Source of the DNA: Octopus vulgaris
Lineage: Eukaryota
Assembly (NCBI GenBank): GCA_951406725.2
Contig: OX597815.1
Span: 130,448,001 to 130,512,000, forward strand
Direction of reading: 5' to 3'
Length of the DNA stretch: 64,000 nucleotides
Shown: positions 1 to 64,000 of the stretch, piece after piece
Numbering within the stretch: position 1 is the first letter of the stretch
Layout: each line of letters starts with the position of its first letter
Made by a program: the position numbers and the translations under genes
The notes under the pieces: generated by a model
Told to the model about the DNA's origin: nothing
Database searches by the model: none
The model's input: only the letters and a program-made list of their open reading frames with translations

Positions 1-1894
1 AAGAACCTTAAAGAGAAAGTGGAAGAACCTTAAAGAGAAAGTGGAAGAACCTTAAAGAGAAAGTGGAAGAACCTTAAAGAGAAAGTGGAAGAACCTTAAA
101 GAGAAAGTGGAAGAACCTTAAAGAGAAAGTGGAAGAACCTTAAAGAGAAAGTGGAAGAACCTTAAAGAGAAAGTGGAAGAACCTTAAAGAGAAAGTGGAA
201 GAACCTTAAAGAGAAAGTGGAAGAACCTTAAAGAGAAAGTGGAAGAACCTTAAAGAGAAAGTGGAAGAACCTTAAAGAGAAAGTGGAAGAACCTTAAAGA
301 GAAAGTGGAAGAACCTTAAAGAGAAAGTGGAAGAACCTTAAAGAGAAAGTGGAAGAACCTTAAAGAGAAAGTGGAAGAACCTTAAAGAGAAAGTGGAAGA
401 ACCTTAAAGAGAAAGTGGAAGAACCTTAAAGAGAAAGTGGAAGAACCTTAAAGAGAAAGTGGAAGAACTAAGAACTTAAAGAGAAAGTGGAAGAACTTAA
501 AGAGAAAGTGGAAGAACTCTAAAGAGAAAGTGGAAGAACTCTAAAGAGAAAGTGGAAGAACTCTAAAGAGAAAGTGGAAGAACTCTAAAGAGAAAGTGGA
601 AGAACTCTAAAGAGAAAGTGGAAGAACTCTAAAGAGAAAGTGGAAGAACTCTAAAGAGAAAGTGGAAGAACTCTAAAGAGAAAGTGGAAGAACTCTAAAG
701 AGAAAGTGGAAGAACTCTAAAGAGAAAGTGGAAGAACTCTAAAGAGAAAGTGGAAGAACTCTAAAGAGAAAGTGGAAGAACTCTAAAGAGAAAGTGGAAG
801 AACTCTAAAAGAAAGTGGAAGAACTCTAAAGAGAAAGTGGAAGAACTCTAAAGAGAAAGTGGAAGAACTCTAAAGAGAAAGTGGAAGAACTCTAAAGAGA
901 AAGTGGAAGAACTCTAAAGAGAAAGTGGAAGAACTCTAAAGAGAAAGTGGAAGAACTCTAAAGAGAAAGTGGAAGAACTCTAAAGAGAAAGTGGAAGAAC
1001 TCTAAAGAGAAAGTGGAAGAACTCTAAAGAGAAAGTGGAAGAACTCTAAAGAGAAAGTGGAAGAACTCTAAAGAGAAAGTGGAAGAACTCTAAAGAGAAA
1101 GTGGAAGAACTCTAAAGAGAAAGTGGAAGAACTTTAAAGAGAAAGTGGAAGAACTTTAAAGAGAAAGTGGAAGAACTTTAAAGAGAAAGTGGAAGAACTT
1201 TAAAGAGAAAGTGGAAGAACTTTAAAGAGAAAGTGGAAGAACTTTAAAGAGAAAGTGGAAGAACTCTAAAGAGAAAGTGGAAGAACTCTAAAGAGAAAGT
1301 GGAAGAACTTTAAAGAGAAAGTGGAAGAACTTTAAAGAGAAAGTGGAAGAACTCTAAAGAGAAAGTGGAAGAACTCTAAAGAGAAAGTGGAAGAACTCTA
1401 AAGAGAAAGTGGAAGAACTTCTAAAGAGAAAGTGGAAGAACTCTAAAGAGAAAGTGGAAGAACTCTAAAGGAAAGAAGAAAGAAAGTGGAAGAACTCTAA
1501 AGAGAAAGTGGAAGAACTCTAAAGAGAAAGTGGAAGAACTCTAAAGAGAAGTGGAAGAACTCTAAAGAGAAAGTGGAAGAACTCTAAAGAGAAAGTGGAA
1601 GAACTTTAAAGAGAAAGTGGAAGAACTTTAAAGAGAAAGTGGAAGAATTAAAGAGAAAGTGGAAGAACTTTAAAGAGAAAGTGGAAGAACTTTAAAGAGA
1701 AAGTGGAAGAACTTTAAAGAGAAAGTGGAAGAACTTTAAAGAGAAAGTGGAAGAACTTTAAAGAGAAAGTGGAAGAACTTTAAAGAGAAAGTGGAAGAAC
1801 TTTAAAGAGAAAGTGGAAGAACTTTAAAGAGAAAGTGGAAGAACTTTAAAGAGAAAGTGGAAGAATTTTAAAGAGAAAGTGGAAGAATTTTAAA
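1..1894. repeat. 22-bp minisatellite (AAAGAGAAAGTGGAAGAACYYT), about 86 copies, runs off the window start
   Basis: Direct tandem units; variants ending CCTT, CTCT, CTTT and TTTT occur in blocks. Confidence 0.98.
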
Positions 1895-2497
1895 TGAGTC
1901 AAACAGAAAATAAATTTATAATTCTATGGTGCTAATTGTTTTCTGAGGCTCAAAGAGAGGGCTGGGTCCATTACCTTTGTAAGCTCTCCTAAAACCTATG
2001 AGATCGATATCATTAACATTCCTCTTGAAACTGAGTCAATACTAGCGAGAAATACAAGCAGAGAGGGAATTCAAGAAGGAAGACGTTCTAGGAAGGAAGG
2101 ATTGGGTGTAATTAAGAAGGGGGGCGATGGGGAGAGAAAGAGAGAAAAAGAGGGACAAAGCGTTAGTAGAGGTGGCACAATTCCAGCCAGAGCCAGTGAG
2201 GAGACACCATACCTGTGAGACATTAGGCTAGAATGTGTCTAATTTTACCGCAATAAGGAATTAGATGTTTTCCCGCCCTGATCAAGGCGATCTTAGACGA
2301 AGCGGTATCCACCGATGGCATTCGTTTCCTGTGTATCGTTAACGAAAACTCACAGTGCCTAATATATTTTTTGAAAGGTTCACGATTTGAGGGCGGTTTG
2401 GTTGCAATATTAGCATGTCAAGTCGTCATGTGAATAGAAAGCAAACCATATGACCTAGACACGTCTCAGTTTTAATCAAAATTTAATTTCTACTAAC

Positions 2498-2554
2498 GTT
2501 TATTTTCCGTTGGTGGTGGTATAACTAATGCATCTCGTGTTGAAGCGGTTTTAA
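2498..2554 (-). CDS. array micro-exon type A, 57 nt (KTASTRDALVIPPPTENK)
   Basis: TTTTTTTCTAG acceptor, GTTAGT donor, phase 1-1; paralog of 5015-5071. Confidence 0.62.
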
Positions 2555-3835
2555 CTAGAAAAAAATTAAAATCAGAAAGCAAGTGACAAGCTAAATTGAA
2601 CATCTTATTCACGAACAGCCTTAAGGTCTTAAGTGGATTTTTTGTTAGTGGTGTTACTGATTCAACTTGAATTGTGGTTTTTGTAGCTAAAAAGTTAATT
2701 TCTGAGCAACGAGACCATACATTTGTTTTAAATGAAAAGTCATTACTATTGTTCAACGGTGAAACTGATTTTAGAAACTAAAAAAGAAATGAAATATCCT
2801 AAGTCTTGCAAATATTTTTCAATCTGTTGAAGAATTTGAGACAAGATTGGACATCGCTTCATATCTTTCTTGAAGTGCAAACAATCGAAGTGAATACGTC
2901 ACGAATAGAAGGCAAGCTAAATCTAAAGTTCTACGGCACTAATCTGCATTTTCTTTTCTCTCTACATGTTTGGTCTCGATGAAGACCGGCTATACTCTTG
3001 TATCTTCGCAAGCGCTCCTAAATCAACGAAGCCGATGTTATTAGAGAGTGAGTTCAGAGGGCTGAGAGTCTTGGAAGGAATTTGCTGAGGGCCTAGTAGT
3101 AAAGGCACATGACAGTGGTTAAGGTATTCGGCTCACGACAGCAAGTTCGATTCCAGGAGATTCGTTGCGCTATTGAGCGAGATACTATCTCAGCTGGGGA
3201 CAATGAACTATAATTCAAAGGGTCAGCATTGTCACATTCTGTATCACGCTGAATCTTACTGATAACTATGCTAAATGTACACATGTTTGTGGAGTGCTCA
3301 CTCACTTGCATGTTAATTTCACGAGCAGGTTATTCCGTTGATTTGATCAACTGGAACCCTTGTTGTAACTAACCAGAGTGCCAGTAATTAGTTGGACCCA
3401 AATAGAGCGATGAGAAGAGAAGCGATAAATAGGATGGCACAGCTTCAGTGGAGATGACACGAGCCCAGCCAGACCCGTGGAGTAGAGACCGTTATAGTTG
3501 AGACAGAAAGGGCAGAGCGGCGGGATAGTATGCTGGAGCGTATATGCAACTTCATGCCAGAGAAAATAAGATTTTAGTATTGTCGCCCCGATGGAGCAAG
3601 CCTATTGTGAAAAGCATTTCACCCATAGTAAGTCTTTTCCTGAGTGAGAGTAACTAAGACCCACAGAATACTATGTCTTTTCTGTCATGTAGTTCGTAAT
3701 CTGAGGGCAATTTAGTTTTATTCAAGCATGCCTAGCAATTATGTTTTCAAAGTAACAAGCAAACCATATGATCTATAAATCTATATTTCATCTCTACATG
3801 ACTATTGTTTTAATTAGAATTTAATTTTTACTCAC

Positions 3836-3880
3836 GTTTACTTTCTGTTGATGATTTAAACAGAACTCTCATTTTAGTAT
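3836..3880 (-). CDS. array micro-exon, 45 nt (TKMRVLFKSSTESK)
   Basis: CTCTTCTAG acceptor, GTGAGT donor, phase 1-1. Confidence 0.6.
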
Positions 3881-5014
3881 CTAGAAGAGTAAAATTAAAT
3901 TAGGAATAAAAAGACGAACAATATGCAAACTTTTAAATTGACATTTCGTCCGTGTTTTATTAAAATTTTTACTCACTTTTTTTTATCCAATGGTGAAATA
4001 GTGACCGTAAATTTAGCAACTAAAGAAATTAGATATTCTCTGCAGACATGTAAATAGTAATTTTAAATCTATATCAGCATTAAAGACTTAAAGAGAAAAA
4101 ATAGGTATTGAGTCGTTTCGTATATATCTATAAGTATAACTTAAGTGGATAATGCACGAGCAAGAAAGAAGCTAAATCTAAAAGTTCAATGGTCCTAATG
4201 CTGAGTCTGAAGGCAGTGCCAGAGTCCATGTATCTCAGACTCCGAGACCGGTTCTTGAACCTTTATAAATCAACGCCAGCGGGATATATGAACAGTAAAG
4301 GACTTCTATGAGGTTTACATTCCAGAAAGGGAAGTTTGGGTGTAGAGGGCCTGTGAGAAAAGACACGAAAGCACTAGTGGTTAGGATATTGCACTCATTT
4401 ACAAGATGGTTTCGATTCCCAGATCGGGTGTTGTGCTCTTGAGCAAATTACTTTTTCCAGCTTCACTCCGCTGTAAACCAGTAACTATGATATGGACTGG
4501 AGTCCTATTCAGGGGGAATGTTGTGGTCTAGGTCATCAATACGCCACGCAAAGCAAGTGAGCGACTATGAATCATAGGACTCGAGGCTAATGTGCAGGGG
4601 TTTGATGGCAATTGGACACAAGTAGGATAATGAGATGGGGAGAGATAGGCTAGCAAAACCTGGAGGTGACATGAGCCCAGCCAGATCCGCAGAGCGGAAT
4701 ACAAGTATGTTTAACTTTATACCAAGAAGGAACTTGGCATTTTCATTTGTCATCCTTGATCGAGCAGATGTAGGATGAAGTGGGTTGCAGCTATGACCAG
4801 TCATTCTTTTCCTGTGTACAGGTAACAAAGGCCCAAAGTATCCATTGCATCTTTTTTCTAAGGTGAAAGTTCGTGATTTGAGGGTGGTCTGGCTGCAATA
4901 CAAGCATGTCAAGCAGTCATGTGAAGTTAACAGAAAGCAAAGCATATGATCTATAAATCTAGATTTCATCCCTACATGTCTCAGTCTTAATAGGAATTAC
5001 ATTTTTTTACTCAC

Positions 5015-5071
5015 GTTTATTTTCTGTCGGAGGTGGTGTTAATAATACATCTTGTGTTGAAGCAGTTTTAG
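5015..5071 (-). CDS. array micro-exon type A, 57 nt (KTASTQDVLLTPPPTENK)
   Basis: TTTTTTCCAG acceptor, GTGAGT donor, phase 1-1. Confidence 0.7.
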
Positions 5072-5152
5072 CTGGAAAAAAAATTACGAAGATCAGAAGG
5101 CAAGCGACAAGCTAAATTGAACATCTTATTCACGAATAAGATCTAAACTTAC

Positions 5153-5206
5153 ATCGATTTTCATTTGGTAGTGTTACTGGTTTAAGTGGAGTTGAGGATT
5201 TTGTAG
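5153..5206 (-). CDS. array micro-exon type B, 54 nt (TKSSTPLKPVTLPNENR)
   Basis: CTTTTTAG acceptor, GTAAGT donor, phase 1-1. Confidence 0.68.
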
Positions 5207-5548
5207 CTAAAAAGGATTAAAAATTAAATTCTGAACAAAGAGACCAAGTAACAACTAAATTCGACGTTTTATCTGTACTCATCCATGAATATTAGGTTTA
5301 AATCAGTTTACTTTTCTTGTTCAATGGTGAAAGAATTTGAGCTTGAGTGATGGAGTTTATTGAAAGGAATTTCATCAATAGGACAATTTTAGTTTTAATT
5401 GGAATTTATTTTTTACTCTCGTTTATCTTCTGTTGTTGTTGGTGGTGTAAGTGCTGTAGCTAGAGTTAAAACGGTTTTAACTTGAAAACTTTACAAAGAT
5501 CAGAAAGCAAGGTTAAGTATAGATCTTAACCTTAAGATCTATACTTAC

Positions 5549-5602
5549 ATCGATTTTCCTTTGGTGGGGTTACGACTTTAACTTGGGCTGTGGTTTTTAG
5601 AG
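5549..5602 (-). CDS. array micro-exon type B, 54 nt (LKTTAQVKVVTPPKENR)
   Basis: TTTTAG acceptor, GTAAGT donor, phase 1-1. Confidence 0.65.
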
Positions 5603-5905
5603 CTAAAACGAATTTGAAATTAAATTCTGAACAAAGATCAAGCAACAACTAAAATGGACATTTTAGCTGTACTCCTCCATTAATATTAGTTTTAAATGAG
5701 AAGTTTACTTGTTCAATTGTGGAGGAATGAGTGATAGGGATTTTGTTGAAAGTAATTTCATCTACTTGACAATTATAGTTTTAACTAGAATTTTTACTCG
5801 CGTTTATCTTATCTTGGTGGTAGTGTGAGTGCTGTAGCTAGAGTTTAAACGGTTTTAGCTAGAAAAAATTACGAAAACCAAAATAACCTTAATATCTATA
5901 CTTAC

Positions 5906-5950
5906 ATCGATTTTCCTTTACTGGTGTAACTTGAGCTGTGGATTTTGCAG
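5906..5950 (-). CDS. array micro-exon type B, 45 nt (AKSTAQVTPVKENR)
   Basis: TTTTTAG acceptor, GTAAGT donor; in-frame 9-nt deletion relative to the 54-nt copies. Confidence 0.65.
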
Positions 5951-6339
5951 CTAAAAAGAATTTTAAATTAAATTCTGAACAAAGAGATCAAGCAACAACT
6001 AAAATGGACATTTTAGCTGTACTCATCCTAAAATATTAGTCTTAAATGATAAGTCTCTACTTTACTTGTTCAATGTTGAAAGAGTTTGTGCTCGAATGAT
6101 AGAGATTTTAGTGAAAGGAATTTCATCCCTACGTGAACTTAATTGTTTTAATTCGAATTTAATTTTTAGCAATGTTTATCATTTGTTAGAAGTGTAACTG
6201 ATACAGCTCCAGTTAAAGCGGTTCTAGCTAGGAAAAGTTAATTATGAAAAATGAAAAACCAGATTTTTTTTTTTTTAATGAACAGCTCATTTTATCCCCA
6301 AATATTAGTTTTATTTTAAAATAATTGAACTAAACTCAC

Positions 6340-6372
6340 ATTTGTTTTCTATCCGTGGTTTAACTGATTTAG
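6340..6372 (-). CDS. array micro-exon, 33 nt (KSVKPRIENK)
   Basis: TTTCAG acceptor, GTGAGT donor; ends in ENK like the other array exons. Confidence 0.55.
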
Positions 6373-7839
6373 CTGAAAGTAACCATTTTAGTTGCTTAAA
6401 TAAAAGTTAAGAAATCTATTAAGAGATAGAAGTTAATTTTTCAAATTAAAAGTCTTGAGGTGAAGGCTGCAGGGATATGTTAGCTTTGACGTCTGTCGAT
6501 AGCCACCAACGACGTAAGTAAATTTACTATGAAAAATCGAAATTAAACCATAAATTTACTATATCCACAGTTCAATTCATCCATTTTAATTTGAATTCGT
6601 CGGAAATTCAATTAAATTTACTGACTTTAAAAATACTCTTCAATTATAGAGTTGCTATGCATGGAATAGCAATTAGTTTGTATTGATCATTAAGCGTTTG
6701 TGAAAAAATGTTATTTTTCCTGTTTCAAAACAACTTTTGGTTTTCATTGTCTATTTTCGCCTTATTAGATAGCTGATTATTCCGACTCAAAAATTATTCA
6801 ATTGTTTAAAATGTTGCGTCAAACTGTCAACGATTTCAAATCAGTCAAGAAATGCAAAATGTTAAAAAAAATATCAGTTATACTAACTGGTCTTTGGTAC
6901 TTTCATTTCGGTTTTTTCATTAGATGCAAAATTATCTAGTTTAGAAAGTCAAACAAAACATTGATTACAAATTCTTTAATGCAAATGAAATAAAATGCAA
7001 GTCATCTACCTAATCTGAACTAATAAGTTATTTCATAATTCCTGCGATAAGTTTATTCTAACAAGTTGGTGATGTTCAACTAAATATTGAAATTTGTCAA
7101 TCGTCTACTTAAACTAGTGATCAAATCCTAACAGTCTTTAGATTCAACTATCAACCCTGTTTTTGAAATATTTTTACAATCCCAAAAGAAAACGTTACAT
7201 TGATTTGATAAAACGATGACTCAAAGTTGATGGTGAATCCAGTTGTTACATTATCTTTCAGCTATGTAATGTGAATAGATTTAGACTAGGCTGAAATCAA
7301 TAAATACGTTCGAAATGGTCTATTTGTTAAAATAGATTTGTAAAGAAAACCTAGAATTGAAGATTTTCGAACTGCAAGATAAATATGTCAATATTGCCTT
7401 GCTTTGGCTTAAATCCTCAATTATTTGATAGAATCGTAAGATCCCCGTCATGATATAACGTGTGATACATTTTAAGACATGGAGGAGCTCATCTCTATTC
7501 AGGTCTGACAACAACCGATTTCTACCAGAAATTAGAAAACAAAGAGTAAGAGAATGTCGAGATGACTAGTATATTATCACCCTGAAAGTATGACAAGCAA
7601 AGTTGGCTTCAGTGAGATTTAACCCAAGAGCGTCGACAGCCGAAGTGACTATCGCAAATCAATCTCTAATGACTGCTAATCGTCCGTCTCTCTTCCAACA
7701 CGTGTCGACAAAACCATCTTTAATCATTCAACAACCTTTAAGATTTAGGTTAAACTGAAAACCAAAACAGAATATAGGGTTTATTAGATTTGAATATATA
7801 CTATGTCATCTGGATTAAGTTTTGGGTAGCTAAGCTCAC

Positions 7840-7863
7840 CTGACTCTTCATCGGTAGAAAAAT
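7840..7863 (-). CDS. candidate acidic micro-exon, 24 nt (FSTDEES)
   Basis: TTTTTTTCAG acceptor, CAG|GTGAGC donor, symmetric phase 1. Confidence 0.65.
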
Positions 7864-8490
7864 CTGAAAAAAAATAAATGTTGACATTTAAATATTCATG
7901 AAATGTTGAAACTGAACATATTTCTTTGCCGATTAAATAATGCGGGCTTATTCTCTGCAACAGATATAGAGGTTTTAAACTTAATGTGGGCCGGTTTATC
8001 ATATGTCGAAATCTAGCTCCAGATGACCTTTTAAAAATTGAAGATTTCAGAAATGGAGTCATGAAAAGAGAAAAAATAGCGAACTCGCTTATTGAATTTG
8101 TTCAGAGTAGAAGGAACTTGCACAATGTGGCGCGCATTGCGATTGAGCTAAAAAATTACGTGTTCACAAATGGAATTTGTAAAATGATCATGTCTGTAGA
8201 CTAATTTTTCCTTCATTTGAGAAAGCATATAAATATCTGGCAGATTTGAAGTCAAGTGGAAATTCTTTAATGATGTAAACCTGAACGAATGTGATTACAA
8301 TAAGTTGATTTTTTTCCTAAATACATAAATATTGAAATTGTTTTCAACAAAATACTCTGGCTTAGAATAAAGACAAGAATTGACCGAGAAAATTCACAAG
8401 CGTGAATGAAGCGTTGAATATCCTTTTGTATTTAACAAAAGAACTTAGCTATTAGCTACGGTTGGGTATTGTAGGGTCATAGAAACTTGC

Positions 8491-8535
8491 TCCATTTTGT
8501 GCTCAATTGAAGTGCATAACTTATAGCAGTAAAAA
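8491..8535 (-). CDS. candidate phase-1 micro-exon, 45 nt, with GC donor (FTAISYALQLSTKW)
   Basis: TTTCAG acceptor, GCAAGT donor, symmetric phase 1. Confidence 0.3.
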
Positions 8536-8799
8536 CTGAAATCTTGCTACAGACTTAATTGTCAACGTTTGATCTTAGTAAAACTACCTTCCATAGATTA
8601 GGACAGAAGGTTTGCATATTGAAAAAAGTATTCGAATTATTGCAAGTTAAAAGGAAGTAGTTCTGAGAAAGAATGGTTAAGTCGGACATAATGGTAAATC
8701 AATACAAATGGAGATTTTGCAGAAACGCATCTCTGGTCACTATTTTTTTTTGAAAGCACAAACACACGTACTAGAGAGAGAGAGAAAGAGAGAGTTTAG

Positions 8800-9120
8800 A
8801 AGTTTGCTTCCCAACACCACATGGTTCCGGGTTCAGTCCCACTGCATGGCACTTTGGGCAAATGTCTACTTTAGCCTCGAGCCGACCAAAGCCTTGTGAG
8901 TGGATTTGGTAGACGGAAACTGGGAGCCTGTTGTATATTATATATACATGCATCTATGTTCCCTCACCCACCATCGCTTGACAACCGATGATTGTGTTTA
9001 TATATATCCCCGCAACTTAGCAGTTCGGCAAAAGTGATCGATAAAACAAGTCCTGGGGTCGATTACTGCGACTAAAACCCTTTAAGGCGGGCTCCAACAT
9101 GGCCGCAATCAAATGCTCGA
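8800..9120 (+). mobile_element. tRNA-derived octopus-type SINE family 1 (other copies at about 13190, 19800, 25750, 27705, 30000, 32455, 34070, 38325, 54235, 57085, 62800, 63310)
   Basis: Recurrent GTGGCTGTGTGGTAAG...GGTTCAGTCCC head, internal microsatellite and GCATGGCCGCAGTC tail. Confidence 0.85.
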
Positions 9121-9125
9121 AAGAT

Positions 9126-9173
<48 letters not shown>

Positions 9174-9205
9174 GAGATAGAAAGAGACATTTCGTTCTTG
9201 CTCAC

Positions 9206-9316
9206 CTGAATCGCTAAAAGAATCGGAATAGCTACTCCATGAATAACAATTGAGAATCATGTCATCACTGTCGCTTGAGAAATCACTTTCTGAAGATGAC
9301 GCGGGTTTTTTCATAG
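9206..9316 (-). CDS. candidate Ser/Asp-rich phase-1 exon, 111 nt (MKKPASSSESDFSSDSDDMILNCYSWSSYSDSFSDS)
   Basis: TTCTCTTAAAG acceptor, CAG|GTGAGC donor, symmetric phase 1, protein-like acidic composition. Confidence 0.65.
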
Positions 9317-9952
9317 CTTTAAGAGAATGTTTAAAAGTAACGATTAAAATCTAACCATTGTTCGAAAAAAAAAAAAAAAAACATTAAAAAATAATAAAAA
9401 ACTAATAGGGTGTGGTACAAGAGTTTCGAAGTTATATTGACAGCAGTTTCAAGAATCGATTTGAAAAGTCGTCGTTGCAAGTAATTTATATTTGTACATT
9501 TAGAGCTGGTGTTTATATTTCAAAGTTTTAATATAATGCACACAAACTTATATCCGAATTCAATTAGAGTTTGTAATTGGTGATTCAGATCAACGAGACT
9601 AGATTTATGAAATAGACAAGAGCTCCTGTGAAGATTTCTAAACAACTTTAGCAAGAATTAAATGCCAACAATTGGGAATCAAAAATGGTTCGCTGTTTAT
9701 CTTTGGCGTTGTTTAGTTTCAGGTCAGCTATGTTCAAACAAATCTGATCATAGGAATTCCATCTCAGACCATCTACTTCCTACCAGTGTATCTAATATTT
9801 CATTATGTAATGTCTTTTACAGACTGATTCACCTGCTGTTCCTAGATGGAGCCATACCATTCTCCCACTGGCTGACTTACCTTAAGTCGCTCGAATATTA
9901 GATTTAACCCTTCATTAACTAAAAGATACCGCTGCGTTACCGTTATACTTAC

Positions 9953-9979
9953 TTGAAACTAATGAAATTTTTATACTTC
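9953..9979 (-). CDS. candidate phase-1 micro-exon, 27 nt (SIKISLVS)
   Basis: TTTTAG acceptor, GTAAGT donor. Joining it to the 75-nt exon would create TGA across the junction. Confidence 0.35.
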
Positions 9980-10078
9980 CTAAAATGTTTTTCAAACAAG
10001 CAAGAGTTAGGTCCTATAAGAAGCTCAACTGGTGCATAATTCTGAGCGCCAGAAAGTCGAGGACCCTCTTAAACTTAC

Positions 10079-10153
10079 ATCCAGAAAAGTCTTGTTCAAC
10101 CTTGCAAAATTTAAGGCTCTGACCAGAATGTTCTATGCTTGTGAAAAACAGAT
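10079..10153 (-). CDS. candidate phase-1 exon, 75 nt (LFFTSIEHSGQSLKFCKVEQDFSG)
   Basis: TTTCCAG acceptor, GTAAGT donor, symmetric phase 1. Confidence 0.55.
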
Positions 10154-10959
10154 CTGGAAATGTAGCATTAACGGTTTCAATACACTGAATGGATTTAAAC
10201 AATCGAATATTATATTCAGACATGAAGCTAACAGTCCGTTAATCTGTGGGCTGGCTTAGCAAATGTCGAAATCCAACCTCAGTCTGTCATTTGTGGCAGT
10301 TACACTTTACAACACCCAAAATTCTTTAAAGGATCGGACATTTCAGTTAGCAAGTCTCATGAAAATGTACAAAAATGGTGAACTCGCTTACTGAATTTAT
10401 TCAATTTTATTGGAAAAACTTGTCCAGTGTAAACTCGGAACTACGTGGTCGCGAAGAGAATTTGGTAACCATACAACCCTGTCTAAATATTTCCTTTATA
10501 TGAGAAAGCAGATTTGAAGTAAATTGAGTCAAAATTAATGATAGCATTAGAATAAGACAACTATCAAAAGGGACTTCCGTTAAGAAACTTAAGTGTATTC
10601 GATTGGTATAGTTCTGATAATGAACAAATGAAAATAAATGTAACTTCGAAATTGGGTAAAATAACTTCCATGTTGTAAATTAAAAATTCTGGTATCCAAG
10701 ACTTGAATGAAAGATAAAACAATTTTGATCTTTTCCGATTTATCCAAGAGATAAGATCAATTTGTTTTGCTTTACAAGTCAACGTTTGGTTTCCAACTAA
10801 AAAATTGATTTAATTGTACATTTTCTTCTAATAAAAAAAATGGTCTAGCTATAGTAAACAGAATTAATCATTTTTTTTTTACATTTTATTGACTATAGAT
10901 GAAGTCCTCTTCAAAGGTGGTTACTCTTCAGTGATAACACTTCATATCTAGATTATTGA

Positions 10960-11049
10960 GCTAACATTTAATAGGCTAACATTTAATAGGCTAACATTTA
11001 ATAGGCTAACATTTAATAGGCTAACATTTAATAGGCTAACATTTAATAG
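10960..11049. repeat. 15-bp tandem repeat GCTAACATTTAATAG x6
   Basis: Six perfect copies. Confidence 0.97.
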
Positions 11050-12215
11050 ACACATACACAAAACGGGTTATAAAATAAAGTCATCGAGGAAATACAAAGC
11101 TACAACATTACCACTTTCTCAAAGAACATTTGCAACATAAATCGAGTAAACTGGTTTCCACTTAGAACTGAACGATAATTAGATTGGGTTTTCTTTCAAA
11201 ACAGCGGCGATCCTAGTTTTGAAGTCCAAGCAAAGCTACTAAACTTTCTGAATTGCATTTCTATTTTAGTGTTACGTTGAAAAGACCGAGAAAGTCTTAA
11301 TACAAAAAATTGTTTAAGTATAAAGGATGTCCAATCTTAGAAATCTAAGAAAGAAAAAAAAGAGCAGGGTTTTATTTTATCACAGACAAAATTATCCGAT
11401 CGATCTTTTATACATCACATAGAAATAAGCTGCCTGAAAATCCATTTCGTCTAAATGTTTTGCAAAACGGAATCCTTGACCCATTTCAATTCGGGAAGTA
11501 ATTTTACATTGTTGTACACATTTATATTTAGATCTGACAGTATTCATAGACAAATACAGATTAATTTACATTTTCAGCCTTCGAACAGCTAGAATTAAGT
11601 ATTCTTTCTTGGAAAGAAAGAATGCTGAGATATTCTGATTTTTTCCACATCAGTAACCCAGAATTCAAGTAAATGAAAGACTAATCCCAAGATTTAAAAC
11701 GGAAACAATTCATAGTTGTATTTCATATTAAAGATATCCGCTTGCTGTAAGAAATAAGCTTGGTAGAATATATTAAGTATTGTCTAAATTTCTTTTTATA
11801 GTTGCTTATCAAATTTGATAACCAATCTAAAGAAACCAAGATAATCCTCCTTGTTATACGTAGTCGGATCTGATTAGTAAAGACCTGGGAAATGGAAGCA
11901 ATTTTCAAACAATTTGCACAAAATTAATTAGATGGCTGTTTTATCTTCGAAAATTTACAGTTTGTAAAGGTTTAACTTTTCCGGTTTCATTTATTACAAT
12001 CAAACATTGGTCAATTCCGAAAGCTCAAATGGGATAAATATAATGGGGTAAAAAAAATTAAATTTGCGTTTAAATTACAAATGTTTGAAATCAAGAAATT
12101 TAAGCTGTCTTGATTCTGTTTTTGAAACCATCAAATTGAAGTGTAGGATTTTCAAGGGTTTTAACACTTTAGAGTAACAATGAATATGGTGACTGTCTAA
12201 AATACATATACTTAA

Positions 12216-12398
12216 CCCTTCGTGGGCCGGCGGGTGTCCCTTGGGGCCCCAGCAGATTTTAAAAGTTATGCAACTTTTACAATTTTTATTTAAGTGATTT
12301 TAAATCTGACTTGTCAATAGTTTATATACAGTAATACCTCGATTTTCGAACACCTAATCGCAAATAAATCGTACTTTATTTATTTTTATTTATATATT

Positions 12399-12440
<42 letters not shown>

Positions 12441-12857
12441 CGTGATTTATTCGTGATCTGAGTTGTTCGAAAACCGAGGTCCTACTGTATGCACATGCAA
12501 TTATTTAGTTATAAATTTCCAGTCATATGGATGTTATAAAATATGGTCATTAGGATTTAACTGGACCCCATTGGTCTTTTACGAAATTTTTGTTCTTTTT
12601 CAGATATTCTGATAAACTATGTTAATTTTCTTCGTATTTGTACTGGTAGGAATCGATATACTTTTTCTTTTATTCTATATTTAGTGCCAAATGTATAGTT
12701 AATAAAACTTAAAGTGCTAAATTTCTTGTTTTGAATCATGCACTAACATGTACAAGATTTTAAAAAATTACTTTATGGATAGTGCGAAAATGCGCAAAAA
12801 TAAAAGGGGACTCCAATGGCTTTTTGTGTAATTCCAACCCCACCGGCCCTAGAAGGG
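12216..12857. mobile_element. non-autonomous piggyBac-like element
   Basis: TTAA on both sides; terminal inverted repeats CCCTTCGTGGGCCGG / CCGGCCCTAGAAGGG. Confidence 0.85.
12329..12487. mobile_element. Tigger/pogo-like MITE nested in the piggyBac-like element
   Basis: TA target duplication; inverted ends CAGTA..ACCTCG.TTTTCGAAC; (TA)n core. Confidence 0.8.
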
Positions 12858-13011
12858 TTAATAGATTTCACTCCGAAATCGTAAATACAGCTGTCAACTA
12901 CTGTATAAGTAAGAGACTACAAATGAACTCAATATTCGCAAAACACCAGGCAATAAAGTAAGGTTTAAGAGATTTTGCAAGAAATGTGCAGAATGTACTT
13001 AAAAAATTTAC

Positions 13012-13038
13012 CTTTCTTTAATGTAATCAGTACGAAAA
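13012..13038 (-). CDS. candidate phase-1 micro-exon, 27 nt (FVLITLKK)
   Basis: TAG acceptor, AG|GTAAAT donor, symmetric phase 1. Confidence 0.35.
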
Positions 13039-14190
13039 CTAATTAGAAATAGCTATGTAGTGAGAAGGAAAAAACTATTAGCCAATGGCTATATTTCATC
13101 TGGTAAATACGGGAGACAACTATGTTTCGGTCTTATTAAATCTCTTCAAAGCAGGCTTCGTACTCTGAAGTAGAGATCAAAGAATCTCCCACCCACATGG
13201 GTTCCAGGTTCAGTCCAACTGGTAAGTGTCTTCTATAGTCCCGGGATGACTAAAGCTTTGTGATTGAATTTAGTGGACGGAAACTGGATGAAGCCCGTTA
13301 TGTGTATATGTATGTCTTGCCGCCGCTTGACAACCAGTTTTGATTTATTTACGTCCCCGTATCAAGCTTTAAAAATTAGCACTGGTTGGGGCGGGGTCTA
13401 TTTGTTCTAAACTCAAGACAGTGCCTCAGCATGGCGCAGTGCAGTGACAAAAGCTAAAAGCAAATTTCAAGGAACTACATGAAGAACTTGGTTAATTTAA
13501 TACTAACTCATTTTATGGTATGGGACTTATCCATTAGTTTCTTGTTAATTTCTTTAACAGTTTTGGACAATGAAAGTCGTTTGACCATCTTATCGCAAAC
13601 GTCAATAACTAAAATATTTTGCAATACAAATGGGCAATGTTGATATTATCCACCGCTTTTCGAAGAAGGAAGTCAACTTCGGCTTAAAGAATTGATGTAT
13701 CTACTTTGTAAATCTGAAATATCAAGCTCATGTACAGACATTCCAGAAGTCATAGCGCAAGGGATCTTCCATGTAGGTGGAAGGACAACATACAGTGCAA
13801 TATCTACCTCGGATTTTATGTACGGTTACTTAGCCCCAGATCTGCCCTGACTGAACAGATCGGAAAGCCATTCGAACCGGGACAGTTAATCTGATTACCA
13901 AACAATTTTATTTATTTTTAACGACGATAAAGTACGATTCGAGAAACCTGACCGATATTTCTAGCAACTCAAACGACCACATATAGGTTCATTAAACCTA
14001 GACTAAGAATGTTTAACAGTTTGTAGAATAAACTAATTTAGAATCTTGGAAAAGCTCAATTCTCAAATGTGACTGATAAAGACCAATACTTATAGCAAGA
14101 ACAATTTTGATAAAACCCCGAAAGCATTGACGAATTTGATATTTTTTAAAATGCCAAGTTTTCAACAATTTTAGAAAAATTTATAAATAC

Positions 14191-14259
14191 CTTCTATGGT
14201 AATTTTCCACGTTTTGGAAATATATGTTCTTAGTTCCTCTTCAATTCTTGGATTAAATT
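14191..14259 (-). CDS. candidate phase-1 cassette exon, 69 nt (FNPRIEEELRTYISKTWKITIE)
   Basis: Strong TTTTTCTTCTCTAG acceptor, AG|GTATTT donor, symmetric phase 1. Confidence 0.55.
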
Positions 14260-14592
14260 CTAGAGAAGAAAAAATTTCCAATATTCCATATTTAAATGCC
14301 ATATTTCTTGAAACATGGTAACTATATATATCGTTGCTATTATGTTAAACTGTCGTATATCCAAATTCGGCGCTTTTAAAAATTTTTTTCAATATTTTTG
14401 CTTGCAATAGCCGGTTCTTTTGGTCAAACTATTTATCTTCAGCTGCCAATATATCAAACTGTCAGTGTAGTACAACGGTTTTGCCATGGAATGGTGAAAA
14501 GAAACAACGTTTTGGACTTACGATAATTTTGCATAATAACGAGAGAGAGAGAGAAATAGACTTTACATCATTAGAACTTACAAACTTCCAGA

Positions 14593-14735
14593 CATGAAAT
14601 GATTTTTAACGGTAGAACACGAAGTAGCTCTAACTATAAGCAGCGCGTCAATATAAGGATTTTTTCAAACCAATACTTACGCGCAGTTATAGTGTTATCT
14701 ACTTACAGTTCTACCGTTAAAAACCAATTCGTATG
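14593..14735. mobile_element. small MITE-like inverted repeat
   Basis: TTTTTAACGGTAGAAC and GTTCTACCGTTAAAAA arms; a related arm occurs near 47968. Confidence 0.55.
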
Positions 14736-15627
14736 ATGTATGTGTGTCCACCCCACGCCTGCCGCCCGCCACGTTGAAGTTCATAAATTTGCCTGATTTT
14801 CTTTCTGCGGAAGGACTTGATTTGATACACGCATCCAAGTTGTCTCTCCACGCCGCTGATGTTTATCCACGAGAAAGGTCACTAATTTGGGTCTATACAT
14901 CCTGGAACTGGTGTCGTCGCATTCAGAACTCAGAGGACCAGAACAGACACAAGGCACCATGTCCAACTCTGAAACAGTTCCACTAATACAGCATCCTAGA
15001 TTGATACTATTTTTTAACGATACCTAGAGAAGGACAAGCAAAATCGATCTTTACAGGATTTGATCTCAGAAAAGATTTGGAACAAATATTCGAGTCATTC
15101 TAGACAACTATCTCTCTAGAGATGAGATTTAAGAGGTTTCCATATTCTGTAACCAAAAGGGAGTAATAGGCATTGATTTAGCCATGTTCGAACAGATGCA
15201 GGTCTGTGTACACTTAACAGTTCGGTTTCCAGACTTGATACTTTGGTACAACTCCTGTACCCAGAGGATTACTTCGTTGGTGAACATCGAGAAGCGTTGT
15301 TCAAACCACTTAAGACTCAGTTACCGACTGAACCCAACAAAAGTTGCCTGGACGGATTCTTGATTAGATACAGCTGAGGGGAAAATAACCAACGAAATTA
15401 GTAGAAATGTAGAATGGAAATTTCGAATACAATTTTTTTTTTCAACTTTTCTTTTAAAGTTTGAAATTAACAGATAAAACAGCAATCTTTTGTCTTTAAT
15501 AAAGGCCCGCGGAAAAGGGGATTAAAGACAAATTGATTTGCGGAATATATGGTTTCTATTTCTAGCCCATCGAATGACCTCGCTGTGACTTGTTCGCTTG
15601 TATCTGTTGCTGGAGACATCATTACCT

Positions 15628-15838
15628 AAGGCAACGAGCTGGCAGAAACGTTAGCACGCCGAGCGAAATGTTTAGCAGTATTTCGTTTGTCTACGTTCTG
15701 AGTTCAAATTCCGCCGAGGTCGACTTTACCTTTCATCCTTTCGGGTCGGTAAATTAAGTACCAGTTGCCAACTTGGGTCGATCTAATCGACTGGCCCCTC
15801 CCCCAATATTTTGTGCCTTGTGCCTAGAGTAGAAAAAA
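15628..15838 (+). mobile_element. SINE family 2 (other copies at about 17545, 20260, 33085, 45450, 46490, 49105, 55230, 55700, 63560)
   Basis: GAGCTGGCAGAAACGTTAGCACG...GAGTTCAAATTCCGCCGAGGTCGAC motif repeated many times in both orientations. Confidence 0.85.
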
Positions 15839-16232
15839 ATATCTACATTACCTAATAACGTAGCTGGGGTGGAGAGTCGCTTTTATGATTGCAACTTTTG
15901 TGTATTGTATAAGCCTGTATAAAGGGCGAGGAGACGGGGTCAGACAAGGGCTATACCATTGACCTTGTAATCAAAATTGCTACACAAGCAATGCTTTGAT
16001 CACATGCTTTTCTTGAAAAAACGAAAACACAGGAAACGATTTACGCAATGAAAAATAAATATTTTAGGTGAAAAAAAAATTAATCGTCTATAAACAAGAA
16101 AAACCTTACTATTCGCCTATCAAATGAGATTTATCGTAAAGTCTTGTTTCGTTCAGAAATGTGGAAATGAATTTCAAAGTAGTGATTGTTAGAGCAATAT
16201 AATGAACCAAATTTATAAAAACAATATTTTAC

Positions 16233-16280
16233 CCAACCACTCAGCATGAAGCTGCATTATTTTCTTCAGTTTCATCGTGA
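16233..16280 (-). CDS. candidate phase-1 cassette exon, 48 nt (TMKLKKIMQLHAEWL)
   Basis: TTTGCAG acceptor, GTAAAA donor; only the phase-1 frame is open. Confidence 0.45.
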
Positions 16281-16965
16281 CTGCAAACCAAACAATACGG
16301 AGAAAATGGTAACTTATACCGTCTGTATTTTTTTGCAGTTTGTGCAAGTGCTGTACTATTTTAATGAGATTTTAAGCGATGAGTGAATACCTGCTAGGCT
16401 TAATTTCAGCATTTTCAGGTGTAGGCCTGACAAAGGCTAGCCAAGCAGAAAAAATTTAACTAAAGCACCGAACAAGACACCGTAAAACATCTCGCCCAAA
16501 ACGTCAGCATCAAATTCATTACTCGTTTGTAATTAATATTCAAGATAATTTTAGTCAGAAACTAATTTGAGACAGTTTGTTTAATGTCTATGTGTTGCAT
16601 AAGCGATATAACTTTGTGAAATCCAAACTAAGAAAGAATTGGCTGAGTAGTTAATGTTCGCTCCGCAACTACATGGTTCCGAGTTCGACCACCCACCGTG
16701 CGATACCTTGGGAAAGGTGCGGCATTACTTTGGTTAGGGTAATATTTTCTGAATGGGATTCTACAGGCGTAAGCATATGTATTCTTGTGCAGATAAATAT
16801 TGGCTGCAGATCCGAAATAACGGCATTTTACGAATGTCCTTCGAGATCCGTCTTGCATGGAGTTATAGACATTCCCTTGTCACGCCTCGAAATGCAGTGA
16901 ACAACGAACTGGATCTCTGGAATCAGGACGCCATTATTCAATTGTATAAAATATAATTGCTAAAA

Positions 16966-17305
16966 CAGGGTCAGATTAAGATTAAGAGTCCTTTATTTCT
17001 TAAGATCTTGGTGTCCAATTATATATGTAATTCAAAACGTAAACAAAGCATAAATTGAATTTTTATTTTTCAAAATTGAACAAACTGTAAGATGAAAAAT
17101 GTTTACTTTTGTATACTTACATTTTTCTACTTCAATTGCAAAATCTGATCAAATCCTCACTATAACAGCAGAAACACTACAAAATATCTTTTTCGACCAT
17201 GTAAATTACTTGGAATGTTATTTAAGGACGTTTAAAGTGATTTCTTTTGTGCCGTAAACTATTTACTACTTCTGTGTCCCCCACTCATTTCCTTTGATGC
17301 CCTAA
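16966..17305 (+). repeat. dispersed repeat, second copy at about 49873-50290
   Basis: Colinear similarity between the two loci. Confidence 0.7.
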
Positions 17306-17987
17306 TAACGCGCAAATATAATGTAATTGTGAAGATAAAGTGCAAATCGAAATATTTAACTTTTACTGACGCGATAGAATATACAGTTAAAAAGAGCCCT
17401 GTATCACGAGATTCTGCTTGATGACTATTGAGAGTACAAGTGTCAGGAATACACAGCCACTGATTAAACAAGTGAAACAAAACCAATGAAATTAAAAGTA
17501 TTTGCTTTACAACAAATGGGATTTCAACGCAAAGTAATAATCACATTTTGGCACAAGGCCAGCAATTTTATAGGGAGTGGGGCAGTCAGTTATATTGGCC
17601 GCAGTATTTGACTGGCTCTTCTGTTATCAACCCCGAAAGGCAAAGTCGATCTCAGCGGAATTTGAACTCAGAACAGAATCTGAAGGGCCGCTAAGCATTT
17701 TGTCCGGCGTGCTAACGATTCTGTCTGCATAAATATTGGTTTCATATATTAGCACAAGGGCAATGATCTCGGGAAAGAGGGTAATTCTATTACATCGGCT
17801 CCAGTGCTCGATTGATACTTATTTTATTGAATTCTAAAGGATGAAAGGCGAAGTCGACCTCGGCGGAATTTGAACTCATTGTAAAGAACAAAAATGCCGC
17901 TAATCGTTTTGCCCGTCATGCTAACGAATTGGCCAGCTGACCCTACATGCCAACATAAATATTTTTTTAAAATGAACACAAAATTAC

Positions 17988-18198
17988 CAAATTTTTTTTC
18001 TGAAGGTTCTTTTACTTTAACAAAAGTACCGCCACAGATATTAGCATGGATACGAAACCATTTCTCCTTATTGGAAGGAGGCCTGTTTTGAGCTCGTCGA
18101 ATAACTCTATGCTCGTAGTTAGATTTTCGACATGGACCGTTACATTTCCAAACATGAGTCTGCAGATGGTGACATTCAGAATGGAATTCATGGAAAAT
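17988..18198 (-). CDS. SPRTN: SPRTN-like zinc-binding-domain exon (IFHEFHSECHHLQTHVWKCNGPCRKSNYEHRVIRRAQNRPPSNKEKWFRIHANICGGTFVKVKEPSEKKF)
   Basis: 211 nt, phase 0 to 1. C-x3-C...H-x3-C ligands, plus RAxNRxPS and CGGTF.K.KEP motifs typical of the Spartan ZBD. Confidence 0.94.
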
Positions 18199-19546
18199 CT
18201 GTTTCAGAAGAAAGAATATTTAGGCGATAGATTAAAATGTAACAGACTTTAGTCAATGATTCAATGGCAGACTATTCAGTAGTTTTCTTGTAAAATTGTT
18301 TTTGGAGAAGTAAATTTTTAAGCACGAAAAGCTATGGATATCATGTAAATATTGGGTAGAAAAACGCATTTAAAGAGAAAAGAAAAGAGAAAAGGGTCGA
18401 TGGATTCCCGTGCAACTCAAACTCACGTCTTATGGACAAGTTTCTAAAATCGATAGAGAAATTTCAAGGATTGTTTTGGTGTCTTTCATTAAACAATATT
18501 TACGAGACAATTCGATTAATTTTGTAGAAATAAAAGATATTAGATTATATTTTAAGAATTTTACTTAAATATAGTAATAGCCAATTATTAGAATTTGATA
18601 TCACGGTACTGACCGTGATATCGGTTGTTGGTCCCAATGCGCTTTGTATAGTTTTAGCCTTCGGACGATGCCGCCTTGCAGGTTAGGCGAGCAAGCCAAC
18701 ATTCCCCTTATCAGAAGATTCCATCGCATAGATACCCATTTACAACCGAATGAACTGAAGCGCAACGTGAAATGAAGTGTTTTTGCTCAAGAACACAGCG
18801 CGCCACCCTCGTCCTGGAATCGAACTCACGATCTAGCAATTGTGAGTGCAACACTAACCACTAGACCACGCGCCTTCACACAGAACTCCATATACTTACA
18901 CTTTGTAGTAAAGCTTTAGGTGATTACAGATGTCGCGTAGTCGACTTCATGAGTTTAAAGCTATTTTTACTATGTACATCATTTACTATGTGTATATAAT
19001 TTACTAGTATAGAAACCATTTTAAGTTTTATGAAATTTTATTCATAAAGCAGGTTGTAGCAGTAAAATGATTTAAAGAACATTGTATACAGTAAGCTTCC
19101 GTTGAGAATTCGGAGAGAAAATGCACGACATCAAACTGAGAAGAAAGCGCGATTGAATCTGGAGATTGTTACAGTTTAGAAAGCAATGTTTACATAGTGG
19201 TACTGAGTTCCATACAAATCATAAAAGGCCACACATTGCCCAAGTGCCGCAAGGTACTCTTGTCCGATTTTCAATAAACAGCGTCAAAAGAAAGATTGCT
19301 GTATTGCATTATAAAATGCAGCTGGCAGACAAACTCACCAATACACTTTTGTTATAAACAAGACTACGTTTGAAAGATAACTTACATTAAATATTTGGGC
19401 AATGCTCCAAACTAGCGCTAAATTGTTAATTTTTTTTAATGATTATCTTAAATTATATTTTCTTTGGCGCTGGTTTCTTACATTCTACACCAAATAACAA
19501 ACGCTGCCAGAAATTTACATAAATTCAATAAATTAGTTATAATCAC

Positions 19547-19621
19547 TTCTAGCTTCATTCCCGACCGTTTCTCAATTCTTTTCTTTTCCGCGTGGAATTT
19601 CGGGCCATGTTCTTGGTGCTC
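19547..19621 (-). CDS. SPRTN: SPRTN-like exon (EHQEHGPKFHAEKKRIEKRSGMKLE)
   Basis: Strong TTTCTTTGCAG acceptor. Third zinc ligand in HGPxF. GTGATT donor in phase 0 joins the next exon in frame. Confidence 0.88.
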
Positions 19622-21457
19622 CTGCAAAGAAATAATTAAAAAGACGAATTTTTAAAAATGTTCTAATATTAATACAGGCGAATAGTTTCCAATAAATTGC
19701 AATAGACTTCACCACCCCACCATCACGTCTAAAATAAAATTTAAAAAACTATCCGCACTTCGCAGTTCTGACTTTAGATTTAACTTCCGTATACAACTGC
19801 ATTTTATTCTTTTACTCGTTTCAGCAATTGGACTGCAGCCATGCTGGAGTTCCGCCTTGAAAGATTTAGTCGAACAAATCTACTCCATTGCTTATTTCAC
19901 TGATCTCTTTTTGCTGAACCTGTTACGGAGACATTAACCAACACTGGTTTCCAAGAAGCGGGGAAATTATACACATACAATCTTACGCGTAATTTCTATC
20001 GTCCAAATTCACTAAAGGAATTTGTCAGCCTAGAACTGTGGAAAAAATCTGAGGTGCTGTGTAGTGGGATTGAACCCGAAATCAAGGGCTTACGAAGCAA
20101 ACGATCACACAGCCATAATGTTGCATACCTCTATATTTATTTTCGAGATCCATTTGCTGTATCGATTGGTTTCATACATAGTTCTATTCCTACTCGGGAT
20201 CGAAGTGGCCAGACAGCACAACTCAGTGCCCTAGGTTTTATGGAGATACCCGATATATTCTTTTCTACTAGATACAAGGCCCTAAATTTGGTGGGAGGGA
20301 GCCAGTCGATTAGATCGACCCCAGTACGCAACTGGTACTTTATCGACCCCGAAAGGATGAAAGGCAAAGTAGACCTCAGCAGAATTTGCACTCGAAACGC
20401 AAAGACAGGCGAACCTGATATATTGAGTAGGATCGCCATGTTGGGCAGTGACTGAAGTACCTCAATGACTAGAAAAAAAAAAAATCACTAATCCAAACCG
20501 TGTCCGGACAATGATGCCAGGCCTACACTTGGACCCAGACATCAGAAAAACCGTGAAATCCGAACTGGGAATTCAATTCCATAGAAAACGTATCATTGTG
20601 CACAAAAATCTCTAGAAAGTTAATTGCTAAAGTAAAAAAAAAGTGCCAATGCAGGAAGGAGTTATACATTAAAAGTTAGACCCACGACTATTTGAAGATT
20701 CAAAAGTGGAAAATAATTTTCAGCTGATAATTGAAATTTTGCGCTAGTTCGAAACTTCGGAATTTGGTGTCACCCATAAAAATTGATAAGTTGAAAGAAA
20801 AACGTAGAGAGGCTTTAAATCAAATACTATTTTTCAGTCACAACGAATTTCATCGGGTAATATTTTACCGTGACAGAATTGTTGAAATATAAGTCAGCTC
20901 TGATTTGAATTTGAATGTCGTTGAGCTTAAAGTACCAGACAAGTACTGGAGTCGATTTAATCAAACATGCCCTACTACCAAAAAATAATACGGCCCTTTA
21001 TCAGGGGTTAGGAATAACTATTAGTTCAGATATATTTGACCAATTATATCGAAACAATTTAAAGGTGACTCACTGTCACAATGTAATAGTGATATAAAAT
21101 AGTGTGGGTACTTTAGGACAGATTGTGAGATACTAGTTTCCGCCAATTAAACGCATCCCAGAAATCTAGTCTGGATAACTTAACTGCAAAATGTTAGCAC
21201 AATATCCTACGAGTGTTGATCCGCGTAATATTACAGTGGTTAAATATCCTTACAAACCCCAAGATTCATAGTTCTTTTCCATAGGTGCTTAGATTCAGCT
21301 TCCGTTTTAAAACTCACATTTTGTCTTCAAATCGATAACGCCCTCCATATAAAAGAAAAATAATCAAGTTTTATTTTATCAGAATATAAACACGTCAAAT
21401 ACGATTATTTGCCATTACGCAAGAAAACTAGAGTTATAGATATTCTATTTTACTTAC

Positions 21458-21499
21458 ATTCTCCTTAGTTACCCAAAGATAAGCATGGATCATTTCGTG
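21458..21499 (-). CDS. SPRTN: SPRTN-like 42-nt catalytic micro-exon (HEMIHAYLWVTKEN)
   Basis: TTTTTCAG acceptor, GTAAGT donor, phase 0 to 0. Carries the HExxH zinc-protease motif HEMIHAYL. Confidence 0.95.
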
Positions 21500-22404
21500 C
21501 TGAAAAATGAATTTAAAATATTCTAAAATTATTTATACAAATCTAATTTATAAACCCAAATTAACAAATTAAATGTGGTACAATTTTATAAGAAATTAAA
21601 TGTATTATTGCACAAGGGGAAAGGTACATCGAACAATAGGGCTTCAGGAGTGAGTGCGTGTATGCGCCTCCGACTGGGCACTCCGGCTACGAGAACGAGT
21701 GTTCCATTTGATTAGATCAGCCTGCGCCTGAAATTAATGTGCAACTGACTAAAGCACTCTACAGTCACGTGAACCCTTAAGTTCTCAGAGATTCAGCATA
21801 ACAGAATGTTACAAGGCTGGTCCCTTTGAATTACAGATACAACTCATTTTTGCCTGCTGAGTGAACTGAAGCAACGTGAAAGTCTTGCTCAAGGATACAA
21901 CCTGCAACCTTACGATCGTGAGCCGGATACCTTAATACACACACACACACACACAGTATAGTTACAAGTGGAGAGAAGACAATATAAGGCCAAGAGAGAC
22001 AACCGGAAGCTTTATTTTGGTTGTTTCTTTTAGTCTGTCTAATTCCCCTCGTTTTTTGAAAGTTTTTGCTAAAACTAAAATTGAGTTTGATAAAATTTCA
22101 ATTACAGCAAAAACTGAAATTTAGGAGACTTAAACTTTAAGTAGAAAAAAAAATTACAAAATGATATTGAATATTATGAAAATTCAGTGGTGTGGAATGT
22201 GCGGACTGCAGAGGGCGGCCATTTTACATTTAATGAAGTTGGGTGGCCAATTTGGTTACCTCTTGCCATTATGAAAGGCTAAGAAACACTGAATAAGGAG
22301 ACAAATCTATGAAACTGGAAATTAACTTTACAATTAGTACTATGTGGATATATTTAAAGAGCTGGAACATTGGCAGTAATGAATATAAACACGGTTATAT
22401 TTAC

Positions 22405-22513
22405 CAGTAACGTCTCCAGTAGATCCTCTAGTGGTCTGAGTTCAAGAAGTGGTCGACTCAAAGATATATTGCATATCCTGTCTACGTCAGGTTGTAGGGT
22501 ACAACCAGCACAT
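22405..22513 (-). CDS. SPRTN: SPRTN-like exon (CAGCTLQPDVDRICNISLSRPLLELRPLEDLLETLL)
   Basis: T-rich AG acceptor, GTAAAT donor, phase 2 to 0. Resembles Spartan CAG...I.LS.PLL.LRP..DL.ETLL. Confidence 0.93.
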
Positions 22514-25083
22514 CTTATTAAAAAAAAATTAAAGGTTAAAAAAGAAAGAAAAAAACTTTTCGAACCTAAATATTTAGGTGTTTAAAATGAAACAACGAAA
22601 ATTTTCAGTTAATGAGAACTGATGTCTATAGCTTGTGTATTTAAAACCAACAAATATATGTATTGGGGTGTAAAGTCTAAATTTGCAACTAAGGAGCGTT
22701 AAATATATTTAACATTAGTATCTAAGTAAAAAGATTCCAAATGATAATGTAATCTTGTTGCCGCTCTCCTTTACTTTTCGACACAAATGTAAGATGGCCG
22801 TTCAATTCGAACATAGAATGTTTAAGTTTGAAAGTCGAAACTGCTTGTGAATAATATCACGATATTTCATAATTGTTAACCGGAATTAATTGGTGACATA
22901 AGTTATGAAGTGATGTCAGCGCCAAGTTGAGATGAAGAGAAATCCTATGGTATTTCATTCGCGAGGTGGTTCCCAGTCTCACGATTAGAATTATATTATA
23001 CACACCTTGGTTGGAAGCTCCCTAGATTGAAGCTCTTGGTTTAAGCCTTCCAATCTTGTGGGTAAACCCGATACAGAATGACTGTCCTTTAATGCTAGAA
23101 CAATAACTTCTGAATGGTACATGAAGATATTTGGTGGACAGGTGCATATTGTATACGGAGGTCAAAATGAGCAGAGAAATAGAGGAGGATCGGATTCGCT
23201 TCTTAATATGGGCAAAAAATATAGAAGGGTATATCTAAATATGGATTAAATGAAGATTTCAAATTTCGGCACAAGGCCAGCAAGTTTGGAGAAGAGGAAA
23301 CCGATGACATCAATCCTGAAAGGGATGAAAGGCAAAGTCAACCACGGCGCAATTTGAACTCAAAACGTAAAGACGGACGAAATCCTAAGAATTTCGATTC
23401 TGCTCGAGGGTTTCATACAGGTACCTTAATCTGGACAAAACTGTCAGGCACATACGACACTAACAATTATTCCAGCCACTGAAGTATAAATCAAGGCAAC
23501 AGCTACTAAGGGGCCGATATATGGTCACCCAAAACAGTCACATTATCCACAAATACTAATTTTGGGGTGAAAGGTGGATAGAGAACTTATTGGATAATGA
23601 AGTCAGAGATAAAAATATCAGGGTGGTTTCGGTTGGAAAGCCTTTTCTCAAATCGGCTGGATGTGTAAATAAACAGCAACAGAAATCATTGGTAGAGATA
23701 ACAGTTGTTTGAGTCCAACTCTGGTTTGAAGTCGACCTGTGCATGATATTACAGAAGTAGCTGTGTGATAAGAAGTTTGTTTCCCAACTACATTGTTCTC
23801 GGTTCAGTCCCACAGTGTGGTACCTCGGGCGGATCAAAGCATTCTCCGTAGCTGAAAAGGGGGCAGGTTGTGTACAAAAAATTTAATTAAGGGGTGTTTT
23901 GGGGGTGGGGTACAAAAAGAAGTCTTGTGATCCTTTACATTGTTATTTGAATTAAGCGGAAAATTATTTTTATCGTATTGTTTTATACTTTTTTGTAGCT
24001 CTAGTTTTCTACAATTTTTACTTATCGTTTTTTAATTTTGAATAAATTTTACTGCTTTTCAGACATGTAACGGAGTGTCAAGAAAAAGAAAATTCATCTG
24101 ACAACCCGATATATATTCTTTAGTTTGTCATTTGACTGCGGCCATGCTAGAGCACCACCTTTTTTTAGTCGAACAATCTTTTGATGTGGGTTTAAAAAGC
24201 AAACACCCTATTATATACTGGAGATAATCTTTGTTTTTAACAATTAGGTTGTGGTGGGAGGGAAATTTGGCTGCTGTTGCTACCAGCTCAAGCGACCACA
24301 CAAAGGAATTCTGTTCCCTATTTGTTATTAGATTCCGGCCAAGCTGGGGCACTGCTTGGAAGAATTTTAGTCGAACGAATCAACCCCAGGGCTTATTTTC
24401 ATTTAAATTTTGATACTTATTCTATCGGTCTTTTTTTTATCGAACCGTTAGTTTGCTGTGATGTAAATATTACACGTAAACACAAATTGGGCAAGACTTC
24501 CTTTTGTATCCCACCCCCAAATACCCCTTAAATTTTTTTTTTTTTTTACACACAAACCCTTCGGCTACGGAGAGAAGACGAATCAGCAAAAAAATTGACA
24601 AAAAAAAACAAAAAAAAAAACAGCATTCTAAAATTAACTCCCGCTCCCCCAAATTCTTCATTTTAAACTTTCAGAGTTTTTTTCCCCTACAATATATGCG
24701 GGAAAATACGGAGATTATGATTCTGAAAAAAAAATTTTCCAAAAATTTCTATAAAAATTTTTTTCCACAAATATTTTTTTGTCAAAATAGGCGGAAAAAT
24801 GCGGAGATTTTCTAAATAGGGTTAGGGTTTTAGGATTATGGAGAAAAATGAAGAAATTGGGGAGAAGTAAGGTGGGGGCAAAACATTTCAAAATTCCGAC
24901 CTTTTGGCAATTTTCTGGAATCTCCGTAATGCGAAAAGGTGGGCTTTTAGCACAAAAATTAACAAAAAACATTAATTTGCGAGAAAATGGGGTGGGGACG
25001 GGAGGAAGTCTTTCCCACAAATTGACATATTTGAAAGATTAATTAAAAAAAGACATCGCATCATATCGGTCATTAACACTTAC

Positions 25084-25247
25084 GAGGTCATTCGTTTGCT
25101 CCAGCTAATTCTTACATTTCCTGTAAGTTTGCAATAAAAATATTTCTCATCATAAATCGTAAATAATTGGTGAAGTAAAAGGTTTGCTTCTTTTTCGATT
25201 AATCCCTTTCTCGAAGAAAAGTCTTTTCTGTTGATATTAACCGGCAT
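25084..25247 (-). CDS. SPRTN: SPRTN/Spartan-like protease, first recognisable coding exon (MPVNINRKDFSSRKGLIEKEANLLLHQLFTIYDEKYFYCKLTGNVRISWSKRMT+S)
   Basis: Matches the SprT N-terminal pattern L..LF..Y...YF...L..V.I.WS.RMT. Ends in phase 2 at a GTAAGT donor. The frame stays open for about 19 codons upstream of the ATG, so the true start is uncertain. Confidence 0.88.
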
Positions 25248-25992
25248 AGTTTCGTCTTTTCTCTTGATATTATACGGCTTAGTTCCCGGCTTCCTCTCGC
25301 TATACTATTAACAACAACGTGAAAATCTAAAGTGCCAAACTTTTCTTTATATAATAATCTTGATATTATTTGCATATTTTGGGAGATACCATTTTGAAGT
25401 TGCGAGATGTTCTAAGTGCATTTATAAATATTTACATTATCTAGTTGGGATCAATAAACAACGGGATCGATTACTATCACAGCAAGAGTGTCCAGAATTA
25501 AAAGTTGGAATTTGTTTGTTTGCATTTTATTGTGACCCTTCACATTGTTATTTAAATTAAGAGGAAAATTATTTTCATCGTATTATTTTATGCTTTTTTT
25601 TTTTTTTTTGTAGCTTTAGTTTTTCTCTACAGTTTTTGCTTATCGTTTTTGAACTGAATAAATTTTACCGTTTTTCATTAATATGACGGAATGTCAAGAA
25701 GAAACCAAAAAAACGAACAAATTCATCTGCCAACCCGATATATATTCTTTTATTCTTTTATTTGTTTCGGTCATTTGACTGCGGCCATGCTGGAGCAACG
25801 CCTTTTTTAATCGAAAAAAATCGACCCTAGGCCTTATTCTCTATAAGTCAAGTACTTATTCTATCGGTCTCTTTTCGCTAGGTTACGGGGACGTAAACAC
25901 ACCAATATGGGTTGTCAAGCGATGGTGGAGGTACAAACACAGACACACAAACATATACATACATACATACATACATACATACATACATAATG

Positions 25993-26046
<54 letters not shown>

Positions 26047-26187
26047 CATACGTGGGCTTCTTTTAGTTTCCGTCTTCCACATCCACTCACAAGGCTTTGG
26101 TCAGCCCGAGGCTATAGTAGAAGACACTTGCCCAAAGCGCCAAGCAGTGGGATTGAACCCAGAACTATGTGGTTGGGAAGCAAGCTT

Positions 26188-27658
26188 TTTTATTTCTTTT
26201 AAATTGCCACAAAGGCATTACATAGATGGGGACACAACAACAGATGTGGGGACATATAACAATTAAAATTAAAATATGATGCTATGAATGACACATGAAA
26301 ATGAACATGAAAAGCATTAAAATCAAAATATTAAAATAATGACACATGAATGATAACTTGAGAAATGAGAATATGAAAAGTGTGTACCCCACACTGAGTA
26401 ACACCACTCGCCACCTCTGAGTTCTGAGTCCTCTTTAGTCTTTGATCTAGTCTTTCGTTTACCGTCTTCTCCATCGCTGAGTGACAACACTTTCTCCTCC
26501 ATGTATACGTAACCTTTTTCACCGGGAGAGGGGTCTTGTAAATTTTGTGATGTCCATTCTTTCTTCTTTTTTCTTGTGGGGAGAGGGGGTGGGTGGGTTG
26601 GTCTGAGTGGTCTTGGGTAGGATGGAGTTGGTCTGGGGTCCCACATCACACTGACTGTTCTTCCTCTTCTTTCTATTTTTCCTTTTATTCTCTGTTACTG
26701 TCCATTCATCCTCCTTGTTCCTTCCTTTTTCTCCTCCGTCTCCACCACCGCTTCTTCTGTCGTTTTCCTCTGCAGAGGGCAGTGCGCTCTAATGTGGCCG
26801 TTTTGGCCACATTTAAAACATCGTGGGATTCTGCCCTACACCCACACTCTTAACACAATCTCTCCCAACGTCACCGTCTCCACCAAACTCTCCAATTGCT
26901 TCTCCTCTGCCTGTATAATGAGGTCCAGTCTTTTTCCTCTCCATCCTCCGTCCTCCGTTTCCGTGGCTTGGAGGACAGCCACCTCCTCCTCCTCCTCCTC
27001 ATTTCCAAGCCGCTTCTATATCGGATGGAATTCCTTCTACCCTCACCTTAGAAGTCTTTCTTCCAAGGTACATGGGCAGAAGTACCATTTCCTCCGTTTT
27101 TACAGTTGCACTCGCCAGCCTCTTTGCCTCCTCCGCTGTCTGAAACTGGACAACCACCGTCCCATATCCATTTCCTTTCGCTATGTATGTCACTTCCTTC
27201 GAAAGCTCCTTCAATGCTTTTTCTACTTTTTCCATCTCCACCTTCCTACTCTCCGCTCCACCATCCTACTCTCCGCTCAACCTTCCTACTCTCTGTTCCA
27301 CCTTCCTACTCTCCACTGAGTACACCTTCTTTTCCATATTTTCCATTACCCTTTTCGGGGGTAATAACTTTACGTCACCGCCCATCATCTGTGTTATATT
27401 ACTCAGCTCTTTCAGTCCGGCTAGATCCACCTCCCTTTTTTTAACCTCTGCAGCCTCAGCAAAACTCTTTACCCTTTCCAAATGCTCGTCCATTCTATTT
27501 ACCGCCTTAACGAGCTCCTCTTCCACTGAGGATAACTCTTACTCGCTAAGGTCTGAATACATTGTTTTTACCGGTATAACACCCGCTGCCAAGCAGCACA
27601 AAAAATTCCGTCCGACTCGTCAAAAATCAACACAGCGAATACACAGACGCATGCGCGA
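26188..27658 (-). mobile_element. ORF1-only L1/Tx1-like non-LTR element, pseudogenised, inserted in a SINE head
   Basis: 11-bp target duplication GAAGCAAGCTT (26177-26187 and 27659-27669) and an A-rich 3' end. Stop-interrupted ORF from about 27562 with an RRM-like segment and a CCHC knuckle CFKCGQNGHIRAHC. Confidence 0.8.
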
Positions 27659-28930
27659 GAAGCAAGCTTCTTACCACATCCACTCCTGTAGGATATGTAG
27701 CATATGTTCTTTTACTTGTTTCAGTTATTTGACTGCGGCTGTGCTGGAGCACCGCCTTTTGTCGAAAACATCGACTCCAGGACTTATTCTTTGTAAATCT
27801 AGTACTTATTCTATCGGTCTCTTGCGCCGAACTGCTGAGTTATGGGGACAAAAACATACCAGCATCGGTTGTCAAGCGATGATCGGAGAACAAACAGACA
27901 CACAAATATATATATATATATATATATGGCGGGTTTCTTTCAGTTTCCCTCTACCAAATCCCCTCGTAACCGACGGAGTGCCATCCATGTATATATGTAT
28001 GTATGCTTTATGTGAATGTGAGTACATTTATATGTGTATGTAAATTCATATGAGTGAAAAATACTGTCGTTTGAAACGTGCGGTAGTATCTAGCCAACCT
28101 TTGTTTTTAGTTTCCTTTCTCTTGTTGCCGGTCTAACATCTTCAAACAGTTAGAAAATGGCATTCGTGTTACATCAACATTTGTCAGTATATAATTTTTG
28201 TAAGACAGTTTATGGTATTATCCTGAAAATGCAGTTCCGTTTCTATTGCCAGTTCAGGTGCCAATAATCTTTCAATAATGTTAATTAATAATTATAAAAA
28301 CCAAAGCTTACGAAACTAGGGTTTATTTTAATGTTTTACAGACTTATCAGTGCAGCCAACTCTGGCCAGTTTATTACTTTGTCGATTGTTGATAAACCTC
28401 TAATCTAATTCGGAGACTGACAGCAGCTAATCACAGCTGATTGCAGATGAAAATGATTTCTACCATCAGCAACTTAAGCCAGAAATAGCATACTGTGTTA
28501 AACACGGATTTCTGTTCAGACGAGAATATGTGTTTCAAACATAAATTGCGCAATTAACAGTCTTGAAGATAATCATATAATAAAGATTGATTCTAGAAAC
28601 ATTTGCTGTGCAACATATGTAACATATCATTGTTTCAATATCAACTGTTTTTCTAAATATGAATTAACTATGTCTGTAAGCCCAAGCACCCGCAAAACTA
28701 TATAAATCATTGTTCGCCATCTTACTGGGAAGTATTGCATAACATTTATTTTGAGACCTAACAGCTAAATCTCCCACAAACCACAAACCTCTGTCAGTCA
28801 GGAAACGTTGTAGAGTAAGATAGCTTGAAATGAAATGGCTGTGTCAAACGTCCCTCTTCTCTGTGTGGAATAGTGGAATAAGGAGAGCGGAGGAGGGGAA
28901 TGACACACACACACACACACACACACATGA

Positions 28931-28969
<39 letters not shown>

Positions 28970-29111
28970 GTGAGAGAGAGAGAGGAGGGGGGGGAAGCGA
29001 TGGAGATGATGGCGGCTGTACATTTGTATGACGTGAAATTCAGTCATCTTTCAGTCTCGGTATTTCTATTTTTCTTTCTCTATGTATTTCTGGCATAGAC
29101 GATTCACATCA

Positions 29112-29187
<76 letters not shown>

Positions 29188-29606
29188 GATGAAGGCTGGA
29201 GGGTATATCAGCCGAAATGTTGTGTTAACAACAAACAAGTTGAGAACAAATATCCATCAAATGTAAATAATGTAAATAATATAAATAAAAGGACATCCAC
29301 CTTTACATTTGTGACTGCGGCGGACTGGAAAATGCGATTGATACAAAATGATAAATCACATGATAAATACCTCGCGGAATTTAACTACAATCCTTTATGC
29401 CCTGAGTTCAAATCCTGCCGTATTCGACCTTGCTTTTCACATTTGTTAAGTCGTTAAATCAAGAACATGTTATGTACTGCGGTAAATATCATTGATAAAA
29501 TAAAGTACAAGTCAATCAATGGGGTAAGAGTAATTGACTTTCCCCACCCCAACCCGCGCGCCCAAAACTCTTGGCCTTGTGCTAAGATTAGAAAGAATTA
29601 TTAATA

Positions 29607-29993
29607 ATTATGCAGGTGTGTCGGGGGAGGGGATCGAGGATATTTTGGGGGGGTGTTGCCAAAAATTGACACAAGCATTGTTCATCATAATTAACCTCAG
29701 TGATTACATATACATCGTGGCTGTATGGTAAGTAGCTTGCTTGCCAACCACATGGTTCCGGGTTCAGTCCTACTGCATGGCACCTTGGGCAACTACGCGC
29801 TCATCGGAATGCTCTGGTTATTATAGTGGGCAGCGCCACCGCCGATATTCTGCAAGGCTTCGATGTATATGTAACCACTGAGGTTAATTATAATGAAGAA
29901 TGCTTATGTCAATTTTTCGTAACACCCACAAACTTTTGGGCAACGCCCCCAAAAATATCCTCGATCTCCTCCCCCCACACACACCTGCATAAT
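29607..29993. mobile_element. fold-back/MITE-like element with about 110-bp inverted arms enclosing a SINE head
   Basis: 29609-29718 is an inverted copy of 29861-29993. Confidence 0.75.
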
Positions 29994-30448
29994 ATATATA
30001 TACATATGTGTGTGTGTCTTTGTGTGAATGTGTTTGTCCCCCACCATTACTTGACAACCGAAGTTGGTGTGCTTACGTCCCCGTAAGTTAGCGGTTGGGC
30101 AAAAGAGACCAATAGAATAAGTACTAGGCTTTCAAAGAATGAGTCCTGGGGTCGATTTCTTAGATTAAAGGCGGTGCTCCAGCATGGCCGCAGTCAAATG
30201 ACTGGAACAAATAAAAGAGTAAAAAAAGTAAGGTGGGAATCGCAATTCGTAACAAATAGATACATTTTTAAGTATTCTAACTTTGTTTTAGCAGACCATA
30301 TGCATATAAAACTTTAATGCTGTTAAACTGCCGGAAATAAAATAACAATGTTATATCTGATGTCAGCTTGGCTAGAAAGGGTGTTGCCCAGGCAACTAGG
30401 GCGACACCCCTACATCCGCCACTGTTACGTCACTAATTGTTAAATATA

Positions 30449-30676
30449 CAGGGTTGGCCAAAAGTCACCCGACAGTAAATCAAAATTCCATAAATACTAT
30501 CTGTAATTCTGTATTGACTTGAATGGAAAAATGTGTCGCTCAAGAAGGACTTCAGTTTGAACGATTTTCACGATGTTTCATATTTAGATGATTTTATTAA
30601 ATTCATTCAGTTGTTAAACATAAAATCTTGGAATTAAATGGTTTTAGTTTACTGCCAGGTGTTTTTGGCCAGCCAG
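30449..30676. mobile_element. Tc1/mariner-like MITE
   Basis: TA flanks; imperfect inverted ends CAGGGTTGGCCAAAA...CAGTAAA. Confidence 0.7.
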
Positions 30677-30775
30677 TATATATTCACCTATCATATTTCC
30701 CTTTGTACTTCCTATATCTACCCCTTTCCAAAATATTTAACTCTACTATTTCCTTCTATTTAATTCTCTCATATC

Positions 30776-30823
30776 GTCTCTGATGATGGGACGTCTGTTA
30801 TATCCTTGAAACAGCTGTAAGAC
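30776..30823 (+). ncRNA. minimal type I hammerhead-ribozyme-like motif (Penelope-type)
   Basis: gtct-CTGATGA-stem II-GAAAC-AGCT-GTA-agac. Helix I pairs and helix III is palindromic; the base of stem II is mismatched. Confidence 0.6.
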
Positions 30824-31128
30824 TACCTTTCTCTTTATAAATGTTCTAGAAATTTCACTCTGCTTTGGCTTTGTTGTCTCATTTTTTAACATATACACAC
30901 TCATACACGACCCTTGTTAGACACCTCACTCATACTATTATCGAACCAGGAGTCTAACAGCGCTCCTTCCGTAGCACTTACATAGCCTTACCTGTCTTTT
31001 GGGTCTTCTGGATACCAAAACTTCTTAACTAAATATTCTAAATATATCGCCTTTGTGTTATCACACTGACCAAATAAATCATTACCGTATAATAACCATG
31101 TCATCTCTAATTAAACACTAAACTATTA

Positions 31129-31199
<71 letters not shown>

Positions 31200-31286
31200 A
31201 GAGATTCTGTTCGTTTGTGTGCTTGTTTGTCCCATAAATGAAAGTAAATGGTTCAATGGAGGCAACACAAAATTGTGCACAAACCT

Positions 31287-31485
31287 ATGACAAACTGCAT
31301 TGAGGCAAATATTCTCACTGGTTGTGGTAAAAGTGATACCGTCTCCGTTCCTCGAATACCAGTTATACCATCTAATGTCCCATTCAAATTTTAGACCTTA
31401 CACTTTCCTATTCCGCTTTCTTTTGCAATCAGCATTAATAAAAGCCAGGGCCAAACACTAAAAGTTGCTGGATTACTGCTTGAAT
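31287..31485 (+). pseudogene. Helitron PIF1-family helicase remnant
   Basis: Translates as IEANILTGCGKSDTVSVPRIPVIPSNVPFKF*...SFAISINK/SQGQTLKVAG, with a stop and a frameshift. Confidence 0.85.
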
Positions 31486-31859
31486 GACAAACAGTAGTTC
31501 GTATATGAAATTCATCATTTTTCTACTTCAGTTATTACATGTTTTTCTCTTATGTAATACACGCATACAGGACGAATAAACTTAAATCTGACTGACAGAA
31601 CACAGCATTTGTAATTCAATTTGCATGTCATTATTGTACTAATAAATAAAATAAGACATACAATTTGTAACGAACTTCGTGAGTGAATATCTTCTCTTGT
31701 ACTTTCGGGGTACAAGAAAGCAATCACTAGCCGTTGCTTTAATAATCCAGAATTCTACCAGTCAGAAACAAGAAGACGCAGACGTAAAATATATATATAC
31801 TACTTTATTCTCTTTCTTGGTAACAATAACAATAAGTGGTTATCTGATGTCCTTGGTTC

Positions 31860-32260
31860 GGGGCGCGCAAGGCTGAAAGTTAATCGATTGTAATATTTAC
31901 AATATTCAGCCGCTAAAACCAGAACGGGTTCAAGATGGCGTCGAACAGGGAAGTTGAATGTGGTCGGCAACAATTTGGTTAAAGGCATTCGGCCGACTGC
32001 TGCTAGAATCAAGTCCTGACGGAGAGAGAATATACGTGACCGTTGCCTTCGATAGCCATGTCTCAAAGTCCCGCTGCTGCTGCTAGCGGTCAAACGTTCT
32101 ACGACCCCCTTGCCTCGCTAACTGCTACGTAGGCAATAGGGTTCTTCTTCCGGTGCTTCGCGCATGCGCGAGAGGGCCCTTCCTTTCTGTGCCTTGGTGA
32201 AGGCACCAACACTCGCACGCGCGAAATAGAAAATGGACGGTGCGCGCGCGCGCACCGTTA
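31860..32260 (-). promoter_or_regulatory. CpG-rich promoter-like island
   Basis: NRF1-type TCGCGCATGCGCGA (32158-32171), ETS-type CTTCCGGT (32147-32154), YY1-type AAGATGGCG (31932-31940), 22-bp palindrome (32237-32258). Possible minus-strand GTATGT donor at 31656-31661. Orientation is inferred. Confidence 0.6.
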
Positions 32261-33831
32261 TAGGATCACTACAAATTCATTATTATCATATAATAAACAA
32301 ACACAAATTCATGTATGAATTTGAACTTTTTCCTACTTCGATTATTACATGTTTTTTTCTCTTATATAACTTCTTATATCTTCACAAGCTGTAACTCAGA
32401 GCTTCACGTTCCCGCTCGTCGCAAAGATGTGTGTGTGTATGTGTGTATTCATTTCTTCATTTACTTGTTTCAGTCATTTGATTGCGGTCATGCTGGAGCA
32501 CCGCTTTTAGTCGAACAAATCGCCCCCAGGACTTATTCTTTGTAAGCCTAGTACTTATTCTATTTGTCTCTTTTGCCGAACCGCTATGTTACGGGGACGT
32601 AAACACACCAGCATCAGTTGTCAAGCGATGGTGGGGGACTTCTTTCAGTTTCCGTCTACCAAATCCACTCACAAGGCTTTGGTCGGCCCGAAGCTATAGT
32701 AGAAGACACTTGCCCTAGGTGCCTCACAGAAGAACTGAACCCGGAACCATGTAGTTGGTAAGCAAGCTTCTTACCACACAGCCACGATGTATATGTAATC
32801 ATTGAGGTTAATTATGATGAAGGACGCTTGTGTCAATTTGGGCGCATGAGCGTCAAGTTCGATCAACTGAACGAGCAACTTATTGAATTAGATTACTTTG
32901 TGGATGAAAATTCCACAGACTCGTGTATCCTTAACGTAATTCTGAACTAGAAACATCGTGATACATGACAAGCTTGGACCTTTGAATTCCAAGTACAATT
33001 CACCCGACGAGGTCTCATACAATTTCTGTCCATCCTATTTTACTCATTAAGACTGGGTATACCAGCAACTATAATATTGACTTCAAATTTTGGCACAAGG
33101 CCAAAAATATCGGGAGAAGGGATAAGTAGATTACATCGACCCCAGTGCTCAACTGGTACTTATTTTATCGACCCCGAAAGAATAAAAGGCAAAGTCGCAT
33201 TTGAACTCAGAGCATAAAGACGGACGAAATGCCGCTAAGCAGTCAGCTCCGCGTGCTAATGTCCCTGCCAGCTTGCCGCTTTACCTGAGACGATAATATA
33301 GCTAGATGCCATGCAATGATCTTCGAACCCGAGATCTTATGACTGCAATGCGAAGTTCTTAACCACTCTACAATTCATAGGAACTATCTGTATAAGGAAC
33401 AGAAGTTAAGTCAGTACGCACTTAATCCTGTGAGCATCAAATATCTAATTAAAAACATTTGTTGTTATGTAAGAATCTAATGTTATGGTGTCAGTACATG
33501 ATTAAAAGAAATAAAGTCTTAGCGTAATTGTTTTGGTTGATATTATTGGATTCCTGATTCCTGGATGAGATTAAACTACATTAATGATGTAAATAATCGA
33601 TTCTGGAAATCTTTTCCTCCAACGCTTCACTGAGTTTAATACATCACTGAACATTTTGGATATTTATCGTTTGAATTATAAGTAGTTAAGATTGTTCTTT
33701 CTTTCCTTCTCTCCTTCCTTATAGATACATACATACATACATACATACATACATACATACATACGTACATACATACAGACACAGACACACACACAGACAC
33801 ACAGACACACACACACACAGACACACACACA

Positions 33832-34040
33832 CGAGAGGGTGGCTGAAAAGTTCCTGGTTTTAAGGATATCTGCGCGAAAGGCCTGGCTGGAGGCCCAAAC
33901 TTTCGAGTTCTTTTACGGGGCTTAGAATAAATAAAGGACCGCTGCAATAAGTGTGTGAATCTGAGAGGGGAATATGTTGAACAAAATCATAACTTACGGA
34001 TCCCCCTGTATTTTCTTTTACCCAAAGCCAGGAACTTTTA
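33832..34040. mobile_element. mariner-like MITE
   Basis: Inverted AAAAGTTCCTGG.TTT arms. Confidence 0.6.
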
Positions 34041-34227
34041 TATACATTTATTCATATATTATATATGTGCAGGAGTGGCTGTGTGGTAAGTAGCTTGCTT
34101 ACCAACCACATGGTTCCGGGTTCAGTTCCACTGCATGGCACCTTAGGCAAATGTCTTCTACTATAGCCTCAGGCCAGCCAAAGCCTTGTGAGTGGATTTG
34201 GTAGAAGGAAACTGAAAGAAGCCCGTC

Positions 34228-34271
<44 letters not shown>

Positions 34272-34729
34272 GTGTGTGTGTCTTTGTGTGTTTACGTCCC
34301 CGTAACTTAGCGGTTTTATAGAATAAGTACCAGGCTTGCAAAGAATAAGTCCTGAGGTCAATCTGCTCGACTAAAGGCGTTGCTCCAGTCAAATGACTGC
34401 TTTCTTTTGCCAAAAACAACTATGAACTTTGCATTTCCATTTGCCGTGAAATTTTTTCTGCATTGAAATCTGTTTTGCATGAACATTTTTCAACCATTTC
34501 TCATTTATTGTATAATATAATTATTTTAGTTTGTCTTGTTTGTTTTCGTCATTGTTCTGTACGTTCGTTAGCTATTCCCCGTGACTTTTTTGCTCTGGCG
34601 CCTCCAATGAACGATAACGACGCTAAACTGTTGTGATGCCTTGGACGTTGACTGATGAGAAATTAGCTACGAATTTCCCATGTGTTTGATTTTGTCAAAT
34701 TATCCGATTTTATAAAAATTCTTGATATA

Positions 34730-35551
34730 CAGGGTGCGGTGAATAAACTGTCTAAATTAAGCAGAAATGAAGATACAACACAGACATGTCATTTTAACAG
34801 ATATATTTATCAAAATTACATTAAAATATCTTAAAATATTAAAGAGTAAATTTATTCAATAAAATTGCCATTGATTTCAACCACGGCCCAAGACACCTTC
34901 GGAATCTGCAACTCTTCTGGATGGTCTCTTTATTTAAGTTGGTGAATACTGCCTTAATCCTTGCCCTCAGTTCATCTTTGGTGTTACAAGGCGTTTGTTG
35001 GTTTCTATCTCAACTTTTCCCCACACATAATAATCAAGTGGGTTGCAGTCTGAGGAGTTGGGTGGCCAGATGTTAGGGGTAATGTGGTTGCAGAAATTGT
35101 TTGAAAGTCATGAATTGGTTCCCCAGCTTGTGTGGCATGGTGCAGAGTCCTGTTCAGGCATAGGGTCTTCCAGTAGCCATCCTCTTGACCCAGCGCAGCA
35201 CTACCTCCTCCAGGCACTTGGTAGGCCTCTGTGTTGAGTCTGAAGCCGTGTGGGAAGATGACTGGAGGCATAACGTCGCCATCGCTAGTGATCACTCTAG
35301 ACACCATGATGTTAATTGGATGTTTGATTTTTGTCACTCTCAGGGCGATTTTTATCACTTCCGGCGCGAATGCCAAACAGTATAGCATATCGTTTCCAAA
35401 TTTCTGACAGAGTGAACTGCGTCATGGTGTTTTTTCTCATTGACGGTGCACAACTGACCCTACCATACAGTCTAGTCGACAAAATTAAAAACAAACAATG
35501 CGCATGCGCGAAATTGATAGTATAAGATGTTGACAATTGTCTCTGTGTGTG
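34730..35551 (-). mobile_element. deleted Tc1/mariner-superfamily transposon with transposase remnant
   Basis: TA|CAGGGTG end. Frameshifted minus-strand pieces VITSDGDVMPP, QDSAPCH and WPPNSSDCNPLDYYVW. Confidence 0.85.
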
Positions 35552-35590
<39 letters not shown>

Positions 35591-35612
35591 CATACATACA
35601 TACATACATACA

Positions 35613-35644
<32 letters not shown>

Positions 35645-36685
35645 CATATACATATATACATATACATATATATATGGGGAAAAAATAAGTTCAAAAAAGA
35701 ACAACTCAAACATTTTCGGAGGTCCAAAAAGAGAGAAAGAATGATTTCTAATAAAGATTCATCATATTCATAAAAAGCATCCAGAGCAAGTAATAAGAAT
35801 ATGAAAATTGTAGTTGAAAAATATTGTTATATGTATAAATATATCATAAACAATTATAGAAAAGTGGAGGAGAAAAAGATGCTGCATCAAAATTAGATTT
35901 AATACAAAATAAGATTCAATACATACGCACATTTCAAAGGACAATACAAATATGTAACAAAAAAATTATAATCATAGTAATTATAATAAAATTTATGCAT
36001 TGTCATTCTCATCAGTGTGAAGAATTTTTGAAAGGACATCAAAAAAAGTTTAATAAAATAAAGTAATGTAAAATAAGATACAATAAGGGAGGATACAAGT
36101 GGGATAATCGGGAAAAAAATCGGATATTTGCAAGCAAGTTTTAAAAGAGGAAAAAATAACAGTAATAATAATAATGAGAGAGGCGGAAAATGAAAAAAAG
36201 ACGGACATATAAATGTGTATGCACGTCTATATGTGCAGTAAACTATAACATCAAAATAAGAATAAAAATCTAATGAATGTGTTTTAAAAAATGGTAACAG
36301 GCCAAGATGAAGTATAATGTAAACAGGGCCACGTGTGTATAGTAGAATATAACGTAACAGGTGCACTAGCAGAAAAACCATAGAGAGTTATACATATACA
36401 AATTAATATCGAAAAACGGAAAAATTTATATATATATATATATTACACGATGCTAAAAGTGATAGGCAAGACTGTTTGAAAAAAATATTTAAGTAAAAAT
36501 GTACATACAAGCAGAGAAAAAAACAAAGAGAACTTAACAAGGAAAAAACATCGATCACAGACAAGACCGGCCGATGTATTCGAGAGAGTTACCTTACTCA
36601 AAAACTAGCCCGCGGTAGGGGAGACAATCAGAAAAAAAGTAGGAACAAAAATGAATGTATGAAGGAGAAAATTATTATACATTTA

Positions 36686-37663
36686 GGATCTTTTCTTTTT
36701 GAAGGCCAGATTTTCCTAGTTAACTAAGAAATTTGAAACTTCGTTTACTGGTAGAATGTGTCAAAAGAAAACATTATTGTAAACAAAATTGAAAACAAAA
36801 TTGTAATTCGTAACTTAAACGTAGTTTAATTTTAAGAATTTTAACCAATGAAATCGCAGCATTTGAGCTCAAATTATTTACCTCTTCTTCTGTCTTCTAC
36901 ATGTGCTAGAAATAACAGCTATATCTCTTAAATCGATGAATTTCGTCGCCCAATAAAAATATTAACGATATTTTTTTAATATCTTTATTTTTTTTTACCA
37001 AAAAGGCTTCTCCCGTGGTTTTGAAGGGCCAGAAACAACAAAAACAAAACAATAATATGCCTAAATCGGTCTCGAGTTTGCGCGTGGAGTGTGAGTCGTA
37101 TTGTAAAAATTTGCGAAATATTTTTTCATAAAAGGATGCCCCCAGCTTGTCGGAAGCTGTGATATAAATTGGGAAAAAAATCCTCGACACCAGTGCGTAA
37201 TTGGTACTTAATTTATCGACCCCGAAACGATAAAACATTGACCCCCCCCCCCTCTGTGCAAATCTGTGCAAGTGGCAAAACACAACGTGTATTTTTGCTT
37301 GTGTGCGTATGTGTGTGTATGTATATGTCCGTTTGCCTGTGTGTGTACGCTTATATATTAATTACTATGTGCTTGTGCAAATGTGTGTGTGTGTGTGTGT
37401 GTCGTGTGTGTCGTGCGTCTGCTATATTTCTTTATCAATATCGATAACGCAGCAATGTTGGGATTTCATTGGTTAATATTCGAAGATGTTGGGATTTCAT
37501 TGGTTAAAATTCGTAAAAATTAAACTACGTTTAAGTTACAAATTACAATTTTGTTTTCAATTTTGTTTACAATAATGTTTTCTTTTGACACATTCTACCA
37601 GTATACGAAGTTTCAAATTGTTTAGTTAACTTGGAAAATCTGGCCTTCAAAAAGAAAAGATCC
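36686..37663. mobile_element. Mutator/foldback-like non-autonomous element with about 175-bp TIRs
   Basis: 36686-36861 is an inverted copy of about 37486-37663; GG..CC ends; flanks TACATTTA / TAAATTTA. Confidence 0.85.
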
Positions 37664-37928
37664 TAAATTTACAAGTGATAGAAAAAACGTATACACTTAA
37701 CACATAAGGATATACAGTCATACACATACACATACATACCTACACAATACACACACAAACAAAACCGTGCATACACTCACACATACACATACAGGGGTGC
37801 AAGCGTGAGGGATAAACAAGATACAGCAAGTAAAATAAAGAAGTACGTATTCACATAAGACTATATAAGTATAGATACATATACTCACATACATACACAC
37901 ACATATATACATATATATACACATACAC

Positions 37929-37978
<50 letters not shown>

Positions 37979-38324
37979 CACACAACTACACACACACGTA
38001 TACATATATCCTTAATATCGTCTGAGGATGAGGGTGCACGTACAAACTAATTCAGGAACCACATATTGTTGAACATGTGGGGTACATACACATCGCGGTT
38101 GTAACGGATTATAGTTGTTATTAGTAGCAGTCGTACAGAATAAAAGATTATTTTAGGTAGTCAGACAATAAAAGATGGAACAACTTTTCAGTTTCGTTGC
38201 TGATTTTCGAAAATTCAAAGTTTATTGAAAATTTTAAAATTTGGTAAATTAATGTAGTTTTCGAAGCTGAATCTCAGGAGATATTTCACTTTTTCCAGAA
38301 TTAAAAAAAAAAAAAAAAGTTATA

Positions 38325-38479
38325 GAGTGGCTGTGTGGTAAGTAGCTTGCTTACGAACCACGTGGTTCCAGGTTCAGTCCCACTGCGTGGCACCTTGGGC
38401 AAGTGTCTTCTACTATAGCATTGGGCCGACCGAAGCCTTGTGAGTGGATTTGGTAGACGGAAACTGAAAGAAGCCCGTC

Positions 38480-38568
<89 letters not shown>

Positions 38569-38748
38569 TGTGTCTGTGTTTGTTCCCCCAACATCGCTTG
38601 ACAACTTAGAGTTCAGCAAAAGCGACCGATAGAATAAGTACCAGGCTTGCAAACAATAAGTCCTGGGGGCGATTTTCTCGACTAAAGGCGGTGCTCCAGC
38701 ATGGCCACAGTCACATGACTGAAACAAGTAAAAGAGAGTAAAAGAGAG
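38325..38748 (+). mobile_element. near full-length SINE family 1 copy
   Basis: A/B-box-like head, (TA)n(TG)n spacer, conserved tail ending GTAAAAGAG repeats. Confidence 0.9.
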
Positions 38749-38829
38749 GTTTAAAGTTTAATAAGAAAAGATCCAAAGACGGATGTCAGATATAAAAGAT
38801 TGTTGTGGAACTGGATGACAAGGGCTGAT

Positions 38830-39225
38830 TCCTCCTTAGGAGCACTTTTGGGCCGCTGTGGGGAAGCACTCCGTCGGTTACGACGACGAGGGTTCCGGTT
38901 GATCCGATCAACGGAACAGCCTGCTCGTGAAATTAACGTGTAAGTGGCTGAGCACTGCACAGACACGTGTACCCTTAACGCAGTTCTCGGGAAATTCAGC
39001 GTGACAGAGAGTGACAAGGCCGGCCCTTTGAAAGACAGGTACAACAGAAACAGGAAGTAAGAGTGAGAGAAAGTTGTGGTGAAAGAGTACAGCAGGGATC
39101 ACCACCATCCCTGCCGGAGCCTCGTGGAGCTTTAGGTGTTTTCGCTCAATAAACACTCACAACGCCCGGTCTGGGAATCGAAACCGCGATCCTACGACCG
39201 CGAGTCCGCTGCCCTAACCATTGGG
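38830..39225 (-). mobile_element. tRNA-headed SINE family 3 (relatives at about 3110, 4375, 18600, 21660, 58425)
   Basis: Minus-strand tRNA-like head TGGTTAGGGCAGCGGACTCGCGGTCGTAGGATCGCGGTTTCGATTCC and shared body. Confidence 0.8.
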
Positions 39226-39479
39226 CCGCTGTATAGGCTCGGGGATCATAAGATCGGCAAAATTAAGGGATGCTCCTGGTGGCCCACGATCTAGGTACGC
39301 CTCTGATCCTAACCGAGACTCTTGTAATTCCAGCCGTGACCATTTCGTCTTCTCCCTAACAAGAAAGAGGACTACGTCATCTTATTCAAGACATAACGTG
39401 TGATTTGAGTGAGTGATTTTAACAGCTATATCTGGTTGTTTGAACGCCCACGTAGAGGCTGCTTCGTTAGTTATCTCCA

Positions 39480-39720
39480 CGATGACGTTGATGATAATGA
39501 TGATGATCATGAGTATGACCGTCATCATGATGGTGACGGTGTCGAAGACGACGACGACGACGACGACGATGATGATGATGATGGTAACCGTGATGATGTG
39601 ACCTTTAAAGCAGTGATGATGATGACAACAATGTCAACGACCACGATGATGGTGATGATGACGGTGGTGGTGGTGGTGGTGGTGGTGGTGGTGGTGGTGG
39701 TTCTGGTGATGACGCCAGTG
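39480..39720. repeat. trinucleotide low-complexity tract (similar tracts at 50515-50900 and 51390-51810)
   Basis: (GAT)n/(GAC)n/(GGT)n mosaics. Confidence 0.9.
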
Positions 39721-39878
39721 ATGTAATAATATATGATACGGGGGTGTTGGCATTATTATAAATGCAACGTAGATCAACAAGAATCTTGAACTTAGTCCAA
39801 GTGATGACAGCCAATGGCAGTAGCAGACACCTTATGGAAGAGTGTGAGGCTGAGACTAGCGCTTCACTGCACAATTAT

Positions 39879-39940
<62 letters not shown>

Positions 39941-40019
39941 GCATGCAAAAAGCATACATACATACATACATATAACCGTACATACATATGTATACACACA
40001 CATGAATATATATATATAA

Positions 40020-40052
<33 letters not shown>

Positions 40053-40067
40053 GTATATATAATTTAT

Positions 40068-40122
<55 letters not shown>

Positions 40123-40597
40123 AAATGGAGAGATAGATGAATGCAAATACCATATTTGGTTGTATAAAAAAAACAAACGGGTATATTAGAAGCACTCCAA
40201 TTTCAGCAGCGCATATTCAAAGTAAAAATATACAGTTTTTTTAGTATGTAAAAGTACGTAACATAGACCTAACTTCTCATATAAAACCAGGTGATGTTTC
40301 TTCTGAGGTAATCTTTTGAAAAAATCGTGTGTTATATTTATGTGTATATAAACATACGCGCCCGCGCCCGCGTGTGTGAATGTATATCTGAATATATATA
40401 TATATATACAGTTATACACACCCCACACACATACACACGCACATACACGTATCTTTTAAATTTGTTAATGGGAAACGTTTTGAAGATGCAAATAAAGCTC
40501 CTATTCCATTATGCCAGCCACAGTTTAATGATGCTGACTGGTGAACCAGTTTTTCGGGATTGCATCGAGGAATATATATAGTAATAATAGCAATAAT

Positions 40598-40952
40598 CCT
40601 AGGATCGAATTTATAAGCATTTAAGCCATTGCTGCGCGCGTTTCCACAAATCACACAACTCTTACGATTACAGCTCGCATTCCCCTCCTCCTCACCAGAT
40701 ACACACAGAAATAATCATATAGCCCGCTTGGCCTTCATACTGATAAAAAGGGAAAAGCATCCCTCTGTGGTACATCCACTAATATTATATCGCCTGAAGA
40801 AATGAATCAATGATGATGATCAACCTGATGCCCACATATATTATGGACTACATTGAAATCATCCTAGGAATACGGACTGAGATCCTAAGAATCAAGTGAT
40901 TTGTGGAAACGCGCGTAACGATGCAGTAAACGTTTATAAATTCCAACCTAGG
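40598..40952. mobile_element. MITE with about 55-bp inverted ends in an (AAT)n context
   Basis: CCTAGG...GCGCGTTTCCACAAATCAC and its reverse complement. Confidence 0.75.
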
Positions 40953-40975
40953 ATTATTGTTATTATTATTATTAT

Positions 40976-43013
40976 TTTTTTTTCTTCTTTCAAATTTGCT
41001 TCCATTTCTTACCGAGTGTCTTCCCGACTCCTAGGGCAAAGAAACTCATAGTATACATTGGTAGGCCATTAAACCAAACTCAATAGTTCGTTAATTTTTT
41101 TTTTTTTTTTTTTTTAAGTTGAATTAAAATACATGAGCAGCAACAGTTCTCACATCGACAATGCTCTTCTCAATACGTGTGATGTACCAGTTAAGACAAT
41201 CTTTTGCACTTCTTGCAGGGATGGTAAGCCAGGGATCATTCTCATAATTTTCGGTTCCCTTCTTGATCATTCCTAGTGCTCCTACGATCACTGGTATTGT
41301 AACCGCCTTGAGATGCCACATTTTCTCAATTTCAATGAGTAGGTCTTTATATTTTCTGAGCTTGTCAAACTCTTTCGCTGAGATATTATGATCACAGGGG
41401 ATGCTCATGTCGATCAATAAGCAAACTTTATTGTTTTGGTCTTTCACAACAATATCTGGTTTATTGGCCTTGATGGTTCGGTCTGTATGTACTGGAAAGT
41501 CCCACAGAATGGTTACATTTTCTCCTTCAGTTACAGCCTCAGGGTGGTGATTATACCACTTGTCGGCAGTTTTGATATTGTAATGCCGACTTATTAGCCA
41601 GTGGAGATATTGGCCAACTCTGTCATGTCTTAATTTATACTCCACTGGTGCTAAGACCTTACATCCAGAGATTAGGTGGTCCACTGTTTCAATCATGTCG
41701 TTGCAGAATCGGCATTTTGGGTCTGCTCCATTTTTCATCACATTGGCCTGGTAGTTCCGGGTTAATAGGCTTTGATCTTGAGCAGCCAGGATGAAACCTT
41801 CGCTCTCTGCTTTTAGCCCTGAGCTCCGTAGCCACTGATGGGTTTGCTTCTGGTCAACATCAGCTTGTTTGCTGCGGGCCACATATTTGCCGTGCAGAGG
41901 TTTCTCCTCCCACCTATCAGCCAATTGCTCGTGCGCTTTTTTCATTGCCATCATTTTCACCTTCTTTGCAACAATAGTTGCCGTACTTCCCTCGGGTTGT
42001 TCAGTTTGGGTATCCTGCACGAGATCAATAGCAAATTTTTTGCTTTCCTTTATGATAGAATGAAGCTTCTTCCGTCTCTCGTGATTTTCCACGAGCTTTA
42101 GCATCCAGTCATTCGATATTTCGAGATATTTGGCCAGTCCAATTGTGGTTGTTTTGTAAGCTAGTTCAAATTGGATCAGGCCTCGACCTCCTTGGGCTCT
42201 GGGAAGGTAAAGGCGATCTACGTCTGCCTTTGGGTGGTGCATCCTATTACAACTCAGCAGCTTGCGTATTTTCCTATCTATATTCTTTACTTCACTCATA
42301 TTCCAGTTCAACACATTGTAGCTATAAGTAACAACTGGAACTGCTAAGGAATTTATAGCTAACACCTTGTTACGTGCATTTAGTTCAGATTTCAGAACTG
42401 CACGAACTCTCCTATAACATTCCTTCCTGATCTTCTCTTTCATGCTTGCATGCTGAATACCAGAGCCTTCATTTATCCCTAAATATTTGTATGTTTGTTC
42501 TTGCTCAAGCTCTCTTATGACTGTGTCAACATCTAACACGACTGAATTTGTGGTCTTCACTTTCCCTTTCTGGAAAGTGGCCTTGACACACTTCTCAAGT
42601 CCAAACTCCATCCCGATGTCATCGCTGAATGCTTTCACGGTGCGCAATAGGCCTTCAAGTTCATTATTGTCTTTACCATAAAGTTTTAAGTCATCCATAT
42701 AAAAGAGATGGCTTATTTTTTTATTGGCAATTTTATACCCATACCCTGTTCTGTTTAATTCACTTGTAAGGGGTATTAGGGCTATGCAGAATATTAAAGG
42801 TGAAAGTGAGTCACCTTGAAAAATTCCACAGTTGATGTTTATATTTTCTGAGGCAAGTACTCCATTAGAGTGGTATAATTGGAGATTCGTATTCCACAAC
42901 GACATATTGTGCTTCAGGAAGTTTGAAATTACAGGGGAAATTTTGAAGATGTCCAGCGATCTCAAGATCCATAGATGCGGTATACTGTCGAAGGCCTTTT
43001 TATAGTCAATCCA

Positions 43014-43014
<1 letters not shown>
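40976..43014 (-). mobile_element. 5'-truncated R4/Dong-type (RLE) non-LTR retrotransposon
   Basis: RT motifs (DYKKAFDS, GIFQGDSLSP, YMDD), CCHC (CRFC..ETVDHLISGC) and a KPD..D..K..KY endonuclease. (TAA)n at both ends. Frameshift near 41245; the natural end ...LRRALSM* is at 41150. Confidence 0.93.
41124..42965 (-). CDS. RT-zinc knuckle-restriction-like endonuclease ORF (partial)
   Basis: 613-aa ORF with the motifs above; N-terminally truncated and C-terminally frameshifted. Confidence 0.85.
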   Translation of the reverse strand: MRSLDIFKISPVISNFLKHNMSLWNTNLQLYHSNGVLASENININCGIFQGDSLSPLIFCIALIPLTSELNRTGYGYKIANKKISHLFYMDDLKLYGKDNNELEGLLRTVKAFSDDIGMEFGLEKCVKATFQKGKVKTTNSVVLDVDTVIRELEQEQTYKYLGINEGSGIQHASMKEKIRKECYRRVRAVLKSELNARNKVLAINSLAVPVVTYSYNVLNWNMSEVKNIDRKIRKLLSCNRMHHPKADVDRLYLPRAQGGRGLIQFELAYKTTTIGLAKYLEISNDWMLKLVENHERRKKLHSIIKESKKFAIDLVQDTQTEQPEGSTATIVAKKVKMMAMKKAHEQLADRWEEKPLHGKYVARSKQADVDQKQTHQWLRSSGLKAESEGFILAAQDQSLLTRNYQANVMKNGADPKCRFCNDMIETVDHLISGCKVLAPVEYKLRHDRVGQYLHWLISRHYNIKTADKWYNHHPEAVTEGENVTILWDFPVHTDRTIKANKPDIVVKDQNNKVCLLIDMSIPCDHNISAKEFDKLRKYKDLLIEIEKMWHLKAVTIPVIVGALGMIKKGTENYENDPWLTIPARSAKDCLNWYITRIEKSIVDVRTVAAHVF

Positions 43015-43108
<94 letters not shown>

Positions 43109-43109
43109 T

Positions 43110-43290
43110 TTTGGTTTGTCCCAGGTTCGGTCTTATACCTGGTAGAGATTATGTGGATAGCGGGTTACTAAGGTATCCACGAGCTTTCAGCAGTCTTTCA
43201 AGTACTCAGGACCCTCCTGATAATCCTTGCTGTCACTAAGAGACAAACTTTCTGTAGGAGCCCTACCAGGCATTCTATTTCAATCTCTCT
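43110..43290 (-). mobile_element. 3' end of a different Dong-like LINE (mirrored at about 44070-44250)
   Basis: LLQKVCLLVTARIIRRVLST* resembles the RLE C-terminus; followed by (TAC)n(TAA)n. Confidence 0.65.
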
Positions 43291-43419
43291 CTGCCTACCG
43301 ACTATCTTAAATCAAGAAATCCGATTTACAGAATAAATAGCGATCTTTGATTGGACCTGCATCAGTTTTTAGCTGTCGAGACACTAAATCCTTTAAAAAG
43401 TTTGATGCTCCCTAAAATT

Positions 43420-43946
43420 TGCTAAGGAATTTATAGCTAACACCTTGTTACGTGCATTTAGTTCAGATTTCAGAACTGCACGAACTCTCCTATAACATTC
43501 CTTCCTGATCTTCTCTTTCATGCTTGCATGCTGAATACCAGAGCCTTCATTTATCCCTAAATATTTGTATGTTTGTTCTTGCTCAAGCTCTCTTATGACT
43601 GTGTCAACATCTAACACGACTGAATTTGTGGTCTTCACTTTCCCTTTCTGGAAAGTGGCCTTGACACACTTCTCAAGTCCAAACTCCATCCCGATGTCAT
43701 CGCTGAATGCTTTCACGGTGCGCAATAGGCCTTCAAGTTCATTATTGTCTTTACCATAAAGTTTTAAGTCATCCATATAAAAGAGATGGCTTATTTTTTT
43801 ATTGGCAATTTTATACCCATACCCTGTTCTGTTTAATTCACTTGTAAGGGGTATTAGGGCTATGCAGAATATTAAAGGTGAAAGTGAGTCACCTTGAAAA
43901 ATTCCACAGTTGATGTTTATATTTTCTGAGGCAAGTACTCCATTAG
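43420..43946 (-). mobile_element. internal RT fragment, direct copy of 42342-42868
   Basis: Apparently identical sequence and translation. Confidence 0.92.
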
Positions 43947-44249
43947 GGAGCATCAAACTTTTTAAAGGATTTAGTGTCTCGACAGCTAAAAACTGATGCA
44001 GGTCCAATCAAAGATCGCTATTTATTCTGTAAATCGGATTTCTTGATTTAAGATAGTCGGTAGGCAGAGAGAGATTGAAATAGAATGCCTGGTAGGGCTC
44101 CTACAGAAAGTTTGTCTCTTAGTGACAGCAAGGATTATCAGGAGGGTCCTGAGTACTTGAAAGACTGCTGAAAGCTCGTGGATACCTTAGTAACCCGCTA
44201 TCCACATAATCTCTACCAGGTATAAGACCGAACCTGGGACAAACCAAAA

Positions 44250-44334
<85 letters not shown>

Positions 44335-44335
<1 letters not shown>

Positions 44336-45298
44336 TGGATTGACTATAAAAAGGCCTTCGACAGTATACCGCATCTATGGATCTTGAGATCGCTGGACAT
44401 CTTCAAAATTTCCCCTGTAATTTCAAACTTCCTGAAGCACAATATGTCGTTGTGGAATACGAATCTCCAATTATACCACTCTAATGGAGTACTTGCCTCA
44501 GAAAATATAAACATCAACTGTGGAATTTTTCAAGGTGACTCACTTTCACCTTTAATATTCTGCATAGCCCTAATACCCCTTACAAGTGAATTAAACAGAA
44601 CAGGGTATGGGTATAAAATTGCCAATAAAAAAATAAGCCATCTCTTTTATATGGATGACTTAAAACTTTATGGTAAAGACAATAATGAACTTGAAGGCCT
44701 ATTGCGCACCGTGAAAGCATTCAGCGATGACATCGGGATGGAGTTTGGACTTGAGAAGTGTGTCAAGGCCACTTTCCAGAAAGGGAAAGTGAAGACCACA
44801 AATTCAGTCGTGTTAGATGTTGACACAGTCATAAGAGAGCTTGAGCAAGAACAAACATACAAATATTTAGGGATAAATGAAGGCTCTGGTATTCAGCATG
44901 CAAGCATGAAAGAGAAGATCAGGAAGGAATGTTATAGGAGAGTTCGTGCAGTTCTGAAATCTGAACTAAATGCACGTAACAAGGTGTTAGCTATAAATTC
45001 CTTAGCAGTTCCAGTTGTTACTTATAGCTACAATGTGTTGAACTGGAATATGAGTGAAGTAAAGAATATAGATAGGAAAATACGCAAGCTGCTGAGTTGT
45101 AATAGGATGCACCACCCAAAGGCAGACGTAGATCGCCTTTACCTTCCCAGAGCCCAAGGAGGTCGAGGCCTGATCCAATTTGAACTAGCTTACAAAACAA
45201 CCACAATTGGACTGGCCAAATATCTCGAAATATCGAATGACTGGATGCTAAAGCTCGTGGAAAATCACGAGAGACGGAAGAAGCTTCATTCTATCATA
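44335..45298 (+). mobile_element. inverted duplicate of the LINE RT region
   Basis: Reverse complement of 42051-43014; the 324-aa ORF is identical up to KLHSII. Confidence 0.93.
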
Positions 45299-47443
45299 CA
45301 CCTGATCCCTCCACCCTTGTTCCCTTTGTGTGTGTGTGTGTGTGTGTTTGTGTTGTAGTGTCCCTGAGAACTGTATACAACAATTTCATTAAATAGTTTT
45401 TCGTTTGATAATAAAGTTACATTTGTTCATATACAATTGCTCTTCGTTCGAAGGCGGCGAGCTGGCAGACACGTTAGCACGCCGAGTGAAATGCTTAGCG
45501 GTATTTCGTCTGCTACTACGTTCTGAGTTCAAATTCCGCCGAGGTCGACTTGGCTTTTCGGGGTCGATTAAATAAGTACCAGTTACGCACTGGAGTCGAT
45601 ATAATCGACTTAATCCGTTTGCCTGTCCTTGTTTGTCCTCTCTGTGCTTAGCCCCTTGTGGGTAGTAAAGAAATAGGTATTTCGCTTGATTTTATATTCT
45701 GAGTTCAAACTCCGCCGAGGTCGACTTTGCCTTTTATCCTTTCGGGGCCCATAAATTAAGTACCAGTTGTGTACTAGAGTCTATCTTACCGAGAGGCCCC
45801 CTCTCCGAAAATTTTGGGTTTTGTGCCTAGAGTTGAATAGAATTGTTCTTCGTTCGGTTTTCTAAAAAGATAATGATTTCCTTTGTCTATGTTTAGTAAA
45901 TTTGTTATGGGCAGATCTATTTTGCGCTATCTTTGAAAACTTGTATTGGATATTTTCCCCTACATATTTCTAATTTGTGTAATCAATAAAGCATCGTAGA
46001 TTCTGTAAAACAATATTAGAAAAAAAAAAACACTAATGAAAAACAATAACCATTGATAAAAACGATGAATCCATTTCAAATATAAATTCCAGCTCGAAAA
46101 CTGAACCAAAAAAAATTTAAATTCCTTCTTGATCTCTTGACGATCTCAATTGCGTGAAACTCGAGTGGCAAGAAAATGAAAACCGCTTTGAATAAACCTT
46201 TACATTTAACTCTCTCACTTTGTTAATAAACAAACATTTGAATATGCGTATGCATACAGCTATGTTGCACAAATAACATTTAGTACTATATGTGTATACG
46301 TATAGAATTTAATAGAATTTCTTCAAGCTCATTGCGTTTTGAGTTCAAATCCTGTCGAGTCAACTTGGCATTTCATCCTTTTGGGTTCAATAAAATAAAA
46401 TATCAGCTGAGCACTGGTGTCGATGTAATCAAGTCGCTCCTCCTCTCAATATTAGAAAGAATTATCATTGTTATTATGAGTTGGCAGCATTGTTAGCACG
46501 CTGTGCAAATTGCTTAGCGGCATTTCGTCCGTCTTTACGCCCAGAGTTCAAATTCCGCTAAGGTCGAATTTGCCTTTCATTATATCGAGGTCGATAAAAT
46601 AAGTAGCTGTTGAGTACTGGAGTCGATGTAATCGACTTAACCTCTTCCCCGTAATTGCTGGCCTTGCGCCAAAATTTGAATCTATTATTATTCGAGCTGC
46701 GTTCGGGCGTTTGACATCTGTAATGTCGTCAAGCACTTACAGCTCTCTTTCAGCCTGGCAATGCAGTAAGCAGAAGTTGCACAAAGGCGTAGTATAGAGG
46801 ATTAGTGGTAAGCAAAAGCGATGACATTTTCAGGGAAACTCAAGATGTCAATGAAAATCAAACGGCTGATCTGTTCCCGGAGGACTGTCGGGGCCCTTGG
46901 ATATTTTCCAGAAAATTTGTGGCCTGACAGTACCGACAGCCTTATTGAATCCTCCTCGATGAGTGACGGAGATCCACCACAGCACCACTACCGCATACCA
47001 TATATATATGTCATGATTGATCGCTAGCCACTAAACCTTTTATTTTCTCTCTCTGTTTATTTCTGTGTTCCTTTCTGTTGAAGGGCGTAGGCTCGAAACG
47101 TAAAAGACTTTCTCACTTCTCGAGCGTTAAACTAATACATCTGTTTGTTGTTTACACACCCGTCTTCGTCTTTTGTTTTATTTGTTTTTGTTGTAAATTC
47201 CAGCTGTGTGTGTGTGTGAAAAGGTTGAATTATATTTCGTCCTTTAATTTGGAGGATTCCAAAAAACGATTTCTCATAAAGATTCTTCATATTTTGCTGG
47301 CAGCTTACTGGCGTAAATTTGCGAGCATGAAAATAATACTTGTATATGGTGTGTTATGTAAATTTATGGAACGGTATCCCATAAAACTCAACAAATTTGT
47401 TAAAAATGGAGAAGAGATGTTAAGGGATAACGTTCCATAAATT

Positions 47444-47479
<36 letters not shown>

Positions 47480-47604
47480 TACTGTAAATCACTGTTCTTC
47501 TAGTCAGTTTTCTTGTTTTATGTTCAACTATTCCAGTAACTTGATTTTCCTGTAAAATACTTTCTCTTATTGCTAAGGTGTTTTTGTGTTTTCTTCTTGT
47601 AATA

Positions 47605-47649
<45 letters not shown>

Positions 47650-48529
47650 CATTGCATTCGTCTGAGATAATTTTCACTGCAAATGACTTTCCTCGTCTTA
47701 TTGTCTGATTTACCGCTAATGTCATCCATGTTGGTGGTATCTTGATATTAATACGTTCAAATTGCAGAAGATTCTCTTCTATTGTCTTAGTACCATGTTT
47801 TCTTGAAAGATCTTTCTCTCTCGTTTTCTTTTCTCTTGCTACATATTTCAATAAACATGCTTAAATACATGCATACATACATACATACATACATACATAC
47901 ATACATACATACATACATACATACATACATACATACATACATACATACATACATACATACTTACTTCGTTTTTAACGGTTGAACTCGAAGCAGAAAAGCT
48001 ATAAATAATATTGGGTTAAAAAACCTTTTCGATAGAAAAAGTTGAAGGCTGCTTGTGAGATTTAGTTACGCAAACAGGAAAGGTAGAACTCATTGCATAA
48101 CACTGTACATACATATGTACATACGTCCATACGTACTTATGTATGTATGGAAAGTTAGTTTGACATAGTGAATTGGCTTGCCATACGCAGATCTTGCACT
48201 AAAGAATGAAATATCTGCCTTTGGACCGTTGGCAGAGAACTACAAGAGTGGGCTAAAACGTTAGTAGGCTGGCTATGAAGAAGTGATGCTAGAGCTGTGA
48301 AATTTTGCATACATTAATTTCAAACTCTCCTTACTAATAACTACATCGTTTCTTTTCAGGTAAACTGACATCTGACTGTTCAAAGAACACTTCAAAAGTA
48401 ACTTGTAGTGACTTCTCTTGAAAATGGACAAAATTTGGTATCGTGGTGTTATCAGTTACCTGAAGAAAAAAATGATTAGCCTCCAACGACATTTGTGCTG
48501 ACATGGCATAAGCCTGTGGTATACCTACA

Positions 48530-49860
48530 CTTGTTCAAACTGTACACAACTGCTTGAACCAATTCCTTCAATAGCATTGCGATTCTAATGGTATAATCAC
48601 AAATGAGCAAGTAGGTGGGAGACGCGGTGAACAAGTGTCTAATAAATAGAGCTGTGCTGTTTGAAGTGGGAAAACACGGCAGAAACCTTATGACAGATTA
48701 CTGAAAGGCATTCGATTCCATACATCAACGTCAAGTTAGTAGAATAGGTAAAAATACCTATTGTCTTAGTTGCTTCCACTAAAAGGCTTACAAAGATCTC
48801 GCCTATACACTTATAACTGAAAATGGAATGATTATTTCCTATTTTATATTTCTTGGAGAATATTCCAAAGTGACAGTCTGTCTGTGCGTCTGTTTATTTC
48901 GAAACCTAAATTCACTTTTGTATCTCTTACGAAAATCCAAACTTTTATGTAACTCATAACTTTTTTGTGGATGGCGTAGAAATCTGTACTTGGAGTATTT
49001 ACAATGCTGAGAAACTGTTAGATTTAGTTTCATTTTCTGCAGATATAGAAATGGAGCCGATTTAGGGATGTTTATACCTAAGATAGAAAAACTGTGCATC
49101 TTTCTTTTCTACTCTAGGCACAAAGCCCGAAATTTTTAGGGAGCGTGTCAGTCGATTAAATCGACTCCAGTACACAACTGGTACTTAATATATCGACCCC
49201 AAAAGGATGAAAAGCAAAGTCGACCTCGACGGAATTTTAACTCAGAACATAAAAACAGACGAAATACCTATTTCTTTACTACCCACAAGGGGCTAAACAC
49301 AGAGAGGACAAACAAGGACAGACAAACGGATTAAGTCGATTACATCGACCCCAGTGCGTAACTGGTACTTATTTAATCGACCCCGAAAGGATGAAAGGCA
49401 AAGTCGACCTCGGCGGAATTTGAACTCAGAACGTAACAGCAGACGAAATACGGCTACGCATTTCGCCCGGCTTGCTAACGTTTCTGCCAGCTCGCTGCAT
49501 TAGAAAAACTGTGCATCTATGAGCTCTCTGTCACCTTTGTTCTACATAATAAATGCTGTAAAAACCTAGGCATTGGGTGCTGTGAACAGAGACAGAGTAA
49601 CCAAGGAATATTATGACATTTTAAAGAAGATATGGTGGTCAGAGCTTTCCTCTTACAACAAAATAACATACCATAATGCATTTGTAGAACACGTAATGAT
49701 ACCAAAATTTAGGAGACTTGAGTGGTCTACTGAGGAAGCTCGCTCTATAGACATTAAGAACCACAAGATCGTGATATCAATTGCAAATTTCCAAAATTTC
49801 CGCAGAAGCTGATATATTGACAAACTCTTTCTCAGAAGGAGGGAAGAAGTAGCTTAAGAT
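48530..49860 (+). pseudogene. old degraded Dong/R4-like LINE interrupted by SINEs
   Basis: Fragments IITNEQVGGRRG, DY*KAFDSI, IFQSDSLS and KIWWSELSSYNKI. Confidence 0.7.
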
Positions 49861-50320
49861 CAATGCTGACATGGCCAGATTAAAACCCATAGAGGCCCTA
49901 AGCACTTAAAAGATTTTGATGTCGTCATATATATGTAATTCGAATTATAAACAATAATAAACCATAAAATAAATTTTTATTTTTCAAAATGAAACAAAAC
50001 TAAGAATAAGATGGAAAATAATGTTTATTTTTGTATACTTCCACTTTATTTACAGATGAAAAGCTTTCTCCTTTTTTTTTGGCAAAGTTTTTGATCAGAT
50101 CCCCACTATGACATCACGAACTCTTCAGAATTGTATTTCTGATCATATATATCACTTTGGATATTATTTTAGCCACTTTAAAGTGATTTCGTTTGTGTCA
50201 GAAACCATTTACCATTTCTGTGGGTTTTTTATCTTCCCTTGGTGTCCTAAGCTTGTGATTATTATACTTAATGGTTAATCCAGCACTGGTGCTGTATGAT
50301 ATCAATCAGGCAGCGTCTGC

Positions 50321-50477
50321 TCAACAATAATTACAAGCAAATGCTTCAACCAAAATACTCAAAACTGAAGTGACCTCCTGCAGATTAGCAGTGATTTGTT
50401 TTTTCAAGAAGCAATCACTCCCTGACGATCTCTCATGGGGACCCAGAAACACTGGACTCTCATACTTCAGCGAAGAT
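50321..50477 (-). other. candidate terminal exon of an unidentified minus-strand gene or pseudogene (other candidates 52513-52740, 53481-53679, 56258-56299)
   Basis: Strong TTTTTCTTCTTCCAG acceptor and an open frame to TGA. The partner candidates have good splice sites but some contain stops; no recognisable family. Confidence 0.3.
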
Positions 50478-51819
50478 CTGGAAGAAGAAAAACACACTGT
50501 ATGACACAACACAAGAGTGGTAACAGTGGTGGTGGTGGTGGTGGTAGTTAGGGAGATGATGTTGAATGAAGGCGGTGATGATGGTGTTGTTTATGGAAAT
50601 GGTGGCGATGCTGGTGATGGCGGTGATGGTGCTCATAGTGGTGTATATGATGATGGTGATGGTGCTGGTATTGAGAAAGGTAGTGATGGTTGTGTTGGTG
50701 ACGACGATGGTGATTGTCGTGAAGGTAGTGGTGGTGGTGGAGGGGAGGGTGCTGAGGGTGGCAATGGCAACAACGATGAGGGAGGTGATGGCAGTAGCGG
50801 TCATGCTGATGGCATGGGTGACGATGATGGTGACGTAAATGGTAGTCATGGTGACGATGATCGTTATTGTGGTGATGATGCAGGGGAAGTTAATGCTGGT
50901 GATGGGGGCCCCGACCTTACCAGTCTGCAAAGGCCATCAGCACATCTCTTCATCGCTTCCCATGTGAAACTAAGGCATTAACAATTCTTCATTTTGTTGT
51001 TGCTGCTGCTGTTGTTGTTAGGTCACTAAGACCGACTAAACATCGGCTGCAAGCCAAAGAAGAAGCCTCATTTAATCGCTAGAAATAGCAGCCAAATCTC
51101 CTAAATTACGTCTTATTGTCTTAGAAAAGAAAAGAAACAAAAAAAAAAACGTATATGTAGTCCAGAGTTGGGTAGATTTCTTAAAAAGAATGGTGTGGTC
51201 ATGATTGGAATGCCTTTCATCAAAGGTTTTCTGATTCAAGGCTAACCTTGGGTTAAACAACAACAGCAACAAACATCCTGTTAGCTGTTAAGTAGTGCCA
51301 ACATGGAAGGAAATTATTCAACGATTGCTTTTGTCTTTCTTTTTGTTTTTGTTTTGTCTTTTTTTACCTTCAATATTTCTGGAATGTTTCCAACCACCAT
51401 CATCATCATCATCATCACCGCCATCACTACCATCACCATCCTCACGACCAATACGTTCATCACCACCATCGCCACCATCATTACTATTACCTTAACTAGC
51501 AGCAGCACCATCGCCGCCACCACCACCACCACCACCACCGCTACCTCCACTATCACCACTACCACCACCACCACCACTACCACCGCCGCCACCACCATCA
51601 CCACCACCACCACCACCACCACCAAGATGACGACGACGACGATAATGACCACCACCATCATCACCACCACTGCCACCACCACCGCCGCCGCCGCCGCCAT
51701 AACCACCACCACTACCACCACCACTACCACCACCACCACCACCTTCCCAACCATTCCCACCATCATTGCCATTGCCATCCCCACAAACATCACAGCTACC
51801 TCCACCAGCACCATCTGGT

Positions 51820-51960
51820 GAGAAACTGGTAAGCCGACATGGGTAATGTTCCTCTCAAATAGCTGCAGCAGGTTGGCTGCCGCAGGAAAGATATGAACAG
51901 GAAGAGAATTCCAGTGGGGAAATATATCCTGGGGAAGAAGGATAGGATGCAATATGTTCC
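51820..51960 (-). mobile_element. LINE 3' remnant (WNSLP motif)
   Basis: LSFFPR and WNSLPVHIFPAAANL in different frames, typical of CR1/Jockey-like ORF2 ends. Confidence 0.5.
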
Positions 51961-51998
51961 TGAAGTGTAGTATATTTCCAAAGATAGATACCAAGGAT

Positions 51999-52039
<41 letters not shown>

Positions 52040-52302
52040 AGAGAGAAAGGGAAAGAGAGAGACAGAAAGGGAGAGAGAGAGAGAGAGGGAGTGAAGATTT
52101 CTGGGAGGATAGCTAGGTTAGGTTTTGAGTGTCATTGTTTGAAGCTAATGGAACAAACATTATCAATTCCAATCATTGGTTTGTGATGGCTGAATATGCT
52201 TTGGCATCTGGTTTGTGTATGTGTGCCTGTATGTATGTATGCATGTATGTTTGTATAGATAGATAGATGGATGGATGGATGGATGGATAGTTAAAAAGCA
52301 AG

Positions 52303-52401
<99 letters not shown>

Positions 52402-55400
52402 AGAGAGAGAGAGAGAGAGTAGAGAGAGAGAGAGAGAGAGATATGTAGACAGACAGACTGACAGATAGATAGATAGATAGATAGATTGATAGGTATGAAG
52501 AAGGAGATTTACCTAATGTGTACATTCTGTGGCTGATCGTAAAGTGGAAGAAAATGTAGGCCCTTCATGTGTTGGGGTCCATAGATTAATAGTATTTAAG
52601 AATAAAAGCAAGGAGGATTCCTCAAACTTGCTGGAGATTCTTTCTGCAAAGGACAAAATCGACTGACTTGAGTTTGGGAGGCAGAGGAGCTTGCAAGCTG
52701 GCTGAAGCATGGACGCCTCCTTTGCATTACAGATGATTGGCTTAACAAAAGATACATCATCATCTTCATTGTCGTTATCGTTTTTTAACGTCCGGTTTCC
52801 ATACTGACATGAATTGGATAGTTTGACTGAGGACTGGCGAGCCAGAAGGCTGCACCAAACTCCAATCTGATCTGGCAAAGCTTCTACAGCTGGATGCCCT
52901 TCCTAATGCCAACCACTCCAAGAGTGTATTGGGTGCTTTTACGTGCCACCGGCATGAGGGCCAGACAGGCGTTTCTGGCAATGACCACAATCAAAAGTTG
53001 TTTTTTACATGCTACCTGCACAGGAGCCAGTCTGGCAGCACTGGCAACGACCACGCTCAAATGTTGTTTTTCACGTGCCACTAGCACATGTGCCAGTAAG
53101 GCGATGTTGGCAACGATCACACTTGAATGGTGCTTTTTACATGCCACTGGCTCAGGAGCCAATCAGTGGCTCTGGCAACGATCACACTGAGATGTGATTT
53201 TAACATTCCACTGGCACGAGTGCCAATCAGGCAGTACTGTCATCAGCCATGTCAGTGATTTTGATTTTGATTTTGATTTCACTTGCCTCAATAGGTCTTC
53301 GCAAGGAAAGTTTATTGTCCAGTGAATGAGGGGTACTCATAAGTGGGCTGGTTATACCCACTGGCATAGGCCACAGGTTATGGTCTCACTTGGCTTGTCG
53401 GGTCTTCTGAGCTGGGTAAATCTCTTTAATTTATAGGGATGAGTGAATTACCTCCCAGCATTGTAATCTTTGTCCTTTACCTGAGCTACTGCTGCTCAGC
53501 TATGAGTAAATTGCCTCTCTGTCTCTGATGGGTGAAATGCCATCAGTATCTGTGTTTCAAATTTCTTTGTTCACTGACTCTGATCCCAGCAAAATCTTCT
53601 TGTGAAGACTTGATGTTGTTTCCAGTGATGAACCACACTTCTTCTTGATACCAATTGCTTGGATGTTATTCATATGTGACTGAGTGTGAATGATGTAACA
53701 ACACCATGCAAACACTTAATAGTAAACTTTTATTTTACCGCACAAGTAATATTGAGATTGATGATGATGATGGTGATCATCATCATCATTATCATCATCA
53801 TCATCATCATCATCACCACCACCACCAAAAGGTAAGTCGAAAGGCAAGCTACTATAAATTGGTACGAACTTTCCGGACAACCCAATACAAGCTAGGTGCC
53901 CTTAGAAAAACAAAGTGAAGGAACTCAATTTATAAAAGTGACAATTGGACGTAGTAGAGAGAGCCTGTTTATGTAGCCAGTCACAGACCGAATAGAGCTG
54001 TAAACTTACTGTGTCATTTGAGCCTATTTTGGGATTAAAAATGTGTGTTAAACTAATGCTAGTACAGACATGTATAACAAAACTGTTATATAGCCATTAA
54101 GCTTTGAAGAGTTGAAAGAAAAAAAAATCTAGGATGACTGAGATGCTGTAGATTAAGTAGATTGGCCATGGATGGAGGGATGAAGTATTGTACCACTTCT
54201 CCATTTAGGAGATTATTTTAGACAAAACAAGGCTTACTCATTTACTCTTTTACACATTTCAGTCATTTGACTGTGGCCATGTTGGAGCACTGCCTTTAGT
54301 CTTACAAATTGTGCCCAGGAATTGTTCTTTGTAAGCCTAGTACTTATTCTATTGGCCTCTCTTGCTGAACCACTAAATTTCAGGGACATAAACACACCAA
54401 CATCGGTTGTCAAGCGATGGTGACTGGGACAAATACAGGCACAAAGACACACACACAAAGGGCTTCTTTCAGTTTCTGTCTACCAAATCTACTCACAAGA
54501 CTTTGGTTGGCATAAGGCTATAGTAGAAGACACTTGCCCAAGATACCATGCAGTGGAACTGAATCCGGAACCATTCAGTTGGGAAGCACGCTTCTTACCA
54601 CACAGCCACTCCCGTTCAAAATGTTTAGATTAAAACGCAACAGTAGCAGCAACGAGAAATAAGCAGATAAACCTTAATTGGTGAAGTATTTCAAAGTTAA
54701 TACTTCATTATACATGACAGTTATTATAATACTTTTAATTTTGGTACGGGGTCAGCAATTTTGAGGGGAGGGAAAGTTGTTAACATTGACCCTTAATGGT
54801 CAACTAGCACTGGTTTTGTAGACGCCTAAAGAATTATGAGTGAAGTCAACATTTACAACACTTCTACTATAGCCTCAGGCCAACCAAAGCCTTGTGAGTA
54901 GATTTGGTAGATGGAAATTAAAAGAAGCCTGTTGTGTGTGGGTTTTTGCACTTGTGTTTGTCCCCCACCCCACCATCACTTTACAACTGGTGTTGGTGTG
55001 TTTATGTCCACAAAACTTAGCAGTTTGGCTTACAAAAAAAAACAAAGCCATTGATGTCCAGTACTGTGATGGTTCTGCCAGCTCACCACCATATTACAAG
55101 CTATTATGATACATTAATATCATAAACTACTATTTACTGCTGAATTGACTTTGGGATACATCATAAATAAAATTTAGCTCTTTCCATGAAATACAACATT
55201 TGTGCATTATTATTCATTGGCTTCTTAATGCGGTGAGCTGGCAGAATCATTAGCATGCCAGGAGAAATGCTTCGTGGTATTTCGTCTGTCATTATATCCT
55301 GAGTTCAAATTCTGCCAAGGTCGACTTTGCCTTTCATCCTTTCAGGGTCGATTAAATAAGTACTGCTGGGGTCGATGTAATCCCTTCTCCAAAGTTGAGG

Positions 55401-56541
55401 CCATGTGCTTCCAGGAGAAAGAATTATTCATTGGCGTTTTTAAAAAAAATCTGAGTATGAATGGGCAACGATGACAGTCACATAAAGAACTAAATTTAGC
55501 AGTGTTAGGTGGTGGGGTGGGTGGTGATGGCTAAAGAATGGCATGTTTGTTATAGCTGCAAGACATTCCGATTTGTGATACGTCCTCATAGCAATGGTAG
55601 GCAGATGTGTTGAAAGTGAAATTATTTTACTCATAAAAAAAAACCATGATACAAATAACAGAATCAGAATCACCACTCTTTTGATTCTGTGACTTTAATA
55701 AGGTAGCAAGCTGGCAGACTCATTAGCATGCCAGGTGAAATGCTTAGTGGTATTTCATCTGCCACTACGTTTTGAGTTCAAATTATGCCGAGGTCGACTT
55801 TGCCTTTCATCCTTTCAGGGTCGATCAAATAAGTACCAGTTACGCACTGGGGTCGATATAATCGACTTAATCCGTTTGTCTGTCCTTGTTTGTCCTCTCT
55901 GTGTTTAGCCCCTTGTGGGTAGTAAAGAAATAGGTATTTCGTCTGCCACTACATTCAGAGTTCAAATTTCACCAAGGTCAGCTTTGCCTTTCGTCCTTTT
56001 GGGGTTGATAAATTAAGTACCAGTTGAGTACTGGCGTTGATGTGATTGACTATCCTGCTTCCTCAAATTTCAGGCCTTGTGCCTATAGTAGAAAGGATTC
56101 TGCGACTTTAAGGTTGTGATTTGAGGGAAATTTGACTTCTGTATCTGATAGGATAGGTCAAGCGACCATTTAACCCACATGGTCTTGAATATTATGAAGA
56201 TATGTCGAGAAGGTTATCACCTATCACATGGAAGGACTTCCTCATGATCTCACTCACCTGACGAAACCAGTGAAGGTCATGTTGATTATATCTCTTTCCC
56301 TGACAAACACATGGAAAAAATAACCTCCTTCCTTGGAAATTTATGGTTTTGTGCCAGAGTTTGAAATAAATCATCAATAAGTGCATTAATAATGATTAAG
56401 AATATTAGGTCACTGGTTTCAGAATTTGGCTGGAAACCACTAACCATCTCTTTCTAGTTTCATACTCTAGACACTCACACTACACATGCTCCCTCTCTCC
56501 CTCTTTCTCTCTTACACAAACATACTCTTTCTTTCCCTCTT

Positions 56542-56606
<65 letters not shown>

Positions 56607-58365
56607 ACACAGAGTCTCCCTCTCTCCCTCTCCTCTCTCTCACTTCAACACACGCTCATAGTGAGATTGTCTTTGGCAAACGTTTTACTATTTACTTGGC
56701 AAAGGTAGCGGATTTGTAGAATTATCAGAGTTGCATATAAATTGTCTTCTTAAAGTTCTGAGTTCCATTCCTTCTGAGGTCATCTTAGCCTTTCATTCAT
56801 ACACAGTGTCTGCAAAAGAAAGTACCAGTCATATACTGGAGTTCATATAATCAGCTCACCCTTGTCCACATCAAGTGGATTTATGCCAATGTCAGATATA
56901 TATACATATATAGTAACAGTGGTTTATTGAAAGCATTGTTGGAGCTGGAACTAAAATGTATACTGGAAGAGAATTACAACCATCCCTATTCTGAGTTCAA
57001 ATCTCACTGAGGTTAAGACTGGCTTTTGTTTCTCAGGCGTGATAAAATAAGGTATGAGTTGAGTTTTGGTATCCATCTAGGTGAAGGAGTGGCTGTGTGG
57101 TAAGAAGCTTGCTTCCCAACCACATGTTTCTGGGTTCAGTCTCACTGCATGGCACCTTCGGCAAGAGTATTCTACTATAGCCTCGGGCTGAGTGGATTTG
57201 GTAGACAGAAACTGAAAGAAGCCCGTCATGTATATATGTGAGTGCGTGTGCGCATGTGTGTGTGTGTGTGCGTCTTTGTGTCTGTGTTTGTTGCCATCAC
57301 TGCTTGACAACCAGTGTTGGTGTGTTAATGTCCCTGTAACTTAGCAGTTTGGCAAAAGAGACTGATAGAATAAGTACCAGGCTTAAGAAAGTATAAGTAA
57401 TGGAGTTGACTCATTTCAACTAAAAATTCAAGGTGGTGCCCTAGCATGGCCACAGTCTAATGACTGAAACAGGTAAAATAAAACAAAAGATAAAAGACTT
57501 TTTCTATTCCTGAGCTTTATACTAATACATCTGTTTGTTTTGTACACCACCTGTCTTCGTCTGTTGTTGTTTTTTTCGTAAACTCTCCCTATATATATAT
57601 ATACAAAATACATACATATGTATATATACATAAATGCATGACTGGCTTCCATGCTGGTGGCACATAAAAAGCACCATTTGAGTGTGCTTGATGCCAGTGC
57701 TGCCTGACTGGTCGCCCATTACACTCTTGGAGTGGTTGGCGTTAGGAAGGGCATGCAGCTGTAGAAATTTGCCAGACCTCAGTCAAACCGTTCAACCCAT
57801 GACAATGATGAGGATGATGATATATATATATATATATATATATATAGCTTAAATGATCCAGTCATCTCTCATGTATGAGTGATATCAGAATTCCGAAGCA
57901 ACTTCTCTTTGGCCAATTCCCAACAGGTAGTTCAGTTGAAAGGCCACTGTTGCACTTCAAAGACAAACTAAAAGACAATCTGAAGCGATGCAGCATTCTT
58001 TTTCTTCCTGGGAAAACAAAGCATTAGGATGCAAGACCTGGTGCCAGTCTTGCTTCTCCTCAGTTCAAAGATTTGAGCTAAGTTGACTCCAACATTGGAA
58101 CCATGCAAGGATGAAGGTATGCTGGCAAAATTCTGTCATTGTGGTTTTGTGGCATGAAGCAAAGCAGGCCTTGCCGTCCATTCAAGAGAACACATAGTAA
58201 ATGATCCACAAGCACTCAAGCAAATTGAGTCCTCAACTTGTTCCATTTTCCAAAAGGTTTGCAAGGCACCAGCAGACATTAAGAGACCCATGCCTGTCCC
58301 AAGAACATGATTATTACTTTATTTTACTGAACCCTCATTTGTCATTCACAACAAGAGAATCCATC

Positions 58366-58416
<51 letters not shown>

Positions 58417-59699
58417 AATGTGCATGGCTTAGTGGTTAGTGTGTTGTACTCACGAATGTGAGCTTGTAGGTTCAATTCCCAGACTGTTTGTTGCTTTGTG
58501 TTTTTGAGCAAAGCACTTCATTTCACCTTGCACTGCCATCATTTCGTCATCTGACATGTGACACATGGTGCACCTGTTCAGATAATGTCAATTTGATGGA
58601 AAGATTTAGCTTATGTGAACACAAACATTTGGTCACTATGAACAAATCATCTGTGTGGTTGTTTGACAATTTCTTGCTAAGCCCTCATACATTGTCTAAC
58701 AACTTAATTTAAAATATCTAATTCAGAGTCACATAAATAATATAAACAATGTTTTGTTTATAATAGATTTTGTATTTGATTTCATTCCATAGTGAAGTGT
58801 TGGATACTTAGACCTAAACAGAATAGTTGTGCTTTGTTAGACACAGGAGAACACAAAGAACAAAACATTCTAGTCTGTCAGATGAACAAATATTTGGTGT
58901 CGTTTAGCTAAGTGTTGTTTCACAACATTAACTGAATGGGAGATTTATTCTGTCTTGTGCATCTGTGTGTGTTTGTATGGATGGATAGATGTATTATGTA
59001 TGTATGTGCATAGATAGGTAGTTGGACAGACAGACAGATAAACAGACTCAACCAGCCAGCCAGACCGACAGACAGACAGACAAAGAGATAAACAGATATT
59101 TAGATAGATAGAGATGCACATAAGAAATTCCTGCTCTGATCATGTAGGCCTTATATTATCAAAATGGTCTTTTCAGATTTGGCTTTTATTTCTAGCAGTT
59201 TGAATAGCTACATAGTGGTCTCGCTGTTGGATTGGAGGCAAGCAACTGAGAAAAGAAAGAGAAAATCTTTGTAATGTTGTATTAACTCTACAAGAAATAT
59301 CTCTGTTATTGTTTACTTAAGACTTAGTTTCACTTGAGTAAAGTTATGATCCAAACTGGTTGATTAAACAAGAGATTTGATTGACATTTCAAACTATGGC
59401 TGTGCTATCTTTATTGTCTGCAAGACAAGACAGACTTATACAGATGTCAATATACGGGGATGGTGGGGCAATGGTTAGCAGAACTGTTAGCATGCCAAAC
59501 AAAATACTAAGTGGCATTTTTTTCCATCTATGTTCTGAGTTCAAATCTAACTGACATGATCTATGATCAAAAGACTTTGCTTTACATCCTTTCAGGATCA
59601 GTAAAATGAGTACCACTTAAGTGCTGGGGTTGACATTATTGATTTAAACCCTCTCTTGAACTTGTTGGCTTTGTGTCAAAATTTGAAATAATTATGACA

Positions 59700-59940
59700 C
59701 CTTTTGAGCATTGGACCTCATGGAGGCAAAGTGGCTGAGTTCCTTTTGAGCATTGAGCCTCATGGAGGCGAAGTGGCTCAATTTCTTTCAAATGTTGGGC
59801 CTCATGGAGGCAAAATGGTTGAGTTCCTTTTGAGTGTTGGGCCTCATCGAGGCAAAGTGGCTAAGTTCCTTTCGAGTTTTGAGCCTCACGGAGGCAAAGT
59901 GGCTGAGTTCCTTTCAAGTGTTGGTCATCACAGAGGCAAT
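59700..59940. repeat. 42-bp degenerate tandem repeat, about 6 copies
   Basis: GAGCATTGGGCCTCATGGAGGCAAAGTGGCTGAGTTCCTTTT-like units. Confidence 0.85.
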
Positions 59941-60981
59941 GACTGAGACCTTTTGGCATTATGTCATGCTTGATAAGAAGACCCATCAAGCTAAGCAAAA
60001 TTGCAGCTGTGACAGATACTGGTGTCGTGTAAATGGCACCTGTACCAGTGGCACATAAAAGCACCCATTACACTCCCACAGTGATTGGTGTTAGGAAGGG
60101 CATCCAGCCATAGAAACCATACCAAATCAGATTGGAGTATGCCAGCAGCAAGCTGGCAGAAACATTAGCACACTGTGTGAAATGCTTAGCAGTATTTTGT
60201 CTGTCTTTACATTCTGAGTTCAAATTCCGCTGAGGTCAGTTTTGCCTTCCATCCTTTCGGGGATGATACATTAAGTACCACAGTTCTATATTTAAGAGAT
60301 GAGGAATTATGTACATTATTTACATTATTTACATTTGACAGATATTTGTCCTCATCCTGGGTTCACATTCTTCATCTGGGTTCTCATTCCTAAGGTATTT
60401 TTCAATGTTATTATTATTATTATTATTGAGTGAGAGAGCAGTGCATGCCATCAAAGTGACACTGGAGTAAAATATACGAAGCCCAGTATACCCATCATGA
60501 CTACTCATCTGATAAGTATACACCAGGCACATGCATTACAACCATATGTGCACGACATGGTGATCTCATATCAAGATAAACAGCACATGACCTTGCAGGT
60601 GGGGGCCCTGTTAGAATTTTCTTCAGGTCGAGTAGCCCATCCTGCTCAAAAGGTCCCTGAATAAGGATTGTTTAAGGATGTTGAATGAAACCCCATGTTT
60701 CCAAAGGTGAATTATCAAAACCTCCAAGAATTCCTTTCAACACTCAGCTATGATGCTCTCCCACTACTTCTGGTCATGATCAGAGATGCACATATCATCA
60801 GCCACTAAAGGGCATGCTTAAATAGTTAAGATCAATCAACTGACAAGCAAATCTGTGATACTGATCAGAATATTTGCTGTAGTCCATCTTTTATACCAAG
60901 ACAAAACAACGTACATGATAACACTTCCAATCAGTTAAGATCAGAAGCCATGAGAGCCACTGTCCAGTACTGCATCAGGGC

Positions 60982-61066
<85 letters not shown>

Positions 61067-61070
<4 letters not shown>

Positions 61071-61214
61071 TCACTGCCTGGAATTGAACTCGGAAGCTTG
61101 GGGTTAGTAACCCGCGCTATTAACCACTACGCCATATGCCCATGGGTATATAGTGTAGTGGTTGAGAGCGCGGGCTACTAACCCCAAGATTCTGAGTTCA
61201 ATTCCAAGCAGTGA

Positions 61215-61218
<4 letters not shown>
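61067..61218. repeat. palindrome of two divergent tRNA-like heads between (TAT)n and (AAT)n
   Basis: CAGGTCACTGC...GCAGTGACCTG arms, each with TAGTGGTT and GAGTTCAATTCC boxes. Confidence 0.8.
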
Positions 61219-61258
<40 letters not shown>

Positions 61259-64000
61259 TCGAAAAATACCTTAGGAATGAGAACCCAGGTTTGAAATTTC
61301 CCCAAGACACCTGATGAAGGTTGGAGAGTATATCAGCCGAAACATTGTGTTAATAACAAGCAAAATGAGGACAAATATCAGTCAAATGTAAATAATGTAA
61401 ACAATGTAAATTAAGTACCAGTTATGTACTGGGGTCGATCTGATTGACTAGCTCCCTCCCCCCAAATATCAGGCCTTGTGCTCTGGTCAAACCTTCCAAC
61501 CCATGCCAGTATGGACAACAGACATTAAATGATAATGATAGTGAAGATGATGTTGATGATGATATGGAGGAGGTAGGGTGGAGGCTAGCAGAACTGTTCA
61601 CATGCCAGACAAAAATGTTTAGTGGTATTTTATCTGTCTTTTGTTCTGAGTTTGAAGTCTGCCAAGATCAATTTTGCCTTTCATCCATTCCGGGTCAATA
61701 AAACAAACACCATTTGAGCACTGAGGTTAAAGTAACTGTCTTACTTCCTTCCCCCAAAATTGCTGGCTTTGTGCTAAAATTTGAAACCAATACATGGGGG
61801 AGGTGTGATGGCCATGTGAATAAACTATTGAACATGAGCTGTAATCTGTAGCAGGTAGTTTGGGGTTGTGATGATGATGGTAGGGGTTCAATTCTGAGTC
61901 AAATCTGACTGAAAAAAGTCTATGATCAAAAGCATCCACACATGACTATCCCATCTGGTTTTTCGTTTTCTTTTTTTTTTTGACACAGGTGCAGACATGA
62001 CAGTGTAGTTAAAAAGATTGCTTCACAACAACATGGTTTGAGGTTCAGTCCTACTGTGTGCATTTTGAGCAAGTGTCAACTCACAAGGCCAACCGACGCC
62101 TTGTGAGCAGATTGATAGAAGGAAACTGAAAGAAGCTTGTCATGTGTGTGTGTGTGTTTGTGTCTCTTCGTCTTGTACAATTGTTGTAAATGAGTACCAC
62201 TGTCATATAAGCAGTGTCATTCACTTCCAACATTCTGTGAGAACTTGTCTGGCCAGCGAGAAATATTATCTGTCTTGGAATCAGATGAGGGTTGGCAACA
62301 GGAAGGGCATCAAGCCGTAGAAGAAAATCTGCCCCAATAAACTCTGACCAACCTATGCAAACATGGAAGAGTGGACATTAAAACAATGATGATGATGAGA
62401 ATGATGATGATGATGACAATGATGATAATATATCTGAGTTTCTTTTATCCAATTTGTCCTTCTTTTTTTTCAAGACAAAACTCTCTTCTGCTTTGAGTGA
62501 AGGCACATGACCCAGTGGATAGAATATTGGGCCCATGATCATAGTGAATGCAGTTCTAGACCAGGGGAGCAAGTATGTCCATAAACAGAGTCATATTGCT
62601 CCAGTTTATGCTACTACGGATTAGTATCAGTCAAGGGCTGGTGCAGCCCCCACCATCTCCCTTATTCTATTGGTCTCTTTTTGCTGAACTACTAAGTTAT
62701 GGGGACATAAAAACCCCAATACCAGTTCTGAAGTAAAGGTGGGGGACAAACATGGACAGAGACAGACAGACAGACACACACACACACACACACATGCTTG
62801 CTTCCCAGTCACATGGTTCTAGAATCAGTCCCACTGCGTGGCACCTTAGGCAAGTGTCTTCTACTATAACCTTGGGCTGACCAAAGCCTTGTGAGTGGAT
62901 TTGATAGATGGAAACTGAAAAGAAGTCCATCATATATATGTGTGTGTGTGTGTGTGTCTCCTGGTATTGCTTGACAACTGGTGTTGGTGTGCCTACGTAC
63001 CCATGATTTAGCAGTTCGGCAAAAAATATCAAAAGAGTAAGTACCAGGCTCAACAAAAAATAAGTCCTGGGGTTGATTCATTCAACTGAAATTTCTTCAA
63101 GGTGGTTCCCCAGCATGGCTGCAGTCAAATGACTGGAACAAGTAAAAGATAGAGATTAAAGATTTATATGTATGTATCATCATCATCATCATCATCATTT
63201 AACGTCCGTTTTCTATACTGGCATGGGTTGGACGGTTTGACTGAGGTCTAGAGAGCCAATGTTTCTACAGCTGGATGCCCTTCCTAACACCAATGCATAT
63301 ATATATATATATGATGGGTTTCTTTCAGTTTCCATCTACCAAATCCACTCACAAAGATTTGGTCATCCCAAGGGCATAATAGAAGACACTTGCCCAAGGT
63401 GCCATGCAGTGGGACTGAACTCAGAACCATGTGGTTGAGAAGCAAACTTCTTACCATACAGCTATCCCTACACATATGTTACATAAGTAACTTTAAGACT
63501 GAACCACATAAAATAACTACTCCTCACTTAGAATTGATATTTTTATTTCTTTATTGTCAACAGGGGGCTAAACATACAGGGGACAAACAAGGACAGACAA
63601 AGGGATTAAATCGGTTAGATCGACCCCAGTATGTAACTGTTACTTATTTAATCGACCCTGAAAGGATGAAAGGCAAAGACGACCTCGGTGGAATTTGAAC
63701 TCAGAATGTAATGGCAGATGAAATACTGCTAAGCATTTTGTCTGGCATGCTAGCAATTCTACCCACTGCCTTAAAGCCAACGAATATTTATTTTTTATTG
63801 CCTATAGGGTCTAAACATAAAGGGGAGAAACAAGGACAGAGAAAGGGATTAAGTTGATTGCATTGACCCCAATGCATAACTGGTACTTATTTAATCGACC
63901 CTGAAAGGATGAAAGGCAAAGTCGACCTTGGCAGAATATGAACTCAAGATGTAACAGCAAACGAAATACCGCTAAGTATTTCGCTCGGCATGCTAATGTT

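Follow-up and report, generated by a model that had tools for sequence, protein, structure and literature searches.

The window analysed here, a 64,000-nt stretch of Octopus vulgaris DNA, carries a SprT-type protease gene followed by a run of short exons, raising the question of what these exons encode and whether they form a combinatorial isoform system. An initial annotation had proposed a SprT protease whose regulatory tail was replaced by a modular, skip-tunable disordered region. The gene lies on the minus strand (as do all exons and exon copies given below), starts with the ATG at 25247, and has coding sequence for an intact SprT protease followed by a zinc domain (ZBD1) upstream of the exon array. 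Coding exon 1 (25084..25247), where the protease starts, ends in phase 2 at a splice site and was exact in 12 of 12 gene models; coding exon 2 (22405..22513), within the protease domain, was found in the models with the same boundaries as in the SPRTN gene on C12. Exon 3 (21458..21499) carries the HExxH catalytic motif and exon 4 (19547..19621) the third catalytic zinc ligand, H110; both were in the models, and joints from sequencing run X4 connected exon 3 to the next exon and exon 4 on both sides. The ZBD1 exon (17988..18198), also joined in X4, runs from phase 0 to phase 1, and the earlier claim that it ends in phase 1 (18198-17988) was borne out. H92, E93, H96, and H110 were invariant across 80 rows. 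The match to PF10263 (83 bits, cut-off 25.6) placed the protein in the SprT/Spartan family, and a SPRTN-type ZBD (PF22934) directly after the protease placed it in the SPRTN subfamily; Pfam detected two SPRTN_ZBD stretches. A fold search gave only an SPRTN-type result, with two matches reaching E ≤ 0.001. No signal peptide was seen by inspection, the N-terminus being charged and without a hydrophobic stretch.

The protease exons and the array were shown to lie in one transcript. GT-AG joints were found in X4 at 21458-19621, 19547-18198, 17988-14259, 14191-9316, 9206-7863, 7840-5950, 5906-5206, and 5015-3880, and none of these was present in the DNA-like run X1. The X4 joints cover the array as far as the exon at C2:130447013, the connection to a second zinc domain (ZBD2) being taken from gene models; they come from contigs of one informative run, in which rare forms are dropped and 726 further joints exist beyond those listed. 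Runs X5 and X14 (RNA by guess) gave no joints of the gene, which is not taken to indicate tissue restriction. A search of sequencing runs with a 7-kb, largely intronic query listed no RNA run, a result without bearing on expression because runs containing exons alone could escape such a query. RNA editing was considered and rejected; the listed letter differences in X4 look like alleles because most of them also stand in X1.

The layout in the 12 O. vulgaris/O. sinensis models, which are automated and mutually dependent annotations, is protease, ZBD1, helix, disordered linker, and ZBD2. Protease, ZBD1, and array were joined in all 12, with a whole ZBD2 in 11 and a truncated one in 1. It is extremely improbable that the locus is divided between a short SprT gene and a second gene that comprises array and ZBD2 and begins at an ATG at 9314. 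O. bimaculoides model P0006 does begin at the Met of that ATG, and exon 9316 has a low-scoring acceptor, but joint 14191-9316 and the read-through seen in 12/12 O. vulgaris/O. sinensis and 2/3 O. bimaculoides models largely refute this reading.

After ZBD1, 15 phase-1 exons of 24–111 nt follow, nine within the window and six to its left, which together account for 51% of the longest coding sequence. Linker exon 1 (14191..14259, 69 nt), which encodes a helix predicted by AF2 in place of the basic region, was in all models and in X4 and was recognisable in all four orthologs. Linker exon 2 (9206..9316, 111 nt, Ser/Asp-rich) and linker exon 3 (7840..7863, 24 nt) were in 12/12 models with X4 joints on both sides. 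Next come cassette exon A (6888..6935, 48 nt, weak donor; 4/12 models, bridged by X4 joint 7840-5950); a repeat-family exon (5906..5950, 45 nt; 12/12 models, X4 joints) in which a motif count revealed a full CDK-consensus site adjoining a KEN motif; cassette exon B (5153..5206, 54 nt; 6/12 models, inclusion joint in X4); a second repeat-family exon (5015..5071, 57 nt; 12/12 models, X4 joint to 3880); a linker exon (3836..3880, 45 nt; 12/12 models, X4); and cassette exon C (2498..2554, 57 nt), a weak-donor duplicate of 5071-5015 that was in 5/12 models and was skipped by an X4 contig leaving 3836. A 22-bp satellite lies within an array intron (1..1894, with about 1 kb more to the left). Beyond it, the models place six further phase-1 exons (G000:C2:130447013-130440661), of which the last is cassette D. 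They are followed by a terminal ZBD2 exon with the stop codon (C2:130439326-130439166), at a distance of 8.7 kb from the left edge of the window. The existence of the exon array is thus confirmed, but it encodes a linker and not, as first described, the tail of the protein.

About 15 phase-1 exons had been claimed within the window. The nine annotated ones are all bounded by AG..GT, multiples of 3, and open, but no more than these nine occur in any model; because the 15 candidates were given without a list, matching them is a reconstruction. The excess over chance was confirmed: strict splice-site thresholds gave 8 symmetric open phase-1 calls against 1.0 ± 1.1 (maximum 4) in 30 dinucleotide shuffles, with 1 call in phase 0, 1 in phase 2, and 1 on the opposite strand. 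At loose thresholds, 19 calls stood against 9.5 in shuffles, meaning that half arise by chance; the initial annotation had itself cautioned that its non-repeated candidates might include chance hits. The candidate exon 16280-16233 was not confirmed, having no paralog in the array, no model (0/12), and an X4 joint (17988-14259) bridging it, although contigs show presence and not absence.

Of the 15 exons, linker exon 3 alone is no longer than 27 nt, and no other is added at a limit of 36 nt; eight are no longer than 51 nt, and 14 lie within the 3–81 nt range quoted in PMC10526429. Skipping is real but restricted in the models: 11 of the 15 exons were in 12/12 models, and only four cassettes vary, amounting to 69 aa and giving 9 of 16 possible combinations in the annotated isoforms. 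Judged by the annotated transcripts, the array does not look like a large combinatorial system of isoforms. Nor does the gene represent a new class of combinatorial gene; automated annotation already lists it as Spartan, with several isoforms. The listed X4 joints follow one main path; they include no direct 5906-5071 skip, and two contigs reach 5071 with a shared upstream exon end. A system like the schistosome micro-exon genes (MEG), in which most of at least 15 exons would be skipped in many combinations as a selected variant pool, is very unlikely. All 15 exons are indeed phase-1 symmetric and fill half of the coding sequence, rare forms may hide among the unlisted joints, and the annotation undercounts, as a processed copy on C16 holds an exon absent from all models (a probable fifth cassette) and four intact exon copies are unannotated. 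Against this stand the 11 constant exons, the single main path, the missing signal peptide, and the one exon of 36 nt or shorter. As a separate observation and a hint only, since contig depth is unable to rank parts of the gene, X4 bin depth was at intron level (3% or less) over 16280-16233, 6935-6888, and 2554-2498 and at 15% or less over 6372-6340, and joint 5906-5206 had about half the depth of neighbouring joints.

Exon birth and death are directly visible at the locus. Four dead copies lie among the live exons, three having lost the donor GT (6174..6227, 5421..5480, and 2633..2686) and one having in-frame stops and a GC donor (5802..5858), together with a frame-breaking exon-like copy of 43 nt (3977..4019) bridged by X4 joint 5015-3880. 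Two intact unannotated copies are inside the window, both candidates found in 0/12 models: one of 33 nt (6340..6372) with an open frame and consensus sites, and one of 54 nt (5549..5602), 80% identical to 5950-5906 including flanks and bridged by X4 joint 5906-5206. Judged from its sequence, the array grew via tandem exon duplication, and dead copies remain. Its phase-1 symmetry would need no special selection, because ZBD1 ends in phase 1 and only frame-neutral copies survive.

It is almost an even chance that, with the same gene and protein, the array is a neutral, disordered spacer that tolerates the gain and loss of duplicated exons, with skipping as leakage at weak splice sites and without a regulatory role; this is compatible with the domain-level explanation given below. 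The dead and frame-breaking copies favour it, as do the weak donors (score 0.9 or lower) on 3 of 4 cassettes versus 3 of the 11 remaining exons. The linkers of Octopus, Argonauta, and P0016 could not be aligned with one another, and the repeat content differs in O. bimaculoides, again pointing to neutrality; growth of disordered regions by tandem duplication of symmetric exons is moreover a known pattern, according to the accessible part of PMC3632108. On the other hand, cassette D varied among the models of O. vulgaris, of O. sinensis, and of O. bimaculoides, the splice sites of cassette B are strong, and the linker was net basic in all orthologs (+13 to +33).

In the AF2 model, protease, ZBD1, helix, and ZBD2 are folded, and residues 237–417 have low confidence. 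The four zinc ligands of ZBD1 (C149, C153, H181, and C185) are present, and its ssDNA loop, canonically aromatic-aromatic-Gly, is replaced. The Y179/Y180/G181 positions are aromatic, aromatic, and Gly in 74, 69, and 75 of 75 canonical proteins, respectively; ZBD1 has E/H/R there, ZBD2 retains the last two, and both ZBDs have lost Y179 and kept R185 and W197. ZBD1 may thus still read DNA, and ZBD2 is not fully canonical. No basic region was found: net charge over residues 9–48 after the ZBD was 0, whereas 233 other proteins had a median of +5, and it was 0, −5, and 0 in three orthologs, values of 0 or lower occurring in only 4 of the 233. A neutral-to-acidic predicted helix (residues 204–226; pLDDT 82–86 across residues 201–220) stands in for it.

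The Ser/Asp-rich and then Lys/Thr/Pro-rich composition previously noted was found, with 12 D/E and 17 S/T in 46 aa followed by 45 K/R and 55 S/T in 199 aa. The reported lack of SHP, PIP, and UBZ4 also held, with no matches after residue 200 in 9/9 paralog proteins; among 239 others, the same patterns matched 88 proteins for SHP, 178 for UBZ, and 14 for PIP, the last in a strict form that makes a weak test. The D157-equivalent of the autoinhibitory linker is S in the window gene and D in 64 of 75 others, P0016 keeping D157. KEN motifs numbered 1 in the O. vulgaris tail, 3–4 in O. bimaculoides, and 0 in Argonauta and P0016, and were present in 62 of 239 other tails; on these counts, the KEN box is not conserved and is retained as a lead.

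Sequence comparison indicates that the gene is a third, lineage-restricted SPRTN copy, separate from the canonical SPRTN on C12 and from GCNA, the true copy of which is located on C30. The C12 gene has the same first exon boundaries, and its tail, roughly 500 aa long with UBZ4 at the end, is a single reading frame. In a tree of 22 rows, the window gene grouped with O. bimaculoides, Argonauta, and P0016 (100/99), P0016 being a long branch, apart from the C12 gene, which was placed with the canonical SPRTN group; by this placement it is not an ortholog of canonical SPRTN. The ZBD2s formed their own clade (100/98) and so did the ZBD1s (97/96); therefore, the duplication is old. Two ZBDs occurred in 15 of 258 examined proteins, every one in this clade, with an Argonauta model lacking ZBD2 and three O. 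bimaculoides models lacking ZBD1 (real loss or model error). The gene is single-copy. The initial annotation was right that one SprT gene had its SHP/PIP/UBZ tail exchanged for a disordered symmetric-exon region, but it missed the six exons left of the window, the second folded ZBD at the end, and the paralog status. A literature search found no description of the two-ZBD layout, though supplementary gene lists could still mention the gene.

Processed copies bear on where the gene is expressed. A fragment on C16 matched four spliced junctions over 219 nt, gap-free at 89%, and includes cassette C, and a fragment on C25 spans the exon 2-3 junction (91%); a C6 fragment was rejected as a processed copy because it is confined to one exon. 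Such intron-less copies likely imply germline expression: some of the mRNA was present in germ cells or in early embryos, which is not the same as germline restriction. They also preserve older isoforms.

Human SPRTN depends on two DNA-reading elements, the ZBD for ssDNA and, next to it, the basic region for dsDNA. The best explanation, which we hold a little more firmly than not, is that the gene is a cephalopod-lineage SPRTN duplicate, likely a germline DNA-protein-crosslink protease with a tethered second zinc domain as predicted DNA sensor. With a helix replacing the basic region, an altered ZBD1 loop, and a Lys-rich linker and more canonical ZBD2 placed distally, the two-part DNA reader would be rebuilt far from the protease in reverse order. 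Cassette skipping could remove as many as 69 of the tether's roughly 270 residues, tuning reach or charge, and much exon turnover may be tolerated drift. A stronger version is quite unlikely, namely that the duplicated ZBD and basic linker gate the protease and regulated inclusion of at least five duplicated exons sets length, charge, and cell-cycle motifs; if it were true, splicing would decide which DNA structures or chromatin states activate the enzyme.

It is unlikely that the paralog left crosslink repair and now serves gametogenesis or a genetic conflict as a chromatin protease under loose DNA gating. SHP/PIP/UBZ, basic region, and D157-equivalent are all gone; human SPRTN activity rises when the autoinhibitory linker is broken (bioRxiv 10.64898/2026.06.16.732584, in its accessible portion), and amplification of SprT within Gcna has been put forward as a candidate driver of sex ratio in Drosophila obscura (bioRxiv 10.1101/2025.05.14.653954, likewise a partial source). 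However, P0016 has kept D157, the gene is old and single-copy, and R185 and W197 in two ZBDs favour continued DNA control.

SPRTN, a dangerous and promiscuous protease, is restrained through its ZBD, its basic region, and the motifs at its C-terminus. A naturally occurring paralog without most of these controls, and with a tethered second ZBD, offers a ready test of DNA-gate rewiring, and it extends recurrent Spartan duplication, documented for Drosophila in the literature found so far, to cephalopods.

Compared with human SPRTN/Spartan/DVC1 (PDB 6MDW, 6MDX; PF10263 and PF22934), the protease plus ZBD is 43% identical, with HExxH and all zinc ligands shared. The octopus protein differs in lacking the basic region, SHP, PIP, and UBZ4, in its second C-terminal ZBD, altered ZBD1 loop, and shorter N-terminus, and in a tail encoded by 15 short exons where SPRTN has a single long frame. 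The Drosophila Spartan duplicates (mh, CG2694, and CG11322 families), as far as the accessible text of PMC11210505 describes them, are likewise extra SprT genes beside SPRTN and GCNA, rapidly diverged and with a changed regulatory C-terminus; being testis-enriched, they are a precedent for a germline role, which is demonstrated there and inferred for the octopus gene. The latter is of independent origin, older, and single-copy, and neither a duplicated ZBD nor a short-exon linker was found described for the Drosophila genes in that text. GCNA/ACRC shares the SprT domain and a large disordered region with an acidic Ser/Asp patch. Its disordered region is N-terminal and is accompanied by an HMG box (PMC11210505, same portion), whereas the octopus protein, in which the protease starts at about residue 25 and a ZBD forms the end, has neither an N-terminal acidic disordered region nor an HMG box; its disordered region is C-terminal and net basic, and its zinc domains are SPRTN-type. 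The GCNA likeness claimed earlier is therefore compositional, confined to the 46-aa acidic segment. Schistosoma MEG have runs of 10–20 short symmetric exons, joined to a folded domain in SmVAL6 (PMC4350168, seen in part), and share with the octopus array short symmetric exon runs and in-frame skipping. In the octopus gene, most of the exons are in all models; the exons are also longer and without homology to MEG, and the product has no signal peptide and is likely nuclear rather than secreted.

Twelve database models (9 from Octopus vulgaris and 3 from O. sinensis) were mapped to the window (C2:130448001-130512000) extended leftward by 10 kb. The gene lies on the minus strand of this 2.8-Gb genome and consists of 5 N-terminal exons, 15 linker exons and 1 terminal exon; its ZBD exons had 100% matches among proteins labelled Octopus vulgaris and O. 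sinensis, and the existing automated annotation in the databases is Spartan, with isoforms. As described in the initial annotation, the exon of the first ZBD (ZBD1, 18198-17988) ends in phase 1, and all 15 linker exons were open in phase 1, flanked by AG..GT, and divisible by three in length. About 15 such exons had been placed within 2498-16280; 9 linker exons do lie in the window, and the other 6 are outside it. Under strict thresholds, 8 phase-1 exons were called in 2450-17950, with 1.0 ± 1.1 expected from 30 shuffles and with phase-0 and phase-2 calls at background level. Loose thresholds gave 19 calls versus 9.5 in shuffles, and therefore the earlier caveat that some candidates may be chance hits stands. 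One array intron contains approximately 2.9 kb of a 22-bp satellite with graded unit variants (window 1-1894 and 9040-10000 of retrieved locus L005). By eye, a broken retroelement-like frame with a CCHC zinc-knuckle pattern was seen on the minus strand at 26400-27600, roughly 1.2 kb before the ATG, and on the plus strand of locus L006 (1-1500) a neighbouring gene, convergent with this one, showed a long coding stretch resembling ankyrin repeats.

Four minus-strand linker exons varied among the 12 models: cassette A (6935-6888) occurred in 4, cassette B (5206-5153) in 6, cassette C (2554-2498) in 5, and cassette D, which lies left of the window, in 10. The remaining 11 linker exons were present in all 12. 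Nine of the 16 possible cassette combinations were seen, the four cassettes amounting to 69 residues in total, and P0010 was the sole model with an alternative 3′ end and a truncated ZBD2. With 11 of 15 linker exons constant, the proposal that the array forms a combinatorial isoform system is weak, and we regard it as very improbable.

Four sequencing runs were compared over 2400-21600. Among the joints listed for contigs of run X4, whose kind is not on record, were eight GT-AG joints that link exons of this gene between exon 3 and exon 3880, 726 further joints being outside those listed; in such contigs the presence of a joint is informative and its absence is not. The listed joints spanned over cassettes A and C, 6372-6340, 5602-5549, 4019-3977, and the proposed exon 16280-16233, which was found in none of the 12 models and has no paralog in the array. 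None of the eight joints occurred in the DNA-like run X1. An X4 contig leaving 3836 continues into the nearest exon beyond the window's left edge.

A search of the O. vulgaris genome located a second ZBD (ZBD2) that shares the strand of the gene, lies 8.7 kb to the left of the window, and is followed by a stop. Pfam scanning of models P0011 and P0002 showed in each a single SprT-like stretch and a pair of SPRTN_ZBD stretches. In the AlphaFold2 prediction (80-row alignment; mean pLDDT 69, pTM 0.55), the protease, ZBD1, a helix at 204-226, and ZBD2 were folded, and residues 237-417 had low confidence. This two-ZBD layout is more surprising than the combinatorial claim.

On sequence grounds, the gene is a SPRTN paralog distinct from the main SPRTN on contig C12. 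The C12 gene agrees with it in the first exon boundaries and has a canonical ZBD, along with a single reading frame of roughly 500 aa that terminates in UBZ4. Contig C30 carries a GCNA-type gene (L021, near 16.383 Mb) with a 991-aa open frame across the disordered region, SprT domain, and C-terminus. In a 22-row protease+ZBD1 tree, the window gene grouped with O. bimaculoides, Argonauta hians, and protein P0016 (100/99), and the 18 canonical rows, C12 among them, fell outside this group; P0016 was flagged as a long branch, and the separation was read from the support values. In a 24-row ZBD tree, ZBD2s (100/98) and ZBD1s (97/96) each formed a clade of their own. ZBD1 and ZBD2 of O. vulgaris were 41% identical, and its ZBD2 was 63% identical to that of P0016. 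Two ZBDs were found in 15 of 258 retrieved proteins, which are top hits (best 120 of 467 and best 150 of 1317) and no census, and all 15 belonged to the window-gene clade. The layout is not uniform, as the Argonauta model lacks ZBD2 and all three O. bimaculoides models (P0007, P0015, and P0006) lack ZBD1. In the two longer O. bimaculoides models, the protease leads directly to the helix exon, leaving the distal ZBD alone. The absence of ZBD1 may reflect a cryptic donor or a gap in the assembly; if real, the protease would be served by the distal ZBD alone.

Array exons and their flanks were 72-84% identical, fell into two families, and were spaced at 370-410 nt; the genome search found the repeated block at this locus only. 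Four copies are dead, with the donor lost or stops inside; another disrupts the frame, and a further four, which are intact, lack annotation. As the phase at the end of ZBD1 is 1, surviving duplicates are necessarily 1-1 symmetric, and this phase would by itself suffice to account for the symmetry of the array. Arrays in which symmetric exons repeat in tandem and encode disorder have been described before (PMC3632108). In the linker of P0017 (A. hians), a Lys-rich unit of 10 residues is repeated in tandem and bears no relation to the repeats of Octopus. Comparison of the linkers suggests that their repeats expanded independently in A. hians and Octopus. In the repeat unit (5906-5950 and 5549-5602; P0007), a CDK-consensus site immediately precedes a KEN motif, with four KEN in P0007; the pair was not conserved beyond Octopus.

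By established reasoning, inherited intron-less copies point to expression in the germline or early embryo. A fragment on contig C16 (L033:1527-1745, near 23.207 Mb), holding four spliced linker junctions, aligned without gaps over 219 nt (89%) to a spliced path of 3880, 2554, two left-hand exons, and the unannotated copy at C2:130445663. This path scored 342, the best of six tried, and 306 without the last exon, whose match extends over only 29 nt (E 0.004). The fragment, a processed copy, records cassette C inclusion and probably a fifth variable exon too. It adjoins a 17-bp tandem repeat whose unit is similar to part of exon 2. A fragment on contig C25 (L022:1506-1617) spans the exon 2-3 junction (113 nt, 91%), and a short dispersed piece, 88% identical, lies on contig C6 (L004:1503-1598).

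All catalytic and zinc ligands are retained. A pattern search with what we take to be the consensus SHP, PIP, and UBZ motifs found none in the paralog, in agreement with the initial annotation. The charge after ZBD1 is neutral or acidic (0, -5, and 0 in three orthologs), as in just 4 of 233 others, and the linker has 45 K/R in 199 aa. ZBD1 carries E/H/R in place of the canonical aromatic/aromatic/Gly (74/75, 69/75, and 75/75 proteins); ZBD2 retains the second aromatic and Gly. By alignment to PDB 6MDW, which was used to transfer human numbering, R185 and W197 are present in both ZBDs, Y179 is missing from each, and the D157 position is Ser. The available text on human SPRTN describes ssDNA reading by the ZBD, dsDNA reading by the basic region, and autoinhibition via an acidic linker, D157 and E161 (bioRxiv 10.64898/2026.06.16.732584); the residues tested are Y179/W197, R185, and K220-K223 (PMC7534798, in part). 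We lean slightly towards a reading in which the linker and ZBD2 would restore, at a distance, the two-part DNA reader and would take the place of recruitment by p97, PCNA, and ubiquitin. Neutral exon turnover is a rival explanation compatible with this distant reader.

The gene was undescribed in the literature found on SPRTN, Spartan, SprT, or GCNA with octopus, cephalopod, or mollusc (mostly non-subscription papers, by listing). The feature first noticed is real but was partly misread, and the gene is a SPRTN variant within a known family. Repeated diverged, testis-enriched Spartan duplicates are described for Drosophila in the available part of PMC11210505. Schistosome MEGs, according to the accessible portions of PMC4350168 and PMC10526429, encode secreted proteins mostly by very small symmetric exons; exon geometry is the sole trait that they share with the octopus gene.

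Follow-up and report, generated by a model that had tools for sequence, protein, structure and literature searches.

What keeps the promiscuous protease SPRTN to crosslinked proteins is still being established, and current models assign this to one zinc-binding domain (ZBD) together with ubiquitin and the basic region (PMC7534798; 10.1101/2024.11.26.625192). The Octopus vulgaris locus analyzed here, in a stretch of 64,000 nucleotides (the window), raises the question of which of these parts are needed. It encodes a natural Spartan that lacks most of the controls and carries a duplicated ZBD, and it thus offers a direct test of their importance and of whether gating and targeting are separable. 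The gene is an already annotated, spliced octopus Spartan of the SPRTN family. Its public model comprises 521 aa, the first 370 of which are covered by exons in the window, and CAI9718179.1 shows 0 mismatches to the window-encoded protein over these 370 aa, identifying the two as the same gene. The O. sinensis copy is labeled Spartan in RefSeq. The first-pass annotation had wrongly described the gene as hidden: it is already listed in RefSeq and in the annotation of O. vulgaris, and its value therefore lies in its architecture rather than in its discovery. The names of the existing public entries (RefSeq, CAI9718179.1) are silent on the divergence and on the second ZBD. No paper describing the gene was found in a literature search, and Spartan, SPRTN and SprT gave 0 matches in the searched supplements of PMC11202624, PMC9712504, PMC9115989, PMC13218726, PMC12240821 and PMC6341066, among which unreadable large files (PMC9115989, PMC9712504) may list octopus SPRTN loci. 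The aspects overlooked at first are the 3' half of the gene, the second ZBD (ZBD2) and the loss of ubiquitin-, p97- and PCNA-type motifs. Judged from sequence comparison, the reading we favor, at a probability of roughly 0.4, is that of a likely active DNA-dependent protease, probably a specialized duplicate, whose targeting to DNA would have passed to ZBD2 at the end of a long basic tail.

Exon structure and transcripts

The window contains 14 exons of the gene on the minus strand, all with GT-AG introns and an open frame throughout. The in-frame splicing of the first five, proposed earlier, is borne out: their join contains no stop, and they are joined in the contigs of X1, X2 and X3, three RNA-type sets (the type being guessed) that all come from one study. 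These contigs are colinear with exons 1, 2, 4 and 5; exon 3 has no contig piece of its own, and 43 letters per contig are unplaced at its position. X4 contigs cross the exon-intron borders uninterrupted. A 5' UTR (25248..25319) is transcribed according to the contigs and has in-frame stops upstream of the ATG, and the X1 and X2 contigs carry 49 extra 5' letters that have no match on the window.

Coding exon 1 (25084..25247, aa 1-55) provides the ATG, a predicted long N-terminal helix that replaces MIU and the WELxDPxP segment, and the start of the SprT domain at aa 25. Exon 2 (22405..22513, aa 55-91) encodes the SprT core including L80, the equivalent of human L99; exon 3 (21458..21499, aa 92-105), which matches the 43-letter contig gap in size, the catalytic HEMIH motif; exon 4 (19547..19621, aa 106-130) the third zinc ligand, H110; and exon 5 (17988..18198, aa 131-201) the first ZBD (ZBD1), with C149, C153, H181, C185, R165 and W177. 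An exon 5 extended into the following intron, as a 131-aa ORF would have it, was ruled out, as the RNA contigs splice at 17988.

The domain of about 200 aa initially delimited at 17988 is not the full extent of the protein, since the gene continues through nine more exons down to 2498 and then exits the window. Exon 6 (14191..14259) encodes a clade-specific predicted helix at the site of the canonical SPRTN basic region, exon 7 (9206..9316) a Ser/Asp-rich linker and exon 8 (7840..7863) an acidic micro-exon of 24 nt. The tail then comprises an alternative exon of 48 nt (6888..6935) present in the public isoform P0008 and skipped in X1 and X2, a phase-1 exon of 45 nt (5906..5950), an alternative exon of 54 nt (5153..5206) included in X2 and skipped in X1, exons of 57 nt (5015..5071) and 45 nt (3836..3880), and an alternative exon of 57 nt (2498..2554) found in public isoforms and skipped in X1 and X2. 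A tandem array of a 22-bp unit in 85.5 copies (1..1894) is intronic to the gene, whose further exons, those of ZBD2 among them, are located past window position 1. Almost no sampled words of the locus occurred in 16 other RNA-type runs of the same label, and X9 and X15 had no exon contigs over 1900-9400; neither result says anything on tissue restriction.

An intact protease core and an altered first ZBD

As the first reading had it, the catalytic core is complete: H92, E93 and H96 of HEMIH, the third histidine H110 within HGPKF, and the ZBD ligands C149, C153, H181 and C185 all align to human SPRTN (PDB 6MDW, E 3.5e-44). The protease matches the SprT-like domain (PF10263, E 1e-23), and exon 5 alone matches SPRTN_ZBD (PF22934, E 7e-21); the ZBD directly follows the protease. 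The equivalents of human E112, Y117, L99 (as L80), H130, R185 and W197 are kept, and the AlphaFold model of SprT-ZBD1 has a pLDDT of ∼85-97. The protein resembles human SPRTN/Spartan/DVC-1 (6MDW, 6MDX) in having a SprT metalloprotease with HExxH and a third histidine followed by a CCHC ZBD.

Outside these residues, divergence is pronounced. The protein shares 42-46% identity with mollusc SPRTN, compared with 68-83% among canonical copies, in support of the proposed fast evolution; frog SPRTN likewise falls within 42-46% over the domain. The three cephalopod-clade proteins are 52-60% identical to one another, with the catalytic residues and all zinc ligands invariant. Of the four motif differences first listed, the missing DPxP, PxY/FG and DxW[WFY] motifs stand (0 of 3 clade rows, versus 307, 328 and 329 of 335 canonical rows, respectively), and EKWF retains the tryptophan equivalent to W197. 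HVWKC was dropped as a distinguishing motif because 43 of the 335 canonical rows also carry V at that place. In a pattern search, UBZ, SHP, MIU and DPxP were absent from 3/3 clade proteins, whereas they were found in 269, 168, 245 and 307 of 335 canonical rows, and no PIP-like match was obtained in P0002. Relative to human SPRTN, the octopus protein lacks MIU, DPxP/L38, SHP, PIP-like and UBZ motifs by pattern search; its ZBD1 lacks Y179 and PxY/FG, a predicted helix stands in for the basic region, and its public model ends in an extra ZBD, the canonical protein having a single one.

Altered DNA sensing had been raised as a possibility, and the motif and residue comparison supports an altered DNA-sensing surface, as predicted from sequence. 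Human SPRTN reaches full DNA-dependent activity only with Y179/W197, R185 and its basic region (PMC7534798). ZBD1 keeps the R185 and W197 equivalents; at position 179, where 329 of 335 canonical rows have Y or F, the three clade proteins carry E, N and K, and the net charge of their basic region is +1, -5 and 0 (+1 in the protein of this locus), against a canonical median of +4. These losses, together with the missing PxY/FG loop and the absence of the Y179 aromatic from both fingers, would fit an active protease that has lost DNA gating, with both zinc fingers serving as structural or protein-binding modules. We consider this improbable, as the R185 and W197 equivalents are present in 6/6 fingers examined, R185A being the more severe human ZBD change (PMC7534798), and 25 of 335 canonical rows likewise have a basic region whose net charge is no higher than +1.

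A second ZBD at the C-terminus

At their C-terminus the public models carry another Spartan ZBD: Pfam detects two ZBD stretches, of which ZBD2 lies outside the window. A double ZBD was found in 15 of the 364 fetched proteins, every one from the cephalopod clade, consistent with the lineage restriction first proposed. ZBD2 mostly retains P-x-aromatic-G and keeps the R185 and W197 equivalents, with M or K in place of the Y179 aromatic. The 40 aa ahead of it are lysine-rich, with a net charge of +11. In the AlphaFold model, ZBD2 (pLDDT 64-83) shows the same strand-helix order as ZBD1, from which it is separated by a disordered tail, and the only structures matching the model at E<=0.001 are 6MDX and 6MDW. 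In ESM Atlas, the whole protein gave SPRTN-like clusters under 0.9, and a search with ZBD2 gave no usable match. In a ZBD tree, clade ZBD1 and ZBD2 cluster together to the exclusion of 26 canonical ZBDs (support 96/82, 49 columns), which fits an internal duplication within the clade lineage, although the clade is a long branch and the grouping may partly reflect long-branch attraction.

It is very improbable that relaxed selection is letting a duplicate gene decay here, or that ZBD2 is an artefact of the gene models. Such a view could draw on the fast divergence, on the partial O. bimaculoides model without ZBD1 and the Argonauta model without ZBD2, and on the position of ZBD2, which is beyond the window and not directly in the RNA contigs. 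The frame is, however, open across 14 GT-AG exons, and the catalytic residues are invariant at 52-60% identity. A protein without a name, called from single contigs of 1.7 kb (P0013, P0352, P0353), has the two-ZBD layout as well, and ZBD2 is 92% identical (46/50) between O. sinensis and O. bimaculoides. The protease of this pair is identical at 67/83 positions, which makes ZBD2 the better conserved of the two domains; three same-genus pairs of canonical mollusc SPRTN are identical at 78-82/82. One O. vulgaris isoform has a shortened ZBD2.

Duplicate or sole ortholog, and the proposed mechanism

Whether a canonical SPRTN persists beside this gene bears on its interpretation. The gene may well be the sole octopod SPRTN, an ortholog that was rewired by losing the C-terminal recruitment motifs and gaining ZBD2 while retaining general DNA-protein-crosslink repair. 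The best 120 of 314 matches, the best 120 of 1561 matches to a bivalve query and 20 further proteins that were looked up (13 with a named cluster member) included none named as a canonical SPRTN of a cephalopod. Of 26 canonical mollusc copies, 23 score above the cut-off of the first list and just 4 appear in it, which speaks against reading its blank as absence; the cut-off of the second is reached by ∼8 of 12 independently found mollusc-like copies, so that its blank counts somewhat against a second copy. In a 162-row tree, no unnamed representative was placed firmly with the cephalopod clade, P0205 joining it only as a long branch. Also in favor of a sole ortholog, human SPRTN functions without SHP and PIP, UBZ is not essential in it, and L99 is its more important residue for ubiquitin activation (10.1101/2024.11.26.625192). 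The equivalents of Y117 and L99 are retained in the octopus protein; with L99 kept as L80, ubiquitin activation may survive. Against it, DPxP and PxY/FG are kept in 23/23 mollusc SPRTNs and UBZ in 22/23, so that a sole copy with so much lost would be an exception.

Under the favored reading of a probable specialized duplicate, ZBD1, which keeps the R185 and W197 equivalents, would still gate the active site, although its Y179 aromatic and PxY/FG loop are gone and little of the basic-region charge remains. Recruitment through PCNA, p97 and UBZ would be replaced by ZBD2, which sits behind a lysine-rich stretch and would sense DNA from its tether. Proteins bound or crosslinked to DNA would thus be cleaved wherever such DNA is abundant, and the alternative tail exons may set the reach of the enzyme. 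A further, unlikely extension is that cephalopods have entirely swapped the ubiquitin/PCNA/p97-guided SPRTN for one enzyme that two DNA-sensing zinc fingers direct, on a tether tunable by splicing; if true, an essential protease of crosslink repair would have been naturally redesigned in genomes that are very large and rich in repeats. A sole copy would mean that cephalopod DNA-protein-crosslink repair uses a differently wired enzyme, while a duplicate would extend to molluscs the pattern of Spartan diversification known from Drosophila.

In Drosophila, Spartan has been recurrently duplicated (27 duplications), with testis-enriched daughters (PMC11210505). The Drosophila family (mh, Gcna, CG2694, CG11322) resembles the octopus gene as a set of fast-evolving Spartan-family genes with lineage-specific duplicates, for which copy number, expression and selection are demonstrated; neither 'ZBD' nor 'zinc-binding domain' appears in the main text of that study (PMC11210505). 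A germline role for the octopus protein could be suggested by this analogy only. An O. sinensis 'SprT-like family' gene, EVM0025062, is sex-biased in gonads (PMC11202624, Table 3) and cannot be tied to the window locus; the signs of that table conflict with those of Table 4 (Dmrt1 is '+' yet male-high).

GCNA/ACRC and Wss1 are SprT-like or related zinc proteases of crosslink repair. In GCNA/ACRC, SprT is preceded by a long acidic N-terminal region and the C-terminus carries an HMG box, whereas the octopus SprT domain starts close to the N-terminus and Pfam finds SprT-like and SPRTN_ZBD domains only. The SPRTN_ZBD also sets the protein apart from Wss1, whose structures match at E ∼1 only. The acidic disordered stretch of the octopus tail presumably bears a loose resemblance to GCNA.

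An annotated Spartan-family gene

The minus-strand gene is a real, expressed and annotated member of the Spartan (SPRTN) family, set in AT-rich, repeat-rich eukaryotic DNA. Its first five exons (25247-25084, 22513-22405, 21499-21458, 19621-19547 and 18198-17988, minus strand) join in frame across GT-AG introns without a stop, as the first-pass annotation proposed. Exons 1, 2, 4 and 5 match assembled contigs of sequencing runs X1, X2 and X3 colinearly with at most one differing letter; these contigs, from one study and presumably RNA-derived, show a 43-letter gap at the place of exon 3, and contigs of run X4 read through the introns. In-frame stops upstream of the ATG at 25247 indicate that the short N-terminus is real. 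X1 and X2 contigs add minus-strand exons at 14259-14191, 9316-9206, 7863-7840, 5950-5906, 5071-5015 and 3880-3836 and another outside the window; an alternative exon (5206-5153, minus strand) is present in X2 and absent from X1. At 25319 the X1, X2 and X3 contigs depart with a 5' piece absent from the window, at a border without AG (the genome reads AC), which a minor-class AT-AC intron or a difference between strains may explain. A 33-bp near-duplication (25221-25284) spans the start codon.

Judged by sequence, the likeness of the exons to SPRTN is far beyond chance: HEMIH, the third His and the CCHC finger align to human SPRTN (PDB 6MDW, E 3.5e-44), which bears out an intact catalytic core, and exon 5 alone matches Pfam SPRTN_ZBD at E 7e-21. 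All five proteins from the first search are identical over exon 5 and come from Octopus vulgaris or O. sinensis. The 370 aa encoded by the fourteen exons in the window, all GT-AG, show zero mismatches to CAI9718179.1, and 12 isoforms (468-521 aa) are on record, those of O. sinensis named Spartan by RefSeq; the gene, initially taken to be hidden, is thus already annotated.

A second zinc-binding domain

Public full models comprise a SprT domain (aa 25-128), a first zinc-binding domain (ZBD1, aa 145-193), a predicted helix (aa 205-226), a Ser/Asp-rich linker and a Lys/Thr-rich disordered tail. At their C-terminus they carry a second finger (ZBD2), which is encoded beyond the window and is known from those public models. 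This two-ZBD architecture is undescribed in the literature searched, and the usual recruitment motifs are lost. Two-ZBD proteins make up 15/364 of those fetched: 12 isoforms of the octopus gene (ZBD2 truncated in one) and the three of the P0013 cluster, whose P0013 is an unnamed 399-aa protein (1.7-kb contigs) with both fingers. ZBD2 is also terminal in a partial O. bimaculoides model and absent from the Argonauta model. A two-finger query against 1.84 billion representatives returned a second finger in none of the best 150 outside the octopus gene. In the O. bimaculoides model P0050, the beginning of the ZBD1 exon is joined directly to the following exon, which leaves ZBD2 intact and ZBD1 missing, either through an assembly gap or through a real loss.

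EKWF occurs in both fingers and in 0/335 canonical SPRTN sequences (counted for ZBD1), and in a tree of 49 ZBD columns the ZBD1 and ZBD2 sequences of the clade (Octopus, Argonauta, P0013) group together with support 96/82; both observations fit an internal ZBD duplication within this lineage, although the branches are long and the columns few. The AlphaFold model has an identical element order in the two fingers. Its only structure matches at E<=0.001 are 6MDX and 6MDW, with a differing domain angle (rmsd 10.7-10.8) that is uninformative because SPRTN reportedly takes an open form in predicted models and a closed one in the crystal (10.1101/2024.11.26.625192).

Full-text searches, from which subscription literature is largely absent, found no paper on SPRTN in cephalopods, on Spartan DNA repair in Octopus or joining SPRTN, ACRC, phylogenetics and mollusc, although supplements outside their reach may list the locus. 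For a second or tandem ZBD in SPRTN they gave only three unrelated papers on Z-DNA. Two gonad transcriptome papers concern SprT-like genes: one (PMC11202624) lists an O. sinensis SprT-like gene, which cannot be tied to the octopus locus here, and the other describes an ovary-high SPRTN in pearl oyster.

Functional residues and a putative mechanism

In human numbering (6MDW alignment anchored at E112), the octopus protein retains equivalents of E112, Y117, H130, L99, R185 and W197. By pattern search, all three clade proteins lack the L38-containing DPxP segment (located from its colinearity with bat SPRTN; present in 307/335 canonical sequences), MIU (245/335), SHP (168/335), UBZ (269/335), the ZBD1 PxY/FG (328/335) and the Y179 aromatic (329/335); some of the canonical sequences that miss a motif are incomplete models. 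ZBD2 retains P-x-F/Y-G, R185 and W197, also lacks the 179 aromatic, and follows a lysine-rich lead-in of net +11 over 40 aa.

Human SPRTN recognises single/double-strand junctions jointly through its ZBD and basic region, and its activity falls with Y179A/W197A, with R185A and with changes in the basic region (PMC7534798). Ubiquitin activates it via L99 and more weakly via L38; repair requires neither SHP nor PIP, and UBZ is non-essential (10.1101/2024.11.26.625192). Octopus Spartan is probably an active protease in which ZBD1 would still gate the active site with weaker DNA binding, while ZBD2 and its lysine-rich lead-in may provide DNA targeting on a tether of variable length.

Divergence, orthology and local repeats

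Over SprT-ZBD1, the identity of the Octopus protein to four mollusc SPRTNs is 42-46%, against 68-83% among these and a frog copy, in agreement with the fast divergence first proposed. Octopus, Argonauta and P0013 (assigned by tree and common motifs only) make up a starred clade whose very long branch has no firm placement. Within Octopus, 67/83 protease-block positions and 46/50 ZBD2 positions are identical; three same-genus canonical mollusc pairs share 78-82/82 in the protease block.

The odds are about even that the gene is a duplicate, as the first-pass annotation held, or the sole SPRTN ortholog. The scale of motif loss relative to 23 mollusc copies and a precedent in Drosophila (PMC11210505) argue for a duplicate. 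A sole ortholog would agree with the lack of a named canonical cephalopod SPRTN among the best 120 of 314 matches, the best 120 of 1561 and 20 looked-up proteins; this lack is only suggestive, because the best 120 of 314 include only 4/26 known mollusc copies, versus about 8/12 independently found mollusc copies reaching the cut-off for the best 120 of 1561. In two oysters, annotation fuses SPRTN with pellino (models P0248 and P0251), which suggests pellino as a neighbour usable for synteny comparison.

Within an intron of the gene lies a 22-bp tandem array (1-1894; 85.5 copies, 94% matches). A degenerate tandem duplication (2400-6200, 73-78% identity) has a unit bearing phase-1 micro-exons of 45-57 nt, some alternatively spliced; four more copies, near 5866, 5601, 5481 and 2686, have the appearance of pseudo-exons or of exons that are not used. 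Long reading frames at 41124-43148 (minus), 43393-44007 (minus) and 44210-45358 (plus), with near-identical copies in inverted orientation, are presumably LINE reverse transcriptase, and broken frames at 26500-27540 (minus) resemble, by eye, a decayed retroelement ORF1.
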